DNA from: Candidatus Poribacteria bacterium
GTDB lineage: Bacteria; Poribacteria; WGA-4E; GCA-2687025
Length of the DNA stretch: 64,000 nucleotides
Direction of reading: 5' to 3'
Assembly (NCBI GenBank): GCA_963665845.2
Contig: OY762492.1
Span: forward strand, 320,001-384,000
Within the stretch, counting starts at the first letter, position 1, and every line of letters begins with the position of its first letter. A program made the position numbers and the translations under genes. Shown piece after piece: positions 1-64,000 of the stretch. The notes under the pieces were generated by a model. That model was not told the DNA's origin. It did no database searches and was given only the letters and a program-made list of their open reading frames with translations.

Positions 1-2
1 AT

Positions 3-224
3 GCCGATTTTGAGGGCAAGATTGCGTATCTTATGACGATGAACAATGTAAAGTTTCGGGCGCCGGCGGTTCCCGGCGATCAGATCGAATTGAGAGTCGA
101 AATAACCCGCCTGCGCCGTTCGGTCGGTTTTTTACGCGGAACCGCTTACATCGACGCCAAACTGACCGCGGAGGCAGATTTCAGTTTCGCGCTGGTCAAC
201 CGCGAAAAGGAGGCGCCCAAATGA
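3..224 (+). CDS. fabZ: 3-hydroxyacyl-ACP dehydratase, 3' part only (truncated by the window start; could be the end of an LpxC-FabZ fusion)
   Basis: Frame open from base 3; contains VKFRAPAVPGDQ, the FabZ KFR-x-PV-x-PGD motif; ATGA-type overlap with lpxA. Confidence 0.85.
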   Translation, partial: ADFEGKIAYLMTMNNVKFRAPAVPGDQIELRVEITRLRRSVGFLRGTAYIDAKLTAEADFSFALVNREKEAPK

Positions 225-1030
225 GCTCCAAAATACATCCCACCGCCATCGTCAGCCCCGACGCAGAACTGGCAGACGGCGTCGAGATCGGAGCTTACAG
301 CGTTGTGGACGCCGGCGCGTCCATCGGCGAAAACACATGGATTGATACGCATGCGCGCATACACGGCGCGGCGACGATCGGCTCCGAATGCCGCATCCAT
401 CAAGGCGCCGCCATCGGACACTCCTCCGTCGACCTCAAATTTAAAGGCGGGGACTGCAGAGCCGTCATCGGCAACCGCAACATTATCCGCGAATATGTAA
501 CGATTTCCGCCTCCTCCTTCGACGGAAAAGCGACCATGATCGGCAACGGCAACCTGCTCATGCACTGGACAAACATCGCCCATGACTGCGTCATCGGGGA
601 CGGCGTCATCATGGCGAACCTTGTCTCGCTGGGCGGGCATGTGGAGATTGAGGGACCATGCCGCATCGGCGCGCATGCCGGCTTTCATCAGTTTGTGCGG
701 GTCGGGCGCGGCTCCATGATCGGCGGATACTCGAAGGTGACGCAGGACGCGCCGCCGTATAGCCTCACGGAAGGCAACCCCGCCTGGGCGCGCAGCCTGA
801 ACCTGATCGGGCGGGATGTCGTGAAAAGCCACCCGATGGCGGATGTGCCGGAGGAGTCGATCTCGGCGCTAAAACAGGCGTTTCGGTTGATTTTTCGTTC
901 CGATTTGAAGCTGGCGGACGCGCTTGATCAAGCGGAAGAGGCGGCGGGAAGCGATCCGCATGCGGCGCATCTGATACAGTTTGTGCGCTCATCGAAGCGG
1001 GGCGTGCGCCGGCGCGCTCCCGCTGAATGA
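221..1030 (+). CDS. lpxA: Acyl-ACP--UDP-N-acetylglucosamine O-acyltransferase
   Basis: IHPTAIV start, hexapeptide repeats, IREYVTI, IAHDCVIG, FHQFVRVG; fabZ-lpxA-lpxI order. Confidence 0.93.
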   Translation: MSSKIHPTAIVSPDAELADGVEIGAYSVVDAGASIGENTWIDTHARIHGAATIGSECRIHQGAAIGHSSVDLKFKGGDCRAVIGNRNIIREYVTISASSFDGKATMIGNGNLLMHWTNIAHDCVIGDGVIMANLVSLGGHVEIEGPCRIGAHAGFHQFVRVGRGSMIGGYSKVTQDAPPYSLTEGNPAWARSLNLIGRDVVKSHPMADVPEESISALKQAFRLIFRSDLKLADALDQAEEAAGSDPHAAHLIQFVRSSKRGVRRRAPAE

Positions 1031-1875
1031 ATCGCGCCGAACCGCTGGGGCTTATCGCCGGCAGCGGTCAGCTTCCCGTTCTTCTGGCGCGGGAGACGGC
1101 AGGTTCCCGCTCCCTCATCACCGCCGCTATTTCCAACGAGCCGCAGCCCGAACTGGAGCGGCGGTCAACCTTTTTTGAACGAACGGCGGTCGGCAAGGCA
1201 AGCCGCATCGTGTCGATCTTTGAGTCGCATGGGGCGGCGGAGCTGGCGATCCTCGGCGGGGCGCAGAAATCGGAGCTGTTTAAACCGCATCGGCTCGACT
1301 GGCTCGCGTTGAAGATACTGGCGAAATCGAAGACGCGCGGCGATCAGTCGCTCTTTGCCGCCATCGCCGAGGAGTTTGAGTCGCGGGGGATGCGGGTCGC
1401 CGATCAGCGAACCTATCTGCCGTCGCTGACGGTAACAGAGGGCGTTTTGACGGAGAGAAAGCTGTCCCGCGCCCAGCGCGCCGACGCCGAATACGCCCTG
1501 CATTTGGCGCGTTCCGCCGCGGCGCTGGACATCGGTCAAACGGCGGTTGTCAAGAGCGGCGCGCCGGTCGCCATCGAAGGCATGGAAGGGACCGACGCCG
1601 CCATCCGCCGAGGCGGGCAGCTTGCCGGCAAAGACGCCGTCGTCGGCAAAGCATGCCGACCCGACCATGACTTTCGCTTCGACACGCCGACCATCGGGCT
1701 GAAGACGCTGGACGCGCTCATCGACGCGAAAGCGGGCGCGCTGGCGCTGGAAGCGGGGCGCGTGTTCATGCTGGACCGCGAGGCTTTGATTCAAGAAGCG
1801 GACCGCATCGGCATCGCTGTCATCGCCCTTCCGCCGAGTCGCTCTCCGCGCCGTTCATCACAACTGGATGTTTAG
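1027..1875 (+). CDS. lpxI: UDP-2,3-diacylglucosamine diphosphatase LpxI
   Basis: LGLIAGSGQLP, DIGQTAVV, AIEGMEGTDAAIRR, DFRFDTPTIG motifs; follows lpxA. Confidence 0.9.
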   Translation: MNRAEPLGLIAGSGQLPVLLARETAGSRSLITAAISNEPQPELERRSTFFERTAVGKASRIVSIFESHGAAELAILGGAQKSELFKPHRLDWLALKILAKSKTRGDQSLFAAIAEEFESRGMRVADQRTYLPSLTVTEGVLTERKLSRAQRADAEYALHLARSAAALDIGQTAVVKSGAPVAIEGMEGTDAAIRRGGQLAGKDAVVGKACRPDHDFRFDTPTIGLKTLDALIDAKAGALALEAGRVFMLDREALIQEADRIGIAVIALPPSRSPRRSSQLDV

Positions 1876-2589
1876 CGCCGTCTTTAGCTGGAGATCTGTT
1901 TTCTTCACATTTGCCGGCGGGCGCGTGTCATGGCTGACGCGCAGCCTGACCGGCAGGCGCAGCCGATCGGAGACGCGCGCCGTGAGAGCCGCCTCAAGCA
2001 GCGCCCGCGCGTCGTTCATGTCGCCGAGCTTCGGCTGAAGAAAGGTCGTTTGCGACAGCGTCAGATTCGGCAGCGCGTTCCATTCCAATGTGATATAAGA
2101 GGACCAGCGCCCCGCTTGCGTTTGTCCGCCGTCTTTGAGCCGTTCATTTTCGGTCATGAACGCCGAGCCGAGAGCCGCCAAGACGCGCTCCCCCGACCAG
2201 TGAAGCCGTAAGCCTGCCCCTGCAAGGGCGCGCAGCTCCAGCCGGCGAAAATCGTCCGAATCCGCCTGTATAAAACCTTCCGCGTCCAGCAGTCCAAACC
2301 AGCGCTGACGCCTGCGCAGATGTCCAAACAGGTTGGAGGCGAACCGTTCGCCGCCCTTGCTGCCGAGTTCGCCGCTGACGACCAGAAGCGTGATATTCCC
2401 TTCAGAACGCCGTAACGCCGCCGCCGACAAACTGAACAGCGACCGCTCCGTGTTGCCTGTGCGCAGATCGGCGGACGCTTCCAGCTGCGCGCTGAAACCG
2501 AGTTCCGCGTTCTGGGCGCTCGGCAGCACATTCACGATCTGCCCAGACGAAACGACCGCCAACGCCAGAATCAGCCCCGCCGCGTTCAT
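1858..2589 (-). CDS. DUF481-like outer-membrane beta-barrel protein
   Basis: Signal peptide, GNTE motif, amphipathic beta strands, ends in HDTRPP..DLQLKTALNIQL. Confidence 0.65.
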   Translation of the reverse strand: MNAAGLILALAVVSSGQIVNVLPSAQNAELGFSAQLEASADLRTGNTERSLFSLSAAALRRSEGNITLLVVSGELGSKGGERFASNLFGHLRRRQRWFGLLDAEGFIQADSDDFRRLELRALAGAGLRLHWSGERVLAALGSAFMTENERLKDGGQTQAGRWSSYITLEWNALPNLTLSQTTFLQPKLGDMNDARALLEAALTARVSDRLRLPVRLRVSHDTRPPANVKKTDLQLKTALNIQL

Positions 2590-3473
2590 TGAGAATTGCC
2601 CAAAGCGGGCGGTTCAACCGGCGCGGCTCCGGTCGTTTCAAACGGAAATTGCGGGTTCGGCATGAGCGGCAGCGGCGTCTCAACGCTCAAGACGCCGCGC
2701 AGCGTGTACTCCACTTCAGCCCTCTTGAAAAGCGCGTCCGACAATTCGGCGGGCAGGTCGGCGTAATCCACAGCGAACGGCATCTCAATTGTACCCGCCT
2801 TTTCGCCAAAGATTTCTAGGTCGGCGGTCGTTCTGGAACTTTTCCATGTCTTGTCTTTTAGTTTTGGAGAAATCTGGAGCGCCGTCGCGCGTATCAGAAA
2901 CCGGTTCGGGTTTTCGATTTGGATATGAAACCGTCCTTTTTCAGACCCCGCATGGAGCAGAACTTTACTTAAATGTATCTTTGGAGGCTGCGGGATCGGC
3001 ATGCGCCCATTCCGCGACATGCGCATCTCAACAGGCGGAAACGGCTTCGTTTGGGCGGTTAAGACGGCGTCAAATACCCATTCCGCCTTCTCTTCGCCGC
3101 TGAAAAGGGCGAGAGGAGCGTTCAGCAGGATCGGCAAGCGTCCGCTGCCGTTGGCGGGTATCTCAAACGGCTTGTCGATTTTGCCCTGTATCGGCTCTTC
3201 CCCGCCGATTTTCAGGACATACTCTGCCGATTGAATTTGCGCCGCTCTCGCGTTCGGGTTCCGTATCTTCATCTGAAAATCGAAGGAGGCTTTTGTGAAG
3301 GAGAGGTGGACGGCGGACGCCTTCATGAACTGAACCTCCAGCGGCTTGATGGAGCCGATCTGCGCGTCGGCGGGAGAGCGCGGACCGCGCGGACCGCTCA
3401 ACCCTGCGCATGCCGTCAGCGCCAGCAGCAGAATCGGCGCCGCGCCTTTTAACCAAAAAACGGAACGAGCCAT
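2586..3473 (-). CDS. Lipoprotein with two LEA_2/WHy-like domains
   Basis: Lipobox LALTAC; two NPN motifs (IRNPN, IENPN), each in a beta-rich repeat. Confidence 0.65.
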   Translation of the reverse strand: MARSVFWLKGAAPILLLALTACAGLSGPRGPRSPADAQIGSIKPLEVQFMKASAVHLSFTKASFDFQMKIRNPNARAAQIQSAEYVLKIGGEEPIQGKIDKPFEIPANGSGRLPILLNAPLALFSGEEKAEWVFDAVLTAQTKPFPPVEMRMSRNGRMPIPQPPKIHLSKVLLHAGSEKGRFHIQIENPNRFLIRATALQISPKLKDKTWKSSRTTADLEIFGEKAGTIEMPFAVDYADLPAELSDALFKRAEVEYTLRGVLSVETPLPLMPNPQFPFETTGAAPVEPPALGNSQ

Positions 3474-4615
3474 TCTTCTTTGATCTCTAGCCCAAAGCCG
3501 GGTCTGTTGGACGGAAACACATGGCTATCGACCGGCGTTTCGTCTGGGTTGTACGGCTTCGCCTCCCGCAGCGGAACGCCCGGCGGACTGCCGATAAAGT
3601 ATTCGCACCAGGGCGTGTTCGGCATCGCGGCGGAGAAGTGAAGCCCATACGGATTCATCCCGCCGCCGTGCAGGATGACCTGAATCCCCGCCGCGTCCGC
3701 CATGAGCGCGATGCGCCGCGCCGCCGTCAGCCCGCCGACCCAGTGGATGTCCGGCTGAAGGATGTCGAGCGCGCGGAGCTGAATCAGCCGCTGAAACGGC
3801 GCCGTCAGATACATATGCTCCCCGCTGGCGAGCGTTTGCCATGGGATTCGCCGCTTCACTTCGCCATGCGCTTCCAGGTCTTCGGGCGGCAGAAACTCTT
3901 CGATCCATTTGAGTCGATAGGGGCGCATCCGCTCGGCGAGCTGAACGGTGTAGTCGACATCGAACGCCATGTAGCAGTCCAGCATGATCTCAATATCGGC
4001 GCCGCACAGCTCGCGCGTTTCGGAGATAAGCCGTTCGTTTCGGTTGAGTCCATTCATGCCGTCCGCGGGTCCATGGGGGCAGGCGAGCTTGACCGCTTTA
4101 AACCCGCACTCCAGAAACCAGTCGATGTCGTTGCCGGTGGCGTAGGCAAAAAGCGTCTCGCGCGCCGGCCCGCCCAGCATTTCATACACGGGCTGACCGC
4201 GCAGCTTGCCGGCAAGGTCCCACAGCGCCAGATCCACGCCGGAGATTGCGCATGCGGCGATCCCTGTTGAGCCGTACGGTTTCGACGCGCGCGACATCAT
4301 ATCCCAGCATTTGTCGATGGCGAAGCATGACTCCCCGATCAGAAGCGGACCGAGATGGTCCTCAATCACCGCGGCGACGGGGCGCCCGAAGGAGGTCAGC
4401 CCGCAGCCCCAGGTTCCGTCTTCAGCGGTCGCCTTGACCCAGACGGCGCCCCACTTCGGCATCCAGCTGGGGCGGTAACGTTTATAGCGCGGAAACTTGG
4501 ACATCGGGTTGGCGATCTCGGCGTCGGCGCTCCACGGGGGGCGCCTCGGCTCGGTTCTCGGACCGTCGGTCGCCGGCAAATGCAGCGACGCCGCCTGGAT
4601 GGACGCAATCTTCAT
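3449..4615 (-). CDS. rhmD: Enolase-superfamily acid-sugar dehydratase, L-rhamnonate dehydratase-like
   Basis: IANPMSKFPRY, AISGVDLALWDL, MLDCYM, KWIEE, SGEH, QPDIHWVGGLT motifs; substrate not certain. Confidence 0.7.
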   Translation of the reverse strand: MKIASIQAASLHLPATDGPRTEPRRPPWSADAEIANPMSKFPRYKRYRPSWMPKWGAVWVKATAEDGTWGCGLTSFGRPVAAVIEDHLGPLLIGESCFAIDKCWDMMSRASKPYGSTGIAACAISGVDLALWDLAGKLRGQPVYEMLGGPARETLFAYATGNDIDWFLECGFKAVKLACPHGPADGMNGLNRNERLISETRELCGADIEIMLDCYMAFDVDYTVQLAERMRPYRLKWIEEFLPPEDLEAHGEVKRRIPWQTLASGEHMYLTAPFQRLIQLRALDILQPDIHWVGGLTAARRIALMADAAGIQVILHGGGMNPYGLHFSAAMPNTPWCEYFIGSPPGVPLREAKPYNPDETPVDSHVFPSNRPGFGLEIKEEWLVPFFG

Positions 4616-4872
4616 AAGAGCCGCCGCCTTTTCCGTTTGCGTTTACGGGCTTCGGCGGCGTCCTCCAGTATGCCCTCCAGCACATCGCCGAGGGGGCGCT
4701 GGACAGACTGCTCCGTCGCGACAGCGAAAGCGGCGTTCTGCGGCAGAGAACGGTTCGCTCGATACGCCGACACAACCGCCTTGATCTGCGCAGGCGTGAA
4801 CCCGTGAAGGATGATCGCCTTTGGACGATGTTTTAAGGTCTCGTCCCGTTCGTCCAGCCGTTCAAATTCCAT
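4612..4872 (-). CDS. Small conserved hypothetical protein (DUF3783-like)
   Basis: ILHGFT..FAVATEQSVQRPLGDVL pattern; upstream GAGGCGG RBS; overlaps the next gene. Confidence 0.5.
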   Translation of the reverse strand: MEFERLDERDETLKHRPKAIILHGFTPAQIKAVVSAYRANRSLPQNAAFAVATEQSVQRPLGDVLEGILEDAAEARKRKRKRRRLL

Positions 4873-4889
4873 ACCGCCTCTCCTGCGTT

Positions 4890-5270
4890 TTAGGCGCGTT
4901 CCAGCAGTTCGATTTCATACCCGTCCGGGTCGTCAATGAACGCCATTTTGCGCCCCGTCGGGAAGGTTTTGCGCCAGTCGTCCGGCCACACTTCGATGCC
5001 TTTTTTCTCCAGCTCGCCGCACAGGGCGATCAGATCCGGCACGCCGACCGCAAAGTGCATCAGGTCTTCAGGGACGTTCAGCTCATAGTCGGGCGAGTAG
5101 CAGAATTCGATCTCATGGTCGTTGCCGGGCAGGGTGAGAAAAGCGAGGCGGTTGCCGGCGGGCGAGTTGTCGTTTCGCCCCTTCAGCTCAAAGCCGAGAT
5201 GCTCCGTGTAAAACTGGATGCTGCGGTCCAGGTCGCTGACGCGGATGCGCGTATGAAGAAAGACTGCCAT
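4890..5270 (-). CDS. VOC/glyoxalase family protein (lactoylglutathione lyase-like); start moved to MAVFLH
   Basis: FLHTRIRVSDLDRSIQFY, HFAVGV, FIDDPDGYEIELLE; the longer ORF N-terminus lies in REP DNA. Confidence 0.85.
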   Translation of the reverse strand: MAVFLHTRIRVSDLDRSIQFYTEHLGFELKGRNDNSPAGNRLAFLTLPGNDHEIEFCYSPDYELNVPEDLMHFAVGVPDLIALCGELEKKGIEVWPDDWRKTFPTGRKMAFIDDPDGYEIELLERA

Positions 5271-5411
5271 TGCGTTCCTTTCAAGAAGCGGCGTTTCTTT
5301 GACGATCCTATCCGATATTGAGTCGGGCGTCAACCGCGCCTCTTCTCGTCCCCCGCTTCCACGAGGGCATGCATTCCCGCGCCCCCATAGCCTGCCCCCG
5401 TGAAAACGGGG

Positions 5412-5435
5412 GTCATTCCCGCGCAAGCGGGAATC
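5412..5435. repeat. REP-like palindrome GTCATTCCCGCG-N4-CGGGAATC (family REP-1); other copies at 5689-5712, 12349-12422 (cluster), 23918-23939, 34211-34246, 43942-43965, 44085-44108, 47161-47184, 59582-59603 (degenerate) and 62154-62177
   Basis: ATTCCC-N8-GGGAAT-type hairpin read directly at about 11 mostly intergenic sites. Confidence 0.9.
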
Positions 5436-5447
5436 TTATCCTTTGTC

Positions 5448-5569
5448 TGAACTAGGATTTGCATGATTGAAAAGATTGCCAAGAGGTTTGCCGAAAACGA
5501 TACGCCGCCCCCGACATGCCTGCGCCCTCAAAATCCTTAAAACCTATAAATCCTGAAAATCCTAGTTCA
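5448..5569. repeat. Small element bounded by a 13-bp inverted repeat (TGAACTAGGATTT / AAATCCTAGTTCA) with internal ~9-bp AATCCT-type periodicity
   Basis: Perfect 13-bp inverted repeat; aaatccttaaaacctataaatcctgaaaatcct run. Confidence 0.55.
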
Positions 5570-5622
5570 AAACCCAGCGCCCCGCGCCAAACCCCATAGC
5601 CCTGCTTTTCAAGGGGAAATAA

Positions 5623-5790
5623 CTGACCTTACATCTATAGTTGGGACATGGCGGCGGGCGAACGCGGACGTTGTGTGCGCCGCCTCTGGATTCCCGCTTA
5701 CGCGGGAATGACGGTTTGTTTGGCGGCGCCTTTTTCCCATGAATAAAGGCTTTGGTTGTCCAGATGTCCCAACTTTCAGCATGAGGTCAG
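5623..5790 (+). mobile_element. MITE-A, 168 bp, imperfect 27-bp TIRs (CTGACCT...AGTTGGGACAT), 7-bp target duplication GAAATAA, carries a REP-1 palindrome
   Basis: GAAATAA at 5616-5622 and 5791-5797; TIRs match at 20/27; further copies at 16138, 34133-34312 and 43856-44108. Confidence 0.75.
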
Positions 5791-5833
5791 GAAATAAAAT
5801 TCACGTTGTCATTTCTGCTTGAAAAAGAACCGA

Positions 5834-6799
5834 TCACGGAGAGCCGAAAAGACGGCGAAGATAGGACCCTAGCAGCGATCGGCGAGGCACATCATACTGA
5901 TACTCCGCCACGAACGTACACGCCTCGCGCTTCACCCACGCATGCGCCTGCGTCTGCAGATTTATCTTGAGCCATTCGCCGTCCCGCTCCGACGCTTCAT
6001 ATGGGATGCCGGGGCGCGTAAAGCCCCTCGGCGAGGCGATTCGCGTCAAGCCCTTCTCCTTGCGGTACACCACATAATCGTTCACCTCGTAATGTTCCCA
6101 GTCCGCCTTGCTCAACTCATGGGCTATGTCTTGGCGCGTCGAGAGGCTCCTGATGTTGACGGCGTACCCCTCTCCCTTGGATTCATCGCTCTTGCCGATG
6201 ATCCGCCCTTCCCATAAGATCAGCTCCTCATGGGGGTACGGCTCGGTTCGGACCGGGATGCGCCGGCGGAAAATCACCTCGTCCACCAGCCCTTTTGACA
6301 CGGAAGCGACCTTATCTGCCGGCGTCCATCCTGCTTCGCTGCCGGGCTTCAGTTCTATTTTGACCCAGTCCTCGATCCGGCGCGTAAAGGGGCGGCGGGT
6401 GACCGGTTGAGCGGTTGCGATCGTGAGCGAGTCGCCGCGCGGAAAACGGCGCATTTTGGTACCCATTTCTACGGCGACCAGCAGTTCCGCCGCCTCCGGA
6501 CGTACCGCCAACGCCGGTTTTTCCTCCGTTACGGCAAACGGAAGCGGCTCCTCCAAAAGGAGCGCGCGGCGTTCCGCGTCAATGCTGAGGATGCGGGCGA
6601 ACGCCCCGTCCGGGTTGGCGTCAATGACGACGGTCTCTCCTGGGGCGAAGGCGCGGACGCTCTTCAGGCGCAGCTCCGTAGACCCGATCTCATGCGCGCC
6701 GACCGTTTCCGACAAGGGGCGCGGCGGAGCCGTCCACAGATACAACCCGACGCCAAGGAGCGTCAGTACGATGACAAGGCTAACGATCAGACGGCGCAT
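5834..6799 (-). CDS. Membrane-anchored protein with two SH3b-like segments
   Basis: N-terminal TM helix; DWVKIELKPGSEAGWTP and GEWLKINLQTQAHAWVK resemble bacterial SH3 strands. Confidence 0.5.
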   Translation of the reverse strand: MRRLIVSLVIVLTLLGVGLYLWTAPPRPLSETVGAHEIGSTELRLKSVRAFAPGETVVIDANPDGAFARILSIDAERRALLLEEPLPFAVTEEKPALAVRPEAAELLVAVEMGTKMRRFPRGDSLTIATAQPVTRRPFTRRIEDWVKIELKPGSEAGWTPADKVASVSKGLVDEVIFRRRIPVRTEPYPHEELILWEGRIIGKSDESKGEGYAVNIRSLSTRQDIAHELSKADWEHYEVNDYVVYRKEKGLTRIASPRGFTRPGIPYEASERDGEWLKINLQTQAHAWVKREACTFVAEYQYDVPRRSLLGSYLRRLFGSP

Positions 6800-8486
6800 C
6801 AGGCGACTCCTTCACTAAACCGCGCGTCCGCACCACTGCTTCAACGCGTCGATTTCGGGCATCCTGCGGCGGCAAGCCCTCAACCTGTCGGCGCGATCCG
6901 CGCCCGTTTGCGTTCATTGAATCCAATTCTGCTCCCAGCGCCGCCGCCAAAATGCGGCTGACCGCCTCGGCGCGTTCCTTAGACAATCGATCCTCGGCGT
7001 CAACATTTCCCGACCGCTCCGAATATCCGTTCACCTCTATATGATAGCGCTTTAGAAACGGGCGCGCCGCCTCAGCGATCTTTTGAACGAGAGAAACGTG
7101 CGCCGGCGCGATGTCGGAGGAGCCATCCGCAAAGAGAGCCGCCGGCATTCGGAACGCGACCCCATTCTGCGCCGAAAAGACGACCGCGCCCTCTATTTTG
7201 GATCCCGCCTCCAACAGCGCCGCTTCGTCCGTTTGAACCTGGCGCGCCCATGTTTCCGCTTTGTTGAGTATATCGGATGCCGCTTCAGCGTTGCGCGCGG
7301 CGAGATTCAGGTTGCCGATCTCCATCAGGGAGGCGGCGAGCGCGGCAAGGGAACCGGCGGCGCCCAGCTCCGTTTCAAAACGCGCTTTTGCGAAGTTCGG
7401 CAGCGCCTCCGCCCGCGCGGTCATGAGGCGTGAGATGTCCTTGACAAGCGCAACCTGCTCTTCGGAGGTTCGCGCCCGCAAAACGTTCGACAAGGCGGCG
7501 CGCCCTTCTGAATACGCCAGCGCCGCGATGTACTCCGCCTTTTCAGCCGTTCCAAGCGCCAATTCATAGGCGTTGTTGTTGAAAAGATCGATAGCTTCTT
7601 GAACCATTTCTTCAGCGTCTTGGTAGAGTTCGGGCGCGCCTTGACGGTACTCTTCCGCCTTTCTCAACATGCCTTGCGCCGCCCCGATCGCCCAGCCTGC
7701 TGAACCTGCCGCCGCCGCCAGCGCGCGCGACTCCTCCGCGCGCCGCGCCGCCTGTTTGCCGATGGACGACACGCGCAGATCGTCCGCCTCGCGGTACGCG
7801 TCGAGAGCTTGAAGGCGCGCCTGCCGCGCGTCGCCGGACGCGAGCAGCCGGCGCGCCTCCGCTTCCATCTTCTGCGCGTTTTCAAAACGGGACGGCTCCA
7901 AGTTTGCCGCGTTCGCCTGCGCAGCCAGCTGGATGGCGCGGTCGGCAAGCGAGAGCGCCGTTTCGGCGAGAAGGCGGGCGGCGTCTTCTTCGGCTTGCGT
8001 TTTGGCGTCTTCGGCGGCGCGTTGAGAAGCTTGCGCTTCCTGGCGGGCTTGCGCGGCGTCCGATTCGGCGCGTTCCCGCAGGGCGCGTTCCAGATCGCGG
8101 CGCGCGTCGGCGGCTTCTCCTTTTAAACGCCCCTCCGTCATGAGCGCGTCCAGGTATGCGGCGAGCGCGCGGTTGCGTTCCGCTTCGGCGTCCGCCTCTT
8201 CAGCCTGCGCAGCGGCGAGGTCGGCGTAATGCCGCGCGCGCTCAAAGAGATCATGCGCCAAGCGGTTCTCGCCCTCCTGAAGCAGCGTTTGCGCCTCTTC
8301 AAACAAACGGCGCGCCTGCGAATACGCGGGCGATTCTTCAGCCCCCTCCGCGGCGCGGTAGGACGCCTCCGCCTGTTGATACGCCTCTTCAACCTGCGTC
8401 TTTGAGACGCCGGCGCCGCAGCCGGCGCCGACCGCCATCAACAGCAGAAGACAGACCGCCGCGCAGAGCCGTTCAATCCGACTCAT
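6780..8486 (-). CDS. OmpA_C-domain lipoprotein with a long helical (DUF4398-like) N-terminal region; start moved to MSRIERL
   Basis: Lipobox-like AVGAGC; C-terminal LFADGSSDI, IEVNGYSE, LSKERAEAV, RNRRVE. Confidence 0.75.
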   Translation of the reverse strand: MSRIERLCAAVCLLLLMAVGAGCGAGVSKTQVEEAYQQAEASYRAAEGAEESPAYSQARRLFEEAQTLLQEGENRLAHDLFERARHYADLAAAQAEEADAEAERNRALAAYLDALMTEGRLKGEAADARRDLERALRERAESDAAQARQEAQASQRAAEDAKTQAEEDAARLLAETALSLADRAIQLAAQANAANLEPSRFENAQKMEAEARRLLASGDARQARLQALDAYREADDLRVSSIGKQAARRAEESRALAAAAGSAGWAIGAAQGMLRKAEEYRQGAPELYQDAEEMVQEAIDLFNNNAYELALGTAEKAEYIAALAYSEGRAALSNVLRARTSEEQVALVKDISRLMTARAEALPNFAKARFETELGAAGSLAALAASLMEIGNLNLAARNAEAASDILNKAETWARQVQTDEAALLEAGSKIEGAVVFSAQNGVAFRMPAALFADGSSDIAPAHVSLVQKIAEAARPFLKRYHIEVNGYSERSGNVDAEDRLSKERAEAVSRILAAALGAELDSMNANGRGSRRQVEGLPPQDARNRRVEAVVRTRGLVKESPDAPSDR

Positions 8487-8895
8487 TCGATTCGTCCAGC
8501 GCATTTCGTTCGTCCAATGTGTTGTTCCGTTCGGTTCGCAGTTTGTCGGCGGAAGCGGCGGTCTGTTCAAGCGCGCGTTCGGCGGCTTCCGTTTCCGCTT
8601 GAAGACGCCCCGCCCGAAGCGCCGCGCGCGCCTCTTCAACCCGAAGCAGAGCCAAACCCGCCAGCCGGTCCGATTCGGCTCCGTCGCCTGAATCGCGCGC
8701 CTCTTTGGAACGCTCAATCAGCTTTTCCGCCTGTTCAAGCGGCGCGGCTGCCGCGTCAACGCCCTCCTCAAACAGAAGCGCGGCATGGGCGGCTTCGGCG
8801 TCGTAGAGAAGCATGGACGCGCCGCTCCCGCCGCAGCCGTTGAGAGCCAGCGCAAGCAAGAGCGCGGCAGACGCAGACGATAAGTGTTTTGACAT
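8473..8895 (-). CDS. DUF4398-like helical lipoprotein
   Basis: Lipobox LALNGC; Ala/Glu-rich helices; sits upstream of the OmpA gene, the usual pairing. Confidence 0.6.
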   Translation of the reverse strand: MSKHLSSASAALLLALALNGCGGSGASMLLYDAEAAHAALLFEEGVDAAAAPLEQAEKLIERSKEARDSGDGAESDRLAGLALLRVEEARAALRAGRLQAETEAAERALEQTAASADKLRTERNNTLDERNALDESNESD

Positions 8896-9074
8896 GATTC
8901 AGCCCGTTTCTCTCCCGCCGTTCATGCGCGGGAAATCGATTGCGAAACCCGCGAAGCGCCGATTTAAACGCTGCGCAAAATGTATCGTATAATTGAATCG
9001 CAGGCGGCGCAACCGCAGTACGCTCAAACGGATATTCTTCACGGGAACGCGATCTAAAAAGGTCAGGTCAAGCG

Positions 9075-12000
9075 TTACGGTTTGCGGTAATACGCCTGTA
9101 TCGGGCGCGGGGTGAGTCCGCTCTCTGCGACGGCTTGGATGCCATGGACGCTCGCCTGCGCGCCCGCCAGCGTCGTGATGAGCGTGATGTTCCGCTCAAC
9201 CGCCATCGCCCGTATCTTGTTCTCATTCGGCGCGTGGCTTCCCCCGCTCGGAGTGTTGATGATCAGGTCGACCGCGTTGTTTTTCACATAATCATGGATC
9301 GTCGGGCGCCCTTTTCCGATGCTATGCACAAGCTCGACCGAAACGCCCGCTCTGGCGACGGCGCGCGCGGTGCCGTGCGTCGCAACGATGTTGAAGCCGA
9401 GGTCGCGCAGCTGACGCGCAAGAAGCGCCGCCCCCCGCTTGTCCCTGTTGCGGACGCTCATGAAGGCGGTCCCGCTGGTCGGCAGCGGATGCCCCGTTCC
9501 GATCTGCGCTTTCGCAAAGGCGCGCCCGAAGCTTGGATCGATCCCCATCACTTCGCCGGTCGATTTCATCTCTGGTCCAAGCAGCGGGTCCGCCCCAGGC
9601 AGGCGGTCGAACGGAAAGACAGGCGCCTTGACGCTGAAGTATTCTGGCGTCCTTTCCTGGGTGAAACCTAAATTCGTCAGCTTTTTTCCTGTCATGACGC
9701 GCGCCGCCAGCTTCGCCAGCGGCGTTCCGATCGCCTTGCTGACATACGGAATCGTGCGCGAGGCGCGCGGGTTCACCTCCAGCGTGTACAGATCGTCCCC
9801 CTGAAAAGCGTACTGAATGTTCATCAGCCCAATCACATTCAGCTCCCGCGCCAGAGCCAAGGTCGCCGCCCGCACCGCATCCAGCTGGTCGTCGCCGAGA
9901 GAGTACGGCGGAATGACGCAGTCGCTGTCGCCTGAATGAATCCCCGCCTCTTCGATATGCTCCATAATGCCGCCGATGACGACCGTCTCGCTGTCGCAGA
10001 CCGCGTCCACATCGATCTCAATGGCAGACTCCAGATACTTGTCGATGAGTATCGGCCTGTCGGGCGACGCCTCGACGGCGTGGCGCAGATATTCGCGCAG
10101 CTCGTCGTCTGAATGAACAATCTGCATCGCCCTTCCCCCTAAAACATAGGAGGGGCGGACAAGCGTCGGATAGCCGATGCGGGCGGCGATCCCGCGCGCC
10201 TCTTCAAACGAAACGGCGGTGTCGTTGGGCGGTTGGCGCAGTCCGCATTTGTCCAGAACCTCCTTGAAACGCTGGCGGTCTTCCGCCCTGTCGATGTTGT
10301 CAGGGTCGGTGCCGATGATCTTGGCGCCCGCTTCTTTCAGCGCGCCGGCGAGGTTCAACGGCGTTTGACCGCCAAATTGAACGATGACGCCGTCCGGATG
10401 TTCGTTTTCGATGATGTCTAAAACGCTCTCGCGCGTCAAAGGTTCAAAATAGAGGCGGTCGGAGGTGTCGTAGTCGGTGCTGACCGTCTCTGGGTTGCTG
10501 TTGACCATGATCGTCTCGTACCCGTCTTCGCGCAGGGCGAGCGCGGCATGGACGCAGCAGTAATCAAACTCGATCCCCTGTCCGATGCGGTTCGGTCCCC
10601 CGCCGAGGATGAGTATCTTGTCCCGGTCGGAAGGCGGCGCCTCGCTTTCCTCCTCGTAGGTGGAGTAGTAGTACGGCGTGTACGCCTCAAACTCTGCCGC
10701 GCATGTATCGACCAACTTATAGACGGGCTTGATCTCAAGCGACTTGCGCAGCGTTCTCACTTCCGATTCGTCCCTCTCCCAAAGGTCGGCGAGCTGTCGA
10801 TCTCCAAAGCCGAGGCGTTTCAGCCGAAGCAGCTCCCCCCGCTGTTTCTCTTTGCGGGAGCCGCTTTGAAAAAACAGATCTTTCTTTTCTACGGCGGCGC
10901 GCTCCGCCTCCACCAGCTCCTGGATGTTGTGTAAAAAGAACGGGTCAATGCGCGTGTGCGTATGAATCTGCTCCACCGACATGCCTTTTTGAAACGCCTG
11001 CTTGATGAAAAAAAGCCGCTCCGCGTTCGGCACATTCAGCTTGCCGGGCAGCTCCGACACCGGCAGGTCGGCGACAGGCGGATTGCTCAAACCTGTCCAG
11101 CCGGTCTCCATGGAGCGCAGCGCTTTTTGCAGCGATTCCTTGAACGAACGCCCGATCGACATCGCTTCCCCGACCGACTTCATGGAGGTGGTTAAGGTGG
11201 CGTCCACATTCGGAAACTTTTCAAACGCCCAGCGCGGAACCTTCGTAACAACATAATCGATGGTCGGCTCAAACGACGCGGGCGTTTGACGGGTGATGTC
11301 GTTCGGTATCTCGTCCAGCGTATAGCCGACGGCGAGCTTCGCGGCGATCTTGGCGATCGGAAACCCTGTCGCCTTGGAGGCGAGCGCGGAGGAGCGGGAG
11401 ACGCGCGGGTTCATCTCAATGACAACCTGCCGCCCGTCTTCAGGGTTGACGGCAAACTGAATGTTGGAGCCGCCCGTGTCGACGCCGATTTCGCGTATGA
11501 TGCGGATGGAGGCGTCGCGCATCTGCTGATATTCTTTGTCGGTGAGCGTCTGCGCCGGCGCGACCGTGACGCTGTCGCCCGTATGCAGACCCATCGGATC
11601 GATGTTCTCGATGGAGCAGATGATGACCACATTGTCGGCGGCGTCGCGCATCACCTCCAGCTCGTATTCTTTCCAGCCGATAACGCTTTCTTCCACAAGC
11701 GTTTCGTTGGCGGGGCTGATGCGCAAGCCGTCCGCAATCATCTCGCGGTACTCTTCGATGTTGTAGGCGATGCCGCCGCCTTTTCCGCTGAGCGTGAAAC
11801 CAGGGCGCAGAATGAGCGGAAAGGGTATCTCGTTCAGCGCGTCCATCGCCTCGTCCAGCGAGCGCACAACGCGGCTTTTCGGCAGCTGCATGCCGATGTT
11901 CAGCATCGCCTGTTTGAAAAGCAATCGGCTCTCCGCTTTTTGAATAGCGGGCAGCTTCGCCCCAATCAGCTCTACGCCATGGCGGTCCAGTACGCCTGAT

Positions 12001-12311
12001 TCCGCCAGCTGGACGGCGAGGTTCAACCCTGTCTGTCCGCCGAGCGTCGGCAGCAGCGCGTCCGGCTTCTCCGCTTCAATCACCTGCTCAAGCGTCTCGG
12101 CGGTGAGCGGCTCAATGTAGGTTCGGTCCGCCATTTCAGGGTCCGTCATGATGGTCGCCGGGTTGTTGTTGACAAGCGCGATCTGATACCCGTCCTCGCG
12201 CAGCGCCTTGCATGCCTGCGAGCCTGAATAGTCGAACTCGCACGCCTGCCCGATGACGATCGGCCCCGACCCGATGAGCAGTATTTTATGGATGTCGTCG
12301 CGTTTCGGCAT
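9075..12311 (-). CDS. carB: Carbamoyl-phosphate synthase large subunit
   Basis: [30 protein letters not shown]; duplicated ATP-grasp domains; MGS tail. Confidence 0.98.
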
Positions 12312-12348
12312 ATCGTCTTTGCCGCCTCTCTGGTAGTCAGCTTATGTC

Positions 12349-12425
12349 GTCATTCCCGCGTAAGCGGGAATCTTAGCCGTCATTCCCGCCCTCAACTCGT
12401 CATTCCCGCGTAAGCGGGAATCTTA
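12349..12425. repeat. Cluster of two full and one half REP-1 palindromes between carA and carB
   Basis: gtcattcccgcgtaagcgggaatctta occurs twice, plus gtcattcccgc. Confidence 0.85.
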
Positions 12426-12506
12426 AAAGAAACATCTCTCGATCAACGCCATCGCCGTCCATAACTCTGTTTAAACGTACTGCCGCCTCTCGTTTGCGTC
12501 TTGGCG

Positions 12507-13598
12507 TTACCGCCGCTGGTCTTTCATCATATCGACAAACCGCTGAAACAGGTAAGCGGCGTCATGCGGTCCGGGCGAGGCTTCGGGATGGTACTGTACC
12601 GAAAAAAGCGGATAGTCCCGGTGCCGAAGCCCCTCCAGCGTCCCGTCGTTCAGATTGATATGAGTCGTCTCAACGTTCGTATGTTTCAGCGAGTCGGGAT
12701 CGATGCAGAAGCTGTGGTTTTGGGAGGTGATCTCAACCTGCCCCGTGTCGAGCCGCCGCACCGGCTGATTGGCGCCCCGATGTCCAAATTTCATTTTAAA
12801 GCGCGTCCCTCCCATCGCCAGACCGAGCAGCTGATGCCCAAGGCAGATGCCGAAGACAGGTACTTTTCCGATCAGCTGGCGTATCTCCTCGATGGCGTAT
12901 TGAACGGCGCCGGGGTCGCCCGGCCCGTTCGATAAAAAGACGCCGTCCGGTTTCATTTTCAATAGATCGCTTGCCGAATAGGCGGCGGGGACAGCGATCA
13001 CTTCGCACCCATGCTGCGTCAGCATGCGGGCGATGTTGCGCTTCATTCCGTAGTCGTACGCCGCGACGCGAAACGGCTGTTCGCTGTCGCTTTTTTCCCA
13101 GACTTTCGGGCTGTCCAGGGTAACGCTCCGCGCAAGGTCGGCGCCTTCAAGCCCTGCAAATCGACGCGCCCGCTCCACCAGCGCCGAGGGATCCGAAACC
13201 TCTGTCGACACGACAGCGCGCAGTTCGCCGCCGCCGCGTATTTTGCGCGTCAAGGCGCGCGTGTCGATGCCTTGAATGCCGAGGACGCCGTGTTCCTCCA
13301 TGAACTCGCCGAGGCTGCGCCGCGCGCGCCAGTTGCTGTAATGCGCCGTGTATTCGCGCACCACGAAACCTTCGACATGTATTTTTTCCGACTCGTTGTC
13401 ATCGTCCGGCGCGCCGTAGTTGCCGATGAGCGGGTAGGTCATCACCAGAATCTGTCCGGCGTAGGACGGGTCGGTCAACGCCTCCTGGTAGCCGGTCATG
13501 CTGGTGTTGAAGACCAGCTCCCCTTCGCCGGTTCCGGCGGCTCCGAACGCTTGTCCGCGCCATACGGTTCCATCTTCGAGAGCGAGCAGAGCGTCCAT
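12507..13598 (-). CDS. carA: Carbamoyl-phosphate synthase small subunit; start moved to MDALLALEDG
   Basis: GELVFNTSMTGYQE, LSNGPGDP, GICLGHQ, QYHPEASPGPHD. Confidence 0.97.
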   Translation of the reverse strand: MDALLALEDGTVWRGQAFGAAGTGEGELVFNTSMTGYQEALTDPSYAGQILVMTYPLIGNYGAPDDDNESEKIHVEGFVVREYTAHYSNWRARRSLGEFMEEHGVLGIQGIDTRALTRKIRGGGELRAVVSTEVSDPSALVERARRFAGLEGADLARSVTLDSPKVWEKSDSEQPFRVAAYDYGMKRNIARMLTQHGCEVIAVPAAYSASDLLKMKPDGVFLSNGPGDPGAVQYAIEEIRQLIGKVPVFGICLGHQLLGLAMGGTRFKMKFGHRGANQPVRRLDTGQVEITSQNHSFCIDPDSLKHTNVETTHINLNDGTLEGLRHRDYPLFSVQYHPEASPGPHDAAYLFQRFVDMMKDQRR

Positions 13599-13600
13599 AT

Positions 13601-14878
13601 TCAGCTCCTTTGAAAGAGGGCGGTTCCGCGCCGTACGGTCAAGACAGGCCAACCGCGCAGGCGCAAGCCCATAAAAGGCGTGTTGCCGCTTTTTGAAAAA
13701 ATCTCATTGCCGCTGACAGCAATCTCTAAATGCGGATCGATGACGGCGATGTCCGCCGGCGCGCCAACCGCCAGAGACGGAACCGGCAGCCGCAGGATCT
13801 CCGCCGGCGCCCGCGTCATCTTGTCGACCGCCTCAACGGCGCTCATCTTTCCTTTTAGCACGAGATGCGTCCAGACAAGCGGAACGCACAACTCCAGACC
13901 GATGACGCCAAACGGCGCCTCCAGAAGCCCGCGCGCCTTCTCGTCGGGAGAATGCGGCGCATGGTCGGTCGCAATCGCGTCGATGGCGCCGTCCGCCAGC
14001 CCTTCGATGAGCGCGTCCATGTCGTCCCGCGTCCGCAGGGGCGGATTCATCTTCGCGTCCGCGCCGTGCGTCAAGACGGCGGAGTCGTCCAGCGCGAAGT
14101 GGTGCGGGCATGCCTCCGCAGTCATGTTCGCGCCGAGCGCCTTCGCCCGGCGAACGATCTCAACCCCCGCCCGCGTCGTGAGATGCTGTATATGCAGACG
14201 CCCGCCCGTTTCCAGACAGAGCCGCGCGTCGCGCGCTATGACCGCCTCCTCGGCGGAGGGCGGGATGCCTGGGACGCCGAGCGTTTTTGCAGTTTCGCCG
14301 CTGTGGATGACGCCGTCGCCGGCGATGAGCGGGTCTTCGCAGTGGACGAGTACGGGAAAGCCGCGCCGAGCGCTTTTTTTCAAGAGGCGGCGCATGATCC
14401 GTTCATCCATGGCGCTTTTGCCGTCGTCTGAAAAGGCGCAGACGCCGGCTTTCAGCAGCGCGTCGTACGGCGCCGGCTGTTCGCCGTTGATGCCGAGCGT
14501 GATGGCGCCTACGGTATGAATATCGACAGGGCAGCGCGTCTCGGCGCGTTTCAAAAGGTCCTGTATCAATACAGGCGAATCGAGCGCCGGGTCCGTGTTT
14601 GCCATACAGACCGCCCGCGTGAAACCGCCTGCCGCGGCGGCGCGCCCGCCCGTTTCAAGCGTCTCCTTGTGCGTCTGTCCAGGGTCGCGCAGATGAACAT
14701 GCATATCGATGAGGCTGGGCGTTACGAGCATTCCGTCGGCGTTGAAGGTTTCCTCGCCGTTCAGGGAGAGGCCGCGTCCGATCTCGGCGATCTTTTCCCC
14801 GCGCAGTCGAATATCCAGCCCTGTTTCGAGTCGACCGCCCGGCAAAACGAGATCGCCGTTCTTGATCAGCAGGCTCAT
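13601..14878 (-). CDS. pyrC: Dihydroorotase (type I)
   Basis: [32 protein letters not shown]. Confidence 0.93.
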
Positions 14879-15432
14879 TCGTCCGCCTCTTCGCATATCG
14901 TCACGGCGTCCCGCCCATCCTTTTCTTCGATGGCGACGACGACCGTTTCGCGTTTGGAGGTGGGTATGTTTTTACCGACATAATCGGCGGCGATCGGAAG
15001 CTCGCGGTGTCCGCGGTCAATGAGCGCGGCAAGCTGAACGCGGGCGGGGCGTCCAAAGTGGGTCAAGGCGTCCAGCGCGGCGCGTATCGTCCGCCCTGTG
15101 TATAACACATCGTCCACCAAGACGACGCGCATTCCGTCGATGGCAAAGTCGATGCTGGTGCGGCTTCCGGCGAGCGCTTGACGGTTGAACAGATTCAGGT
15201 CGTCTCGATGCAGAGTGATGTCGATGGCGCCGACCGGCGGCTCCAGCGGTTCAATGGAGGCGATGTTGGCGGCGATGCGCCGCGCCAGCGCGTCCCCGCG
15301 CGAATGGATGCCGATGAACGCGAGCTGTTGAACGCCGCGGTTGCGTTCGCATATTTCATGGGCGATGCGGATCAGCGCCCTGCGCATCTCTTCGGCGGTC
15401 ATGACCAGCGCTTTTTCGATCTGCTTACTCAT
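14875..15432 (-). CDS. pyrR: Pyrimidine regulator / uracil phosphoribosyltransferase PyrR
   Basis: [44 protein letters not shown]. Confidence 0.96.
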
Positions 15433-16033
15433 TTTCGTAGGTTCCGCTGCGGAGCTGTTCCAGTCGGCGGGCTAGCTCTTCAAACAGCTTTTGCGCGGCG
15501 GGGAGCGCGTTGATGTCGCTCAGTTCGCGCGCGTTTGTCCAAAAATCTTCAAGGCGGCGGGAGCCGGACGCTTCATATTCGTACGCCTGCAAGAGCGTTT
15601 CCAGCTTGTCGGCGGCATGGACGACGGCGCTTTCAAGCGTCCCGCCCTGTTCATATTCGTCCAACAGCGCCCGATACCGCCCGCCGAGGATGCCCATCGG
15701 CGAAAGGAGCGCGTCGGCCGCTTCCGCTTCTATTTTCGCTTTGAAACCGCGCGGAAAGCGTCTGGAGACTGGCTTCGGTATGTCGCCCGTTTTCGCCTCG
15801 GCGATGTCATGCAAGAGAGCCATGCGGATCGCTTTTTCGGCGTCAAGGGGGGTTCCGTTGTCGGCGATCCAGTCGGCGAGAACCATGGCGAGAACGGCGA
15901 CCCGATAAGAATGGTCGGCGACGCTTTCGGCGCTGCGGACGCCTCTAAGCGGCCATCCGACGCGGGGGAGGTCTTTCAACGCGCCGAGCGCGCGCAGAAA
16001 GTCGACGATCTGTTGGGGCGTCGGCGCAGACAT
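15425..16033 (-). CDS. HD-domain hydrolase (YfbR/HDDC2-like 5'-deoxynucleotidase)
   Basis: [33 protein letters not shown]. Confidence 0.8.
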
Positions 16034-16046
16034 GGCTCCTTCTTCC

Positions 16047-16079
16047 GCCTTTCTAGCCTCGCTGGACTCGATTAAAGGC
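16047..16079 (-). promoter_or_regulatory. PyrR-binding RNA loop
   Basis: Minus strand reads GCCTTTAATCG-AGTCCAGCGAGGCT-AGAAAGGC, an exact fit to UUUAA plus ARUCCNGNGAGGYU, closed by a GCCTTT/AAAGGC stem, ahead of the pyr operon. Confidence 0.88.
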
Positions 16080-16096
16080 TGACGCTTCGACTAAAT

Positions 16097-16125
16097 AGTC
16101 TAGCATGGGGAGCCGTTGAAGGCAA
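16097..16125 (-). promoter_or_regulatory. Sigma70-like promoter of the HD-pyrR operon
   Basis: TTGCCT-N17-TAGACT with an extended -10 (TGc). Confidence 0.6.
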
Positions 16126-16137
16126 GCGGCGCGACGC

Positions 16138-16185
16138 TGACCTTACCGCTTTAGTTGGGACATTCCGATTGGCGAACGCGGAAGC
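16138..16185 (+). mobile_element. Truncated MITE-A left end
   Basis: ctgaccttaccgctttagttgggacattccgattggcgaacgcgga aligns with 5623-5668. Confidence 0.6.
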
Positions 16186-16231
16186 GGAGAACGGCCGCCC
16201 TATGACAGCGGATAGGGCGCGGATTTCCCCC

Positions 16232-16301
16232 CTGCCCTTAAAAAGGGAACGAGGCGCGCAGCCGATTCGTTGTTGCAATGCGAAGCAGAATGCGGTAACA
16301 T
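16232..16301 (+). promoter_or_regulatory. ~70-bp promoter block, copy 1 (TTGCAA-N17-TAACAT)
   Basis: Near-identical to 16860-16930. Confidence 0.65.
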
Positions 16302-16344
16302 GCTTATCAGATGGGCGTACCTTAATGAGAAAGGACGAAGGAAC

Positions 16345-16707
16345 ATGGCGCAACAGCCCCAAAACGATACCGAACTCTCCGTTGTGAAAGCGGAGCTCCA
16401 AACCGACATCCACGCGGTGGCAAAGTCGGTCCATAAAGTTGCCGAAGATCAGGTCGGGATCTCCAACCAGATCGACACGCTCAAAATCTTGATGGTCGCG
16501 AAATTTGCGCGGGTGGACGGCGACATTGACGCGTTCAAAACCGAATTCATCGCGTTCAAAACTGAGGTGGTTGAACGATTTGAACGGGTTGAGGGCGACG
16601 TCGCGGCAGTAAAGGGCGACGTCGCGGCAGTAAAAGCCGCCCTTGTCTTGATCGCAGAAGCGCTCGGCATTGGCGACGCGGTGCGCCAGCTGCTTACCCC
16701 GCAGTAA
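16345..16707 (+). CDS. 120-aa heptad-repeat coiled-coil protein; start moved to MAQQPQ
   Basis: GAAGGA RBS; AFKTEFIAFKTE and VEGDVAAVKGDVAAVK are encoded by 21-bp tandem repeats. Confidence 0.65.
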   Translation: MAQQPQNDTELSVVKAELQTDIHAVAKSVHKVAEDQVGISNQIDTLKILMVAKFARVDGDIDAFKTEFIAFKTEVVERFERVEGDVAAVKGDVAAVKAALVLIAEALGIGDAVRQLLTPQ

Positions 16708-16765
16708 ACCGCGCCGGAATCCAGAGTTCAGCCAAAGACGGCCAACCCCGCGGAAACCTGCCCTG

Positions 16766-16876
16766 CCGCCCTTTTCAAGGGCGGAAACCCCCCCTGCCCC
16801 CCTTTTCAAGGGGGAGTCCAGAAAATCCCCCCAGCTGCCCTTTTCAAGGGGGAGTCCCACTGCCCTTTAAAAAGGG
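16766..16876. repeat. Cluster of CCCCTTTTCAAGGGG hairpins (family REP-2); also at ~5601-5616, 23855-23873 and 31459-31475
   Basis: Three to four copies of the short palindrome in tandem, read directly. Confidence 0.75.
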
Positions 16877-16930
16877 AACGAGGCGCGCAGCCGATTCGTT
16901 ATTGCAATGCGGAGCGCCATGCGGTAACAT
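16860..16930 (+). promoter_or_regulatory. ~70-bp promoter block, copy 2 (TTGCAA-N17-TAACAT), upstream of the WD40 gene
   Basis: Near-identical to 16232-16301. Confidence 0.65.
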
Positions 16931-16974
16931 AGATTTTCATGGAGCGGCGTTTCAGTCCATTTTGGAGAACGGAC

Positions 16975-19900
16975 ATGGCAGACACGAGAACGAACACAGC
17001 GCGGCGGACAGCAAGCATTTTCACGATACTTTTGGCGGCAACATTCTTACTCGTCAGCGGAAGGGCGCAAGGGCAGACCGGGGCTCCGTCTTACCCATTG
17101 ACATTGACAGGGCATGCAAACAATGTCAATTCGGTCGCATGGTCGCCGGACGGAACGAAGATCGTCAGCGGCAGCAACGACAACAAGATCAAGATCTGGA
17201 ACGCCGCCACCGGCGCGCTCATCCGAACGCTGACAATGCATACAGACAATGTCAATTCGGTTGCGTTCAACCATGACGGCACAAGAATCGCCAGCGGCAG
17301 CGACGATGACGATGTCAAGGTCTGGAACGTCTCCGACGGCTCCGTCGCCAACACGGAGACAGGGCATAGCGGCGATGTTACTTCTGTCGCGTTCAACCAT
17401 GACGGAACGGTGATCGCGAGCGGCAGCAAAGACGACTCTATCAAGCTTTGGAATCTCACCGTCTCTATTACAAACACATATAATTATAACGATGACGTTG
17501 CGGATTTTTTATCCGTCGCGTTCAACCATGACGGGACGAGACTCGCCTTCGGGAACGCCAACAACTCCCTCAGAATCGAGAGAATCGAGGGAGGTAGAGC
17601 CCCTTACAACGTTTTACATACGCTGTCAGCGAATACGGTCGCTTCTGTGGCGTACAACCATGACGGAACGCGGCTGGTTAGCGGCAGCGCCGGCACAGGC
17701 GCCGCCAATCAAACGGTCAAGATCTGGGATATGTCGGCAACTACGCCGACCGCCTTGCATACGCTGACGCATGGGAGTGCCGTTAATTCGGTCGCCTTTT
17801 CGCCGGACGGAACGCTGATCGCCAGCGGCGGCGACGACGACACGATCAAGGTGTGGCATGCCGCCAGCGGCGCGCTCATCAAAACGCTGACAGAGTCTAC
17901 GGACAATGTCAATTCGGTCGCCTTTTCGCCGGACGGGACGAAGATCGCCAGCGGCAGCGACGACAACGCCATCAGGATCTGGAAAACCCCCTTGCCGACC
18001 GACCCGCATTCAGGCGATGTCCTTTCGGTTGCATGGTCGCCGGACGGGACGAAGCTGGTCACCGGAAGCGCCGACAACACGGTCAAGATCTGGACCGACA
18101 CAACCGCCCCTGTCAAGACGCTGTACGGCCATACCGGCGCTGTCTATTCGGCCGCGTTCAACGATGACGGAACGAGAATTGCCAGCGGCAGCGGCGACAA
18201 CTCCATCCATATCTGGAACGCTTCCACCGGGGCGCTTGACTTCGACGGGCCGGCGGGCAGCTATGCGATCAACTCTGTAGCGTGGCGGTCGGACAAAACG
18301 ACGAACGTAACGGCCGTCATCAGCGCGAACGGCAACCTCGACGTTGCGTTCTGGAACGCCTCCACCGGCTTGTCTGTCCGCGCAGGGCTGACTGGAGCGG
18401 GCTATGAAGCGACGCTCAACCATGACAAAACGCAATTCGCCGGCTCCGTCGTAAACGGCATTAAGATCTGGAATATACCTGCGGATTTAGCCACAGCCGC
18501 GCCCACACAACAGGGCAGCGATCTGTCGGTGAACGCCGTTAGCCATACGGCGTTCAATCATGACGGAACGCGGCTTGTCAGCGGAAGCTCCGGCACAGAC
18601 GCCGCAAACCAAAAGGTCAAGATCTGGGATATTTCATCTACGCCCTTCGTCTTGCATGATCTAGTGCATGGGGGTATAGTGTTTGCGGTCGACTTTTCGC
18701 CGGACGGGACGAAGGTTGCCAGCGGCGGCGCCGACAGCAACATCAAGATCTGGAACGCCGCCGACGGGACGCTCATCCGAACGATCGATGGTCATACAGC
18801 GGCTGTCAATTCGGTCGCCTTTTCGCCGGACGGAACGAAGCTCGCCAGCGGCTCCGATGACGATACGGTTCGCCTGTGGAACGTAGCGACCGGGGAGCAG
18901 ATTGCCGAGCCGCTCAGCCCGACCGAGCCGCCTGTCGTCATTGACCCGTATCGTACCAACATCGAATCGCTCCGCTTTTCCGCCGATTTAACGAAGCTGA
19001 TCACCGCGCGCCTCGCTGGGTATGCGGACATCTGGAATCTGGATCTGACAAAGAAAACCGCCGTCTTGTCGAAGCCGTTGAAGCAGGGGCAGCACTGGGT
19101 GTTGGACGCCGATCTGTCCCCCGACGGCAAGCAGATTGTCAGCGCCGGCTCGAATATCGTCCTCCAGATTTCGGACGCCGAAACCGGCCTGATTGCCCAT
19201 ACGCTCAAGGGTCATACCGACTGGACGACCGCCGCCGCTTATTCTCCCGACGGCAGCCTGATCGCCAGCGGCTCTCAAGACAAAACGGCGCGCCTTTGGA
19301 ACGCCAAGACCGGCGCCCTTGTTCATACGCTGGAGGGTCATACCGGTACCGTCGGCGCCGTCGTCTTCTCCTCTGACGGCGCCTTGCTGGCGACCGTCTC
19401 TGAAGACAACACGGCTCGCGTCTGGAATGTGTCGACCGGCGCGCTTGTCCATACGTTGACGGGGCATACCGCCGCTGTCGGCTCCGCCGCCTTCTCTCCC
19501 GCCGGCAATATGTTGGCGACCGTGTCGGACGATGGAACGGCGCGCTTATATAACGTATCGACGGGCGCGCTTGTCCATACGTTGGAAGGGCATACCGGCG
19601 CGGCGACCGCGGTTGTCTTTTCGCCGAGCGGCGCTTCGCTCGTCACGGGCGACGACGGCGGGACGCGGCGCGTCTGGAGCGTCGGGACGGGCGAACTTCA
19701 AACGACATTAGGAGAGGCAACCGACCCGATCACTACAGGCTTCCTGACCGATCCCGGCAATAGCCGGCACCGCGGCTCCGTCCGCGCTTTGACGTTCACG
19801 GCGGACGGCAAAACGCTCATCAGCTGCGGCTCCTGGGTGGACGTCTTAATGCAGGAGCTGGAGATTGGCGATCCGCCGACCGTGACGATAACAGGTCCGA

Positions 19901-22218
19901 CCGACTCGGTCGACGCCGCCTTTGACGCGACAATCACCTTCAGCAAGGCGGTGACCGGCTTCGAGGCGTCCGATATTACGGTAACGAACGGCTCCGTCTC
20001 CTCCTTGACCGGCAGCGGCGCGGTCTACACGGCGGCGATCGCTTTGACGCCGCTTTTCGAGGGTACGGTCAGCGTTTCTGTGCCGGCAGGCGCCGCTCAA
20101 AGCGCCGACAAGGAAGACAGCCTCGCCGCCTCGTTTGAAGCGGCGGTCGATCTCGGCGATCCAACCGCGAACATCACAGGTCCGGAGGGTCCGATCGGCA
20201 CAGGCGCGTTTGAGATTACGATCGCCTTCAATCAGAACGTGACAGGGCTTGAGGCGTCCGACTTCGCCGTCACGGGAGGAACCGCCGCTGAACCGACAGG
20301 CTCTGGCGCCGCGTACGCCGCCTCGATAACGCCGTCATCGGACGCGGATAAAGTGACCGTGTCGCTGCCCGCGGGCGCCGTCCAGAACGCGGACGGCGAC
20401 ATGAACGAAGCCTCCAACACTTATGAAATCGCCATCGACAGCGACAGCCCAACCGTTGCCGTTACAGGTCCGAAGGGTCCGGTCAACGGCGATTCGTTTG
20501 ACGTTTCGGTCGAATTCAGCGAAGAGGTAACAGGTTTCGATGCCGATGACGTCTCGGTCGAGGGCGGAACCGCCGCCTCGGTCGACGGCAGCGGCATGTC
20601 GTATACGGTCTCGATAGACCCAGAGGATGACTTCGAAGGCGCGCTGACCGTCTCCATCCCCGCCGACGCCGCGAACGACAGCGCCGACAACGGCTCTCAA
20701 GCTTCCAGCGTCTATTCGGTTGAAGTTGACCAAACGGCGCCGACCGTTTCTATCGAGGGTCCAAGCGGACCGCTCGGTCCCGCGCCGTTGAATTTGACAA
20801 TAACGTTCAGCGAGTCGGTCAGCGGCTTTTCGTCGTCCGATGTTGCCGTAGTCGGCGGCTCGGCGAAGGCGTCCGGCAACGGGATGGATTACACCGCCGA
20901 GATCACGCCCGCCGATGATTTCCAGGGTATGTTGACGGTGTCGATTGGCGCCGATGCCGCGCAAGATTCCGCCGGCAACGGAAACGCCGCTTCCGACGCC
21001 TACTCGGTCGAGATCGTGCGCTCAACATCCTTCACCGTGAACCTGCGACAGGGTCTCAACATGCTGCATGTGCCTGTGAACGACGCGCGGGCGGAGCGTT
21101 TGAGCGGCTTATATAACGTATTGGGCGGTTTTCAAGACGTTGAGTTCCTTTTGGCGTATTCGTATGAGTCGGGACGTTTCATCGCCTATGTGGACAGCCT
21201 CGCCGGTTCCAGTTCCGATCTTCGGTTGGACGATGGAACCGCCGTCGTCGCTTCCATGAGAAATGCGAAGGCGGTTACGTTCACGGGCGGCCTTTTATCG
21301 CCTGAAGTTCCGCTGCGCGTCGGCATCAACCTGATTGGCGCCACCCGCTCCAGCGCCATTGAGACAATCGGCGATCTAGCGGCGCTTTCAACGGATTCGC
21401 TGCTCGTTCTCGCTCTTCAGGTGGACGATGCCGGCAACGCCCTCTTCGCAGACTCGACCGACTCAACCGCCGCGGCAAAAGGCGCCGAGGGTTATATCGT
21501 CTTCGCGGAAGCCGAAACGGTTTTGACCTTCGATGGCGGCGCATGGAAAAACGACGCTGCATCAACCGCCGCGCCTTTAGCAGCGTACGATCCGTCTTCG
21601 ACGCCGCTTCTCGTGGTGGAGGGTTCTATCGCGCGGGAGGACAATCTTTCCCCGCTGAACGGCTTGGAGGTTTCCATTACGAACCTGCAGACTGGACAGA
21701 CCGCGTCTGACTTGGCGGGTAGATCGTCCGTTTCGGGCCGTTTCTCCCTGCCGCTCTTGGCGTTGACAGGCGACAGCTACGCCGTCGGCGACGCCTTCGA
21801 CCTGCGCGTTTCCGATTCCAGCGGGGCGTTCGGCGGCGTCCGGACGGTTCGCATCGTACTGGATAAAGAGACCGCCTCATCGGGGCGCATCGACATCGGC
21901 CAGCTGCTGGCAACCGCCGTGCCGACCGAGTCGTCTCTCTTGCCGAATTACCCAAACCCGTTCAACCCAGAGACCTGGATACCGTTCGATCTGTCCGAGG
22001 CGAGCCGCGTGACGATAACGATCTACAACGCGGCGGGTCAAACGGTTCGCGCGCTGGAGTTGGGGCAGTTGCCGGCGGGCGCCTACCGCAGCCGGTCCAA
22101 AGCTGCCCACTGGGACGGACGCAACGCCCTCGGCGAACCAGCCGCCAGCGGCATATACTATGTCCGCATAGAGGCGGGGTCGTTTTCAGCGCTGCGGCGC
22201 ATGGTCGTCTTGAAGTAG
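16975..22218 (+). CDS. Giant secreted protein: ~20 WD40 repeats, 4 Ig-like repeats and a T9SS-like/FlgD-type C-terminal domain
   Basis: Signal peptide; GH..V.SVAFSPDG..IASGS.D.T.KIW repeats; four PT(V/A)xxxGP..FS..V.GF repeats; LPNYPNPFNPETWIPF...RRMVVLK. Confidence 0.88.
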   Translation: MADTRTNTARRTASIFTILLAATFLLVSGRAQGQTGAPSYPLTLTGHANNVNSVAWSPDGTKIVSGSNDNKIKIWNAATGALIRTLTMHTDNVNSVAFNHDGTRIASGSDDDDVKVWNVSDGSVANTETGHSGDVTSVAFNHDGTVIASGSKDDSIKLWNLTVSITNTYNYNDDVADFLSVAFNHDGTRLAFGNANNSLRIERIEGGRAPYNVLHTLSANTVASVAYNHDGTRLVSGSAGTGAANQTVKIWDMSATTPTALHTLTHGSAVNSVAFSPDGTLIASGGDDDTIKVWHAASGALIKTLTESTDNVNSVAFSPDGTKIASGSDDNAIRIWKTPLPTDPHSGDVLSVAWSPDGTKLVTGSADNTVKIWTDTTAPVKTLYGHTGAVYSAAFNDDGTRIASGSGDNSIHIWNASTGALDFDGPAGSYAINSVAWRSDKTTNVTAVISANGNLDVAFWNASTGLSVRAGLTGAGYEATLNHDKTQFAGSVVNGIKIWNIPADLATAAPTQQGSDLSVNAVSHTAFNHDGTRLVSGSSGTDAANQKVKIWDISSTPFVLHDLVHGGIVFAVDFSPDGTKVASGGADSNIKIWNAADGTLIRTIDGHTAAVNSVAFSPDGTKLASGSDDDTVRLWNVATGEQIAEPLSPTEPPVVIDPYRTNIESLRFSADLTKLITARLAGYADIWNLDLTKKTAVLSKPLKQGQHWVLDADLSPDGKQIVSAGSNIVLQISDAETGLIAHTLKGHTDWTTAAAYSPDGSLIASGSQDKTARLWNAKTGALVHTLEGHTGTVGAVVFSSDGALLATVSEDNTARVWNVSTGALVHTLTGHTAAVGSAAFSPAGNMLATVSDDGTARLYNVSTGALVHTLEGHTGAATAVVFSPSGASLVTGDDGGTRRVWSVGTGELQTTLGEATDPITTGFLTDPGNSRHRGSVRALTFTADGKTLISCGSWVDVLMQELEIGDPPTVTITGPTDSVDAAFDATITFSKAVTGFEASDITVTNGSVSSLTGSGAVYTAAIALTPLFEGTVSVSVPAGAAQSADKEDSLAASFEAAVDLGDPTANITGPEGPIGTGAFEITIAFNQNVTGLEASDFAVTGGTAAEPTGSGAAYAASITPSSDADKVTVSLPAGAVQNADGDMNEASNTYEIAIDSDSPTVAVTGPKGPVNGDSFDVSVEFSEEVTGFDADDVSVEGGTAASVDGSGMSYTVSIDPEDDFEGALTVSIPADAANDSADNGSQASSVYSVEVDQTAPTVSIEGPSGPLGPAPLNLTITFSESVSGFSSSDVAVVGGSAKASGNGMDYTAEITPADDFQGMLTVSIGADAAQDSAGNGNAASDAYSVEIVRSTSFTVNLRQGLNMLHVPVNDARAERLSGLYNVLGGFQDVEFLLAYSYESGRFIAYVDSLAGSSSDLRLDDGTAVVASMRNAKAVTFTGGLLSPEVPLRVGINLIGATRSSAIETIGDLAALSTDSLLVLALQVDDAGNALFADSTDSTAAAKGAEGYIVFAEAETVLTFDGGAWKNDAASTAAPLAAYDPSSTPLLVVEGSIAREDNLSPLNGLEVSITNLQTGQTASDLAGRSSVSGRFSLPLLALTGDSYAVGDAFDLRVSDSSGAFGGVRTVRIVLDKETASSGRIDIGQLLATAVPTESSLLPNYPNPFNPETWIPFDLSEASRVTITIYNAAGQTVRALELGQLPAGAYRSRSKAAHWDGRNALGEPAASGIYYVRIEAGSFSALRRMVVLK

Positions 22219-22230
22219 GGAAGGCGTCAG

Positions 22231-22830
22231 ATGAACGCAATCGCGCAACTGCCAGACGGGGCGGAGGGGTTCATTCGCCCCGTCGGGTATATGGCGAAAC
22301 GAATCAAAGCGGCTGACATGCTGGAGCCTGAGCATATCCGCGAAATCTATTCGGTGAGCAGCCACATCTCGCCGTATTTCATGAAGAACCGCTTTCGTCT
22401 CAAAGAGCCGAACGCCTACTGGCTTTTCAATTCGCCGATGGAGATACAGGCGGCGGCGGAGAACGACGGCGTCAACCTTGAAGGCGCGGCGGCTTTGTAT
22501 TATGAGGCATACTCGCGCGAGTTTCTTGAAGGCGCATGCGTCTGGCAAAACACCAAGACGAACTGGGACGGCTTGAACCGTATCGCGCCGCCGATAGAGC
22601 CTGTTTTCCGCGGCATTGACGCCGTCACCTACTGCGGCGGTTTCGATGCCGAATGTTCCCCGCTCTCATGCAATTACATGGCGCATGAGACGCCCGACGC
22701 GGTGAACGCCCACTGCCTTTTCGATACATTTGAAGCGGCGGTTGAGAATCTTGAAAAGGAACGGATCATCGGGGAGCCTGGGCCGTATCGGCTGCTAGCG
22801 GTCTATACGGTCAGCGCGCCTTGGGAATAA
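22231..22830 (+). CDS. Conserved hypothetical protein (ECSPLSCN / EPGPY motifs)
   Basis: GGAAGG RBS; protein-like composition; no function recognised. Confidence 0.65.
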   Translation: MNAIAQLPDGAEGFIRPVGYMAKRIKAADMLEPEHIREIYSVSSHISPYFMKNRFRLKEPNAYWLFNSPMEIQAAAENDGVNLEGAAALYYEAYSREFLEGACVWQNTKTNWDGLNRIAPPIEPVFRGIDAVTYCGGFDAECSPLSCNYMAHETPDAVNAHCLFDTFEAAVENLEKERIIGEPGPYRLLAVYTVSAPWE

Positions 22831-22890
22831 TGGATAATTCGGCAGATTTAGCGTATCTTTAAAAAAGAACGCTCACTCTGGGACGACAGC

Positions 22891-23877
22891 ATGGCATCTC
22901 CGCCGCGCGGCAAAATAGAGAACGCGCTCATCGTAACGCATTACGATCTGGACGGGTTTGTGTGCGCGCTGTCGCTCATCGAGGCGTTTCATCTGGGGGT
23001 CGGCCGCGTTCTGTTTTTGAGTTACGGCGCGCATCGGTCCAGCATGATCGAAAGCGCCGTCCAAAAAACGAACGCCGAGTCGGTCTTCGTGTGCGACATC
23101 GGGCTGTCGGACGACGACCTGGAGGCGGACTGGGCGACGGACCCGACTCTCTACCGCGTTCTGTTTGATCATCACCGCTCCACGCTGGACCTGAACCTAG
23201 ACTGCTTCGACGAGGTCTATGTGGACGCTTCGGGCGATGTATGCTCCTCGGATTTGGTATTTCAGTATCTACGGCGGCGCCTACCCGCGCACCTTGAAGA
23301 GAAGCTGCGTCAATGGACGGCGCTGGCGCATGACCGCGACCTCTGGATCAACCAAGACCGCGAGATGGGGCAGCGCGTTTCTTGGCTGTTGAAAGACCGC
23401 ATCCATCAGCGTCTCGAAACGGCTCTGACCGCCGCCGCCCCCGCCGAGTTTCTAAAACGGCTGCATGGAAAATGGAAGCGCGGGGAGGAGCTGTTTGCGG
23501 ACGCCGCCGCCTGCGCGAAGAACACGGCGCATCTGTTTGAGGACGGCGCCGTCCCTGTCAAGATTGCCTATGTGAAACGCGACACGTCGGATGTGGCGGA
23601 AGAGCTGCAGGAGGGCGGGCAGCTGATTGTGCTGCTGAACCTGTTTGGGCGGCATATCGGGGTGAGCCTGCGCGCCGACAGGAAGGATATTGACGCGGCG
23701 GAGATTGCGCAGCGCTGCTTTGGCGGCGGCGGCCACCGCTCGGCGGCGGCGGGCTTTCTCGACACGCGCCATCTTCTAGGCGGATACCGCGCCGTCTATG
23801 AGACGATCCTGCCGGTTCTAGAGGAGCAGCTGAAGTCGGGCGCCGCGTCCGATTCCCCCCTTGAAAAGGGGGGCTAG
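22891..23877 (+). CDS. DHH/DHHA1-family phosphoesterase
   Basis: THYDLDG, CDIG, FDHH, GGGGHRSAAAG motifs. Confidence 0.85.
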   Translation: MASPPRGKIENALIVTHYDLDGFVCALSLIEAFHLGVGRVLFLSYGAHRSSMIESAVQKTNAESVFVCDIGLSDDDLEADWATDPTLYRVLFDHHRSTLDLNLDCFDEVYVDASGDVCSSDLVFQYLRRRLPAHLEEKLRQWTALAHDRDLWINQDREMGQRVSWLLKDRIHQRLETALTAAAPAEFLKRLHGKWKRGEELFADAAACAKNTAHLFEDGAVPVKIAYVKRDTSDVAEELQEGGQLIVLLNLFGRHIGVSLRADRKDIDAAEIAQRCFGGGGHRSAAAGFLDTRHLLGGYRAVYETILPVLEEQLKSGAASDSPLEKGG

Positions 23878-23983
23878 GGGGGTTTAAAGAACAGGCGTGT
23901 CGGCTGCGATGCCTTAAGATTCCCGTTTTCACGGGAATGCATGTCCTCGCGGAAGCGGGGAACGACGGGCGGCGCGGACGCTC

Positions 23984-24790
23984 TTAAATTGTGGTCGCCA
24001 AAAAACCGCCGTCGACGCGAATATCGGCTCCTGTAACAAACGAACTTGCATTTTCAGAGGCGAGAAAGATCGCCGCGCCAACCAGCTCGTCGGGGCTGCC
24101 AAAGCGTCCGGCGGGCGTATGCCCCAGGATTTGCGCGGCGCGTTCGGTCGGCGTTCCGTCCTCGTTGTAAAGCAGCCGCCGGTTCTGCTCGGCGGGGAAA
24201 AAGCCAGGGGTGATCGAGTTGACGCGGACGCCTTTGGACGCCCACTCGCGCGCCAGAAACTGCGTCAAGCTCAAAACAGCCGCTTTTGCGGACGAATACG
24301 CCGCGACGCGCGACAACGGAATATGCGCAGCGACCGAGGCGATGTTGACAATGCTGCCCCGCCCCGCCCGAACCATAGCGGCGCCGTACTCGCGGCATGG
24401 GTAGTAAATGCCGCCGCAGTAGTTGAGCGTCATGACGGCGTTCCATTCGTCCGTATCGACCGCTTCAAACGGGTTCTCTGGGGTGACGGTCGCTTCGGGT
24501 CGGTTGCCGCCGGCGGCGTTGACCAGTATGGTCGGCTCTCCAAGCAGCGCGGTCGTTTTATCGCGCGACTCTCGGACGCTTTCAGGGTTGACGGCGTCGC
24601 AGAAGACAAAGGCGGCGTTTCCGCCCGCGCGTTCGATTTCGCGGACGCGCTCCATCCCTGCCTCTTCGCGCCGCCCAAGAATCGCCGCCGAGGCGCCCGC
24701 TTCCGCCAACCCGACCGCAATCCGACCGCCCAAGACGCCCGTTGCGCCGATGACGACCGCCGTTTCTCCGCTTAGATCAAATCTGCTCAT
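23984..24790 (-). CDS. SDR oxidoreductase, D-mannonate oxidoreductase-like; start at MSRFDL or 14 codons upstream
   Basis: GATGVLG, NAAGGN, YSSAK, RVNSITPGFFPAEQNR. Confidence 0.8.
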   Translation of the reverse strand: MSRFDLSGETAVVIGATGVLGGRIAVGLAEAGASAAILGRREEAGMERVREIERAGGNAAFVFCDAVNPESVRESRDKTTALLGEPTILVNAAGGNRPEATVTPENPFEAVDTDEWNAVMTLNYCGGIYYPCREYGAAMVRAGRGSIVNIASVAAHIPLSRVAAYSSAKAAVLSLTQFLAREWASKGVRVNSITPGFFPAEQNRRLLYNEDGTPTERAAQILGHTPAGRFGSPDELVGAAIFLASENASSFVTGADIRVDGGFLATTI

Positions 24791-24853
24791 GATGGCATCC
24801 CTTTCAATTTCGCAAAGCGTTCTTGTTGCCATGCCTATTTTACTCTGCGGCGG

Positions 24854-25621
24854 TCAAAGGTCAAACAGGCGCATCTGCGCAGTCCACTGACTCACGCGCG
24901 CTTCCGCCAGCGCGCAGTATCCCTCGTCAATCTCAATGCCGACGCCGAAACGGTTGTTGGAGACCGCCGCTACGAGAGTCGTCCCGCTGCCCATGAACGG
25001 ATCCAGAACCGTATCGCCGACAAAGCTGAACAGCTTGACGCACCGCCTCGGCAACTCCACCGGAAACGGAGCGGGATGCCCGATCCGCTTTTTGCTTTCG
25101 CCGGGGAATGTCCAAACCCCGTTCGTCCATTCCATAAACTCCTCTTTGCTCATGTCCGATTCGCCGCTTCCGCCCGTCTTTTTCCACCGTTCTTTATAGA
25201 GAACGGCAATCAGCTCCACCGGCGCAATCACATACGGCGCCGACGCGCGCATCCATGAACCCCATGCCGTCCGCTTTGAGATGTTGCCCTCGTTCCAGAT
25301 GATGACGGCATGGTACTGGAAACCGACGCTGATCGCCAACGTTATCAGATCGGGACCGACAGGCCGCTGCCCGCCCTTGTTGATGTCCAGCGGGATGTTG
25401 AGGCAAAAGCGCCCGTCCGGCTTCAGCCAATCCAGGCAGCGCAAAAACCATTTTTTAGAAAAATGGAGATAATCTTCGTAGGAGAGTTCGTCTTCATTCG
25501 AGTCGTATTCGATGCCGACATTGTACGGCGGCGATGTGACGATCAGGTCGATGCTGCCGTCCTCAATCGCCTGCGTTTTCAGGATGTCGTCGTTGATGAT
25601 CCAAAACCGTTTGTTATCCAT
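24854..25621 (-). CDS. N4-C/N6-A DNA methyltransferase (beta-type order); start moved to MDNKRF
   Basis: VTSPPYN precedes HPAPFP and LDPFMGSGTT. Confidence 0.88.
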   Translation of the reverse strand: MDNKRFWIINDDILKTQAIEDGSIDLIVTSPPYNVGIEYDSNEDELSYEDYLHFSKKWFLRCLDWLKPDGRFCLNIPLDINKGGQRPVGPDLITLAISVGFQYHAVIIWNEGNISKRTAWGSWMRASAPYVIAPVELIAVLYKERWKKTGGSGESDMSKEEFMEWTNGVWTFPGESKKRIGHPAPFPVELPRRCVKLFSFVGDTVLDPFMGSGTTLVAAVSNNRFGVGIEIDEGYCALAEARVSQWTAQMRLFDL

Positions 25622-25737
25622 GCTTGCATTCCTCTGCCTATGCATGCCGGTATAGGACGTTTGGGCATGGATGTCAATTGGAAAATGAACGGCTTGAATC
25701 GCCGCAGCGCGCGTTACGTTCATCGCGGCATTTCGCC

Positions 25738-26415
25738 TCAACTTTCTGACGACCGCTTCAGATCCGCGATGAAATGCTCAAAAAGTTTCACTTTGCCGCT
25801 TTGTTCAAAGTCGGCGTCTGTCAGGACGTAGGTGCAGTCCAGCTCCGTTTCCACAATCGCTCTTCCTTTTTTCGGAACGTCGGCGGCTTTGAACGCGCCG
25901 TCTTCGTCGGGCGTGACAAAATAAACCTTGATATGCTCAGTGGCTTCGTCCGCCAGCAATTTCAGTTTCCAGTATCCTGTCTGGGCAATCCGCTCGCGCA
26001 GCGTGATTTTGCTTGAAATGACCGCAACGACCTGCAGCGTCTCCGGCTTATAGACCGCGATATCCACATCGGGCAAATGCAGCCCAAATTCGCCGTAGTC
26101 GATCGCTAAATTGCGTTTTACGGTACTCAACTCCTTGGATAAATTCTTACTGCGTTCCAGGCTGTTCCCGTTGACCACTTTCATCCCAAGCTGCTCTATC
26201 GATTCGGTGATGATCCGCTGGATCAGCTTCTCAAAGTTTTTCCCTTTGAACGCCTTCCAGCTCTGCTCATGATCCCCGTCAGGCTTCTTTTCAAGAAAAT
26301 CCCTGCGGTGGCGGTCTTTTGCGTCTTTCAGAAGTTGCGAGATATGCTTGTAGGAATCGTTCCCGTATTCTTGATGCAATTCGGCATACATTTCCCATAA
26401 ATCGTCAAACGTCAT
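25738..26415 (-). CDS. Type II restriction endonuclease, BsaWI-like (PD-(D/E)xK, CCGG family)
   Basis: QSWKAFKGKNFE, LPDVD, SSKITLRERIAQTGYWKL fit the PD..K..RER signature; flanked by methyltransferases. Confidence 0.78.
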   Translation of the reverse strand: MTFDDLWEMYAELHQEYGNDSYKHISQLLKDAKDRHRRDFLEKKPDGDHEQSWKAFKGKNFEKLIQRIITESIEQLGMKVVNGNSLERSKNLSKELSTVKRNLAIDYGEFGLHLPDVDIAVYKPETLQVVAVISSKITLRERIAQTGYWKLKLLADEATEHIKVYFVTPDEDGAFKAADVPKKGRAIVETELDCTYVLTDADFEQSGKVKLFEHFIADLKRSSES

Positions 26416-26421
26416 GCCCGA

Positions 26422-27744
26422 CTATTCCTTCAATCCGATCACGATATATTCGGTCGGGTACGCTTCCGAATCCGCCTTGTCCCTGCTGGCGAACCGCCCT
26501 GTTTTTTCATCTCGGCTTTGCGGCAGTATCTTCAGCGGAATGACCCGTTTGATGAGCCTGTCCAGCTTGAATCCTGAAATCTGCAGCGCCTCCGCAAACG
26601 CTTCGCCGTTCAGAATGCTGACGCCTTTCAGCTTCGTGTTTCCAATCACATAGCAGCATCTGCCGCCCGGCTTTAGAATCCGATAACTTTCATCAAACAC
26701 CTTCTGCATGTCGATAAAGAACGCCCGGATCTCTTCCGCCGTTTTTGCGCTCTTCTTCTTCATCTCTCGAACAATGTTGGACGCGATGCGGCTGTCCAGC
26801 GGCTTGAGACTATGCCGCCTGTAAGAGGTGCCGATGAACTCTTTTCGATACTCTTTGAGATCGTCCGCTAAATCGAGCCAGAGCGTGGAAAGCTGATGCA
26901 GATCGGCGTATTCATAGCTGGTCACATACGGGCTTGAGCTGACAATCAAATCGACGCTGTTGTCGGGAACATTTTGCGCTTCGGCGGAGCCGACCTGGAT
27001 ATTGACATGCCCGTTCGGATCCTCTTTCACATGGGACGGCACAACATCGTAAAATTGAAGGTTGCCTTTCTGCATTTTCAAAAGATGCCGTTTGAGAGCG
27101 TCGCGGGGCGGAGTCGGCCGCTTTTTGAAATCGCGCGTCGGTTTTGTGCTGCCTTGATTCCATATGGAGCATGTTTTGAGAACATGGCTAAACGCGACCA
27201 GCAGAAACGACTTGACCGAAGGATCGGTCTCCTTGCGAATCAACGCCAAAATTTTGCCCAGCTCGTCCCGCGCCGATTCCGTAAACCAGTAGTCGATCCG
27301 CTCCATATGCTTCTCTGGAATATAAGGCTCAATCGGTGAACCGCGAAACAGCCGCCCGTTCTCCTCCAGGCTCCATACCTTCGACAAAAAAGCGTTCACT
27401 TTGATGTCGAGATGGTCAGGCGGCAGCGCCTTCGCTTTCGCGCCCGTGATCAGATGAGCGACCTTGTTGATGTCGGTCCCGCTTGCATGAAAACCGCGCG
27501 ACACGGCGCTGACGATTGTTGTCCCGCAGCCCATGAACGGATCGTTGACGCTGGCGCTCTCTCCCGCGATATACTCATCCATCAGCCGCTCCACCAGCTG
27601 CGGGATGAACTTGGCGGGGTAACGGTGGTACCCATGCGTCCATTTGCCGGTGTCGGACGGCTTGCACTCGCTGAACGACCATGATTGGTCGGCGCTGGTT
27701 TGGTCAAACCATTCCAAAATCTGGTCGGGGGACATGCGGTTCAC
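26422..27744 (-). CDS. N4-cytosine DNA methyltransferase (alpha-type order)
   Basis: HRYPAKFIPQ; DPFMGCGTT precedes SSSPY; adjacent to the endonuclease. Confidence 0.85.
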   Translation of the reverse strand: MNRMSPDQILEWFDQTSADQSWSFSECKPSDTGKWTHGYHRYPAKFIPQLVERLMDEYIAGESASVNDPFMGCGTTIVSAVSRGFHASGTDINKVAHLITGAKAKALPPDHLDIKVNAFLSKVWSLEENGRLFRGSPIEPYIPEKHMERIDYWFTESARDELGKILALIRKETDPSVKSFLLVAFSHVLKTCSIWNQGSTKPTRDFKKRPTPPRDALKRHLLKMQKGNLQFYDVVPSHVKEDPNGHVNIQVGSAEAQNVPDNSVDLIVSSSPYVTSYEYADLHQLSTLWLDLADDLKEYRKEFIGTSYRRHSLKPLDSRIASNIVREMKKKSAKTAEEIRAFFIDMQKVFDESYRILKPGGRCCYVIGNTKLKGVSILNGEAFAEALQISGFKLDRLIKRVIPLKILPQSRDEKTGRFASRDKADSEAYPTEYIVIGLKE

Positions 27745-28667
27745 TCTCCGTCTTTGCGGTCGGTCAGATTCAGCAATTCGGCGATGTCGGGCGGAAGCGG
27801 GACGCCGACCCTCGCCTCAAATTCGGCGGCAACGTCCATCCCGTTTTCGATGGCCGCTTCTAAGTCCATTTTAGCCCTTTTCCATCGCCCGCGCCTAATC
27901 CGCTTACAGCCCCGAATAAAATAAGCGGCGTCGAGATTTTTGCGCGCGTCCGGGTCTTTCGGGTTCAGCTCAATTGCTTTTTCAAAAGAGCGAATCCCGT
28001 TCGCCATCCTCTTCATTCCGAAATACGCAATGCCGAGGTTGTTGAAGGCGCCGGCGTCTTTTGGGTTCAGCTCAATCGCTTTGTTGAAATCTCGAACGGC
28101 GTCGTCGTGCTTGCCTTCAGCAAGAAACACAGCGCCGCGCCCAAAAAAGAGGTCTGGGTTCTGCGGTATGGTCAGGATCGCCTTGATAAACTCATCAACG
28201 GCGCGGTCGTAGTCGCCTTGTTCTTTTAGAGAATCGCCGAGGCCGATGTAAGCATCAACCGATTTTGGGGCGCGCTTTATAGCCATTTTGAAATCGCTGA
28301 TGGCGTTGTCGTACCGCTTTATGGAAGCGTAGGCGTTTCCTCGGTGGACATACATTTCAGCCATATCGGATCGGAGCGCGATGGCTTTATTGTAACATTC
28401 GATTGCCTTGCGGTATTCGCCGATGTTGGAATAGACGACGCCGAGATTGAAGAGCGCGGCGGTGAACTGCGGATGCAATTTTAGAGCTTTCTTGTATCCC
28501 TCAATTGCATTCCGATACCATTTTCGCCGCTTTGTTTCTTCAGGGCCTGCATATTTTCGATTCAGCCTTACGGACGCCGTAAAGCCGTAATTCAGCAATT
28601 GAGATTGATCATGCATGCCGCGTTTAATTTCCGTTGCCATTATCACCGCCGCCGTCTGCTCAATCAA
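27741..28667 (-). CDS. TPR-repeat protein
   Basis: About six 34-aa repeats (A.FNLG..Y....Y..AI..YNKAI.L.P); start uncertain. Confidence 0.8.
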   Translation of the reverse strand: MIEQTAAVIMATEIKRGMHDQSQLLNYGFTASVRLNRKYAGPEETKRRKWYRNAIEGYKKALKLHPQFTAALFNLGVVYSNIGEYRKAIECYNKAIALRSDMAEMYVHRGNAYASIKRYDNAISDFKMAIKRAPKSVDAYIGLGDSLKEQGDYDRAVDEFIKAILTIPQNPDLFFGRGAVFLAEGKHDDAVRDFNKAIELNPKDAGAFNNLGIAYFGMKRMANGIRSFEKAIELNPKDPDARKNLDAAYFIRGCKRIRRGRWKRAKMDLEAAIENGMDVAAEFEARVGVPLPPDIAELLNLTDRKDGE

Positions 28668-28710
28668 TTAATGCCGCCATTCGTCTCTGTTGTCAAGGGG
28701 CGGCCGCTCA

Positions 28711-30627
28711 TTAGCCCGGCATGATGCGGTAAGGAACCCCCGTAAACAGCCCAACCAGTATCCAGACCCCGCCAATCAGCGCATCCCCGACCACAACCCC
28801 CAAGAAAAACGGACGCCACCGCCGATACCCTCGAAAACCGAGCGCCTTCAAAATCATAAACTTAAACGCCCAGCCCCAGAAAAACGAAAACCAGACCGTA
28901 TGCGGCGCCCAACTGGTCGTCATCGCATAACCCAGCGGATGCAGACGCCACCATGTGAACCGATAGCGCAAAAAAATGAGACCCGACATCGCCGCCGTCC
29001 CGACGCCCATATAACCCAGCTCCGTCCAGCTGGTGTCCGACTGCGCCAATATCTGCCGCGACGCCCGCTGAAACGGCTCCTGCGCCGGCCAATAACCGAG
29101 ATTCAAACCGCCTTTGGAATACCAGAGCCACACGCCCGCAATATACGCCGTGAAGATTCCGAGCAGTATCGCCGCCGCCATCGGAAAAATCGTCTTGCGT
29201 CGCGGAACCTTGACCGCGTCCGCCGCCTTCAACGAGTTCATCATATGCGGCATCATGAACTCCCGCAGGTCGAACATGAGCGTTTTTTCATACGCCAAGA
29301 GCGTTAAATCCCGCGGCGGAATGCGCGCCGTCCCAAGCGGTATCGTTAGATAATCGGACGGGCGGAAGATCGCCAGCAGGAAAAAGAAGCCGCCGTCCGT
29401 CACCATCCATGTCAGCACAACGCACATGACAAAAAACAGCAAATGAACCGACAACGCCACCCAAAACGACATCCCCGCCAGCTTGCATAGAAAACTGAGC
29501 GCAAGGATTCCTCCGACGACGCCGAAAAACGCCGCGCGGTACGGCAGCGCCTCCTCCTCGTCCGAAGCGTCTGTCCTCATACCGAGCGCCTTGCGGGCGA
29601 TGCCGCCGAGATGACCCCGCGCCAGCCACAGCACATAAACAAACAGCGCCAGATACCCGCCCATTTCCTGGCGGTTCGCCATTGTCCATCCGCTCACATT
29701 CAACCCGAACGCGATCGACGCGACGCTCTGCGCCTTATACACAAGATAAAAAAGCCAGAAGCTGAGCGACACATCCAACGGCAGCAGGTAGGTGAAACCG
29801 ATCACGGTCGGATACAGATGCATATGCAGCCAGCGCAAACCCGTCCACGGCCGGTCTGAAAAGAGCGGGTTCGGGTTGAACCCCATCGGTATTTGCGGGA
29901 AGGAGGGTATATGCGCGTGGACGCCGTTGACAAGATGAATCGCAACCGGTATGGAGCATCCGAGCCATGTCATTTTGTTGCGGAAGAAGGCGTTGAACGC
30001 GCCGCCGCCGCTCGGCTCTAGCGTCATTTCGGCGGGCAGTTTCACCAGCGGGAAGGCGAACCGCTCATGCTCAACCCACTGCTTGCGCAGCATGACCGAC
30101 CCGCACAGCATGACAAGATAGCTCAAAAGAACATACCCGATCCAGATCAGCGCGGGGCGGATCCACAGCTCCCACGGGATTCGCCCGTTCGGCCCGACGC
30201 CCTCATAAAACTGACGCGCCGCCTCCGGATCGCTCACCACAAGCCATTCGGGAATATGCGGATACAGCAGGTTCGCCCAATCGTTCGACTCATTGGCGAA
30301 GTAGTAGGGAGAGGTGAGCATGAACAGGTGATAGCGCAAAAATCCGGAGGATGGGATGCCCGACGCGACGATCATCATGATCCATATGACCATCAGCTCC
30401 GCGGCGGAAAAGGCGGCGGAGGGGCGTATGCGCCGAAGGACAGGGTTCATAACGAGAATCAGCAGCGAAAAGAGAAAAAACTGCCCAATCGGAAAATGGT
30501 TGCCGGCGATGAACGTGTTGCGGACATAGTAATCGTTATACGGCGTCAAGGCGGAGAGAAAAACCACATACAACGCCCCGACGCCCAACGCGCGCCATGT
30601 GAACCCTCTTCGAACGCCGTTACTCAT
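28711..30627 (-). CDS. Polytopic membrane protein, DUF6785/DUF6784-like (OPT-related putative transporter)
   Basis: Many TM helices; WIRP, QWVEHERFAFPL, WWRLHPLGY, PFFLGVVVGD. Confidence 0.7.
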   Translation of the reverse strand: MSNGVRRGFTWRALGVGALYVVFLSALTPYNDYYVRNTFIAGNHFPIGQFFLFSLLILVMNPVLRRIRPSAAFSAAELMVIWIMMIVASGIPSSGFLRYHLFMLTSPYYFANESNDWANLLYPHIPEWLVVSDPEAARQFYEGVGPNGRIPWELWIRPALIWIGYVLLSYLVMLCGSVMLRKQWVEHERFAFPLVKLPAEMTLEPSGGGAFNAFFRNKMTWLGCSIPVAIHLVNGVHAHIPSFPQIPMGFNPNPLFSDRPWTGLRWLHMHLYPTVIGFTYLLPLDVSLSFWLFYLVYKAQSVASIAFGLNVSGWTMANRQEMGGYLALFVYVLWLARGHLGGIARKALGMRTDASDEEEALPYRAAFFGVVGGILALSFLCKLAGMSFWVALSVHLLFFVMCVVLTWMVTDGGFFFLLAIFRPSDYLTIPLGTARIPPRDLTLLAYEKTLMFDLREFMMPHMMNSLKAADAVKVPRRKTIFPMAAAILLGIFTAYIAGVWLWYSKGGLNLGYWPAQEPFQRASRQILAQSDTSWTELGYMGVGTAAMSGLIFLRYRFTWWRLHPLGYAMTTSWAPHTVWFSFFWGWAFKFMILKALGFRGYRRWRPFFLGVVVGDALIGGVWILVGLFTGVPYRIMPG

Positions 30628-30630
30628 CGC

Positions 30631-31323
30631 CTATGTCCAGTTATGAACAACATAGGCGGGCGCGGAGCGTTCATCCATCTGAACGCGGACATGGTCGGCA
30701 TCCGGCAGAAACTCGTTGCGGAGCGCGTTCGCGCGGCGGTTCGACAGGCTAAAGTTGAGAAGTTGCCAACGCAAGCCCTCCGTCCTGCAGACGCGCGCCT
30801 CGCCGGCAAACGGAAGAAACGAGACGCGGTTGAGTCCAGACCCTTCCCGCTGAATCGACAGCTTTTCAACGCACAGATAAAGCGCCTCTTTCGGCTCCGA
30901 CAAGCGCGCTTCCGCCCCGGCGTCATGCGCCTCGCGCAACAGCAGAAGGTTGCCGAGAAAATGGTCATGGTCGAAGGCGTCTTGACGCGGGAAGGCGCCA
31001 TGGATGTCGATCTGCCGCGGTTGACGTTCAAGGGCGGCATGCAGGGCGAGCTGTCCGTCGGTGAGGTCTTTGTCGGTTTGCCCTTCCCAACGGCGTTCAA
31101 TGAGCGCGCCGCCGTTTTTCAATTCGGACGGGTCAAGCGAATCAAAGTCGCCGATGACAAGGGGGCGGTTCGGCGCGGGGTCAAGCCAGCCCAGGACGCG
31201 CGCGCCGCCGTCCGCAAAGACGCAGACGGTTCCGCGCTGTTGAGCGGAGCGTTCATAAAACGCGCGCGCCGACAGGTCGTACCGTCCATTCAAAAACAGC
31301 GCGGCGCGCAAGCAATTCGACAT
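30631..31323 (-). CDS. thiN: Thiamine diphosphokinase
   Basis: ADGGA, IGDFDS, DKDLTDGQLAL, DHFLGNL, GLRWQL, LRNE. Confidence 0.8.
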   Translation of the reverse strand: MSNCLRAALFLNGRYDLSARAFYERSAQQRGTVCVFADGGARVLGWLDPAPNRPLVIGDFDSLDPSELKNGGALIERRWEGQTDKDLTDGQLALHAALERQPRQIDIHGAFPRQDAFDHDHFLGNLLLLREAHDAGAEARLSEPKEALYLCVEKLSIQREGSGLNRVSFLPFAGEARVCRTEGLRWQLLNFSLSNRRANALRNEFLPDADHVRVQMDERSAPAYVVHNWT

Positions 31324-31504
31324 GGCTGCAAGTGTAAGCGGTCATGACATATCTGTCAACGCCTGCGCCGATATGGCAGCCCGTAATCGGACAGCGGCGC
31401 GCTCATTCCCGCCTTTCTCCTCGTCGTCATTGCCGCGCCGGGCTAAAACCCGCCCCAGCCCCCTTTTCAAGGGGGAGTCTAGAAATCTACCGCTGGCGCG
31501 ATAA

Positions 31505-31533
31505 TTGCATAGACGCCCTCAAAAGATTATTCT
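31505..31533 (+). promoter_or_regulatory. Sigma70-like promoter for clpB
   Basis: TTGCAT-N17-TATTCT, ending 19 nt before the ATG. Confidence 0.45.
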
Positions 31534-31552
31534 TTAGGGGAAAGGTTGAACA

Positions 31553-34144
31553 ATGAGAATGGAACGATTGACCGTCAAAGCAAAAGAGGCGCTCCAGCTC
31601 GCCCATGAGTACGCCAGCGAGCGCGACCATCCGGAGCTGTCGCCTGAACATACGATGCTGGCTCTCTTAGACCAGACCGAATCGCCCGTCTCCGCGGTCT
31701 TGGAAAGCGCCGGCGTGGAGCCTGCGCAGGCGCGCGCCGAGATACTGGCGGAGGTGGAGAAGAAACCGCGCGTGACCGGCGCCGCCGACCGGCTCATGTC
31801 CTCCAGCTCCCGCCGCGCCCTGGACGACGCTTGGAAGCAGGCAAAAGCGCTCGGCGACGAATACTTGAGCGTTGAACATCTGCTGATTGGCATTTTAAAA
31901 CAGGAAGAAACGTCGGCATCGAAGATTTTGCGCGAGCTAGGCCTCACGCCCGAAACAGCGCTGAAAACGCTGGAAACCGTCCGCGGCGGACACACTGTCG
32001 ACAGCCCCCACGCCGAAGAAAGGTACCACGCCTTAGAACGGTACGGGCGCGACTACACCGCCTTGGCTGAAGCCGGCAAATTGGACCCTGTCATCGGGCG
32101 CGACGCGGAAATACGGCGCGTCATGCAGGCGCTCTCTAGACGCACGAAGAACAACCCGGCGCTCATCGGCGAACCGGGCGTCGGCAAGACGGCCATCGCG
32201 GAAGGCTTAGCGCAGCGCATCGTCGCCGGCGACGTTCCCGAAAACTTAAAAAACAAAAAGCTGGTCGCGCTGGACATGGGCGCGCTCGTCGCCGGCGCCA
32301 AGTTTCGCGGCGAATTTGAGGACCGCCTCAAAGCGCTGCTGAAAGAGATCAACAAGTCGGACGGGCAGATCATACTCTTTATCGATGAAATGCACACGAT
32401 CGTCGGCGCCGGCGCGGCGGAAGGCGCCATGGACGCCTCCAACATGCTCAAACCGGCTCTGGCGCGCGGCGAACTGCGCTGCATCGGCGCGACGACGCTG
32501 GACGAATACCGTAAACGCATCGAAAAAGACGCCGCTCTAGAGCGCCGCTTTCAGCCCGTCCTGGTGAACGAGCCGAATGTGGAAGAGACGGTCGCCATCC
32601 TGCGCGGCTTGAAGGAACGGTATGAGGTGCATCACGGCGTTCGGATACAGGACTCGGCGCTTGTGGCGGCGGCGTCGCTTTCCCGCCGTTACATCTCCGA
32701 CCGGTTCCTGCCCGACAAGGCGGTCGACCTGATGGACGAATCCGCCTCGCGTCTGCGCATGGAGATCGACAGCGTTCCGACGCCCATCGACGAGGTGGAC
32801 AGGCGCATGATCCAGCTGGAGATCGAACGGCGCGCCCTTGAAAATGAAAAAGACGCCGCCTCCAGGGAACGGCTTGAACGGCTCAACAGCGAAACAGCGG
32901 AACTGAAAGAGCGCGCCGCCGCGCTCAAATTGCGCTGGGAATCGGAAAAGCAGGCGATCCAAAACCAGCGCGAAACGATGGAGCGCATCGAACAGCTGAA
33001 AATCGACCTGGAGCAAGCGCAGAGAGAAGGCGACTTTGCCGAAGCGGGGCGCATCCAGTACGGCGACCTGCCTGAAGCGGAGCGGCAGCTGGAAAGCGCC
33101 ATGAAAGCGCAGGACGGAATCGAACCGATGCTCAAAGAGGAGGTGACGCCGGACGACATCGCCGAAGTGGTCGCCTCATGGACAGGCGTGCCGGTCTCGC
33201 GCCTCATGGAAGGCGAAACGAAAAAGCTGATACAGATGGAGAATATCCTGCGCAAAAGCGTCGTCGGACAGGACGAAGCGGTCGAAGCGCTCTCCAACGC
33301 GGTGCGAAGGGCGCGGGCGGGACTGCAAGACGCCGAACGCCCCATCGGTTCGTTCATCTTCTTGGGTCCAACCGGCGTCGGCAAAACGGAACTGGCAAAG
33401 ACGCTCGCCGACTTCCTGTTCGACTCCCCCAACGCCATGACCCGCATCGACATGAGCGAGTATATGGAGCGGCACTCCGTCGCGCGTCTGATTGGCGCGC
33501 CGCCCGGATATATCGGGCATGACGAGGGCGGACAGCTGACCGAAGCGGTGAGACGCAAGCCGTATTCGGTCGTCCTGTTTGACGAAATCGAAAAGGCGCA
33601 CCCGGAGACGCTGAACGCGCTGCTGCAGGTTCTGGACGACGGGCGCATGACCGACAGCCAAGGGCGCGTCGTCGACTTCCGAAACGCGGTCATCGTCATG
33701 ACCTCCAACATCGGCAGCCTGTGGATACAGGAGGCGGAGGATGCGGACGCGGCGCGCGAAAAGGCGGACGCGGAATTGAGATCGACCTTCAGACCTGAAT
33801 TCTTGAACCGCATTGACGAGATCATCTTCTTCAACCGCCTGACTCCGGAGGCGCTGGAGAAGATTGTCGACATTCAATTTGCGGAGCTGAAACAACGCGC
33901 GGCAGAGAAAAAGTTGACACTCTCGTTGACCGACGCGGCGCGCCGATGGATCGCTGAAAAAGGGTACGACCCCGCCTACGGCGCGCGTCCGCTCAAACGG
34001 CTCTTTCAACGCGAGATATTGAATCTGCTGGCGAAAAACATGTTAAAGGGCGAAGTGAAAGACGGCGCCGAAGTCGAAATCGACCTGAACGAAAGCGGGC
34101 AGATTGCCTTCAATGTGAACTATCCCGTTCAACAAGCCTCATGA
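31553..34144 (+). CDS. clpB: ATP-dependent chaperone ClpB
   Basis: Two AAA+ domains ([16 protein letters not shown]), coiled-coil M domain, no ClpP-binding IGF loop seen. Confidence 0.97.
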
Positions 34145-34312
34145 CTAAAGTTGGAACAGCTGAACGAACAAACCCATTATGGATCCGAAAAAAGCGTTGT
34201 CAACCTGGTCGTCATTCCCGCCCCTGCGGTAAAACGTGCGGGAATCTAGAGGCGCCGCAGACGATGTCCGCATTCGCATCCAAGCATGTCCCAACTAAAG
34301 ACGTAAGGTCAG
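34133..34312 (-). mobile_element. Full-length diverged MITE-A copy, inverted, overlapping the clpB stop codon
   Basis: Aligns end to end with the reverse complement of 5623-5790; ends catgtcccaactaaagacgtaaggtcag. Confidence 0.7.
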
Positions 34313-34314
34313 TC

Positions 34315-37300
34315 ATGACGCTCCAAATGGAGCGGCCGTTCTTTTTTTGGGTTAAGGCGCTCCTGTTGATCCTTTGCCCGCTGTCCGCCGATGCGCAAAC
34401 GCTGCCTGCGCAGTGGCTCTCTGCGTCCCCCCTGTCGCTTCAAGGCGGACGCGCCGCGCATGCCGATATTGCCGCCGAGGGGGCGCATGCCGCGGTTGTG
34501 TGGAGCGGCGAAGCGTTCGGCGTCCAGACGCTGTTTTGGAGAGAAAGCCATGACCGAGGCGAGACATGGGAGCCGATAACGCTGCTGTTCCCGCCGGACG
34601 CTGAACGGAGCGAACCGAGCCTAGCGCACGACGGAACCGCGCTCTGGATCGCATGGACGCAGCGCGGCGCCGACGGCGAAACCGACATCTGGACGGCGCG
34701 CCAAACGCAGAACGGCTGGTCGACGCCGAAGCGCGCCTCCGCGGGCGGCTCTGCGGCGCGCCCGCGCCTTGCTGTCACGCGCTCAAGTCCGCGGCGCGTC
34801 GGGCTTGTGTATGAGGACAGGTCAAGCGCCTTCCCGCGCGCCATGCTTGTAGAATCGGACGACGGCGGCGCATGGTCGGCTCCGCGTCCGCTGGGAGACC
34901 CCGCCGCGCCGTCCGCTCAACCGGACATCGCCGTAACAAAAGGCGTCTTTCATCTGGTGTGGCAAGATTTTCAGACGCCTCAACCGCATCTGTATTACGC
35001 GGCGCGCGGCAGAGGATTCGCTTCCCCGATTCGCCGTCTGTCGCAAACGCCCGGCGTCCGTTCGCCGTTTATCGACGCCAGGGACGGCAAGCTGCTCGCC
35101 GTCTGGGAAAGGCGGTCGGACGCCGGCGGCTCCGACATCTACGCGGCTCTCGGCGATTCCAACACGCGCGAATGGACTCCCCCCTCCCCCTTGACAAACG
35201 CCGACTGGCAATCGGCGCGTCCAACAGGCGCCGTCTGGGGAGGAGGCGCTGTCGTCGTTTGGCAGGACGGCAGAAGCGGCAGGTTCGATCTTTACGCCGT
35301 CCAAATGCGGCAAGACGGATCTTGGGAAACCCCTTTCCCGCTTGTCGAATCGTCCGCTCCGTCGATGCATCCGAGAATGTCGGCGCCTGTCGATTTGCCA
35401 GGAGGACAGGCGCAGCTGGTATGGATCGAAAACGGCGCCGTTCTGCATTCCGCGCGCGACTCGATTTCGCCCGATCAACCCTCCCAGCCCGTCCATTTTG
35501 ATCTCTCCGCCAACGCGGGATGGGACGACGACGGAACGCTCCTGTTTCGATGGAAAGAAACGCCCGAAGCCCATGCCTATCAAGCCGACGTAACGATCAA
35601 CGGCGCCGAAACTCAAACCTTCATGCTGGACGCCCCAAACCTTACACTGACGCTGGCGGCGGGAACGGCGGCTTTAACCGTAACCGCCGTAGACGCTGTC
35701 GGAAACGCAAGCGAACCTTCCCTATCAAGCCTTCCTGTGCGCGTCGACTCGATCCCGCCGGCGCTGCGAATTCACCGCCCTGTCGACGGCGAACATCTTT
35801 TCACAGAATACGCCGCCCTGTTTTCATGCGTGGACGCGAATCTGATAGCATGCGTCGTTGAGATCGGCGACGGGGAGAACCCGTCCGAATGGACGCCGCT
35901 GGCAGGTCCGTTCATCGACTCGTTTGAGGAGCCGAAGTCGGCGCTGTTTCAAGTGAACAGGCGCGGCGGCGTCATAACGCTCCGCGTGCGCGCCGAAGAC
36001 GCCGCCGGCAACCTTTCCGAAGCGTTCGCGCGCGCCGTTGTGGATGTTGAGGAACCGCCGGCGGCGCAGATCGAAACCCACTCTCCGCTGTGGGAGGAGC
36101 CGACTTTAGACGCCGGCAGGCGGGATGTCGACTGGTCCGACGCGGCGCAGCGGCTCGCCTACATCTCGGATGAATCTGGAGCCGCCGATCTCTGGACGGC
36201 GCGGCTGGACGGCTCCGGCGCCTCTCCCGCGTCGGCGGACGCTTTTCTAGACGCCTCCCCGTCATGGCATCCGAACGGGAGATGGATCGCGTATGCGTCG
36301 CGGCGCGGCGGCGCGTGGCAGATCGCGGCGCGCGACTGGCGAACAGGCGAGGAACGCCCGCTCATCATGTCGGAATACGAGGACCGCGAACCGTCCTGGT
36401 CTCCCGACGGAAGCGCGCTGGCGTTTGTGAGCGCGCGAAACGGGCGCCATGAGATCTATCTGCTTGAAAACGCCGAGGAAACGCTGAACGGGGCGCCCCC
36501 GCTCATTCGGCGCGCCGCTCGAGGCGGCGTCCCCGGCAGACGCCCCAGTTGGCATCCGAACGGAACGAAGCTCATTTATGAAACGGTTCAAGGGGGCGCG
36601 CCGCATATCTGGACGCTAGACCTATACGAAGGCGCGCCCCGTCCGCTGATTCAGATTGCCGACTCCCGCGCCCCCGTTTACAGCCCTGACGGAAAGCGCG
36701 TCATGTTCACTCGATTGATCAACGGCTCCCCGTCGCTCTGGGTATGGAGCGCGTTGAGCGGCGACGTTCATCGACTCACCCCTGTAGGGCTAGAGGCGCA
36801 ATTCGGCGTCTGGACGGCGGGAGAGACAGCGGCGTTTGAAACGGTAGGCGGTTTGGCGTCCGCGCCGCTTATGGCGCCTACTCCTAAACTGGAAGCGCGC
36901 ATCGCGTCGCCGAGAAGCGGGTCAGTCGTCAGCGGACGGGTGGAGGTAACAGGCGCCGCGCGCGGCGAACGGTTCGATTCATACGATTTAACCTACGCGC
37001 CCGCCGACAACTCCGCCGCGCCGATCTCCATTACAGGCTCCGCCTCCTCGCCAGTGGAACGGGGCGGGTTCTTAGGTTTATGGAACGCGGAAGGTTTGTC
37101 GGGCGATTTCATTCTTCGGCTCATGGTGAACGGCGCGGAGGGTCAGCCCGCCGTATACGCCGAATCGCGCGTGTCGATTTTGGCGCCGTCCGCCGAGCTG
37201 GACATCCAGGAGCCGGGAAACGGCATGCAAACGTTGGAAAAGGAGATACGCCTGCGCGGGAGGGCGCGCGGTCTGCTGTCGGTCAACGGCGAACGCTTGC

Positions 37301-39312
37301 CGCTCAACGAAGAGGGTTACTTTGACGCGGTCTATCCGCTTCAACTGGGAGAGAACCTGCTGAAATTCGCCCTCCAGGACCAAGCGGGAAGAACGACCGC
37401 GGATGAGCGCGTCGTCCGGCGCGTCTCGCCGACGTTTGAAATACAGCTGGAGACGCCGTCCAACTTTGAGCTGCTTGAAACGCCGTATGCGCGCGTGTCG
37501 GGGCGGGCGGCGGAAGCGCAAACCGTTTGGATCAACGGAGAGACGGCGTCCCTCAGTGAAAACGGCGCCTTTGAACGGTGGACGTCGGCGCCGTTCGAGG
37601 GCGGATATATCGAGGCGCGCGCCGTTGACACTCTAGGCAGGGAGGCGTCTGTACGCCGATGGGTCGCCGTTCGCTCCGACGGCGGCGCGTCCTTGGTGGA
37701 TTCCATCCCGCCGGCGCTCGTGGATCCTAGCCCTCCGTTCAACGCCGTTTTGAGCGATTCGCGCCCTGTCTTCCAAGCGCGCATTTTAGACAACCGCCCG
37801 CTGGAAGGGTTGAGCCTGTCCCTGTTTTTAGACGGCGAGGAGATCGAAGAAGGCGGCTGGCAGCTGGACGCGCAAACGGGCGCCTTCCGCTTTGACCCGC
37901 CGACCGCCTTGCAAGACGGCGCGCATACGCTGCTGATAAAAGGCGCCGACGCCGCCGGCAACGCGCTCATCAACGGCGAATGGCGCGTGACGATCGACTC
38001 GGTTCCGTTGCTGGCGCGGGCGTCGCTTTTTCCCTCTTCTTCGGGCGAGTTCACGGCGGTTCTCTTAACCTCAAACCAGCCGCTGGAGCGCATCGAACGG
38101 GCGCAGCTGCGTCTCAACGGGCAAACCATCGGCGCGCCGTTCCAGTTAAACCGCATCGAAGAGGCGGCGCAATGGCAGGCGCTGTCGCCGTTTTTTGAGC
38201 GCGGCTCCGCCCAGTTTGCATACGCCGCGGTACTGAATGCGCGTCTGGCGGGCGGAGGCGCCGCGCACATCAAAGCGCGCGGGGAAGCGCGCGGACGGGG
38301 CGGAAACCAAGCGGCTGTCCTGTCGGGCGAATATGCGCGCGGGTCGTTGAGCCTTGACGAAACATTGAGCCTGCGTTTGATGAACGGCGTTCAGGCGGAT
38401 TTCTTACCCGCGCTAACAGGCGGAGAGGCGGTCATTCGCTCGGCGGACGGACTGGACGCCGATCTTGCCGTTTCGCAATGGCGCGGGGCGGCGGAGCGCG
38501 GCATGTCTCCAGACCCCCTCGGCGCCTTCACCTATTCCATTGAGACGACCGCGCCGGAAGCGCAGTTTCGGCTGTCGGCGCCGCCTGACTCGGACATGCC
38601 CCGCGCATGGATGCTCTGGGACCGCATACGCCGCCGATGGCGACCTATGCCGATGGTCATGACGGTTCAAGCGGGAGAGAGCGCCGAGGCGGCTCTTCTT
38701 GGAGATTCCCATCCGCCTTATTTGACGCGGGTTGATCTGCCCTCCGCCGCGGCGTCCCGTTTTTATTTGGAGGCGGAATTTGCGGACGACGGAGCCGGCA
38801 TCGACGCGCCGCGCATAACAGCGCAGCTGAACGATTTGCCGGCGCAGGCGGTCGTCCTGTCGGACGAAAATACGGCGCGCGTCCGCTTTATTCCGTCGGA
38901 TCTGCGGCGCGGCTTGCACACGCTCACCCTGAATGTGTACGACCGCGCCGGCAACCGCGCCTCCGAGTCGTTTGAGTTTTTTACGGAGGGCGGATTCGGG
39001 TTCGCCGCGTTTCAATTGGCCCCGAACCCGTCCGCCAACGGCGAAGGGCGCGTCCTGTTTCAACTGACGCAACGGGCAGACGTGACGATGGAGATCTACG
39101 CAATCGACGGGTCGCTCATCTATCGAGACAACCTGTCCGATGTAACAGGCGATTCGTTTGCGCAAAAAGATTGCCGCGAATGCTTTACTTGGGAATTCGT
39201 CAACAATGAGGGGCGGGCTGTCGCTCCAGGCGTGTATATCGTTCAGCTGACCGCGCGGAACGGGAGCGGACAAACAGCGCGCGTGACAGGCAAATGGGCG
39301 GCGCTTCGTTAA
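34315..39312 (+). CDS. Giant secreted protein: BNR/sialidase-like propeller, FN3/Ig-like domains, TolB/PD40 propeller and T9SS-like C-terminal domain; start moved past the MITE
   Basis: SHDRGETW and SDDGGAW Asp-boxes; PSWHPNG/PSWSPDG repeats; D..GN Ig ends; APNPS..IYAIDGSLI..W..N.EG.AVAPGVYIVQL tail. Confidence 0.78.
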   Translation: MTLQMERPFFFWVKALLLILCPLSADAQTLPAQWLSASPLSLQGGRAAHADIAAEGAHAAVVWSGEAFGVQTLFWRESHDRGETWEPITLLFPPDAERSEPSLAHDGTALWIAWTQRGADGETDIWTARQTQNGWSTPKRASAGGSAARPRLAVTRSSPRRVGLVYEDRSSAFPRAMLVESDDGGAWSAPRPLGDPAAPSAQPDIAVTKGVFHLVWQDFQTPQPHLYYAARGRGFASPIRRLSQTPGVRSPFIDARDGKLLAVWERRSDAGGSDIYAALGDSNTREWTPPSPLTNADWQSARPTGAVWGGGAVVVWQDGRSGRFDLYAVQMRQDGSWETPFPLVESSAPSMHPRMSAPVDLPGGQAQLVWIENGAVLHSARDSISPDQPSQPVHFDLSANAGWDDDGTLLFRWKETPEAHAYQADVTINGAETQTFMLDAPNLTLTLAAGTAALTVTAVDAVGNASEPSLSSLPVRVDSIPPALRIHRPVDGEHLFTEYAALFSCVDANLIACVVEIGDGENPSEWTPLAGPFIDSFEEPKSALFQVNRRGGVITLRVRAEDAAGNLSEAFARAVVDVEEPPAAQIETHSPLWEEPTLDAGRRDVDWSDAAQRLAYISDESGAADLWTARLDGSGASPASADAFLDASPSWHPNGRWIAYASRRGGAWQIAARDWRTGEERPLIMSEYEDREPSWSPDGSALAFVSARNGRHEIYLLENAEETLNGAPPLIRRAARGGVPGRRPSWHPNGTKLIYETVQGGAPHIWTLDLYEGAPRPLIQIADSRAPVYSPDGKRVMFTRLINGSPSLWVWSALSGDVHRLTPVGLEAQFGVWTAGETAAFETVGGLASAPLMAPTPKLEARIASPRSGSVVSGRVEVTGAARGERFDSYDLTYAPADNSAAPISITGSASSPVERGGFLGLWNAEGLSGDFILRLMVNGAEGQPAVYAESRVSILAPSAELDIQEPGNGMQTLEKEIRLRGRARGLLSVNGERLPLNEEGYFDAVYPLQLGENLLKFALQDQAGRTTADERVVRRVSPTFEIQLETPSNFELLETPYARVSGRAAEAQTVWINGETASLSENGAFERWTSAPFEGGYIEARAVDTLGREASVRRWVAVRSDGGASLVDSIPPALVDPSPPFNAVLSDSRPVFQARILDNRPLEGLSLSLFLDGEEIEEGGWQLDAQTGAFRFDPPTALQDGAHTLLIKGADAAGNALINGEWRVTIDSVPLLARASLFPSSSGEFTAVLLTSNQPLERIERAQLRLNGQTIGAPFQLNRIEEAAQWQALSPFFERGSAQFAYAAVLNARLAGGGAAHIKARGEARGRGGNQAAVLSGEYARGSLSLDETLSLRLMNGVQADFLPALTGGEAVIRSADGLDADLAVSQWRGAAERGMSPDPLGAFTYSIETTAPEAQFRLSAPPDSDMPRAWMLWDRIRRRWRPMPMVMTVQAGESAEAALLGDSHPPYLTRVDLPSAAASRFYLEAEFADDGAGIDAPRITAQLNDLPAQAVVLSDENTARVRFIPSDLRRGLHTLTLNVYDRAGNRASESFEFFTEGGFGFAAFQLAPNPSANGEGRVLFQLTQRADVTMEIYAIDGSLIYRDNLSDVTGDSFAQKDCRECFTWEFVNNEGRAVAPGVYIVQLTARNGSGQTARVTGKWAALR

Positions 39313-39313
39313 C

Positions 39314-40756
39314 CTATCCGCTTTGAAATTGCGGTTTCTCTCCAGGGGCGGGCGAATTCGTGAAGGTTCCGCGTTTCAAGACCGCCTCTCTGCCGCCATG
39401 CTTTTCAATGAGCGCGCGCTGGTCGGCTTTCGCGCGGGCGTCCGTTTCCTCTGGGTTCAGTATCGACTGAAGACGCGCCTCGCATGCTCGCTCCGCCTCC
39501 TGATGCCGCGCCTCGCCCGCTAGGTTGATCGTCTCATGCGGGTCGTTTTCCAGATGAAACAGCAGCGGCGGATAGCCGACATGCCGAATATACTTATAAG
39601 CCCCCTCCCGAACCATGTAGCATCCGCACAGCGACGAAACCGCATGGTATTCGCTGATGGCATAGCCTTTAGACGCGCCGCCGTTGGCGACCGCCCACAA
39701 CGACTCGCCCGGCAGATCCGCTTCCGCCTCGTTTGGTTGAACGCCCAGCGCTTCTAGAAAGGTCGGATACATATCGATAAGTGAGACGATCTCATCGCTC
39801 GTTTCGCCTTCGGGGACGTCCGGACCCGCCATGATGAGCGGGACGCCCGCCGACTCCTCATACATCGTGAATTTCCCAAACAGCCCTCGGCTGCCGAGGC
39901 TTTCCCCGTGGTCGCTTGTGTAGATAACACGGGTTGTGTCGGTCAAGCCCGTCTCCTCCAGCGCGTTCAATACGCGCCCGATCTGCGCGTCCAGACAGGC
40001 GGTTGTGCCGTAATACGCCGCGGCGGCTCGGCGTATCTGCTCCTCGGTGAACGGCGCGTCATAACGAAACGCGGCGCGAAACTGATCTAACACCGGATGG
40101 CGCGGCCATTCAGCCTCCCGCCCTTGAACCGGCCCCGGCAGCTCCAGCTGCATAAAACGCTCAAACAGGTCGGGCGGAGCCGTGAACGGCGGATGCGGAC
40201 ATACAAAACCGATAAACAGCAGCCATGGCTTATTCGGAGGACGGGCGGACGCCTCTTGAAGCCAGCGGATCGTCTCATCGGCGATCTGTTCATCGTACTC
40301 AAGGTAGCTGCTCGTCCCCGGTCCCGCCTCCAAGACCGACTCGCGCGAGCCTTTGCGTATTGGCATGTCGTCCCGCACGGCGCCCATGAGATCGCCGATT
40401 CCGTCCACCACATTGAGCGGGATGATCTGTTCCCGAAAACCTTCCGCCGCGCCGACTCCTTTGTAATGCAGCTTGCCGATGGAATCGACCGCATGCCCCT
40501 CCTCCGCCAGCCGACGCCCCCATCCAGGCGCGGAGCCGTCGTACGGGAAGGCGTTGTCCCAGTTTCCGATCTGATGGACATACCGCCCCGTCGCCAGGCT
40601 CGCGCGGGCGGGGACGCAGATGGGGCAGTTGGTGTAAGCATTGCTGAATTGGACGCCCCGTTCGGCGAGCGCGGTCATATGGGGCGTTCCATCGGCGGTC
40701 ATGGCGTCCCGCCGGTGCTGGTCGGACAAGATGAAAAGCAGGTTGGTCGGTTTCAT
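39314..40756 (-). CDS. Sulfatase (choline-sulfatase-like); start moved to MKPTNLL
   Basis: ILSDQH, CVPAR (CxPxR), GKLH, PHPP, SDHGE, GKFTMYEES. Confidence 0.9.
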   Translation of the reverse strand: MKPTNLLFILSDQHRRDAMTADGTPHMTALAERGVQFSNAYTNCPICVPARASLATGRYVHQIGNWDNAFPYDGSAPGWGRRLAEEGHAVDSIGKLHYKGVGAAEGFREQIIPLNVVDGIGDLMGAVRDDMPIRKGSRESVLEAGPGTSSYLEYDEQIADETIRWLQEASARPPNKPWLLFIGFVCPHPPFTAPPDLFERFMQLELPGPVQGREAEWPRHPVLDQFRAAFRYDAPFTEEQIRRAAAAYYGTTACLDAQIGRVLNALEETGLTDTTRVIYTSDHGESLGSRGLFGKFTMYEESAGVPLIMAGPDVPEGETSDEIVSLIDMYPTFLEALGVQPNEAEADLPGESLWAVANGGASKGYAISEYHAVSSLCGCYMVREGAYKYIRHVGYPPLLFHLENDPHETINLAGEARHQEAERACEARLQSILNPEETDARAKADQRALIEKHGGREAVLKRGTFTNSPAPGEKPQFQSG

Positions 40757-40775
40757 GCGCCTCTTTCGCGTTCGC
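40738..40775. repeat. 38-bp exact direct repeat, copy 1 (sulfatase RBS plus first 6 codons)
   Basis: gcaggttggtcggtttcatgcgcctctttcgcgttcgc, identical at 42088-42125. Confidence 0.9.
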
Positions 40776-40878
40776 GCCTGTTCGCCAAACGAGTCGGCGG
40801 GATACCCATGATGCTTTAAAACATCCGCGCGGCGCAACCTTAGCCGCAGTTGTTGAAGCGCAGGCGGAATCGACATGA

Positions 40879-40907
40879 TTGACGCATCGGCAAAAAAGAT
40901 GTAGACT
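40879..40907 (+). promoter_or_regulatory. Sigma70-like promoter for the TolB-like gene
   Basis: TTGACG-N17-TAGACT. Confidence 0.5.
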
Positions 40908-41000
40908 CCGCTGTGAAGATACCCAGACCAGTGGTATGACGGCTGCAACAGCTCCACCTACAACCCATGAGGAACGCGCCTGCAGAAAGGAGATTCGACC

Positions 41001-42077
41001 ATGCAAGGAAGACAGCTCATTCCGCTTTCTCTTGCTTTCGCTGCGTTCTGCTTGTTCGCGCGGCCGCTTGCCGCCCAGGAGCCGAAACTGCCGAAGCCGT
41101 TGGTGGATGTGACGAAGATCGAACGGCCGACCGTCTGCTATACCGGCGGAAGCGAGGGAGGGCTTTGGCTGATCGATTGGGACGGAAAAAACAACAGGCT
41201 CTGGTTCGACAAAAGCTTGCGGTTTGTGAGTCCGGCGCACTTTAGTCCCAACGGCAAGCGGGCCGCTTTCGTCGCATACTCAAGACATTCAAGGGCGGGA
41301 TACTATATCTTCGTTCTGGATTTGAAAACAAAAAAAGCGGTGAATCTGACCGACCTGTTTGACGACCGCAAGCTCACGCTCACGGCGCCGCGCTGGTCGT
41401 CAGACGGGCAATGGCTCATCTGCCGCGGCGTCTCAAGCGACGGTCGGGCAGGGATCCCGTTAGACATCTACAAGGCGCATGCCGCGACGGGAAAAGTGAT
41501 CAACCTGACGAATTCGCCGGATGAAAGCGACGACTGGCCGTCGTTTTCGCCGGACGGCAAGAAGATCCTTTTCTCATCCCGGCACGGCGAAAATGAGAAC
41601 AGAACCTCTGACATCTACATCATGGACGCCAACGGAAGAAACAAGGTGAACCTGACCAACCATCCGGCATTTGACACCACCCCGGAGTGGTCGCCGGATG
41701 GCAAGAAGATCGCGTTCAAGTCCACTCCAAGAATTCGGTCGAATGGAGAGGGGGGGCATGACATCTACCTTATGAATCCGGACGGATCAGAAGTGGAAAG
41801 GCTCACGACCGACGAGCAGTCGAAGACCGTTCGAGGCTGGTCGCCGGACGGCAAGTGGATCTTGGCCGGCATTCGGCTTCCTGAGGTGCGGTATCGAATT
41901 CACCGCGTTCATGTGGAGACGAAGGAGATTGTTCGCATCACGCCGCTTGACGGGGTGAATTCCTCAAGCGCGTCCTGGGTTTTGGCGGGCAAAAGCCGCT
42001 TCCTCTCCGTCGATCCTGCGGGTAAAAAAAAAGCGCAGTGGGGAGCGGTGAAAGAAGCGGGCAGCGATGATGAATGA
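41001..42077 (+). CDS. Secreted TolB/PD40 beta-propeller protein with a C-terminal VDPAGKKKAQWGAVK motif
   Basis: AAGGAG RBS, signal peptide, NLTN..PSFSPDGKKI repeats. Confidence 0.85.
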   Translation: MQGRQLIPLSLAFAAFCLFARPLAAQEPKLPKPLVDVTKIERPTVCYTGGSEGGLWLIDWDGKNNRLWFDKSLRFVSPAHFSPNGKRAAFVAYSRHSRAGYYIFVLDLKTKKAVNLTDLFDDRKLTLTAPRWSSDGQWLICRGVSSDGRAGIPLDIYKAHAATGKVINLTNSPDESDDWPSFSPDGKKILFSSRHGENENRTSDIYIMDANGRNKVNLTNHPAFDTTPEWSPDGKKIAFKSTPRIRSNGEGGHDIYLMNPDGSEVERLTTDEQSKTVRGWSPDGKWILAGIRLPEVRYRIHRVHVETKEIVRITPLDGVNSSSASWVLAGKSRFLSVDPAGKKKAQWGAVKEAGSDDE

Positions 42078-42087
42078 CGGGCGGCGC

Positions 42088-42125
42088 GCAGGTTGGTCGG
42101 TTTCATGCGCCTCTTTCGCGTTCGC
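42088..42125. repeat. 38-bp exact direct repeat, copy 2
   Basis: Identical to 40738-40775; ends 3 nt from the stop codon of 42129-43778. Confidence 0.9.
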
Positions 42126-42128
42126 CCG

Positions 42129-43778
42129 TCATTCGTTGTAAAACAAAGTGAAGCCCAAGCCGCAGCCGCCTTCCGCCTTCATGACATGCAAACCGTTGAA
42201 GTTGGCATGGTATACCCAACAGTTGAGAGAGCGTCCGTCCTCCCCGGCTCCCCATCCATTATTCCGATGGTATGCTTCGTTCTCCCCGTTAGACAGGTTA
42301 ATCTGCGTGATGCGGCGCTCTTTCATGTTCGTTCCGAGCGTTGCGCCGTCTCCAAAGCGGCCGCCGATCTGCCCTTTGTAGTAGTCTCCGCTGTATTCAC
42401 GGACGGCTATCTGGACGAATCCCGACTCGCGCGCTCTTGAGAGGACCGGATTCCCGTCCGTTTCAACCGTCAAGCTTGTGATGATTTCAGGTTCAGGTTG
42501 AGGCTCTCCTTCAACAATAAAAAAGACAGGGCGCGCCCAGCTCGTAATATGGAACGTGTGAACGCCCTCCGCCTTCACCTCCAGCTTCCAGCCTCTTGCG
42601 TTGACATCGGCTTCCGCCGACCAGACCCCGCTTGCGTCATGGGCGTAGAGAAGCGTTGAGTTGCGCGGCCATTCGAGGCGGGAGCTGGAATGGAACTTTG
42701 GCTGCATTTTCCCGTGGAGGCGGCGCGGCGCGGAGTCGGCGTCTCCAATAAAGGCGCCGCGTCGGCTGATAAACGCATACTGCGTTCCGTCCGGGCTGAA
42801 GCGCGCCGACCATCCTTCTCCCAGATCGCGCGGACCGCTCTCCGATTCCAGATTGGCGATGGCGACTCGGCGCTGTTTTGCGCCTGTCTCAAGCAGCATC
42901 CGTTTGCCGTCCGAAGAGAGCTGAAATGCGCGGACATTTTTCGTTGGATAAAACAGGCTCCATTCGGTATTGCGCGGGGTCGGGCTGAAGGGTCGGCGCC
43001 AGACGCCTTCGCTGTCATGGACATACAGCGCGCTTGAATCGGCGGACCAAACAGGCTGCGTCTCCGCATGGATTTTCGGCTGGCGCGCCGTTAGATAGGA
43101 AGGCGGCGCCGCTGGTTTCTTTGCGGGAAGCCATTTCAGACGACGAACGACATTCATTTTGGGAGTCTCGCCTTGAACGCTGACATACCTGTACGCCTCA
43201 TTTTCAGAGTGGACGCTCTCTTTTTCTAGATAGCGCAGATAGCCGCCGTCTTCGGAGAATTGGAGATTTCGTTTGACGGTTTTGACCGATTCATGTTGAC
43301 GCCAAGGGGCGACTGAAAAAGGGACATCGGGCGTACGGTTTTGGAATTTATGAGAATCCTCCTGAACGACGCCGAGAATATAGATGTCGTATTCATCCGA
43401 CGCTCCACCCAGCTCCTTCGTGAGATAGGCGATCACAGACGGATCGGGTCCTTCCACAACCTCGATATACTCAACCGTCAGAGGATATGTGTATCTTCTT
43501 TGCCCGAAATTGGCGTCGCCGAAAACGTACGCCGCCCGTTTCGCCTGACCGTTTGCCCATCGATCCGCGACGAACGCGAGCCAGTTGCCGTCCTGGGAAC
43601 CTGTTATGGCGCGCGTTACGGCGATAGGGGATTTGACGGGCGTTATGGGCGGCTTGTCCGTCTGCTTCTCGGTGGAGAGCGCCAACAGCAGCGCGCCTGA
43701 AAAAACTGCCAGCGCCGCAAGGGAGGCGATTCCCATGCCCAACATCTTTTGACGCCGAGGGCGCTTTCTGTTTATCAT
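42129..43778 (-). CDS. Membrane-anchored beta-propeller-like hypothetical protein
   Basis: N-terminal TM helix; FSEDG, WSADS, LSSDGK, FSPDG blades; internal repeat W..S..LY.HD..GVW. Confidence 0.6.
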   Translation of the reverse strand: MINRKRPRRQKMLGMGIASLAALAVFSGALLLALSTEKQTDKPPITPVKSPIAVTRAITGSQDGNWLAFVADRWANGQAKRAAYVFGDANFGQRRYTYPLTVEYIEVVEGPDPSVIAYLTKELGGASDEYDIYILGVVQEDSHKFQNRTPDVPFSVAPWRQHESVKTVKRNLQFSEDGGYLRYLEKESVHSENEAYRYVSVQGETPKMNVVRRLKWLPAKKPAAPPSYLTARQPKIHAETQPVWSADSSALYVHDSEGVWRRPFSPTPRNTEWSLFYPTKNVRAFQLSSDGKRMLLETGAKQRRVAIANLESESGPRDLGEGWSARFSPDGTQYAFISRRGAFIGDADSAPRRLHGKMQPKFHSSSRLEWPRNSTLLYAHDASGVWSAEADVNARGWKLEVKAEGVHTFHITSWARPVFFIVEGEPQPEPEIITSLTVETDGNPVLSRARESGFVQIAVREYSGDYYKGQIGGRFGDGATLGTNMKERRITQINLSNGENEAYHRNNGWGAGEDGRSLNCWVYHANFNGLHVMKAEGGCGLGFTLFYNE

Positions 43779-43855
43779 CGGTCGATTCCTTTCTCCGCCG
43801 CGCCGGTCTTGCGTCTATATACATCATAACATGAGCGGGGAGAAATGCGAACAGG

Positions 43856-44108
43856 CTGACCTTACGGGCAGTCTCTATAGACGATGATTTCGATTTTTAG
43901 AGCGTCGTTTTAGAATGCGGAGGCTGTCTGGAAAAACTCTGGATTCCCGCTTGCGCGGGAATGACGGTTTGGATCGGCGGGCTGCCGCGCAAAAATGAAC
44001 GTCATCGCCTGTAGAGACTGCCACCTTACGTCTTTAGTTGAGACATGCCGGCAGGCGAACGCGGACTGCCTCTAAGGCGCCTAAGATTCCCGCTTACGCG
44101 GGAATGAC
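43856..44108 (+). mobile_element. MITE-A left portion interrupted by MITE-B
   Basis: Removing MITE-B and one TSD restores ctgaccttacgtctttagttgagacatgccggcaggcgaacgcggac followed by REP-1, as at 5623. Confidence 0.75.
43867..44022. mobile_element. MITE-B, 156 bp, 21-bp TIRs GGCAGTCTCTA(T/C)AG(A/G)CGATGA, 8-bp TSD ACCTTACG, carries REP-1
   Basis: TIRs match at 19/21; ACCTTACG at 43859-43866 and 44023-44030. Confidence 0.85.
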
Positions 44109-44900
44109 AGCCGGCGGCGCGAACGGACGCTCGCTCAAACAAACATAGAGACCCTCGACGGCGGACGCATGCGGATCCACCCGCGCCGCATACTGAATCG
44201 GTACCGCAAGCGATTCGCATACCCGCCGCGTCTCCTCTTTATTGCCAATCAGAAAACCGATGTCCGCCTCCAGCAGCGCCGGTATGTCGTTCAGGGCGTC
44301 CCCTACATAAACAACCCGACCCCCAGAAGCGCGCATCTGTTGAACGCAGGCGCGCTTGTCCATCGCCGAGACGATGCGCCTGCATAGGCGTCCCGTCGAG
44401 ACGCCGAACTGATCAAACTCCAGCGTGTTGGAGCGCACATCCTCAATGCCCGACCCTTCCCGCGCCAAATCTTCCGACCAGTTCGCCGAAACGACGACGG
44501 CGCGCCCTCCGCCGCGCACCCAGCGCTCCGCCATTTCGCGCGCGCCTTCTCGGGTCGGCGTTCTCCGCCCCGCTTCTTTTAATGCTGACCGCCGTATCCC
44601 CGCCAGAATGCCCGCCTCTTCAACGGCGTCCACGGCGCGCCGCTCATAAGCGTCCAAAACGGCGTAAAACTGCTCCACCCGCTCCTCCATCCGCCCGTCA
44701 GAATTGACGTCAGACAAAGCCGCTTCTATGACGCGCCGCCGCTCATGCCGGTATTCTTCAACGCCGCGCTCCCACAGCGCCCTCATCGCCTGCGCCTCCT
44801 TCGGCGGACGGCTGTCGATGGCAAGCTGGACGATGTCGCCTGTCGTGTCGCGCAGGGAGATCGTTTCGTCAAAATCAAAAGCGAGAATGGGAGCCTTCAT
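44094..44900 (-). CDS. HAD-superfamily phosphatase
   Basis: DFDETIS, VSANWS, K, YVGDALND motifs. Confidence 0.8.
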   Translation of the reverse strand: MKAPILAFDFDETISLRDTTGDIVQLAIDSRPPKEAQAMRALWERGVEEYRHERRRVIEAALSDVNSDGRMEERVEQFYAVLDAYERRAVDAVEEAGILAGIRRSALKEAGRRTPTREGAREMAERWVRGGGRAVVVSANWSEDLAREGSGIEDVRSNTLEFDQFGVSTGRLCRRIVSAMDKRACVQQMRASGGRVVYVGDALNDIPALLEADIGFLIGNKEETRRVCESLAVPIQYAARVDPHASAVEGLYVCLSERPFAPPAVIPA

Positions 44901-45012
44901 TGCGATTCCATGCCGCCGTTGCGCCGCGTCCTTCAGAATATGTTAGCCGTTTCAAGCGTTATATGGCATCATATTTGGCGGTCTGGCAATGAATTGCGAA
45001 AAGGAGACGCAT

Positions 45013-46467
45013 ATGAGCGCGCCGCGCGTTCGATTCGCCCCCTCGCCGACAGGCTCGCTTCACATCGGCAGCGCCCGAACGGCGCTCTTCAACTGGCTCT
45101 ACGCGAGGCGGCACGGCGGAACCTTCATCTTGCGCATTGACGACACTGACGCCGAACGCTCCACCGAAGAGTCAACCCGCTCCATCTTCGAGGCGATGGA
45201 ATGGCTGGGGCTGGACTGGGACGAGGGGCCGTACGCCCAATCGGACCGGCTGAAGCAGCATCAAGAACGGGCGCGGGAACTGATCGAGAACGGCGCGGCG
45301 TATTATTGCTACTGCACTAAAGAGGAGCTTGCCGCCAAACGCGAAGCCGCCCGAAAAGAAGGACGCCCCTACCGCTACGACGGAACATGCCGCAGCCTGT
45401 CCGACAGCGAACGCAAGCGGTTAGACGGCGAAGGGCGTTCAAAGGTCGCGCGGCTGAAAATTGAGCAGGACGAGAGCATCCTGACGCCAGATCTGATCCT
45501 CGGCGATGTGGTCTTCGACTCCTCAACGCTGGACGATTTCATCTTCATGAAGCCGAACTTCACGCCGCTTTACAATTTCAGCTCCGCCGTTGACGACGCC
45601 GATATGGAGATCACGCATGTGATCCGCGGGCAGGATCATCTCCCGAACACGCCGAAGCAGATACTCATCAGCAAGGCGCTTGGGATGGAGCCGCCGAAGT
45701 TTGCGCATCTTCCGATGGTGCATAACGCGCGCGGACAGAAGCTGAGCAAGCGGGACGGCGCTGTCGGGACGCTGGAGTTTCGGGAGATGGGCTTCTTGCC
45801 TGAAGCGCTGGTGAATTATCTGGCGCGCCTTGCATGGTCGGCGGAGGGCGAACAGGAGATCTTTACGACCGAGGAGCTGAAGGCGAAATTCGACCTGGAC
45901 AGGGTCGGCAAAAGCCCCTCCCGCTTCGATATGAAGAAGCTGACATGGTTGAACGGGCAGTATATGAACGAAATGCCGCTTGCTGAAAAGACGGACGGAT
46001 CGGCTCTTTTCTTGAAAAAGGCGGGTTATGAGACTGAAAACGTCCCGCGCGAACGCCTAGAGCGGATCGTGGAAGCGGTCGGCGACCGGCTCCACACCTG
46101 GCCGGACATCGTTACATACGGCTCCTATTTTTTTGAAGAGGACGGCGCGTACGAGTTTGATCCTGCGGCGGTCAAAAAATGGTTTCGTTCCGAGGCGGAG
46201 CTGGAAACAGTTCGCGCCGCCTCGCCTCTCATAGAGGGCATTGACCCGTTCGAAGTGGATGAGATCGACAAGCGAATGCGCGCCTGGGCGGAGGAGCGCG
46301 GCGAAAAGCTGATAAGGGTTCTACAGCCGCTGCGCGTCGCCGTCACAGGCAAGCAGGTTGGACCGAGCCTGTTTGAAACGCTGGAGATCTTAGGCAAAGA
46401 GTCGGTCTTGAACCGCTTGAAGCGCGCGTCAAAAGAGCTGCCGGACATGTACGCGCAAAAGGGCTGA
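45013..46467 (+). CDS. gltX: Glutamate--tRNA ligase
   Basis: RVRFAPSPTGSLHIG, LRIDDTD, KLSKR; AAGGAG RBS. Confidence 0.96.
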   Translation: MSAPRVRFAPSPTGSLHIGSARTALFNWLYARRHGGTFILRIDDTDAERSTEESTRSIFEAMEWLGLDWDEGPYAQSDRLKQHQERARELIENGAAYYCYCTKEELAAKREAARKEGRPYRYDGTCRSLSDSERKRLDGEGRSKVARLKIEQDESILTPDLILGDVVFDSSTLDDFIFMKPNFTPLYNFSSAVDDADMEITHVIRGQDHLPNTPKQILISKALGMEPPKFAHLPMVHNARGQKLSKRDGAVGTLEFREMGFLPEALVNYLARLAWSAEGEQEIFTTEELKAKFDLDRVGKSPSRFDMKKLTWLNGQYMNEMPLAEKTDGSALFLKKAGYETENVPRERLERIVEAVGDRLHTWPDIVTYGSYFFEEDGAYEFDPAAVKKWFRSEAELETVRAASPLIEGIDPFEVDEIDKRMRAWAEERGEKLIRVLQPLRVAVTGKQVGPSLFETLEILGKESVLNRLKRASKELPDMYAQKG

Positions 46468-46503
46468 CGCTTCCGTCAACCCTATCGCAGTATCGTATCT
46501 AAC

Positions 46504-47030
46504 TTACGGGGCGCCGAGGGGCGGCTTTCCGTTCTGCCGCCGCCTCGACCCGCGCCGTAATCACTCGGCGAAACCGGTTGCCCGGCCGGGCTGTTTCAAA
46601 GCGTCATTGAAACGCCTTGCCGTTGCCGCTGCGCCTCCGCTCGGTCCCAAGCGCAAAGCCTTGGAAGCGGGCATATGAGGCGCCGCCGCGTTGGCAGCTT
46701 GTTTCGGACCTCTCCGAAACGACCCTGTGAAGAGGGCCCTCAACCGCTGACGCTCCGCCGGGGCGCGTCAACTGGCTCGCTTGACGGGGCGAACCGTTCG
46801 CGTTCGGTTCGCCGACCGTCCCAGATCAATCGGGCGGCTTGTCCGCGTCCGACGCAACAGGTCGTTGGCTGCATCTGCCTCGGAGTTCCGAAGCTCCCGT
46901 TCGGGTTGGTTCTGAGCCGCTCCGTCGCGCGTAGGAACGTTCAGCTCCGCGCCTCGCGAGGTTTCTTTCCGCCTTGGCGGTTGCCCCGCTGACCTGCCCG
47001 CCGCGTCCGACTGGATCATCGTCGAGCGTC
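46504..47030 (-). ncRNA. Candidate large structured ncRNA, class not recognised
   Basis: ~530 nt with no credible ORF; about 15 stems including long-range nested pairings; GCAA and UUCG loops on the minus strand; ECF-like promoter just upstream. Confidence 0.55.
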
Positions 47031-47039
47031 AATAATGGA

Positions 47040-47066
47040 TACGCAGGGCGTATAGGGAGGGTTACA
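47040..47066 (-). promoter_or_regulatory. ECF-sigma-like promoter
   Basis: Minus strand TGTAAC-N17-CGTA (AAC...CGT pattern), pointing into the structured region. Confidence 0.5.
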
Positions 47067-47277
47067 GGTTTTCGCGTTTTTTTTCTGCCGCATCCCAAAA
47101 AACGCTGTAAGCGGAAATCCGCGTATCTGCAGAAGGCGGACGTCGTCTGCGGCGCCTCTGGATTCCCGCTTGCGCGGGAATGACGACACGGTTGGCGCGG
47201 TCAGTCTCTGTCGGTTGAGAGCTCAACGCGCGCCATGTAAAATGCGTTGAACAGGCATATCGATCATGGAGGCGGAA

Positions 47278-49218
47278 ATGAAAATGCGGCGCGTCTTGTG
47301 CGCGGCGTTCATGTTCTTTGCGGCGCGCGAATTGTGCGTCATGGCGTTTATGAACGAATACGGCGATATAGCGGTACTGTCCGGCGTTAAAATGTATCCG
47401 ACAATCTGGAGCAATCGCGGATATGCGATGCGGCGATTCAAGATTGAGAACAGGTCGCTGGATCAAACCTACCGCGTCACGCTGAGCATCCCGGCTGACA
47501 GGTTTGTTGGAAGAGCGTCCCCCGCTCCCCGACTTCATACCGTTTCTAAGACGATTGATGTTGAGCCTTCCACTATGGAATATGTGACGGTGTTTCAACC
47601 CGCTGTTTCTATGTTTGGATACGACTGCGCTGTGACGATTGACGGACAGCGGCAGGAGCAGCCCGTCGAAATGCTGACAGATCTGTATCGGTTTCACGCA
47701 GCTCCGATTTCCGCCCTGACAACATCCGCGACAACGCAGTTCGTCAGCTCGCCAGATCCGTACGAGCCGAAAATCTTCATGACCAATATCAACGCCGCCG
47801 CCTATCAAGCGACGATGAGCAATAAAGCGAGCGAGTACCTTTCCCGCTCAACAGCCGGCGGCAAAAAGTTGGCGCATCCAGTTTTCATCAGCGCCAACAG
47901 TTTTGAGAATCGTTTCAACTTCATGCTGTCTCGCAAAGCAGGAAAATTCACCGCCGGGAACAGCTCCAAAATCAGTTGGCTGCATTATTCCCCGCTTGAA
48001 GGCGTCGTCTATGACGATAGTTATGTGAATGAAATGACAGACCAAGCGCGCCTCGCTCTGTGGCGGTATGTGGAATGCGGCGGAACGCTCACTTTCATTG
48101 TGATTCGGGATGGGGTGGAGGTGGGAGATGGGACATCAAGGTATAGCAGTAAGAAGCTGCTCAGCGAATGGGCGTCTTTAGACTCTCGACTGAAGAATCG
48201 ACGCGTCTATAAGGATACGTATGAGCGGTTCGATGTTGGCTTTGGCGTGTTTCACCTGGTCGGACGGGACAGCTTCGGTTCCGTCGATATTGCCGATACG
48301 GGCGTCGCCGTACCGGAAACATGGTATGAAGCGAGAGCCGCTTGGCATCGGCAGCATACGGCATACGGCGCAAATCAGGTTCTGCCGATGACGGAGCCGG
48401 TCGATTCGCGCGGATCGTTTCAGCGTTTCTTTTTTCTAGCGTTTTTCCTTGCCGTTCTGATCGGACCCGCGCATCTTTATGTTTTAAAACGTATGAAGCG
48501 GCGCGGGTGGGTTTATTGGACGACGCCCGCGCTTGCGGCGCTGGCATGCGGCGCGTTTGTGTTGTATGCGTCTGTCGCGTTCGGTTGGAACCCGCAGACC
48601 CGCGTCGTAAGCTTGACGCATCTAGACCAGCAAACAGGGCGGGCGGCGACCATCGGCTGGGCGGCGTACTATTCCCCCATGACGAATGCCGCCGAGCTTC
48701 ATTTTGATGAAAATACGGAGCTGACGCCTCTAGTGTACGGCGATCAGCTGGTCGGCTCCATCGACTGGACAGACGGACAGCGGCTGACAGGCGGATGGCT
48801 TCCCGCCCGCGTCCCGCGGCACTTCAAGCTGCGCAAAAACGAAGACCGCCCTGAACGCATCGACATCAAAAGAGAGGGCGGCGCCTTAAAGGTCGTCAAC
48901 CGCCTCGGCGCGCGCGTCAAACATTTCTGGTATGCTGACCATGACGGCACACTGTATCGGGCGTCCGGCATCGGAAACGGCGCCGAAGCCGCTTTAACCA
49001 AAACAACAGGCGCGCCGATAGGATCGAAGAAGCTGCGCGATGTGTACGCCTCTCAAGACTGGGTTGACGAGATTGAGGCGGTCAAGGCGAAGCCCGCGGC
49101 GTATCTTCAGCCTGGGCAGTATTTTGCGGAGCTGAAAGAGAACGTGTTTGTGGAGAAGGCGCTGAAGGGCGCGAAGGCCAAGCCGTCCATATCGCTTGTG
49201 TTAGGTACCTTGGAGTAG
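47278..49218 (+). CDS. Array paralog 1: exported N-terminal domain, GATase-like domain, 2 TM helices and C-terminal domain
   Basis: W..Y..LEGVV..ALWRYVECGGTL; LIGP..LKR..W.TTP TM hairpin; shared C-terminus; start may be 47266. Confidence 0.75.
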   Translation: MKMRRVLCAAFMFFAARELCVMAFMNEYGDIAVLSGVKMYPTIWSNRGYAMRRFKIENRSLDQTYRVTLSIPADRFVGRASPAPRLHTVSKTIDVEPSTMEYVTVFQPAVSMFGYDCAVTIDGQRQEQPVEMLTDLYRFHAAPISALTTSATTQFVSSPDPYEPKIFMTNINAAAYQATMSNKASEYLSRSTAGGKKLAHPVFISANSFENRFNFMLSRKAGKFTAGNSSKISWLHYSPLEGVVYDDSYVNEMTDQARLALWRYVECGGTLTFIVIRDGVEVGDGTSRYSSKKLLSEWASLDSRLKNRRVYKDTYERFDVGFGVFHLVGRDSFGSVDIADTGVAVPETWYEARAAWHRQHTAYGANQVLPMTEPVDSRGSFQRFFFLAFFLAVLIGPAHLYVLKRMKRRGWVYWTTPALAALACGAFVLYASVAFGWNPQTRVVSLTHLDQQTGRAATIGWAAYYSPMTNAAELHFDENTELTPLVYGDQLVGSIDWTDGQRLTGGWLPARVPRHFKLRKNEDRPERIDIKREGGALKVVNRLGARVKHFWYADHDGTLYRASGIGNGAEAALTKTTGAPIGSKKLRDVYASQDWVDEIEAVKAKPAAYLQPGQYFAELKENVFVEKALKGAKAKPSISLVLGTLE

Positions 49219-49223
49219 GTGAA

Positions 49224-51158
49224 ATGAAGCATGCGCGCGTTGCGTTGGCGTCGCTTTTTGCGTTGATTGCGGCGGATGTATTTGCCTCCCCGACCGTTTC
49301 GATGATCGGCGATATTGGGATCGTGACAAACTCGAGATCTTACGGTCGAGACGCGTTGAGCGGCTATGCGATGCATCGCATTGAGCTCTGGAACAACTCG
49401 TCCACCAAAACGCATCGGATTCATCTGCGCATTCCAGCAGAGCCGCGCGGTTTGCCCGGCGTCAACGCCTATCTTCACAGCGTCTCTAAGACGTTTGTCG
49501 TTCCGCCATCCTCTCGTATGGACGCGCTGATTCATCAACCGCCGCTGCCGATGCGCCGAGAGCCGACGATCGCTGTCACTGTCAACGGAAAGCTGGAAGG
49601 GAACGTTCGTCTTCGTATGCCGCATTCACATGCAGCCGCCGCGCCGAGACTGTTCTACCCCTCCGCCGCGCCGACAGCGAACTACATCTCCTTCGTCTCG
49701 TATGCGTTTGAACCGCGCGTCTTGATAAACGTATGGAGGAACTACGACGCATATGTCGTACTGGATCAAGCGGTTATCTCGTCCGCTTCTGCCGGCCGCG
49801 GAAGTTATGCGGCGCCTCCTAAGCCTGTCGAAGGCAGCCATTATGACGGGTTAAGAGCCGCCTATTATTATGTCCCGCCGGATGCAACGAGCGGTTTTTT
49901 CAAAGGCAACGGTTCCAAACCGGTCTGGCTCAATTACACAACATTTGAAGGCGTTGTCTATAGCGAAGAATACGCGCAGCATCTGACGCCGGCGGGCAGG
50001 AACGCGCTTTGGCGGTATGTGGATTGCGGAGGTTCGCTCGCCTATTTCGGCAGCGGAAAAATGCCGGCATGGTGGGCGGAGCTGGACCCGCGGCTGGCGG
50101 ACAAGGATCTCCAACATGGCGCGTTTGAGAAGTATGAGATCGGGTTCGGATCGCTCTATTTGGTCGGCGAGGTAGATGCGCCCGCGGCGTCAGATACTTC
50201 TACGGAAACGCATGAACTGCCGGACAGCGCCATCGACATCGCAAAGTCATGGTATGAGTCCCAACCGACGACAACGCGCCGATACACAGCGCAGGGAGCG
50301 GCAGATATTCTTCCTTTAGGGAAACGGTTCAACTTTACCGCGTCTCTACAACGCTTTTTTCTGATGGGGCTGCTTCTGGTCGTTCTGATGGGTCCGGCGC
50401 AGCTGTTCGTATTGAAACGCATCAAACGGCGCGAATGGGTTTATTGGACGACGCCCGCGCTCGCGGCCCTGGCATGCGGGGCGTTTGTGTTGTATGCGTC
50501 CATCGCGTTCGGCTGGAACCCGCAGACCCGCGTCGTCAGCTTGACGCATCTAGACCAGCAAACAGGGCGGGCGGCGACCATCGGCTGGGCGGCGTACTAT
50601 TCCCCCATGACGAATGCCGCCGAGCTTCATTTTGATGAAAATACGGAGCTGACGCCTCTAGTGTACGGCGATCAGCTGGTCGGCTCCATCGACTGGACAG
50701 ACGGGCAGCGGCTGACAGGCGGGTGGCTCCCCGCCCGCGTCCCGCGGCACTTCAAGCTGCGCAAAAACGAAGACCGCCCCGAACGCATCGACATCAAAAG
50801 AGAGAACGGGAAGATAAAGGTTGTCAACCGCCTCGGCGCGCGCGTCAAAAAATTCTGGTATGCTGACCATGATGGCAAACTGTATCGGGCGTCCGGCATC
50901 GGAAACGGCGCCGAAGCCGTTTTAACCGAACAAAAACCCGCGCCGATCGGCTTTAGGAAGCTGCGCCGCGATGTGTACGTCTCTCAAAACTGGGTGGACG
51001 AGATTGAGGCGGTCAAGGCATGGCCCTCGGTGTATCTTCAGCCTGGATGGTATTATGCGGAGCTGAAAGAGAATGTGTTTGTGGAGAAGGCGCTGAAAGG
51101 CGCGAAGGCGAAGCGGTCCACATGTCTTGCGCTGGGCGCATTGGAGGAATCGAAATGA
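49224..51158 (+). CDS. Array paralog 2
   Basis: Same architecture; central-to-C-terminal block nearly identical to paralog 1. Confidence 0.75.
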   Translation: MKHARVALASLFALIAADVFASPTVSMIGDIGIVTNSRSYGRDALSGYAMHRIELWNNSSTKTHRIHLRIPAEPRGLPGVNAYLHSVSKTFVVPPSSRMDALIHQPPLPMRREPTIAVTVNGKLEGNVRLRMPHSHAAAAPRLFYPSAAPTANYISFVSYAFEPRVLINVWRNYDAYVVLDQAVISSASAGRGSYAAPPKPVEGSHYDGLRAAYYYVPPDATSGFFKGNGSKPVWLNYTTFEGVVYSEEYAQHLTPAGRNALWRYVDCGGSLAYFGSGKMPAWWAELDPRLADKDLQHGAFEKYEIGFGSLYLVGEVDAPAASDTSTETHELPDSAIDIAKSWYESQPTTTRRYTAQGAADILPLGKRFNFTASLQRFFLMGLLLVVLMGPAQLFVLKRIKRREWVYWTTPALAALACGAFVLYASIAFGWNPQTRVVSLTHLDQQTGRAATIGWAAYYSPMTNAAELHFDENTELTPLVYGDQLVGSIDWTDGQRLTGGWLPARVPRHFKLRKNEDRPERIDIKRENGKIKVVNRLGARVKKFWYADHDGKLYRASGIGNGAEAVLTEQKPAPIGFRKLRRDVYVSQNWVDEIEAVKAWPSVYLQPGWYYAELKENVFVEKALKGAKAKRSTCLALGALEESK

Positions 51159-52975
51159 GATTGGCGCGTGTTTTATGCGCGGCGGCCCTGTTCGGAGGCG
51201 CGCTGAACGGATCCGCGTTTTATCAGGATTACGGCGACATCTCGATCGAACTGATGAGCTCTATTAGCGGAGCCAGCGGATTTAAGACCCATGGCTACGC
51301 GGCTCTCCGCATTAAAGCAACCAATAGATCTCCCGACAAGGCGCATCGGGTCGAGATACGCTTCCCGAACGAAGGCGGCAGATCCTTCTGGGGTCCAGGG
51401 CAACTTAAAAGCTTTTCCAAGACGATTGATGTCGCTCCCGACTCAACCGCAGAAGCCTACTTTTATCAACCGTCGATACTCCTAGACGGCGACGCTCATG
51501 AAGCGGTTGTGTATATTGACGGAGAAAAGCAGGCTCAGAATATTCATGCGTTTGGCATATCCTCGCATGGCGCTGTCGGTACGTTCAGCAGTTCATCCGG
51601 CGGCTCATGGGTCAATCCTCGAGAAGAGCCGACCGTGTCGTTTGGCGCGATTCGAGAGAGCAGTATTCCCGGATCTTCCAAAGTCAACTCATGGGATCGC
51701 CGTTCATTTGATTCATTTGATTCAACCTGGCTCGCCTATTCTGGTTACGACGGCATTGTTCTGGCTCTTTCCGAAGCCAAAACGTTGAGCGCCGAGGAAC
51801 GCGCCGCGCTCTGGGAGTATGTGAAAGCCGGCGGGTCGCTCGCCGTCATGGGAATAGGGCAATTGCCCGATGACTGGGCGCGGTTGGACAGCCGTTTGGC
51901 AAATCGAGAACTGGTCATGGATGTTTCTGAGCGGTATGAAGTCGGGTTTGGAATTCTTTTTTTGGCGGGACCGCCGTTCTTTCCGACATCGTCCCGCCCC
52001 GCCGTTCATACCGCGATTTACGATTCATGGTTTGAAACGCAAAAGCCCTGGCTGCGAATCTACACCGCCGCCGGCGCCAACACAGCCCTTCCTGTCTCGA
52101 AGCCGGTCGACACACGAGCAAGTTTCCGCCGCATGTTTTTTCTGTCGCTTCTTTTTGCGGCGATTATCGGACCACTAAACATCGCCGTTCTGCGGCGAAA
52201 GAAACAGATGATGCGGCTTTACTGGACGACGCCCGCTATTTCCTTGACCGCCTGTTTGCTGTTCGTTCTTTATTTCGCCGTCTTTGAAGGTCCGGTCAAG
52301 TATATGCGCGTCGCCAGCTTGACGATGATTGACCAGGAGGCGCGCTTGGCGACGACGCTCGGCTGGCTCGGTTTCTATTCGCCGTTTGCGGAGCCTGAAG
52401 GGCTTCTCTTTGACGAAGTAACGGAGCTGACGCTGCAGCAGGAGGGGTTGCCCAGATTTGGCCCGATGGCGGTAGGTACGGCGGCAGGCATGGACAGGAC
52501 AGGTTCCGTTGACTGGACGGACGGACAGCGGTGGTCGGGCGGATGGATTCAGCCCCGCGTCCCGCTGCATTTCAAACTGCGCAAGAGTGAATCCCGCCCC
52601 GAACGCATTGACCTCAAAAGAGAGGGCGGCGATATAAAGGTCATCAACCGCCTCGGCGCCCGCGTCAAAGCGTTCTGGTACGCCGACGATGAAGGCGGAG
52701 TTTATCGAGCGGACGACATTCCGAAAGGCGCCGAAGCCGTTTTAACCAAAACAACAGGCGCGCCGATCGGCTCAAAGAAGCTGCGCGATGTGTACGCCCG
52801 CTGGGACTGGGTCGCCGAGATTGAAAAATTGAAGGCGTCGCCCGCGGCGTATCTTCAACATGGCTGGTATTTCGCCGAGCTGGAAGAGAACGTTTTTGTG
52901 GAGAAGGCGATGAAGGGCGCGGAGATGCTGCCGTCCACATGCCTTGTGTTGGGCGCATTGGAGGAATCGAAATGA
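51155..52975 (+). CDS. Array paralog 3; start moved to MRLARVL
   Basis: GGAGG RBS with ATGA overlap; same architecture. Confidence 0.78.
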   Translation: MRLARVLCAAALFGGALNGSAFYQDYGDISIELMSSISGASGFKTHGYAALRIKATNRSPDKAHRVEIRFPNEGGRSFWGPGQLKSFSKTIDVAPDSTAEAYFYQPSILLDGDAHEAVVYIDGEKQAQNIHAFGISSHGAVGTFSSSSGGSWVNPREEPTVSFGAIRESSIPGSSKVNSWDRRSFDSFDSTWLAYSGYDGIVLALSEAKTLSAEERAALWEYVKAGGSLAVMGIGQLPDDWARLDSRLANRELVMDVSERYEVGFGILFLAGPPFFPTSSRPAVHTAIYDSWFETQKPWLRIYTAAGANTALPVSKPVDTRASFRRMFFLSLLFAAIIGPLNIAVLRRKKQMMRLYWTTPAISLTACLLFVLYFAVFEGPVKYMRVASLTMIDQEARLATTLGWLGFYSPFAEPEGLLFDEVTELTLQQEGLPRFGPMAVGTAAGMDRTGSVDWTDGQRWSGGWIQPRVPLHFKLRKSESRPERIDLKREGGDIKVINRLGARVKAFWYADDEGGVYRADDIPKGAEAVLTKTTGAPIGSKKLRDVYARWDWVAEIEKLKASPAAYLQHGWYFAELEENVFVEKAMKGAEMLPSTCLVLGALEESK

Positions 52976-54792
52976 GATTGGCGCGCGTCTTGTGCGCGGC
53001 GGCGCTGCTCGGATGCGCGCTGAACGGATCCGCGTTTTATCAGGATTACGGCGACATCTCGATCGAACTGATGAGCTCTATTAGCGGAGCCAGCGGATTT
53101 AAGACCCATGGCTACGCGGCTCTCCGCATTAAAGCAACCAATAGATCTCCCGACAAGGCGCATCGGGTCGAGATACGCTTCCCGAACGAAGGCGGCAGAT
53201 CCTTCTGGGGTCCAGGGCAACTTAAAAGCTTTTCCAAGACGATTGATGTCGCTCCCGACTCAACCGCAGAAGCCTACTTTTATCAACCGTCGATACTCCT
53301 AGACGGCGACGCTCATGAAGCGGTTGTGTATATTGACGGAGAAAAGCAGGCTCAGAATATTCATGCGTTTGGCATATCCTCGCATGGCGCTGTCGGTACG
53401 TTCAGCAGTTCATCCGGCGGCTCATGGGTCAATCCTCGAGAAGAGCCGACCGTGTCGTTTGGCGCGATTCGAGAGAGCAGTATTCCCGGATCTTCCAAAG
53501 TCAACTCATGGGATCGCCGTTTATTTGATTCATTTGATTCAACCTGGCTCGCCTATTCTGGTTACGACGGCATTGTTCTGGCTCTTTCCGAAGCCAAAAC
53601 GTTGAGCGCCGAGGAACGCGCCGCGCTCTGGGAGTATGTGAAAGCCGGCGGATCGCTCGCCGTGATGGGAATAGGGCGGCTGTCCGATGATTGGGCGCGG
53701 CTGGACAGCCGTTTGACGAATCGAGAACTGGTCGGCGACACTTCTGAACAGTATGAAATCGGATTTGGACTGCTTTTTCTGTCGGGTCCGCCGTACTTTC
53801 CGACCGCGGCCCGCCCGACCATTCATACAGCGATTTACGATTCATGGCTTGAAACGCAAGGAACCTGGCTGCGAATCTACACCGCGTCCGGCGCCAACAC
53901 AGTTTTCCCTGTCGCCGAGCCGTTCGACACCCTGGCAAGTTTCCGCCGCATGTTTTTTCTGGCGCTTCTTTTTGCGGCGATTATCGGACCACTAAACATC
54001 GCCGTTCTGCGGCGAAAGAAACAGATGATGCGGCTTTACTGGACGACGCCCGCTATTTCCTTGACCGCCTGTTTGCTGTTCGTTCTTTATTTCGCCGTCT
54101 TTGAAGGTCCGGTCAAGTATATGCGCGTCGCCAGCTTGACGATGATTGACCAGGAGGCGCGCTTGGCGACGACGCTCGGCTGGCTCGGTTTCTATTCGCC
54201 GTTTGCGGAGCCTGAAGGGCTTCTCTTTGACGAAACGACCGAGCTGACGCTGCAGCAGGAGGGGCTGCGCAGATTCAGCCCGATGGCGATAGGCGCATCG
54301 ACAGGAATGGAAAGGGGAGGTTCCGTCGACTGGACGGAGGGGCAGCGGTGGTCGGGCGGATGGATTCAGCCCCGCGTCCCGCTGCATTTCAAACTGCGCA
54401 AGAGCGAATCCCGCCCCGAACGCATTGACCTCAAAAAAGAGGGCGGCGATATAAAGGTTGTCAACCGCCTCGGCGCTCGCGTCAAGACATTCTGGTACGC
54501 CGACGATGAAGGCGGAGTTTATCGAGCGGACGACATTCCGAAAGGCGCCGAAGCCGTTTTAACCAAAACAACAGGCGCGCCGATCGGGTTGAAAAAGCTG
54601 CGCGATGTGTACGCGCGCTGGGACTGGGTCGCCGAGATTGAGAGGGTGAAGGCGAAGCCCGCGGCGTATCTTCAACCTGGATGGTATTATGCGGAGCTGG
54701 AAGAGAACGTGTTTGTGGAGAAGGCGCTGAAGGGCGCGGAGATGATGCCGTCCACGTCGCTGGTCATCGGGCAAATGGAGGAGAAGAAATGA
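52972..54792 (+). CDS. Array paralog 4
   Basis: ATGA overlap; 5' third nearly identical to paralog 3. Confidence 0.78.
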   Translation: MRLARVLCAAALLGCALNGSAFYQDYGDISIELMSSISGASGFKTHGYAALRIKATNRSPDKAHRVEIRFPNEGGRSFWGPGQLKSFSKTIDVAPDSTAEAYFYQPSILLDGDAHEAVVYIDGEKQAQNIHAFGISSHGAVGTFSSSSGGSWVNPREEPTVSFGAIRESSIPGSSKVNSWDRRLFDSFDSTWLAYSGYDGIVLALSEAKTLSAEERAALWEYVKAGGSLAVMGIGRLSDDWARLDSRLTNRELVGDTSEQYEIGFGLLFLSGPPYFPTAARPTIHTAIYDSWLETQGTWLRIYTASGANTVFPVAEPFDTLASFRRMFFLALLFAAIIGPLNIAVLRRKKQMMRLYWTTPAISLTACLLFVLYFAVFEGPVKYMRVASLTMIDQEARLATTLGWLGFYSPFAEPEGLLFDETTELTLQQEGLRRFSPMAIGASTGMERGGSVDWTEGQRWSGGWIQPRVPLHFKLRKSESRPERIDLKKEGGDIKVVNRLGARVKTFWYADDEGGVYRADDIPKGAEAVLTKTTGAPIGLKKLRDVYARWDWVAEIERVKAKPAAYLQPGWYYAELEENVFVEKALKGAEMMPSTSLVIGQMEEKK

Positions 54793-56606
54793 GGGCGCGT
54801 TGTTTCCTTACCGCGCTTCTTTGCGCGAGCTTCTTCTGGAGCGTACCCTCAATCGCGCAAGTTTACGGCGATATCGAGATTGAATGGGAGCCGATCTACT
54901 CTACCCGCAGGAGACCCGGCATCCACGGCTACGGTATGCATCGTTTCAAAGTTGTCAATCGTTCGGCGTCCAAAACCCGACGCGTCGCGATTCAGGTACC
55001 TGCTGAAAACATGCGGCGCGGCATGCTCTCCATCCGCAGCGTCTCCAGTACCGCCGCGGTGCCTCCCCAGACAACCATGAGAATAAAGCTCTTCCAGCCG
55101 CCTTATCGAATGGGCGGCGGCGCGCGCGTGTCTATCGATGGCAGCCTGCAAGCTACGCCCATCGCTCAATCTTCCAGGAGCGCTATCGAACACGGCATAT
55201 CGCGGTATTATCGGGAGTCTGAAAATTGGGCGTTGGTCTCTCGAAATATCAAATGGCTGGAGCCGCGCGTATTGCTGAACGAGAACCTTGCCATTTCCAC
55301 TACGATGGCAGGCGGTCCGAAAACAGCGTTTGTCAACGGAGTCGTGGACGAATCGAACTGGCTGGCATACACCCCGTACCATGGCGTCGTCATGACTATA
55401 GAGCAGGCTAAGAAATTGAACCGCGATCAGCTGACCGCCCTGCGCAGATATGTGGAATGCGGCGGCTCTCTTGCGGTGGAAGGGATATGGGAGGAGGACG
55501 CGCGCCTGCCCGATAGTTGGGCTGCATTGGACAGCAGATTCGCAAACAGAGCCATTGACGGCTTTGAGAAGTTTGAGATCGGCTTTGGCGTTGTTTTCTT
55601 GACAAGAAACTTCTGGTACATCATCGCCGGAAGAAGGGATGGAAAACCGTACTTTGCCACCGTCATTCCAACCTCATGGCATGACGGCGGCAAAGCGTGG
55701 TGGAGGACGCCCACCATACAGGGCGCCAATGCAATTTTCCCGATGACAACGGAGTTCCGCTACGAGGATGCGATGCGGCGCATGTTCTATTTCATGCTTC
55801 TCGCCGCTTTGTTGATGGGACCCTTGCATATTTATCTCCTCAATCGAAAGAAACGTCTTAAATGGCTCTATTGGACAACCCCGCTGCTTTCGGCGTTCGT
55901 ATGCCTGGGCGTCGTTCTCTTCGCGGCGATGGAACTAGGGCGGAATAAACAGATGCGCGTCGCGAGCGTTACCTTTTTAGACCAGCGCTTCCAGAGCGCC
56001 GCCACTATCGGCTGGCTCGGCTTCTATTCGCCCATGACGACCATCCATGAGCTTCGCTTCGAGAGCAGTACCGAGTTGACTCCTCTTCTCCTGGACGGAA
56101 GCGATCTGTTGATCCAAGTAGGCGCCTCGGTCGGTACGATCGACTGGACAGACGGGCAGCGGCTCGCCGGCGGATGGGTACAAGCGGGCGTCCCCCTCCA
56201 CTTCAAACTGCGCAAAAACGAAGACCGCCCCGAACGCATCGACATCAAAAGAGAGGGCGGCGATATAAAGGTTGTCAACCGGCTCGGCGCGCGCGTCAAA
56301 GCTTTCTGGTACGCCGACGCTGAAGGCGGGGTTTATCAAGCGGCTGACATTCCGAAAGGCGCCGAAGCCGTTTTAACGAAAACAACAGGCGTACAGATCG
56401 GCTCAAAGAAGCTGCGCAGCGTGTACGCCTCTCCAAACTGGGTTGATGAGATTGAAGCGGTCAAGGCGAAGCCCGCGGCGTATCTTCAACCTGGGCAGTA
56501 TTTCGCCGAGCTGGAAGAGAATGTGTTTGTGGAGAAGGCGCTGAAGGGCGCGGAGATGCTGCCGTCCACATGCCTTGTGTTGGGCGCATTGGAGGGATCG
56601 AAATGA
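54789..56606 (+). CDS. Array paralog 5; start moved to MRARCFL
   Basis: ATGA overlap; divergent N-terminus, shared C-terminus. Confidence 0.78.
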   Translation: MRARCFLTALLCASFFWSVPSIAQVYGDIEIEWEPIYSTRRRPGIHGYGMHRFKVVNRSASKTRRVAIQVPAENMRRGMLSIRSVSSTAAVPPQTTMRIKLFQPPYRMGGGARVSIDGSLQATPIAQSSRSAIEHGISRYYRESENWALVSRNIKWLEPRVLLNENLAISTTMAGGPKTAFVNGVVDESNWLAYTPYHGVVMTIEQAKKLNRDQLTALRRYVECGGSLAVEGIWEEDARLPDSWAALDSRFANRAIDGFEKFEIGFGVVFLTRNFWYIIAGRRDGKPYFATVIPTSWHDGGKAWWRTPTIQGANAIFPMTTEFRYEDAMRRMFYFMLLAALLMGPLHIYLLNRKKRLKWLYWTTPLLSAFVCLGVVLFAAMELGRNKQMRVASVTFLDQRFQSAATIGWLGFYSPMTTIHELRFESSTELTPLLLDGSDLLIQVGASVGTIDWTDGQRLAGGWVQAGVPLHFKLRKNEDRPERIDIKREGGDIKVVNRLGARVKAFWYADAEGGVYQAADIPKGAEAVLTKTTGVQIGSKKLRSVYASPNWVDEIEAVKAKPAAYLQPGQYFAELEENVFVEKALKGAEMLPSTCLVLGALEGSK

Positions 56607-58396
56607 GATTGGCGCGCGTCTTGTGCGCGGCGGCGCTGCTCGGATGCGCGCTGAACGGATCCGCGTTTTATCAGGATTACGGCGACATCTCAATCGAATT
56701 GAACAGTTCTATTAGCGGAGCCGGCGGCTTTACGAGTCGCGGCTACGCCGCTGTCCGCATTACAGCGGCGAACAGCTCTCCCGACAAGGCGCATCGGGTC
56801 GAGATACGCTTCCCGCTCGAAGGAGGATTTTCCATTTCGGGGCCGGGGAGGCTCAAAAGTTTCTCCAAGACGATACAGATCGCTCCCGACTCAACCGCGG
56901 AAGTCTACATCTATCAACCGCGCATATTTCCAGACTTCGAATCCGCCGATGAAGGGGTTGTGTATATTGACGGAGAGAAGCAAGCGCAGAATGTGCGCGC
57001 GATGTTCTCTGGGGGCGGCGGTTGGCTCGCCAGTTCGGGCGGCGGCTCATGGACCGATTATCATATGGATCCGAGCGTGTCGTTTGGCGCGATTGATGTG
57101 AGCAGTTTTCCGGTAACTACTAAAATCAGCGCATGGACTCGCCGTTCATTCGATTCAACCTGGCTCGCTTATTCAGGTTATGACGGCATGGTACTGTCTC
57201 TTTCCGAAGCCAATACGTTGGGCGCCGATGAACGCGCCGCCCTCTGGGAGTATGTGAAAACCGGCGGGTCGCTCGCCGTGATGGGAATAGGGCGGCTGTC
57301 CGATGACTGGGCGCGGATGGACAGCCGTTTGACGAATCGAGAACTGGTCGGCGACGCTTCTGAACAGTATGAAATCGGGTTTGGACTGCTTTTTTTGTCG
57401 GGTCCGGCGTTCTTTCCGACCTCGTCCCGCCCCTCGATTCATACCGCAATTTACGATTCATGGCTTGAAACGCAAAAACCCTGGCTGCGAATCTACACCG
57501 CCGCCGGCGCAAACACAGCCCTTCCTGTCTCGGAGCCGGTCGACACCAGGGCAAGTTTCCGCCGCATGTTTTTCCTGTCGCTTCTGTTTGCGGCGATTAT
57601 CGGACCCTTGAACATCGCCCTTCTGCGGCGAAAGAAACAGATGACGCGGCTTTACTGGACGACGCCCGCCATTTCCTTGACCGCCTGTTTGCTGTTCGTT
57701 CTTTATTTCGCCGTTTTTGAAGGACCAAGGAAGTATATGCGCGTCTCCAGCTTAACGCTGATTGACCAGGAGTCGCGTTCGGCGGCGACGCTCGGCTGGA
57801 TCGGTTTCTATTCGCCGTTTGCGGAGCCTGAAGGGCTTCTCTTTGACGAAGTAACGGAGCTGACGCTGCAGCAGAAGGGGATGGACACATTCAGACCGAG
57901 AGCGATAGGCGCAGCGGCGGGCATGGACAGGGCAGGTTCCGTCGACTGGACGGAGGGGCAGCGGTGGTCGGGCGGATGGATTCAGCCCCGCGTCCCGCTG
58001 CATTTTAAACTGCGCAAGAGCGAATCCCGCCCCGAACGCATCGACATCAAAAAAGAGGACGGCGCCTTAAAGGTTGTCAACCGCCTCGGCGCGCGCGTCA
58101 AGACGTTCTGGTACGCCGACGCTGAAGGCGGGGTTTATCAAGCGGCTGACATCCCGAAAGGCGCCGAAGCCGCTTTAACCAAAACAACAGGCGCGCCCAT
58201 CGGCTCGAAGAAGCTGCGCGATGTGTACGTCTCCCAAGACTGGGTTGCCGAGATCGAGGCGGCGAGGAAATCTCCAGCGGCGTATCTTCAACCTGGATGG
58301 TATTTTGCCGAGCTGGAAGAGAACGTTTTTGTGGAGAAGGCGATGAGAGGCGCGGAGATGATGCCGTCCGCGTCGCTTGTCATCGGGAAGTTTTAA
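56603..58396 (+). CDS. Array paralog 6
   Basis: ATGA overlap; closest to paralogs 3 and 4. Confidence 0.78.
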   Translation: MRLARVLCAAALLGCALNGSAFYQDYGDISIELNSSISGAGGFTSRGYAAVRITAANSSPDKAHRVEIRFPLEGGFSISGPGRLKSFSKTIQIAPDSTAEVYIYQPRIFPDFESADEGVVYIDGEKQAQNVRAMFSGGGGWLASSGGGSWTDYHMDPSVSFGAIDVSSFPVTTKISAWTRRSFDSTWLAYSGYDGMVLSLSEANTLGADERAALWEYVKTGGSLAVMGIGRLSDDWARMDSRLTNRELVGDASEQYEIGFGLLFLSGPAFFPTSSRPSIHTAIYDSWLETQKPWLRIYTAAGANTALPVSEPVDTRASFRRMFFLSLLFAAIIGPLNIALLRRKKQMTRLYWTTPAISLTACLLFVLYFAVFEGPRKYMRVSSLTLIDQESRSAATLGWIGFYSPFAEPEGLLFDEVTELTLQQKGMDTFRPRAIGAAAGMDRAGSVDWTEGQRWSGGWIQPRVPLHFKLRKSESRPERIDIKKEDGALKVVNRLGARVKTFWYADAEGGVYQAADIPKGAEAALTKTTGAPIGSKKLRDVYVSQDWVAEIEAARKSPAAYLQPGWYFAELEENVFVEKAMRGAEMMPSASLVIGKF

Positions 58397-58453
58397 CGCC
58401 CGCCCGTCAGCGCTACAATAGGTCTTCAGCCTAAAACGGAGCAGCGATGCGGC

Positions 58454-59560
58454 ATGTCTGAAATGGAACCGGAACGGGAGATATGGGCGGCGCAGTCCGT
58501 TTGGATGGGTTGGGCGTCTCTCGCCGCGGCGCTTGCCGCCGCCTTGACGGCGCCTCTGTTTGCGTTGTCGGGGCATTCCATTCCCGCCGCCGTTCTTATT
58601 CTCGCCGCGGTTGCCGCCGTGTCGCGCGCCGCTTGGAAACGCTCCGGCTACCGATACTCCATGACCGCCTTGACGCTGCGCAGGGAGCGGTTCTCCTTCC
58701 GCAAACATGACCGCGAAACGGCGTATCTTCCGCTTGCCGCCGTTGAGCGTCTAGAGATCAAGCGCAGCGCGTGGCAGCGGGCGTTGGGCGTCGGCGACAT
58801 ACTTCTATACGCGCACAGCGTCCCCTCCCCCGTGATGCGCCTGATCAATATCAGCGAGCCTGAAACAGCCGCCCGGCGCATTCAACATCAGATGAGCGGG
58901 ACGCCTGTAAAGGCTGTTCCGTCCGCCGCCGTCCATCCGCCTATCCCCGTTGAACAGCTTTTAGCGCGGGACGAGCGGCGCGTTCAACGCGCGCTGTCTA
59001 TTGCGGCCGCAGCGTTGGTATTGACGGGCGCCCTTGCCGCCGCGCTGTATGCCGTCTCTCAAAGGGAGAGCGGCATTCAGCCCGTCTACGCCGAAAACGA
59101 CCCGATCTACCATCCGGACGGGACGCGCAAGCCGTTCTTGTCGGTCAAGGCGTACATGCAGACCCGCGTCATGCCGTTCGCCAAAGAGGCGCTGGGTCCT
59201 GTCGTAGGCGATGAAAATGTGCGGTGCGAAACATGCCATGGAGAGAACCCGGAGGCGCGCCGATACCGCATGCCCGCCGTCGCCGCCCTGCCGAACAGCC
59301 GCCGTCCAGGGAAGTCGGCGCTGCGCTCCGCCGCCTCAACCGACCTGCAGATACACAACGCGATTGTCGGACATGCGCATGACTTTGAAAACGCGCCGAT
59401 TGCGGAACAGATGCGGCGCGTTGTGCTGCCGGGCATGGCAAAACTGCTCAATCGACCCGTCTACGACCGCGCCAAAACGTACCAGTTCAACAAAGCGAAC
59501 GCCGCCTTCGGCTGCTACCATTGCCATCAGCTGAATAAATCGCAAAGCGAAGAGAACTGA
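58454..59560 (+). CDS. Membrane protein: bacterial PH-like (bPH_2) domain fused to a diheme c-type cytochrome domain
   Basis: 2 TM helices, then YRYSMT..LPLAAVERLEIKRSAWQRALGVGDI; a third TM helix; CETCH and CYHCH. Confidence 0.7.
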   Translation: MSEMEPEREIWAAQSVWMGWASLAAALAAALTAPLFALSGHSIPAAVLILAAVAAVSRAAWKRSGYRYSMTALTLRRERFSFRKHDRETAYLPLAAVERLEIKRSAWQRALGVGDILLYAHSVPSPVMRLINISEPETAARRIQHQMSGTPVKAVPSAAVHPPIPVEQLLARDERRVQRALSIAAAALVLTGALAAALYAVSQRESGIQPVYAENDPIYHPDGTRKPFLSVKAYMQTRVMPFAKEALGPVVGDENVRCETCHGENPEARRYRMPAVAALPNSRRPGKSALRSAASTDLQIHNAIVGHAHDFENAPIAEQMRRVVLPGMAKLLNRPVYDRAKTYQFNKANAAFGCYHCHQLNKSQSEEN

Positions 59561-59683
59561 CCTGGCGACCTGCAAACCGCCATTCTCCGGAAGCGGGAAT
59601 GACGAATCGCCGACGCGGACGCGCATGTCCGCGCGGAGGAGGGGATGACAGACGACGTTCGCGCGCTTTTGCGTTCAGCGGGC

Positions 59684-60508
59684 TTACAGATGGAACGCCT
59701 TGCGCAGCCGTTCCGCCGATTTCGGCGCCGCCGTATGCGCATCCTCCTTGCCTTCAAACTCGATGGAGATCCAGCCGTTGAAGCCGGCGTCCCGCAATAT
59801 CTGCGCGATGCGGGAGTAGTCCAAATCCAGCGAGTACCAGACGCCGCCGCCGTAGTAGGTCTTGGCGTGAACCAGTACCGCCGACGGGGCGATCTGTTCC
59901 AGTTTTTCATACGGCTCTTCCAAGAAGTTTCCGCAGTCCATCGCTCCCCTCAGCCATTCGGACGGCAGCGCCTTCAAGATGCGGTTGACCCCCTCCGGCT
60001 GCGAGGTCAACCCCCAGTGATTCTCCAGCGCCAGCAGTACCCCATGCCGCTCCGCATGCGGCAGGCATTTCTCGATGCTCTCGATGCACCAATCGAAAGC
60101 GTCGTCCTCTGTGTACCCGTCCAGAGCCGGCTCAACGCCGCCCAGCTCCATCAGCCGTGTGAACGATTTGACCGTCCCCCATCGCCCCGAATTGAGGCGG
60201 ATCGACGGAATGCCCATCTCATGCGCCAGCTCTATGCATCGACGTGTATGGTCGATATTTTTTTGGCGCGTTTCGGAAGAGGGCGAGACGAACCCTTGAT
60301 GAATCGAGAGCGCGTACAGGTCAAGCCCGTTCACAAAAGCGCGCCGTTTCAGCCGCTGCATGTAGCCGATCTCTTCCGATTCCATCTGCCGATGCAGTAT
60401 CTCCACCCCGTCCAGCCCGATGCGCGCCGCCTCATCGATCACATGCTCAATGGGCGTTTTTTCTGGGGTAAAGTGCCAGTAAGAGTATGTCGCCACGCCA
60501 AGTTTCAT
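59684..60508 (-). CDS. Sugar phosphate isomerase/epimerase (xylose isomerase-like TIM barrel)
   Basis: [26 protein letters not shown]. Confidence 0.85.
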
Positions 60509-62085
60509 GGCGTCGTCCTTTCTAAAATTTCGTAGATGCCGTATGCTCCGAACCGTTCGATTTCGCGGAACCGCGACGGATAGATTTCAATCAGCTGCGC
60601 GATATGCCCATGTCCTGGGCTTGCGACCGCATGCGTCCCGCCGACCCGCTCAATGGACGCCCATTTCATGTCATGCCGATCCTTTACCCACGGGACGGTG
60701 TAGGTCGGGCGCTCCGCCGTAATGATGCCGTACGGGGCGCGGTTTGCGATGAGTACCGCGTCGTCGGGAGCGTTCTCTTTAACCCAAACGAACGCCGCCA
60801 TGTAGTCCGCCATACCGCCTTGATAGTAAGGGACGGCGCGCTCCCGTTTGACCGCCGCGGAGAGGCTAGAGCCGTTTGAAAACAGAAAGCCGACCGCCGC
60901 CGCCGTCAAAAAAACGGCGATGGAGACGTTGCGAAACAGCGTACCCGCGAGCGTTTTAAAGCGCGACGCCGTCCATTCTAAAAGAGACGCAAACGGCGTC
61001 AACGCATAGAAAAAAATCATCGGAAGTATCGGAACCAGAAACCGCTCTCCCTGATTCGCCGGCCAAAGCAGGAAAACGGCGGCGTATAAAACGGCGTAAT
61101 ACTCCATAACGCCGCGCCGTCGAAACAGCGACAAAGCCCATCCAAGACATGCCAGCCCCGCCAACAGATACGCCGACGCGCCGCTTCGCGCCTTTCTGCC
61201 GGTCAAAAGGGAGGCGGTCAGGTTGATGTAGTGAACGGCGTTGCGTTTCAAGCGCGCTGCGAACTCTGCGCTGTTGATCGTTTCGGAGGTCGGGTCGGTC
61301 GCGCTGTTGACAATCAGCTCGCGTTCATAGGTGGCGGCTTCCCACAGCTCGGCGCCTTCGTCCGACTTGACCAGCGCGTTCCTGCCCATCCACGCGCAGA
61401 CAACGAGAGCCATGACGCCGAGGACGACGCCCGCCCGTTTCAAACGCTCCTGGATCGGCTCGTTCTCTTTCTCTTCGGCGCCCTCTTCTACGTTTTCCTC
61501 CGCGCTCCTTTTCATGTCGATAAGCAGGCTCAACGCAAACGCCGGGGCGAGTATGAACCCGACGATGCGTATCGAATAGCTGGCGGCGGCGAGAGCGGCC
61601 GCCGTCCAGAACATGCGCCGACTCGGTTCAGAACGGTACTTTTCCATCGCCAGCAGCGCGCCCAGCGACGCGAACATATACGGCAGATCGGACAGAACGC
61701 GCGTCGCCTCAAAATACATGGCGTAACAGACGGCGGTCATGACGGCTGCCGCCAGCGCGAACCCGAAAGAGGCGCTTTTGCGTATGAGAGAAAACGCCGC
61801 CGCGATGGATCCGACAGCGCACGCCGCGATGAGCGCGCGCATCAACAGATAATTTTTCCCAAAAAGAAACAGAATCGGCGTCAACAGCAGCGGAAAGCCC
61901 GGCGGATATTTCACATGCGGATCGCCCAGATACGAGTAACCCTTCCCCTCCGCCAACGACTGCGCAAGCGTGATATACGTTCCGCTGTCCCATGTCGGCT
62001 TCCAATACGGGACGACGAGAGGCGCGTACAGCGCGGCTGCCGCTATGAGTATCCAGAACGCCGGCATTTTATGTAAGCGTTTCAT
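60505..62085 (-). CDS. GT-C membrane glycosyltransferase (ArnT/PMT-like)
   Basis: [43 protein letters not shown]; many TM helices. Confidence 0.78.
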
Positions 62086-62285
62086 ATCGTCCGCTCCTGC
62101 GCGTTCTTTCAGTATAGCCGCATTGCCGCTGTTGTTGAAGCGCGCCTCGTATCGTCATTCCCGTGAAAACGGGAATCTTAAGGCTCCGCAAGATGCGTAA
62201 GATAGACGCGGAGCCGCCATTTGTGTAACATGGCGGCGCTGCGCAACCGCCTCGAAATGAACCTGAGCTGAACAAGGAGCGAGAA

Positions 62286-62813
62286 ATGCGAACGTTACAT
62301 CACAACATACGCCCCATGATCGCCTTGACGGTTCTACTGTTTGGCATCGGAGCGGCGCAAGGCTGCCGCGGCGGCGCCCCCGCGCAGGAGGAGCTGAAGA
62401 CGCAGGCGGCTGCCGCTCTAGATTCTCTGGTTGCCGAATTGGCGTCGGAGCGGCCGATCGACGCTGCCGCATATACGGAGCGGTTGCAGGCATACTTGGA
62501 GGCGCATCCAGCGTTCTACGGCTGCGCCGCCGCGCTGCTGGACGCGACAGGCGCCGTTGTCGCAAGCCCCTACGTCTACCGCGACGACGACAGCTTCCAG
62601 ACGATCGATCTTGCCCAGCCTGAATACAACATTCAGGAGCAAAAGTGGTTCACGATGCCGTTGGCGGCGGACGCGGGCATCTGGACGCCCCCCTATTTTG
62701 ACGAGGGCGGCGGCGGTATCTGGATGATTACGCGCTCGGTCCTGGCGCGCGACGCTGAAGGCGTCTTCGCCGTCGTCACCACCGATCTGCCTGTAGACGC
62801 TCCCGATCGGTGA
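62286..62813 (+). CDS. Stand-alone exported Cache/PDC-domain protein
   Basis: Signal peptide with AQGC; PYVYR, QKWF, WTPPYFDEGGG, MITRS, VVTTD. Confidence 0.72.
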   Translation: MRTLHHNIRPMIALTVLLFGIGAAQGCRGGAPAQEELKTQAAAALDSLVAELASERPIDAAAYTERLQAYLEAHPAFYGCAAALLDATGAVVASPYVYRDDDSFQTIDLAQPEYNIQEQKWFTMPLAADAGIWTPPYFDEGGGGIWMITRSVLARDAEGVFAVVTTDLPVDAPDR

Positions 62814-62865
62814 AACTTCCGATGTTAAAAACAGAAAGAGGCGCGCCGCTTTTTGGAGGCATCAA

Positions 62866-64000
62866 ATGAGCAAGCTGAACATTGCGCTGATCGGAGCGGG
62901 GCGGCGCGGAGCCGGGGCGCATCTGCCCGTCATACCCTTCTTGTCGGACATGTACCGCCTCGCCGCCGTCTGCGACATTGACGAAGAGACGGCGCAGAAA
63001 TACGCCCGCCAATACGGCGTCAACGCCTACACCGACATTCGCCGAATGGTCGCCGAAGAGGAGCTGGATATGGCGGATGTGACGGTTCCAGCGCCGGCGC
63101 ATCATGCGGTGTGCGTCTATCTGGCGCGGCAGGGGGTTAATATCCTGTGCGAAACGCCGATAGCGGTCACCCTCGCGCAGGCGGACATGATGATTGAGGC
63201 GGCGCATGAAAACGGAGTCGTTCTAGAGATCGCCGAAAATTACTACCGCGCGCCGATGGAGCGGTTCAAAACGGAACTGATCAAGCGCGGCGCCATCGGA
63301 AATGTATCGCGCATCTACCGCGTTTTTCAAGAGGGCGGCTACCACGGGATGAGCATGCTGCGTCTGCGGGCGGGCGGCAACCCTGTCTCCGTCCTGGGCT
63401 TGACCCATGAAACGCCCGTGATCCCGCATATTGACAGAATGAAGCGCCGGCACACCTCGGAGCGTTGGTCGCTCAGCTACATCGATTTTGACAGCGGCGC
63501 GGCGGCGGTCATGATGTATTCGAACGTCATTCATGGACGGACGCTGGGGCGCAAGGTGAACTCAACCAGTCAGATCCATGGGGAAAGCGGCGCGATCGTG
63601 GAAAACGATGTTTATGCGGTTCCGGCGGTGGAGCTGGAATCGGGCGCCGTCGCCCGCGCCTACACGCCGCGCCGAGTGACGAAGCGCATCGATGGGGTGG
63701 ACGCGCTGCAGCGCATTGAGCTGGAGCTGCCGGACGAAACGGTCGTCTGGGAGAACCCGCTCGCGCATCTGCCAATCGTGGAGGGGCGGGTCAATGTGGC
63801 GGATGAGCTGCTGTCGGCGGCGATGGCGGTACAGTCGGGCGAGCCGCCGGAATACGGCGCCGAGGCAGGGCGTCTTGACCAAGAGATGAACATAGCGGTC
63901 AACGAGTCGGCGCGCCGAGGGCGCGAGTCGATCTCCTTCCCGTTGACCGAAGAAACCGACGGGGAACGCGCAGCGCATGCGAGCTATCAAGCGAATTACG
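62866..64000 (+). CDS. Gfo/Idh/MocA-family oxidoreductase; runs off the window end and is absent from the ORF track
   Basis: GGAGG RBS; manual translation MSKLNIALIGAGRRG..AAVCDID..HHAV..LCETPIA..AENY. Confidence 0.85.
   Translation, partial: MSKLNIALIGAGRRGAGAHLPVIPFLSDMYRLAAVCDIDEETAQKYARQYGVNAYTDIRRMVAEEELDMADVTVPAPAHHAVCVYLARQGVNILCETPIAVTLAQADMMIEAAHENGVVLEIAENYYRAPMERFKTELIKRGAIGNVSRIYRVFQEGGYHGMSMLRLRAGGNPVSVLGLTHETPVIPHIDRMKRRHTSERWSLSYIDFDSGAAAVMMYSNVIHGRTLGRKVNSTSQIHGESGAIVENDVYAVPAVELESGAVARAYTPRRVTKRIDGVDALQRIELELPDETVVWENPLAHLPIVEGRVNVADELLSAAMAVQSGEPPEYGAEAGRLDQEMNIAVNESARRGRESISFPLTEETDGERAAHASYQANY

Follow-up and report, generated by a model that had tools for sequence, protein, structure and literature searches.

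The window analysed here is a 64,000-nt stretch of the genome of a Candidatus Poribacteria bacterium (G000:C1:320001-384000; the genome is 90% complete), and a second genome of the same genus, G001, provided the comparison copy of the RNA locus. The RNA element (Table 1) lies between gltX and a divergent array of hypothetical proteins of approximately 650 aa, the first gene of which starts at 47266, and the gene order around it is identical in G001. It is directly flanked by gltX and by a gene for a hypothetical membrane protein, and a HAD gene lies beyond gltX. Since no gene follows the element on its own strand, it is not a leader. No adjacent gene for a partner protein was seen among the flanking genes, no transposase lies beside the element, and no tRNA genes were found within the 64-kb window.

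The neighbouring array (47266-58396) is a tandem arrangement of six paralogous membrane proteins of 600 to 650 aa, and at least four are present in G001. Neighbouring paralogues have near-identical C-terminal blocks in common. Two of the proteins were scanned, with no Pfam match in either, and the Atlas look-alikes of the first array protein were unnamed clusters from Planctomycetota and Verrucomicrobiota, the nearest named one being DUF7408 (10% of members). At 47150-47195 there is also a short REP-like palindromic repeat, matched at about 890 places in G000; it is missing here in G001, and it attracts many RNA contigs originating elsewhere.

Table 1. Features of the locus, with positions given in the window
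Feature	Position	Strand	Remarks
gltX (glutamyl-tRNA synthetase)	45013..46467	+	PF00749, PF19269; convergent neighbour; same position in G001
RNA body	46562..47030	-	469 nt; closing stem and multi-branch junction with about nine arms (predicted)
Terminal hairpin, 57 nt	46504..46560	-	56/59 columns identical in G001; folds separately; no U-tract
P8-P10, 3' arms	46572..46683	-	Most variable part; P10 capped by conserved GCAA tetraloop
P4-P7, four consecutive hairpins	46685..46777	-	p 0.55-1.0
9-bp hairpin GGCGAACCG/CGGUUCGCC, CGCG-containing loop	46788..46813	-	p 1.0; only the loop varies in G001
attC-like segment, 62 nt	46812..46873	-	45/62 identical to G054, 38/62 to G013
P2, 5' domain, ~195 nt	46824..47017	-	Long-range helices enclosing multi-branch hairpins; from base-pair probabilities
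Internal repeat GUCGGACGCGG, copy 2	46843..46853	-	Within the best conserved core, 46815-46860
10-nt loop UA-CGCGCG-AC, self-complementary hexamer	46924..46933	-	Unpaired in G000 fold; candidate kissing loop
Internal repeat GUCGGACGCGG, copy 1	47001..47011	-	Second copy permits two registers
-10 box CGTA, ECF-type promoter	47040..47043	-	Conserved in G001
-35 box TGTAAC (TGTAACC), same ECF-type promoter	47061..47066	-	Identical in G001
Promoter of the divergent array, sigma-70 type, TTGAGA-N17-TAAAAT	47215..47243	+	1 found vs 0.1 expected in shuffles

The initial annotation had proposed a large structured noncoding RNA in this intergenic space, with no protein-like ORF between gltX and the array. 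Two small ORFs do occur in the region (83 aa on the minus strand and 105 aa on the plus strand), and neither is preserved in G001, where lost starts and frameshifting indels leave no conserved ORF. The sequence motifs that had been listed were all found in the region (21/21 checked), and the six with coordinates were correctly placed. Consistent with the novelty that had been suggested, Rfam gave no match over the window at the gathering score and only chance matches at E ≤ 10, the best at 20 bits; the ROOL, GOLLD and OLE models had no match in the region at either threshold. Two identities were considered and rejected. RNase P RNA, tmRNA and SRP RNA, whose signatures had been noted as absent, have their own canonical copies elsewhere in G000 and no model match in the region, while a mobile repeat of the MITE or REP type, which many genomic copies would have indicated, was dismissed given that BLAST and nhmmer both recovered the RNA element as single-copy in G000.

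Parts of the stretch were present in contigs from 12 RNA runs of six studies, of which seven runs spanning all six studies were analysed (X1, X2, X5, X6, X7, X10, and X11; according to their records, X5 and X6 are sponge metagenomes and X10 is a coral metagenome). All seven contained RNA contigs inside 46562-47030. On the 5' side, contigs ended at 47030 (X11, with one letter over), 47021, 47017, and 47003, and none went beyond 47031. On the 3' side, two X1 contigs ended at 46562, and an X6 contig ended at 46565, with three letters over. A probable DNA run, X13, crossed the whole element and its ends at a depth of 22; since it is near-identical and may be the source of this DNA, it served only as a control that DNA crosses the ends of the element. 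From the contig ends, we infer that the RNA starts near 47030. The stops in two studies give a weak hint that the 3' end lies at the base of the terminal hairpin (46562), where a stop could also reflect poor priming in the hairpin that follows, and a length of 530 nt is possible. Of the annotated length of about 530 nt, the terminal hairpin has stood up in that it is conserved, whereas the RNA contigs cover approximately 469 nt and not this hairpin.

In X2, single-contig depth was 2,199 to 11,018 on the element compared to 3.2 to 3.8 on pieces of gltX, and this roughly 1000-fold excess is only a hint, as contig depth cannot rank genes. No contigs on gltX or the downstream gene were observed in X1, X5, X6, X7, X10, and X11, where missing cover proves nothing. 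By contig depth, the RNA appears to be very abundant, an impression affected by the fact that the RNA runs were chosen for containing this stretch.

The copy in G001 is syntenic and identical in 421 of 472 columns (89%), compared to 79% (173/220) at the four-fold sites of gltX, and the core at 46815-46860 is identical throughout (46/46). Substitutions in G001 and in contigs from X5, X6, X11, and X1/X2 were scored on the G000 fold, among the changes listed and with indels ignored. On the minus-strand fold, the number of broken pairs compared to random placement was, per haplotype, 9 versus 16.4, 2 versus 8.2, 4 versus 10.9, 3 versus 7.6, and 1 versus 3.5 (P = 0.005, 0.001, 0.0007, 0.010, and 0.045, in the same order), while no sparing of pairs was seen on the plus-strand fold (P 0.40 to 0.54). 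These five haplotypes are not independent, as X5 and X6 are close to G001, and they represent about three independent types. Furthermore, 14 of the 64 distinct changes are G-U wobble swaps when read on the minus strand, compared to 4 when read on the plus strand. Natural substitutions therefore spare the minus-strand fold and not the plus-strand fold.

Two-sided changes were rare. Between G000 and G001 there were none in 167 pairs (RNAalifold on two sequences), and one clear case was found in X6, where the pair 46672/46639 has turned from G-C to U-A beside indels. As the searches recovered near relatives only, there is almost no two-sided covariation, and the support accordingly applies to the overall fold and not to individual helices. 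Concerning the compensatory changes to which the initial annotation had pointed, the substitutions do fit the minus-strand fold, but few are two-sided compensations. The contigs are strandless, and the wobble changes together with the promoter sequence described below suggest that the RNA originates from the minus strand; the annotated minus-strand transcript is accordingly seen as RNA contigs within the element, its strand being deduced from these two features.

For 46490-47080, the minus strand had a folding z-score of -3.5 and the plus strand one of -2.2, while the minus strand of 46562-47030 scored -3.9. Among 25 random 469-nt windows of the genome (12 shuffles each), one scored below -3.9 and two at or below -3.5, and RNase P RNA and tmRNA scored -1.1 and -0.2, respectively. 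The folding z of the element is only moderately beyond background: the values are low, as the annotation would predict, but the tail of random genome windows reaches the same values. It could therefore be argued that the element is GC-rich intergenic DNA that folds incidentally and is transcribed spuriously, and carriage by two genomes only would fit with this as well. Nevertheless, identity above that of four-fold sites, strand-specific sparing of pairs, and RNA contigs in six studies, with outer ends fitting the promoter and the hairpin, make such an explanation barely credible. RNA contigs, no Rfam match, a single copy, and substitutions sparing the minus-strand fold all agree with the large structured minus-strand noncoding RNA that had been proposed, and we consider it very probable that the RNA is real and functional.

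The predicted fold is closed by a stem of 47028-47019 with 46571-46562 in G000, where the 5' end pairs with 46562-46567 (p 0.98); in the G001 fold, the 5' end prefers 46786-46779. A pairing of the 5' end (gctcg/cgagc) at 46775, as first annotated, is thus not the one predicted for G000, although it names the region that G001 prefers. Approximately two thirds of the RNA bases are predicted to be paired. Beyond the 5' domain P2, about eight more arms are predicted, and after these the separate 57-nt hairpin. For the 5' domain P2, the structure of which was fitted to the same two sequences (G000 and G001), 60 of 60 modelled pairs are kept in G001, five via one-sided changes and none via two-sided changes. 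Its outer helix has two predicted registers through the copies of GUCGGACGCGG (p approximately 0.3 to 0.6 each), and an 11-nt repeat was matched in 19 of 300 shuffles. The CGCGCG hexamer in the 10-nt loop (46926-46931) has no change in G001 or the contigs, among the changes listed, and in X11 (a single contig of depth 5.5) A replaces the two outer loop bases while the hexamer is kept. CGCGCG is not enriched, occurring once compared to 1.75 times expected in shuffles. In P4-P7, the changes in G001 are located in loops or are G-U/G-C swaps.

Some details of the annotated structure had to be revised. Tetraloops had been taken to indicate the minus strand, and the GCAA at 46578-46581 is indeed conserved, but the UUCG loop (U>C at 46892) and the first GCAA (A>G at 46981) vary in G001, X5, X6, X10, and X11. 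These two loops were therefore discarded as an argument for the strand. The hairpin cctcgcgagg is absent in G001, and while the motifs of the listed hairpins are all present, several of these hairpins overlap and are mutually exclusive. The 57-nt hairpin is likely a terminator or processing signal, and it may form the 3' end of a primary transcript of 530 nt. A promoter-like bubble, i.e., an interior loop of at least 8x8 nt, was found in none of 1000 sampled structures, and no pseudoknot-rich pattern was detected.

Upstream of the RNA, a promoter-like element, TGTAAC-N17-CGTA (equal to TGTAACC-N16-CGTA), is located at 47066-47040 on the minus strand. Both boxes are unchanged in G001 although the spacer carries substitutions, and the CGTA box is 10 nt from the furthest 5' end of the RNA contigs (47030/47031, X11), in line with the ECF-type promoter initially placed about 10 nt upstream of the first stem. 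According to the available text of PMC3420878, the ECF16 pattern is tGTAACc-N16-CGAA and that of EcfF is GTAAC-N14-15-(c/t)CG(t/a); TGTAACC-N16-CGTA resembles both. The housekeeping promoters of G000 resemble TTGACA/TATGAT. Judging from this sequence, an ECF sigma factor likely drives minus-strand transcription of the RNA element, and the promoter pattern also makes it likely that the RNA is stress-switched.

Genome-wide, the TGTAAC-N-CGT pattern was not enriched (16 matches at spacer 17 compared to 4 to 20 at spacers 12 to 22), there was no spacer preference, and no regulon was established for the motif. At a plausible distance, the motif precedes one sigma-70-family gene and two genes that presumably belong to a VOC-like family. 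Among 25 sigma-70-family genes, one is preceded by TGTAAC-N16-CGTT and another by GTAAC-N17-CGTT. The former, a 221-aa sigma-70-family gene (PF04542, PF04545) on the minus strand (L244:2264-2929, i.e., G000 C1:1509793-1510383), is a candidate only for an autoregulated regulator of this promoter type. About a dozen long ECF-like sigma genes of G000, which form an expanded family with open frames of 390 to 670 aa, were also noted, several of them in tandem (C1:1716054-1726043, 2454256-2456194, and others).

The RNA is convergent with gltX, and the region of the terminal hairpin is common to both, as could be expected for a base-pairing regulator acting in cis or trans, i.e., an antisense RNA to gltX, a leader of the paralogue array, or a small RNA. 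However, a gap of 95 nt separates the end of the RNA body from the gltX stop codon, and the array has its own sigma-70-type promoter. With a best complement elsewhere in the genome of 16 to 21 nt (E ≥ 0.09), and with most bases predicted to be paired within the RNA itself, we find such regulation extremely unlikely.

The known carriers of the element are two genomes and strain variants. BLAST searches of 41 genomes and of 176 genomes of the phylum found G001 only, in addition to six weak matches (E 3e-4 to 7e-3) that were coding or attC-like and close to chance expectation among 175 other genomes. No further homologue was found with the covariance models R1 and R2 (61 genomes each, with strict filters; R1 also in 8 genomes of the family) or R3 (40 genomes), and weak R1 matches of 15 to 22 bits were unconvincing alignments. 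These models were built from two sequences and have limited reach, so that the RNA is to be regarded as not found and not as absent. A gapped repeat pattern gave at least 117 stretches in a GTDB scan, and among the matches listed only one, L094 from Candidatus Poribacteria, was real and represented the same homologue; 100 of the at least 117 stretches were also scored with R1. One metagenome scan resulted in 8 chance matches, six viral scans and BLAST against phages and plasmids resulted in chance matches only, and R1 found nothing in one actinobacterial genome, which is uninformative. Six other genomes from the same family, and the remainder of the class, likewise yielded no copy of the RNA. 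Thus, no homologue was found outside the genus by BLAST, covariance models, or scans, as anticipated for the lineage-specific RNA that had been suggested. In the literature searched, we found no report of a noncoding RNA, including 6S RNA, for Poribacteria; supplementary motif catalogues could list the element, and subscription papers were mostly outside the search.

In three of five same-family genomes, gltX loci lack the element (gltX itself was not found in the other two), a pattern which would fit if it were a still-transcribed remnant or domesticated fragment of a mobile element, such as the attC of an integron cassette or an IS110-type guide RNA. The 62-nt segment in Table 1 has 61 to 73% identity to two sites at gene ends in other Poribacteria, L263 (G013:C72) and L270 (G054:C280), which we take to be attC-like and which suggest integron cassettes in those genomes. 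Matches in the flanks were 31/48 and 24/48 compared to 13.8 ± 2.6 in 78 viral controls, a contrast that is inflated because the hits were selected by similarity. The core differs, with G001 reading GGTAGGC where the two sites read GTTAGG, i.e., GGT in place of GTT. The segment forms no attC hairpin when folded (nor did folding reach significance for the two reference sites) and is instead used in predicted long-range RNA helices. In addition, the element is single-copy with no transposase beside it, no integron integrase scored above the cut-off, no cassette was found, and the six weak hits in the 175 other genomes were near chance. A mobile origin is therefore very unlikely. Should the segment nonetheless derive from an attC site, a present function would still be possible, and it may mark the origin of the RNA core.

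Which function such an RNA might have was considered by comparison with known classes. The RNA could be a scaffold or sponge for another lineage-specific RNA-binding protein, which would be bound through single-stranded motifs that recur along the RNA, for example ACGCG and CCAAC. ACGCG occurs 6 times compared to 2.3 expected (P 0.02) and CCAAC 3 times compared to 0.6 expected (P 0.01), both uncorrected for the seven motifs tried. A star of many hairpins is typical of sponge RNAs, with CsrB and RsmZ carrying many short hairpins on one long RNA, as is the case here, and the narrow range of the RNA would fit with a narrow partner. Unlike in CsrB and RsmZ, GGA is not enriched (13 compared to 11.6 expected) or placed in loops, and CsrA was not found in G000 (90% complete). 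Considering also that no partner gene is adjacent and that the haplotypes differ in two copies of the motifs, we regard a role as sponge as doubtful.

The initial annotation had placed the RNA in the size class of OLE, ROOL, and GOLLD, which, according to the accessible portion of PMC12286853, multimerise through kissing loops with palindromic loop sequences. An RNA of this kind could form a homo-dimer or cage via palindromic kissing loops, with swapping of GUCGGACGCGG between chains, and act as a stress-induced scaffold. The poribacterial RNA is likewise large, highly structured, and apparently very abundant, with size and apparent abundance within the range of these classes, and its promoter is of the ECF type. 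Its palindromic loops, CGCGCG at 46926-46931 and CGCG in 46788-46813, are candidates for intermolecular contacts: they are the only loop-loop matches of at least 4 Watson-Crick pairs in the G000 fold, the hexamer is kept in X11 while the outer loop bases change, and in a cofold the hairpin dimerises through its loop. However, there is no Rfam match to any of the three classes, no homologue in phage records or the six viral scans, and no pseudoknot network, and the hexamer is not enriched. No palindrome-to-palindrome covariation was found in the haplotypes seen. The poribacterial RNA also has a far narrower range than ROOL, GOLLD, and OLE and is not near tRNA islands (the window holds no tRNA), and in contrast to ROOL and GOLLD, no prophage genes were found among the neighbours checked. 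Membership of this group is possible but uncertain; of the earlier assignment only the size holds, and a role on RNA polymerase like that of CoRP fits at least as well.

We tentatively favour the reading that the RNA binds and stores RNA polymerase in a similar manner to CoRP and Ms1, and that it replaces the 6S RNA not found here. Under stress, the ECF promoter would raise the level of the RNA, which would then hold RNA polymerase through its conserved core (46815-46860 with 47001-47017), and this storage would damp housekeeping transcription in a slow-growing symbiont. In the text available, CoRP is described as a 516-nt intergenic RNA with close homologues in one genus, from a lineage without 6S and Ms1, and the same paper puts forward one abundant RNA that binds polymerase for every species (PMC11077062). 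The likeness to CoRP is one of profile: the RNA is approximately 500 nt long, intergenic, apparently abundant (by contig depth only), and known only from one genus without recognised 6S or Ms1. CoRP, however, has been shown to bind polymerase, core as well as holoenzyme, and is located between tRNA-Gln/Glu genes (synteny tRNA-Gln, tRNA-Glu, RNA, tRNA-Glu), whereas the poribacterial RNA is a predicted binder with an ECF-type promoter and has no flanking tRNA.

With Rfam models, 6S RNA was detected in none of the 31 genomes of the group (G000-G030) and Ms1 in none of 21. The 6S result is weak evidence of absence because the model recovered 6S in only 5 of 14 control genomes. No 6S-like element was found behind zapA in 16 loci inspected by eye and alignment or in 12 loci by cmscan, and none before ygfA in G000. 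The RNA has paired ends in common with 6S (RF00013) and Ms1 (RF02566), and like these it is an apparently abundant stand-alone RNA with the same proposed job. It differs in giving no model match, in length (469 nt compared to approximately 180 to 200 for 6S, a rod that binds the sigma-70 holoenzyme and templates pRNA, and 300 for Ms1), and in that none of their usual neighbour genes (for Ms1, HAD-hydrolase and oxidoreductase) flank it. Furthermore, a central bubble is a defining feature of 6S and Ms1 in the part of PMC9130861 that was available, while the poribacterial RNA is a predicted multi-branch star without one.

The reading as polymerase-binding RNA is supported by a chromosomal location adjoining a housekeeping gene and by RNA ends predicted to pair. 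Against it stand the missing 6S-type bubble and tRNA-Gln/Glu synteny, a promoter pattern that is not enriched genome-wide, and a single clear two-sided pair change. Since the RNA was not found in sister genomes, those genomes would also need a different polymerase-binding RNA. A bolder version, in which this would be a fourth class of abundant polymerase-binding RNA, with ECF control and the lack of a promoter-mimic bubble both seen for the first time, dimerising via a palindromic kissing loop, with a core from domesticated attC-like sequence and among the most abundant transcripts of a sponge symbiont, we consider improbable.

Whatever its function, the element looks like a new class or family of large noncoding RNA with a narrow known range. 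Few large, highly structured noncoding RNAs are known in bacteria, and several have an unusual structure or role (OLE dimers, ROOL and GOLLD cages, CoRP). The RNA described here is outside every Rfam family and comes from an uncultured phylum, with defined ends, natural variants, and a candidate promoter; the narrow range (two genomes and strain variants) limits the generality of the class. It bears on the proposal, as worded in the accessible text of PMC11077062, of one abundant polymerase-binding RNA per bacterium, in a phylum without detected 6S or Ms1. According to the available text of a poribacterial metatranscriptome study, reads were counted on coding sequences only (PMC5087111), and such an RNA would therefore have gone uncounted.

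A few observations were made in passing at the other loci inspected. In G000, a selenocysteine tRNA is located at C1:523705-523800. Directly upstream of ygfA there is a small gene on the minus strand (L246:2035-2323), which we take to encode a look-alike of a microcompartment vertex protein of the EutN/CcmL type. In two further genomes (G006 and G007; L256 and L257), zapA is followed by a GC-rich, apparently noncoding stretch of approximately 250 nt, for which Rfam gave no match in L256 and which is possibly another noncoding RNA of that genus. Finally, copies resembling a CRISPR repeat were observed just behind zapA in G019 (L253:1934-1970).
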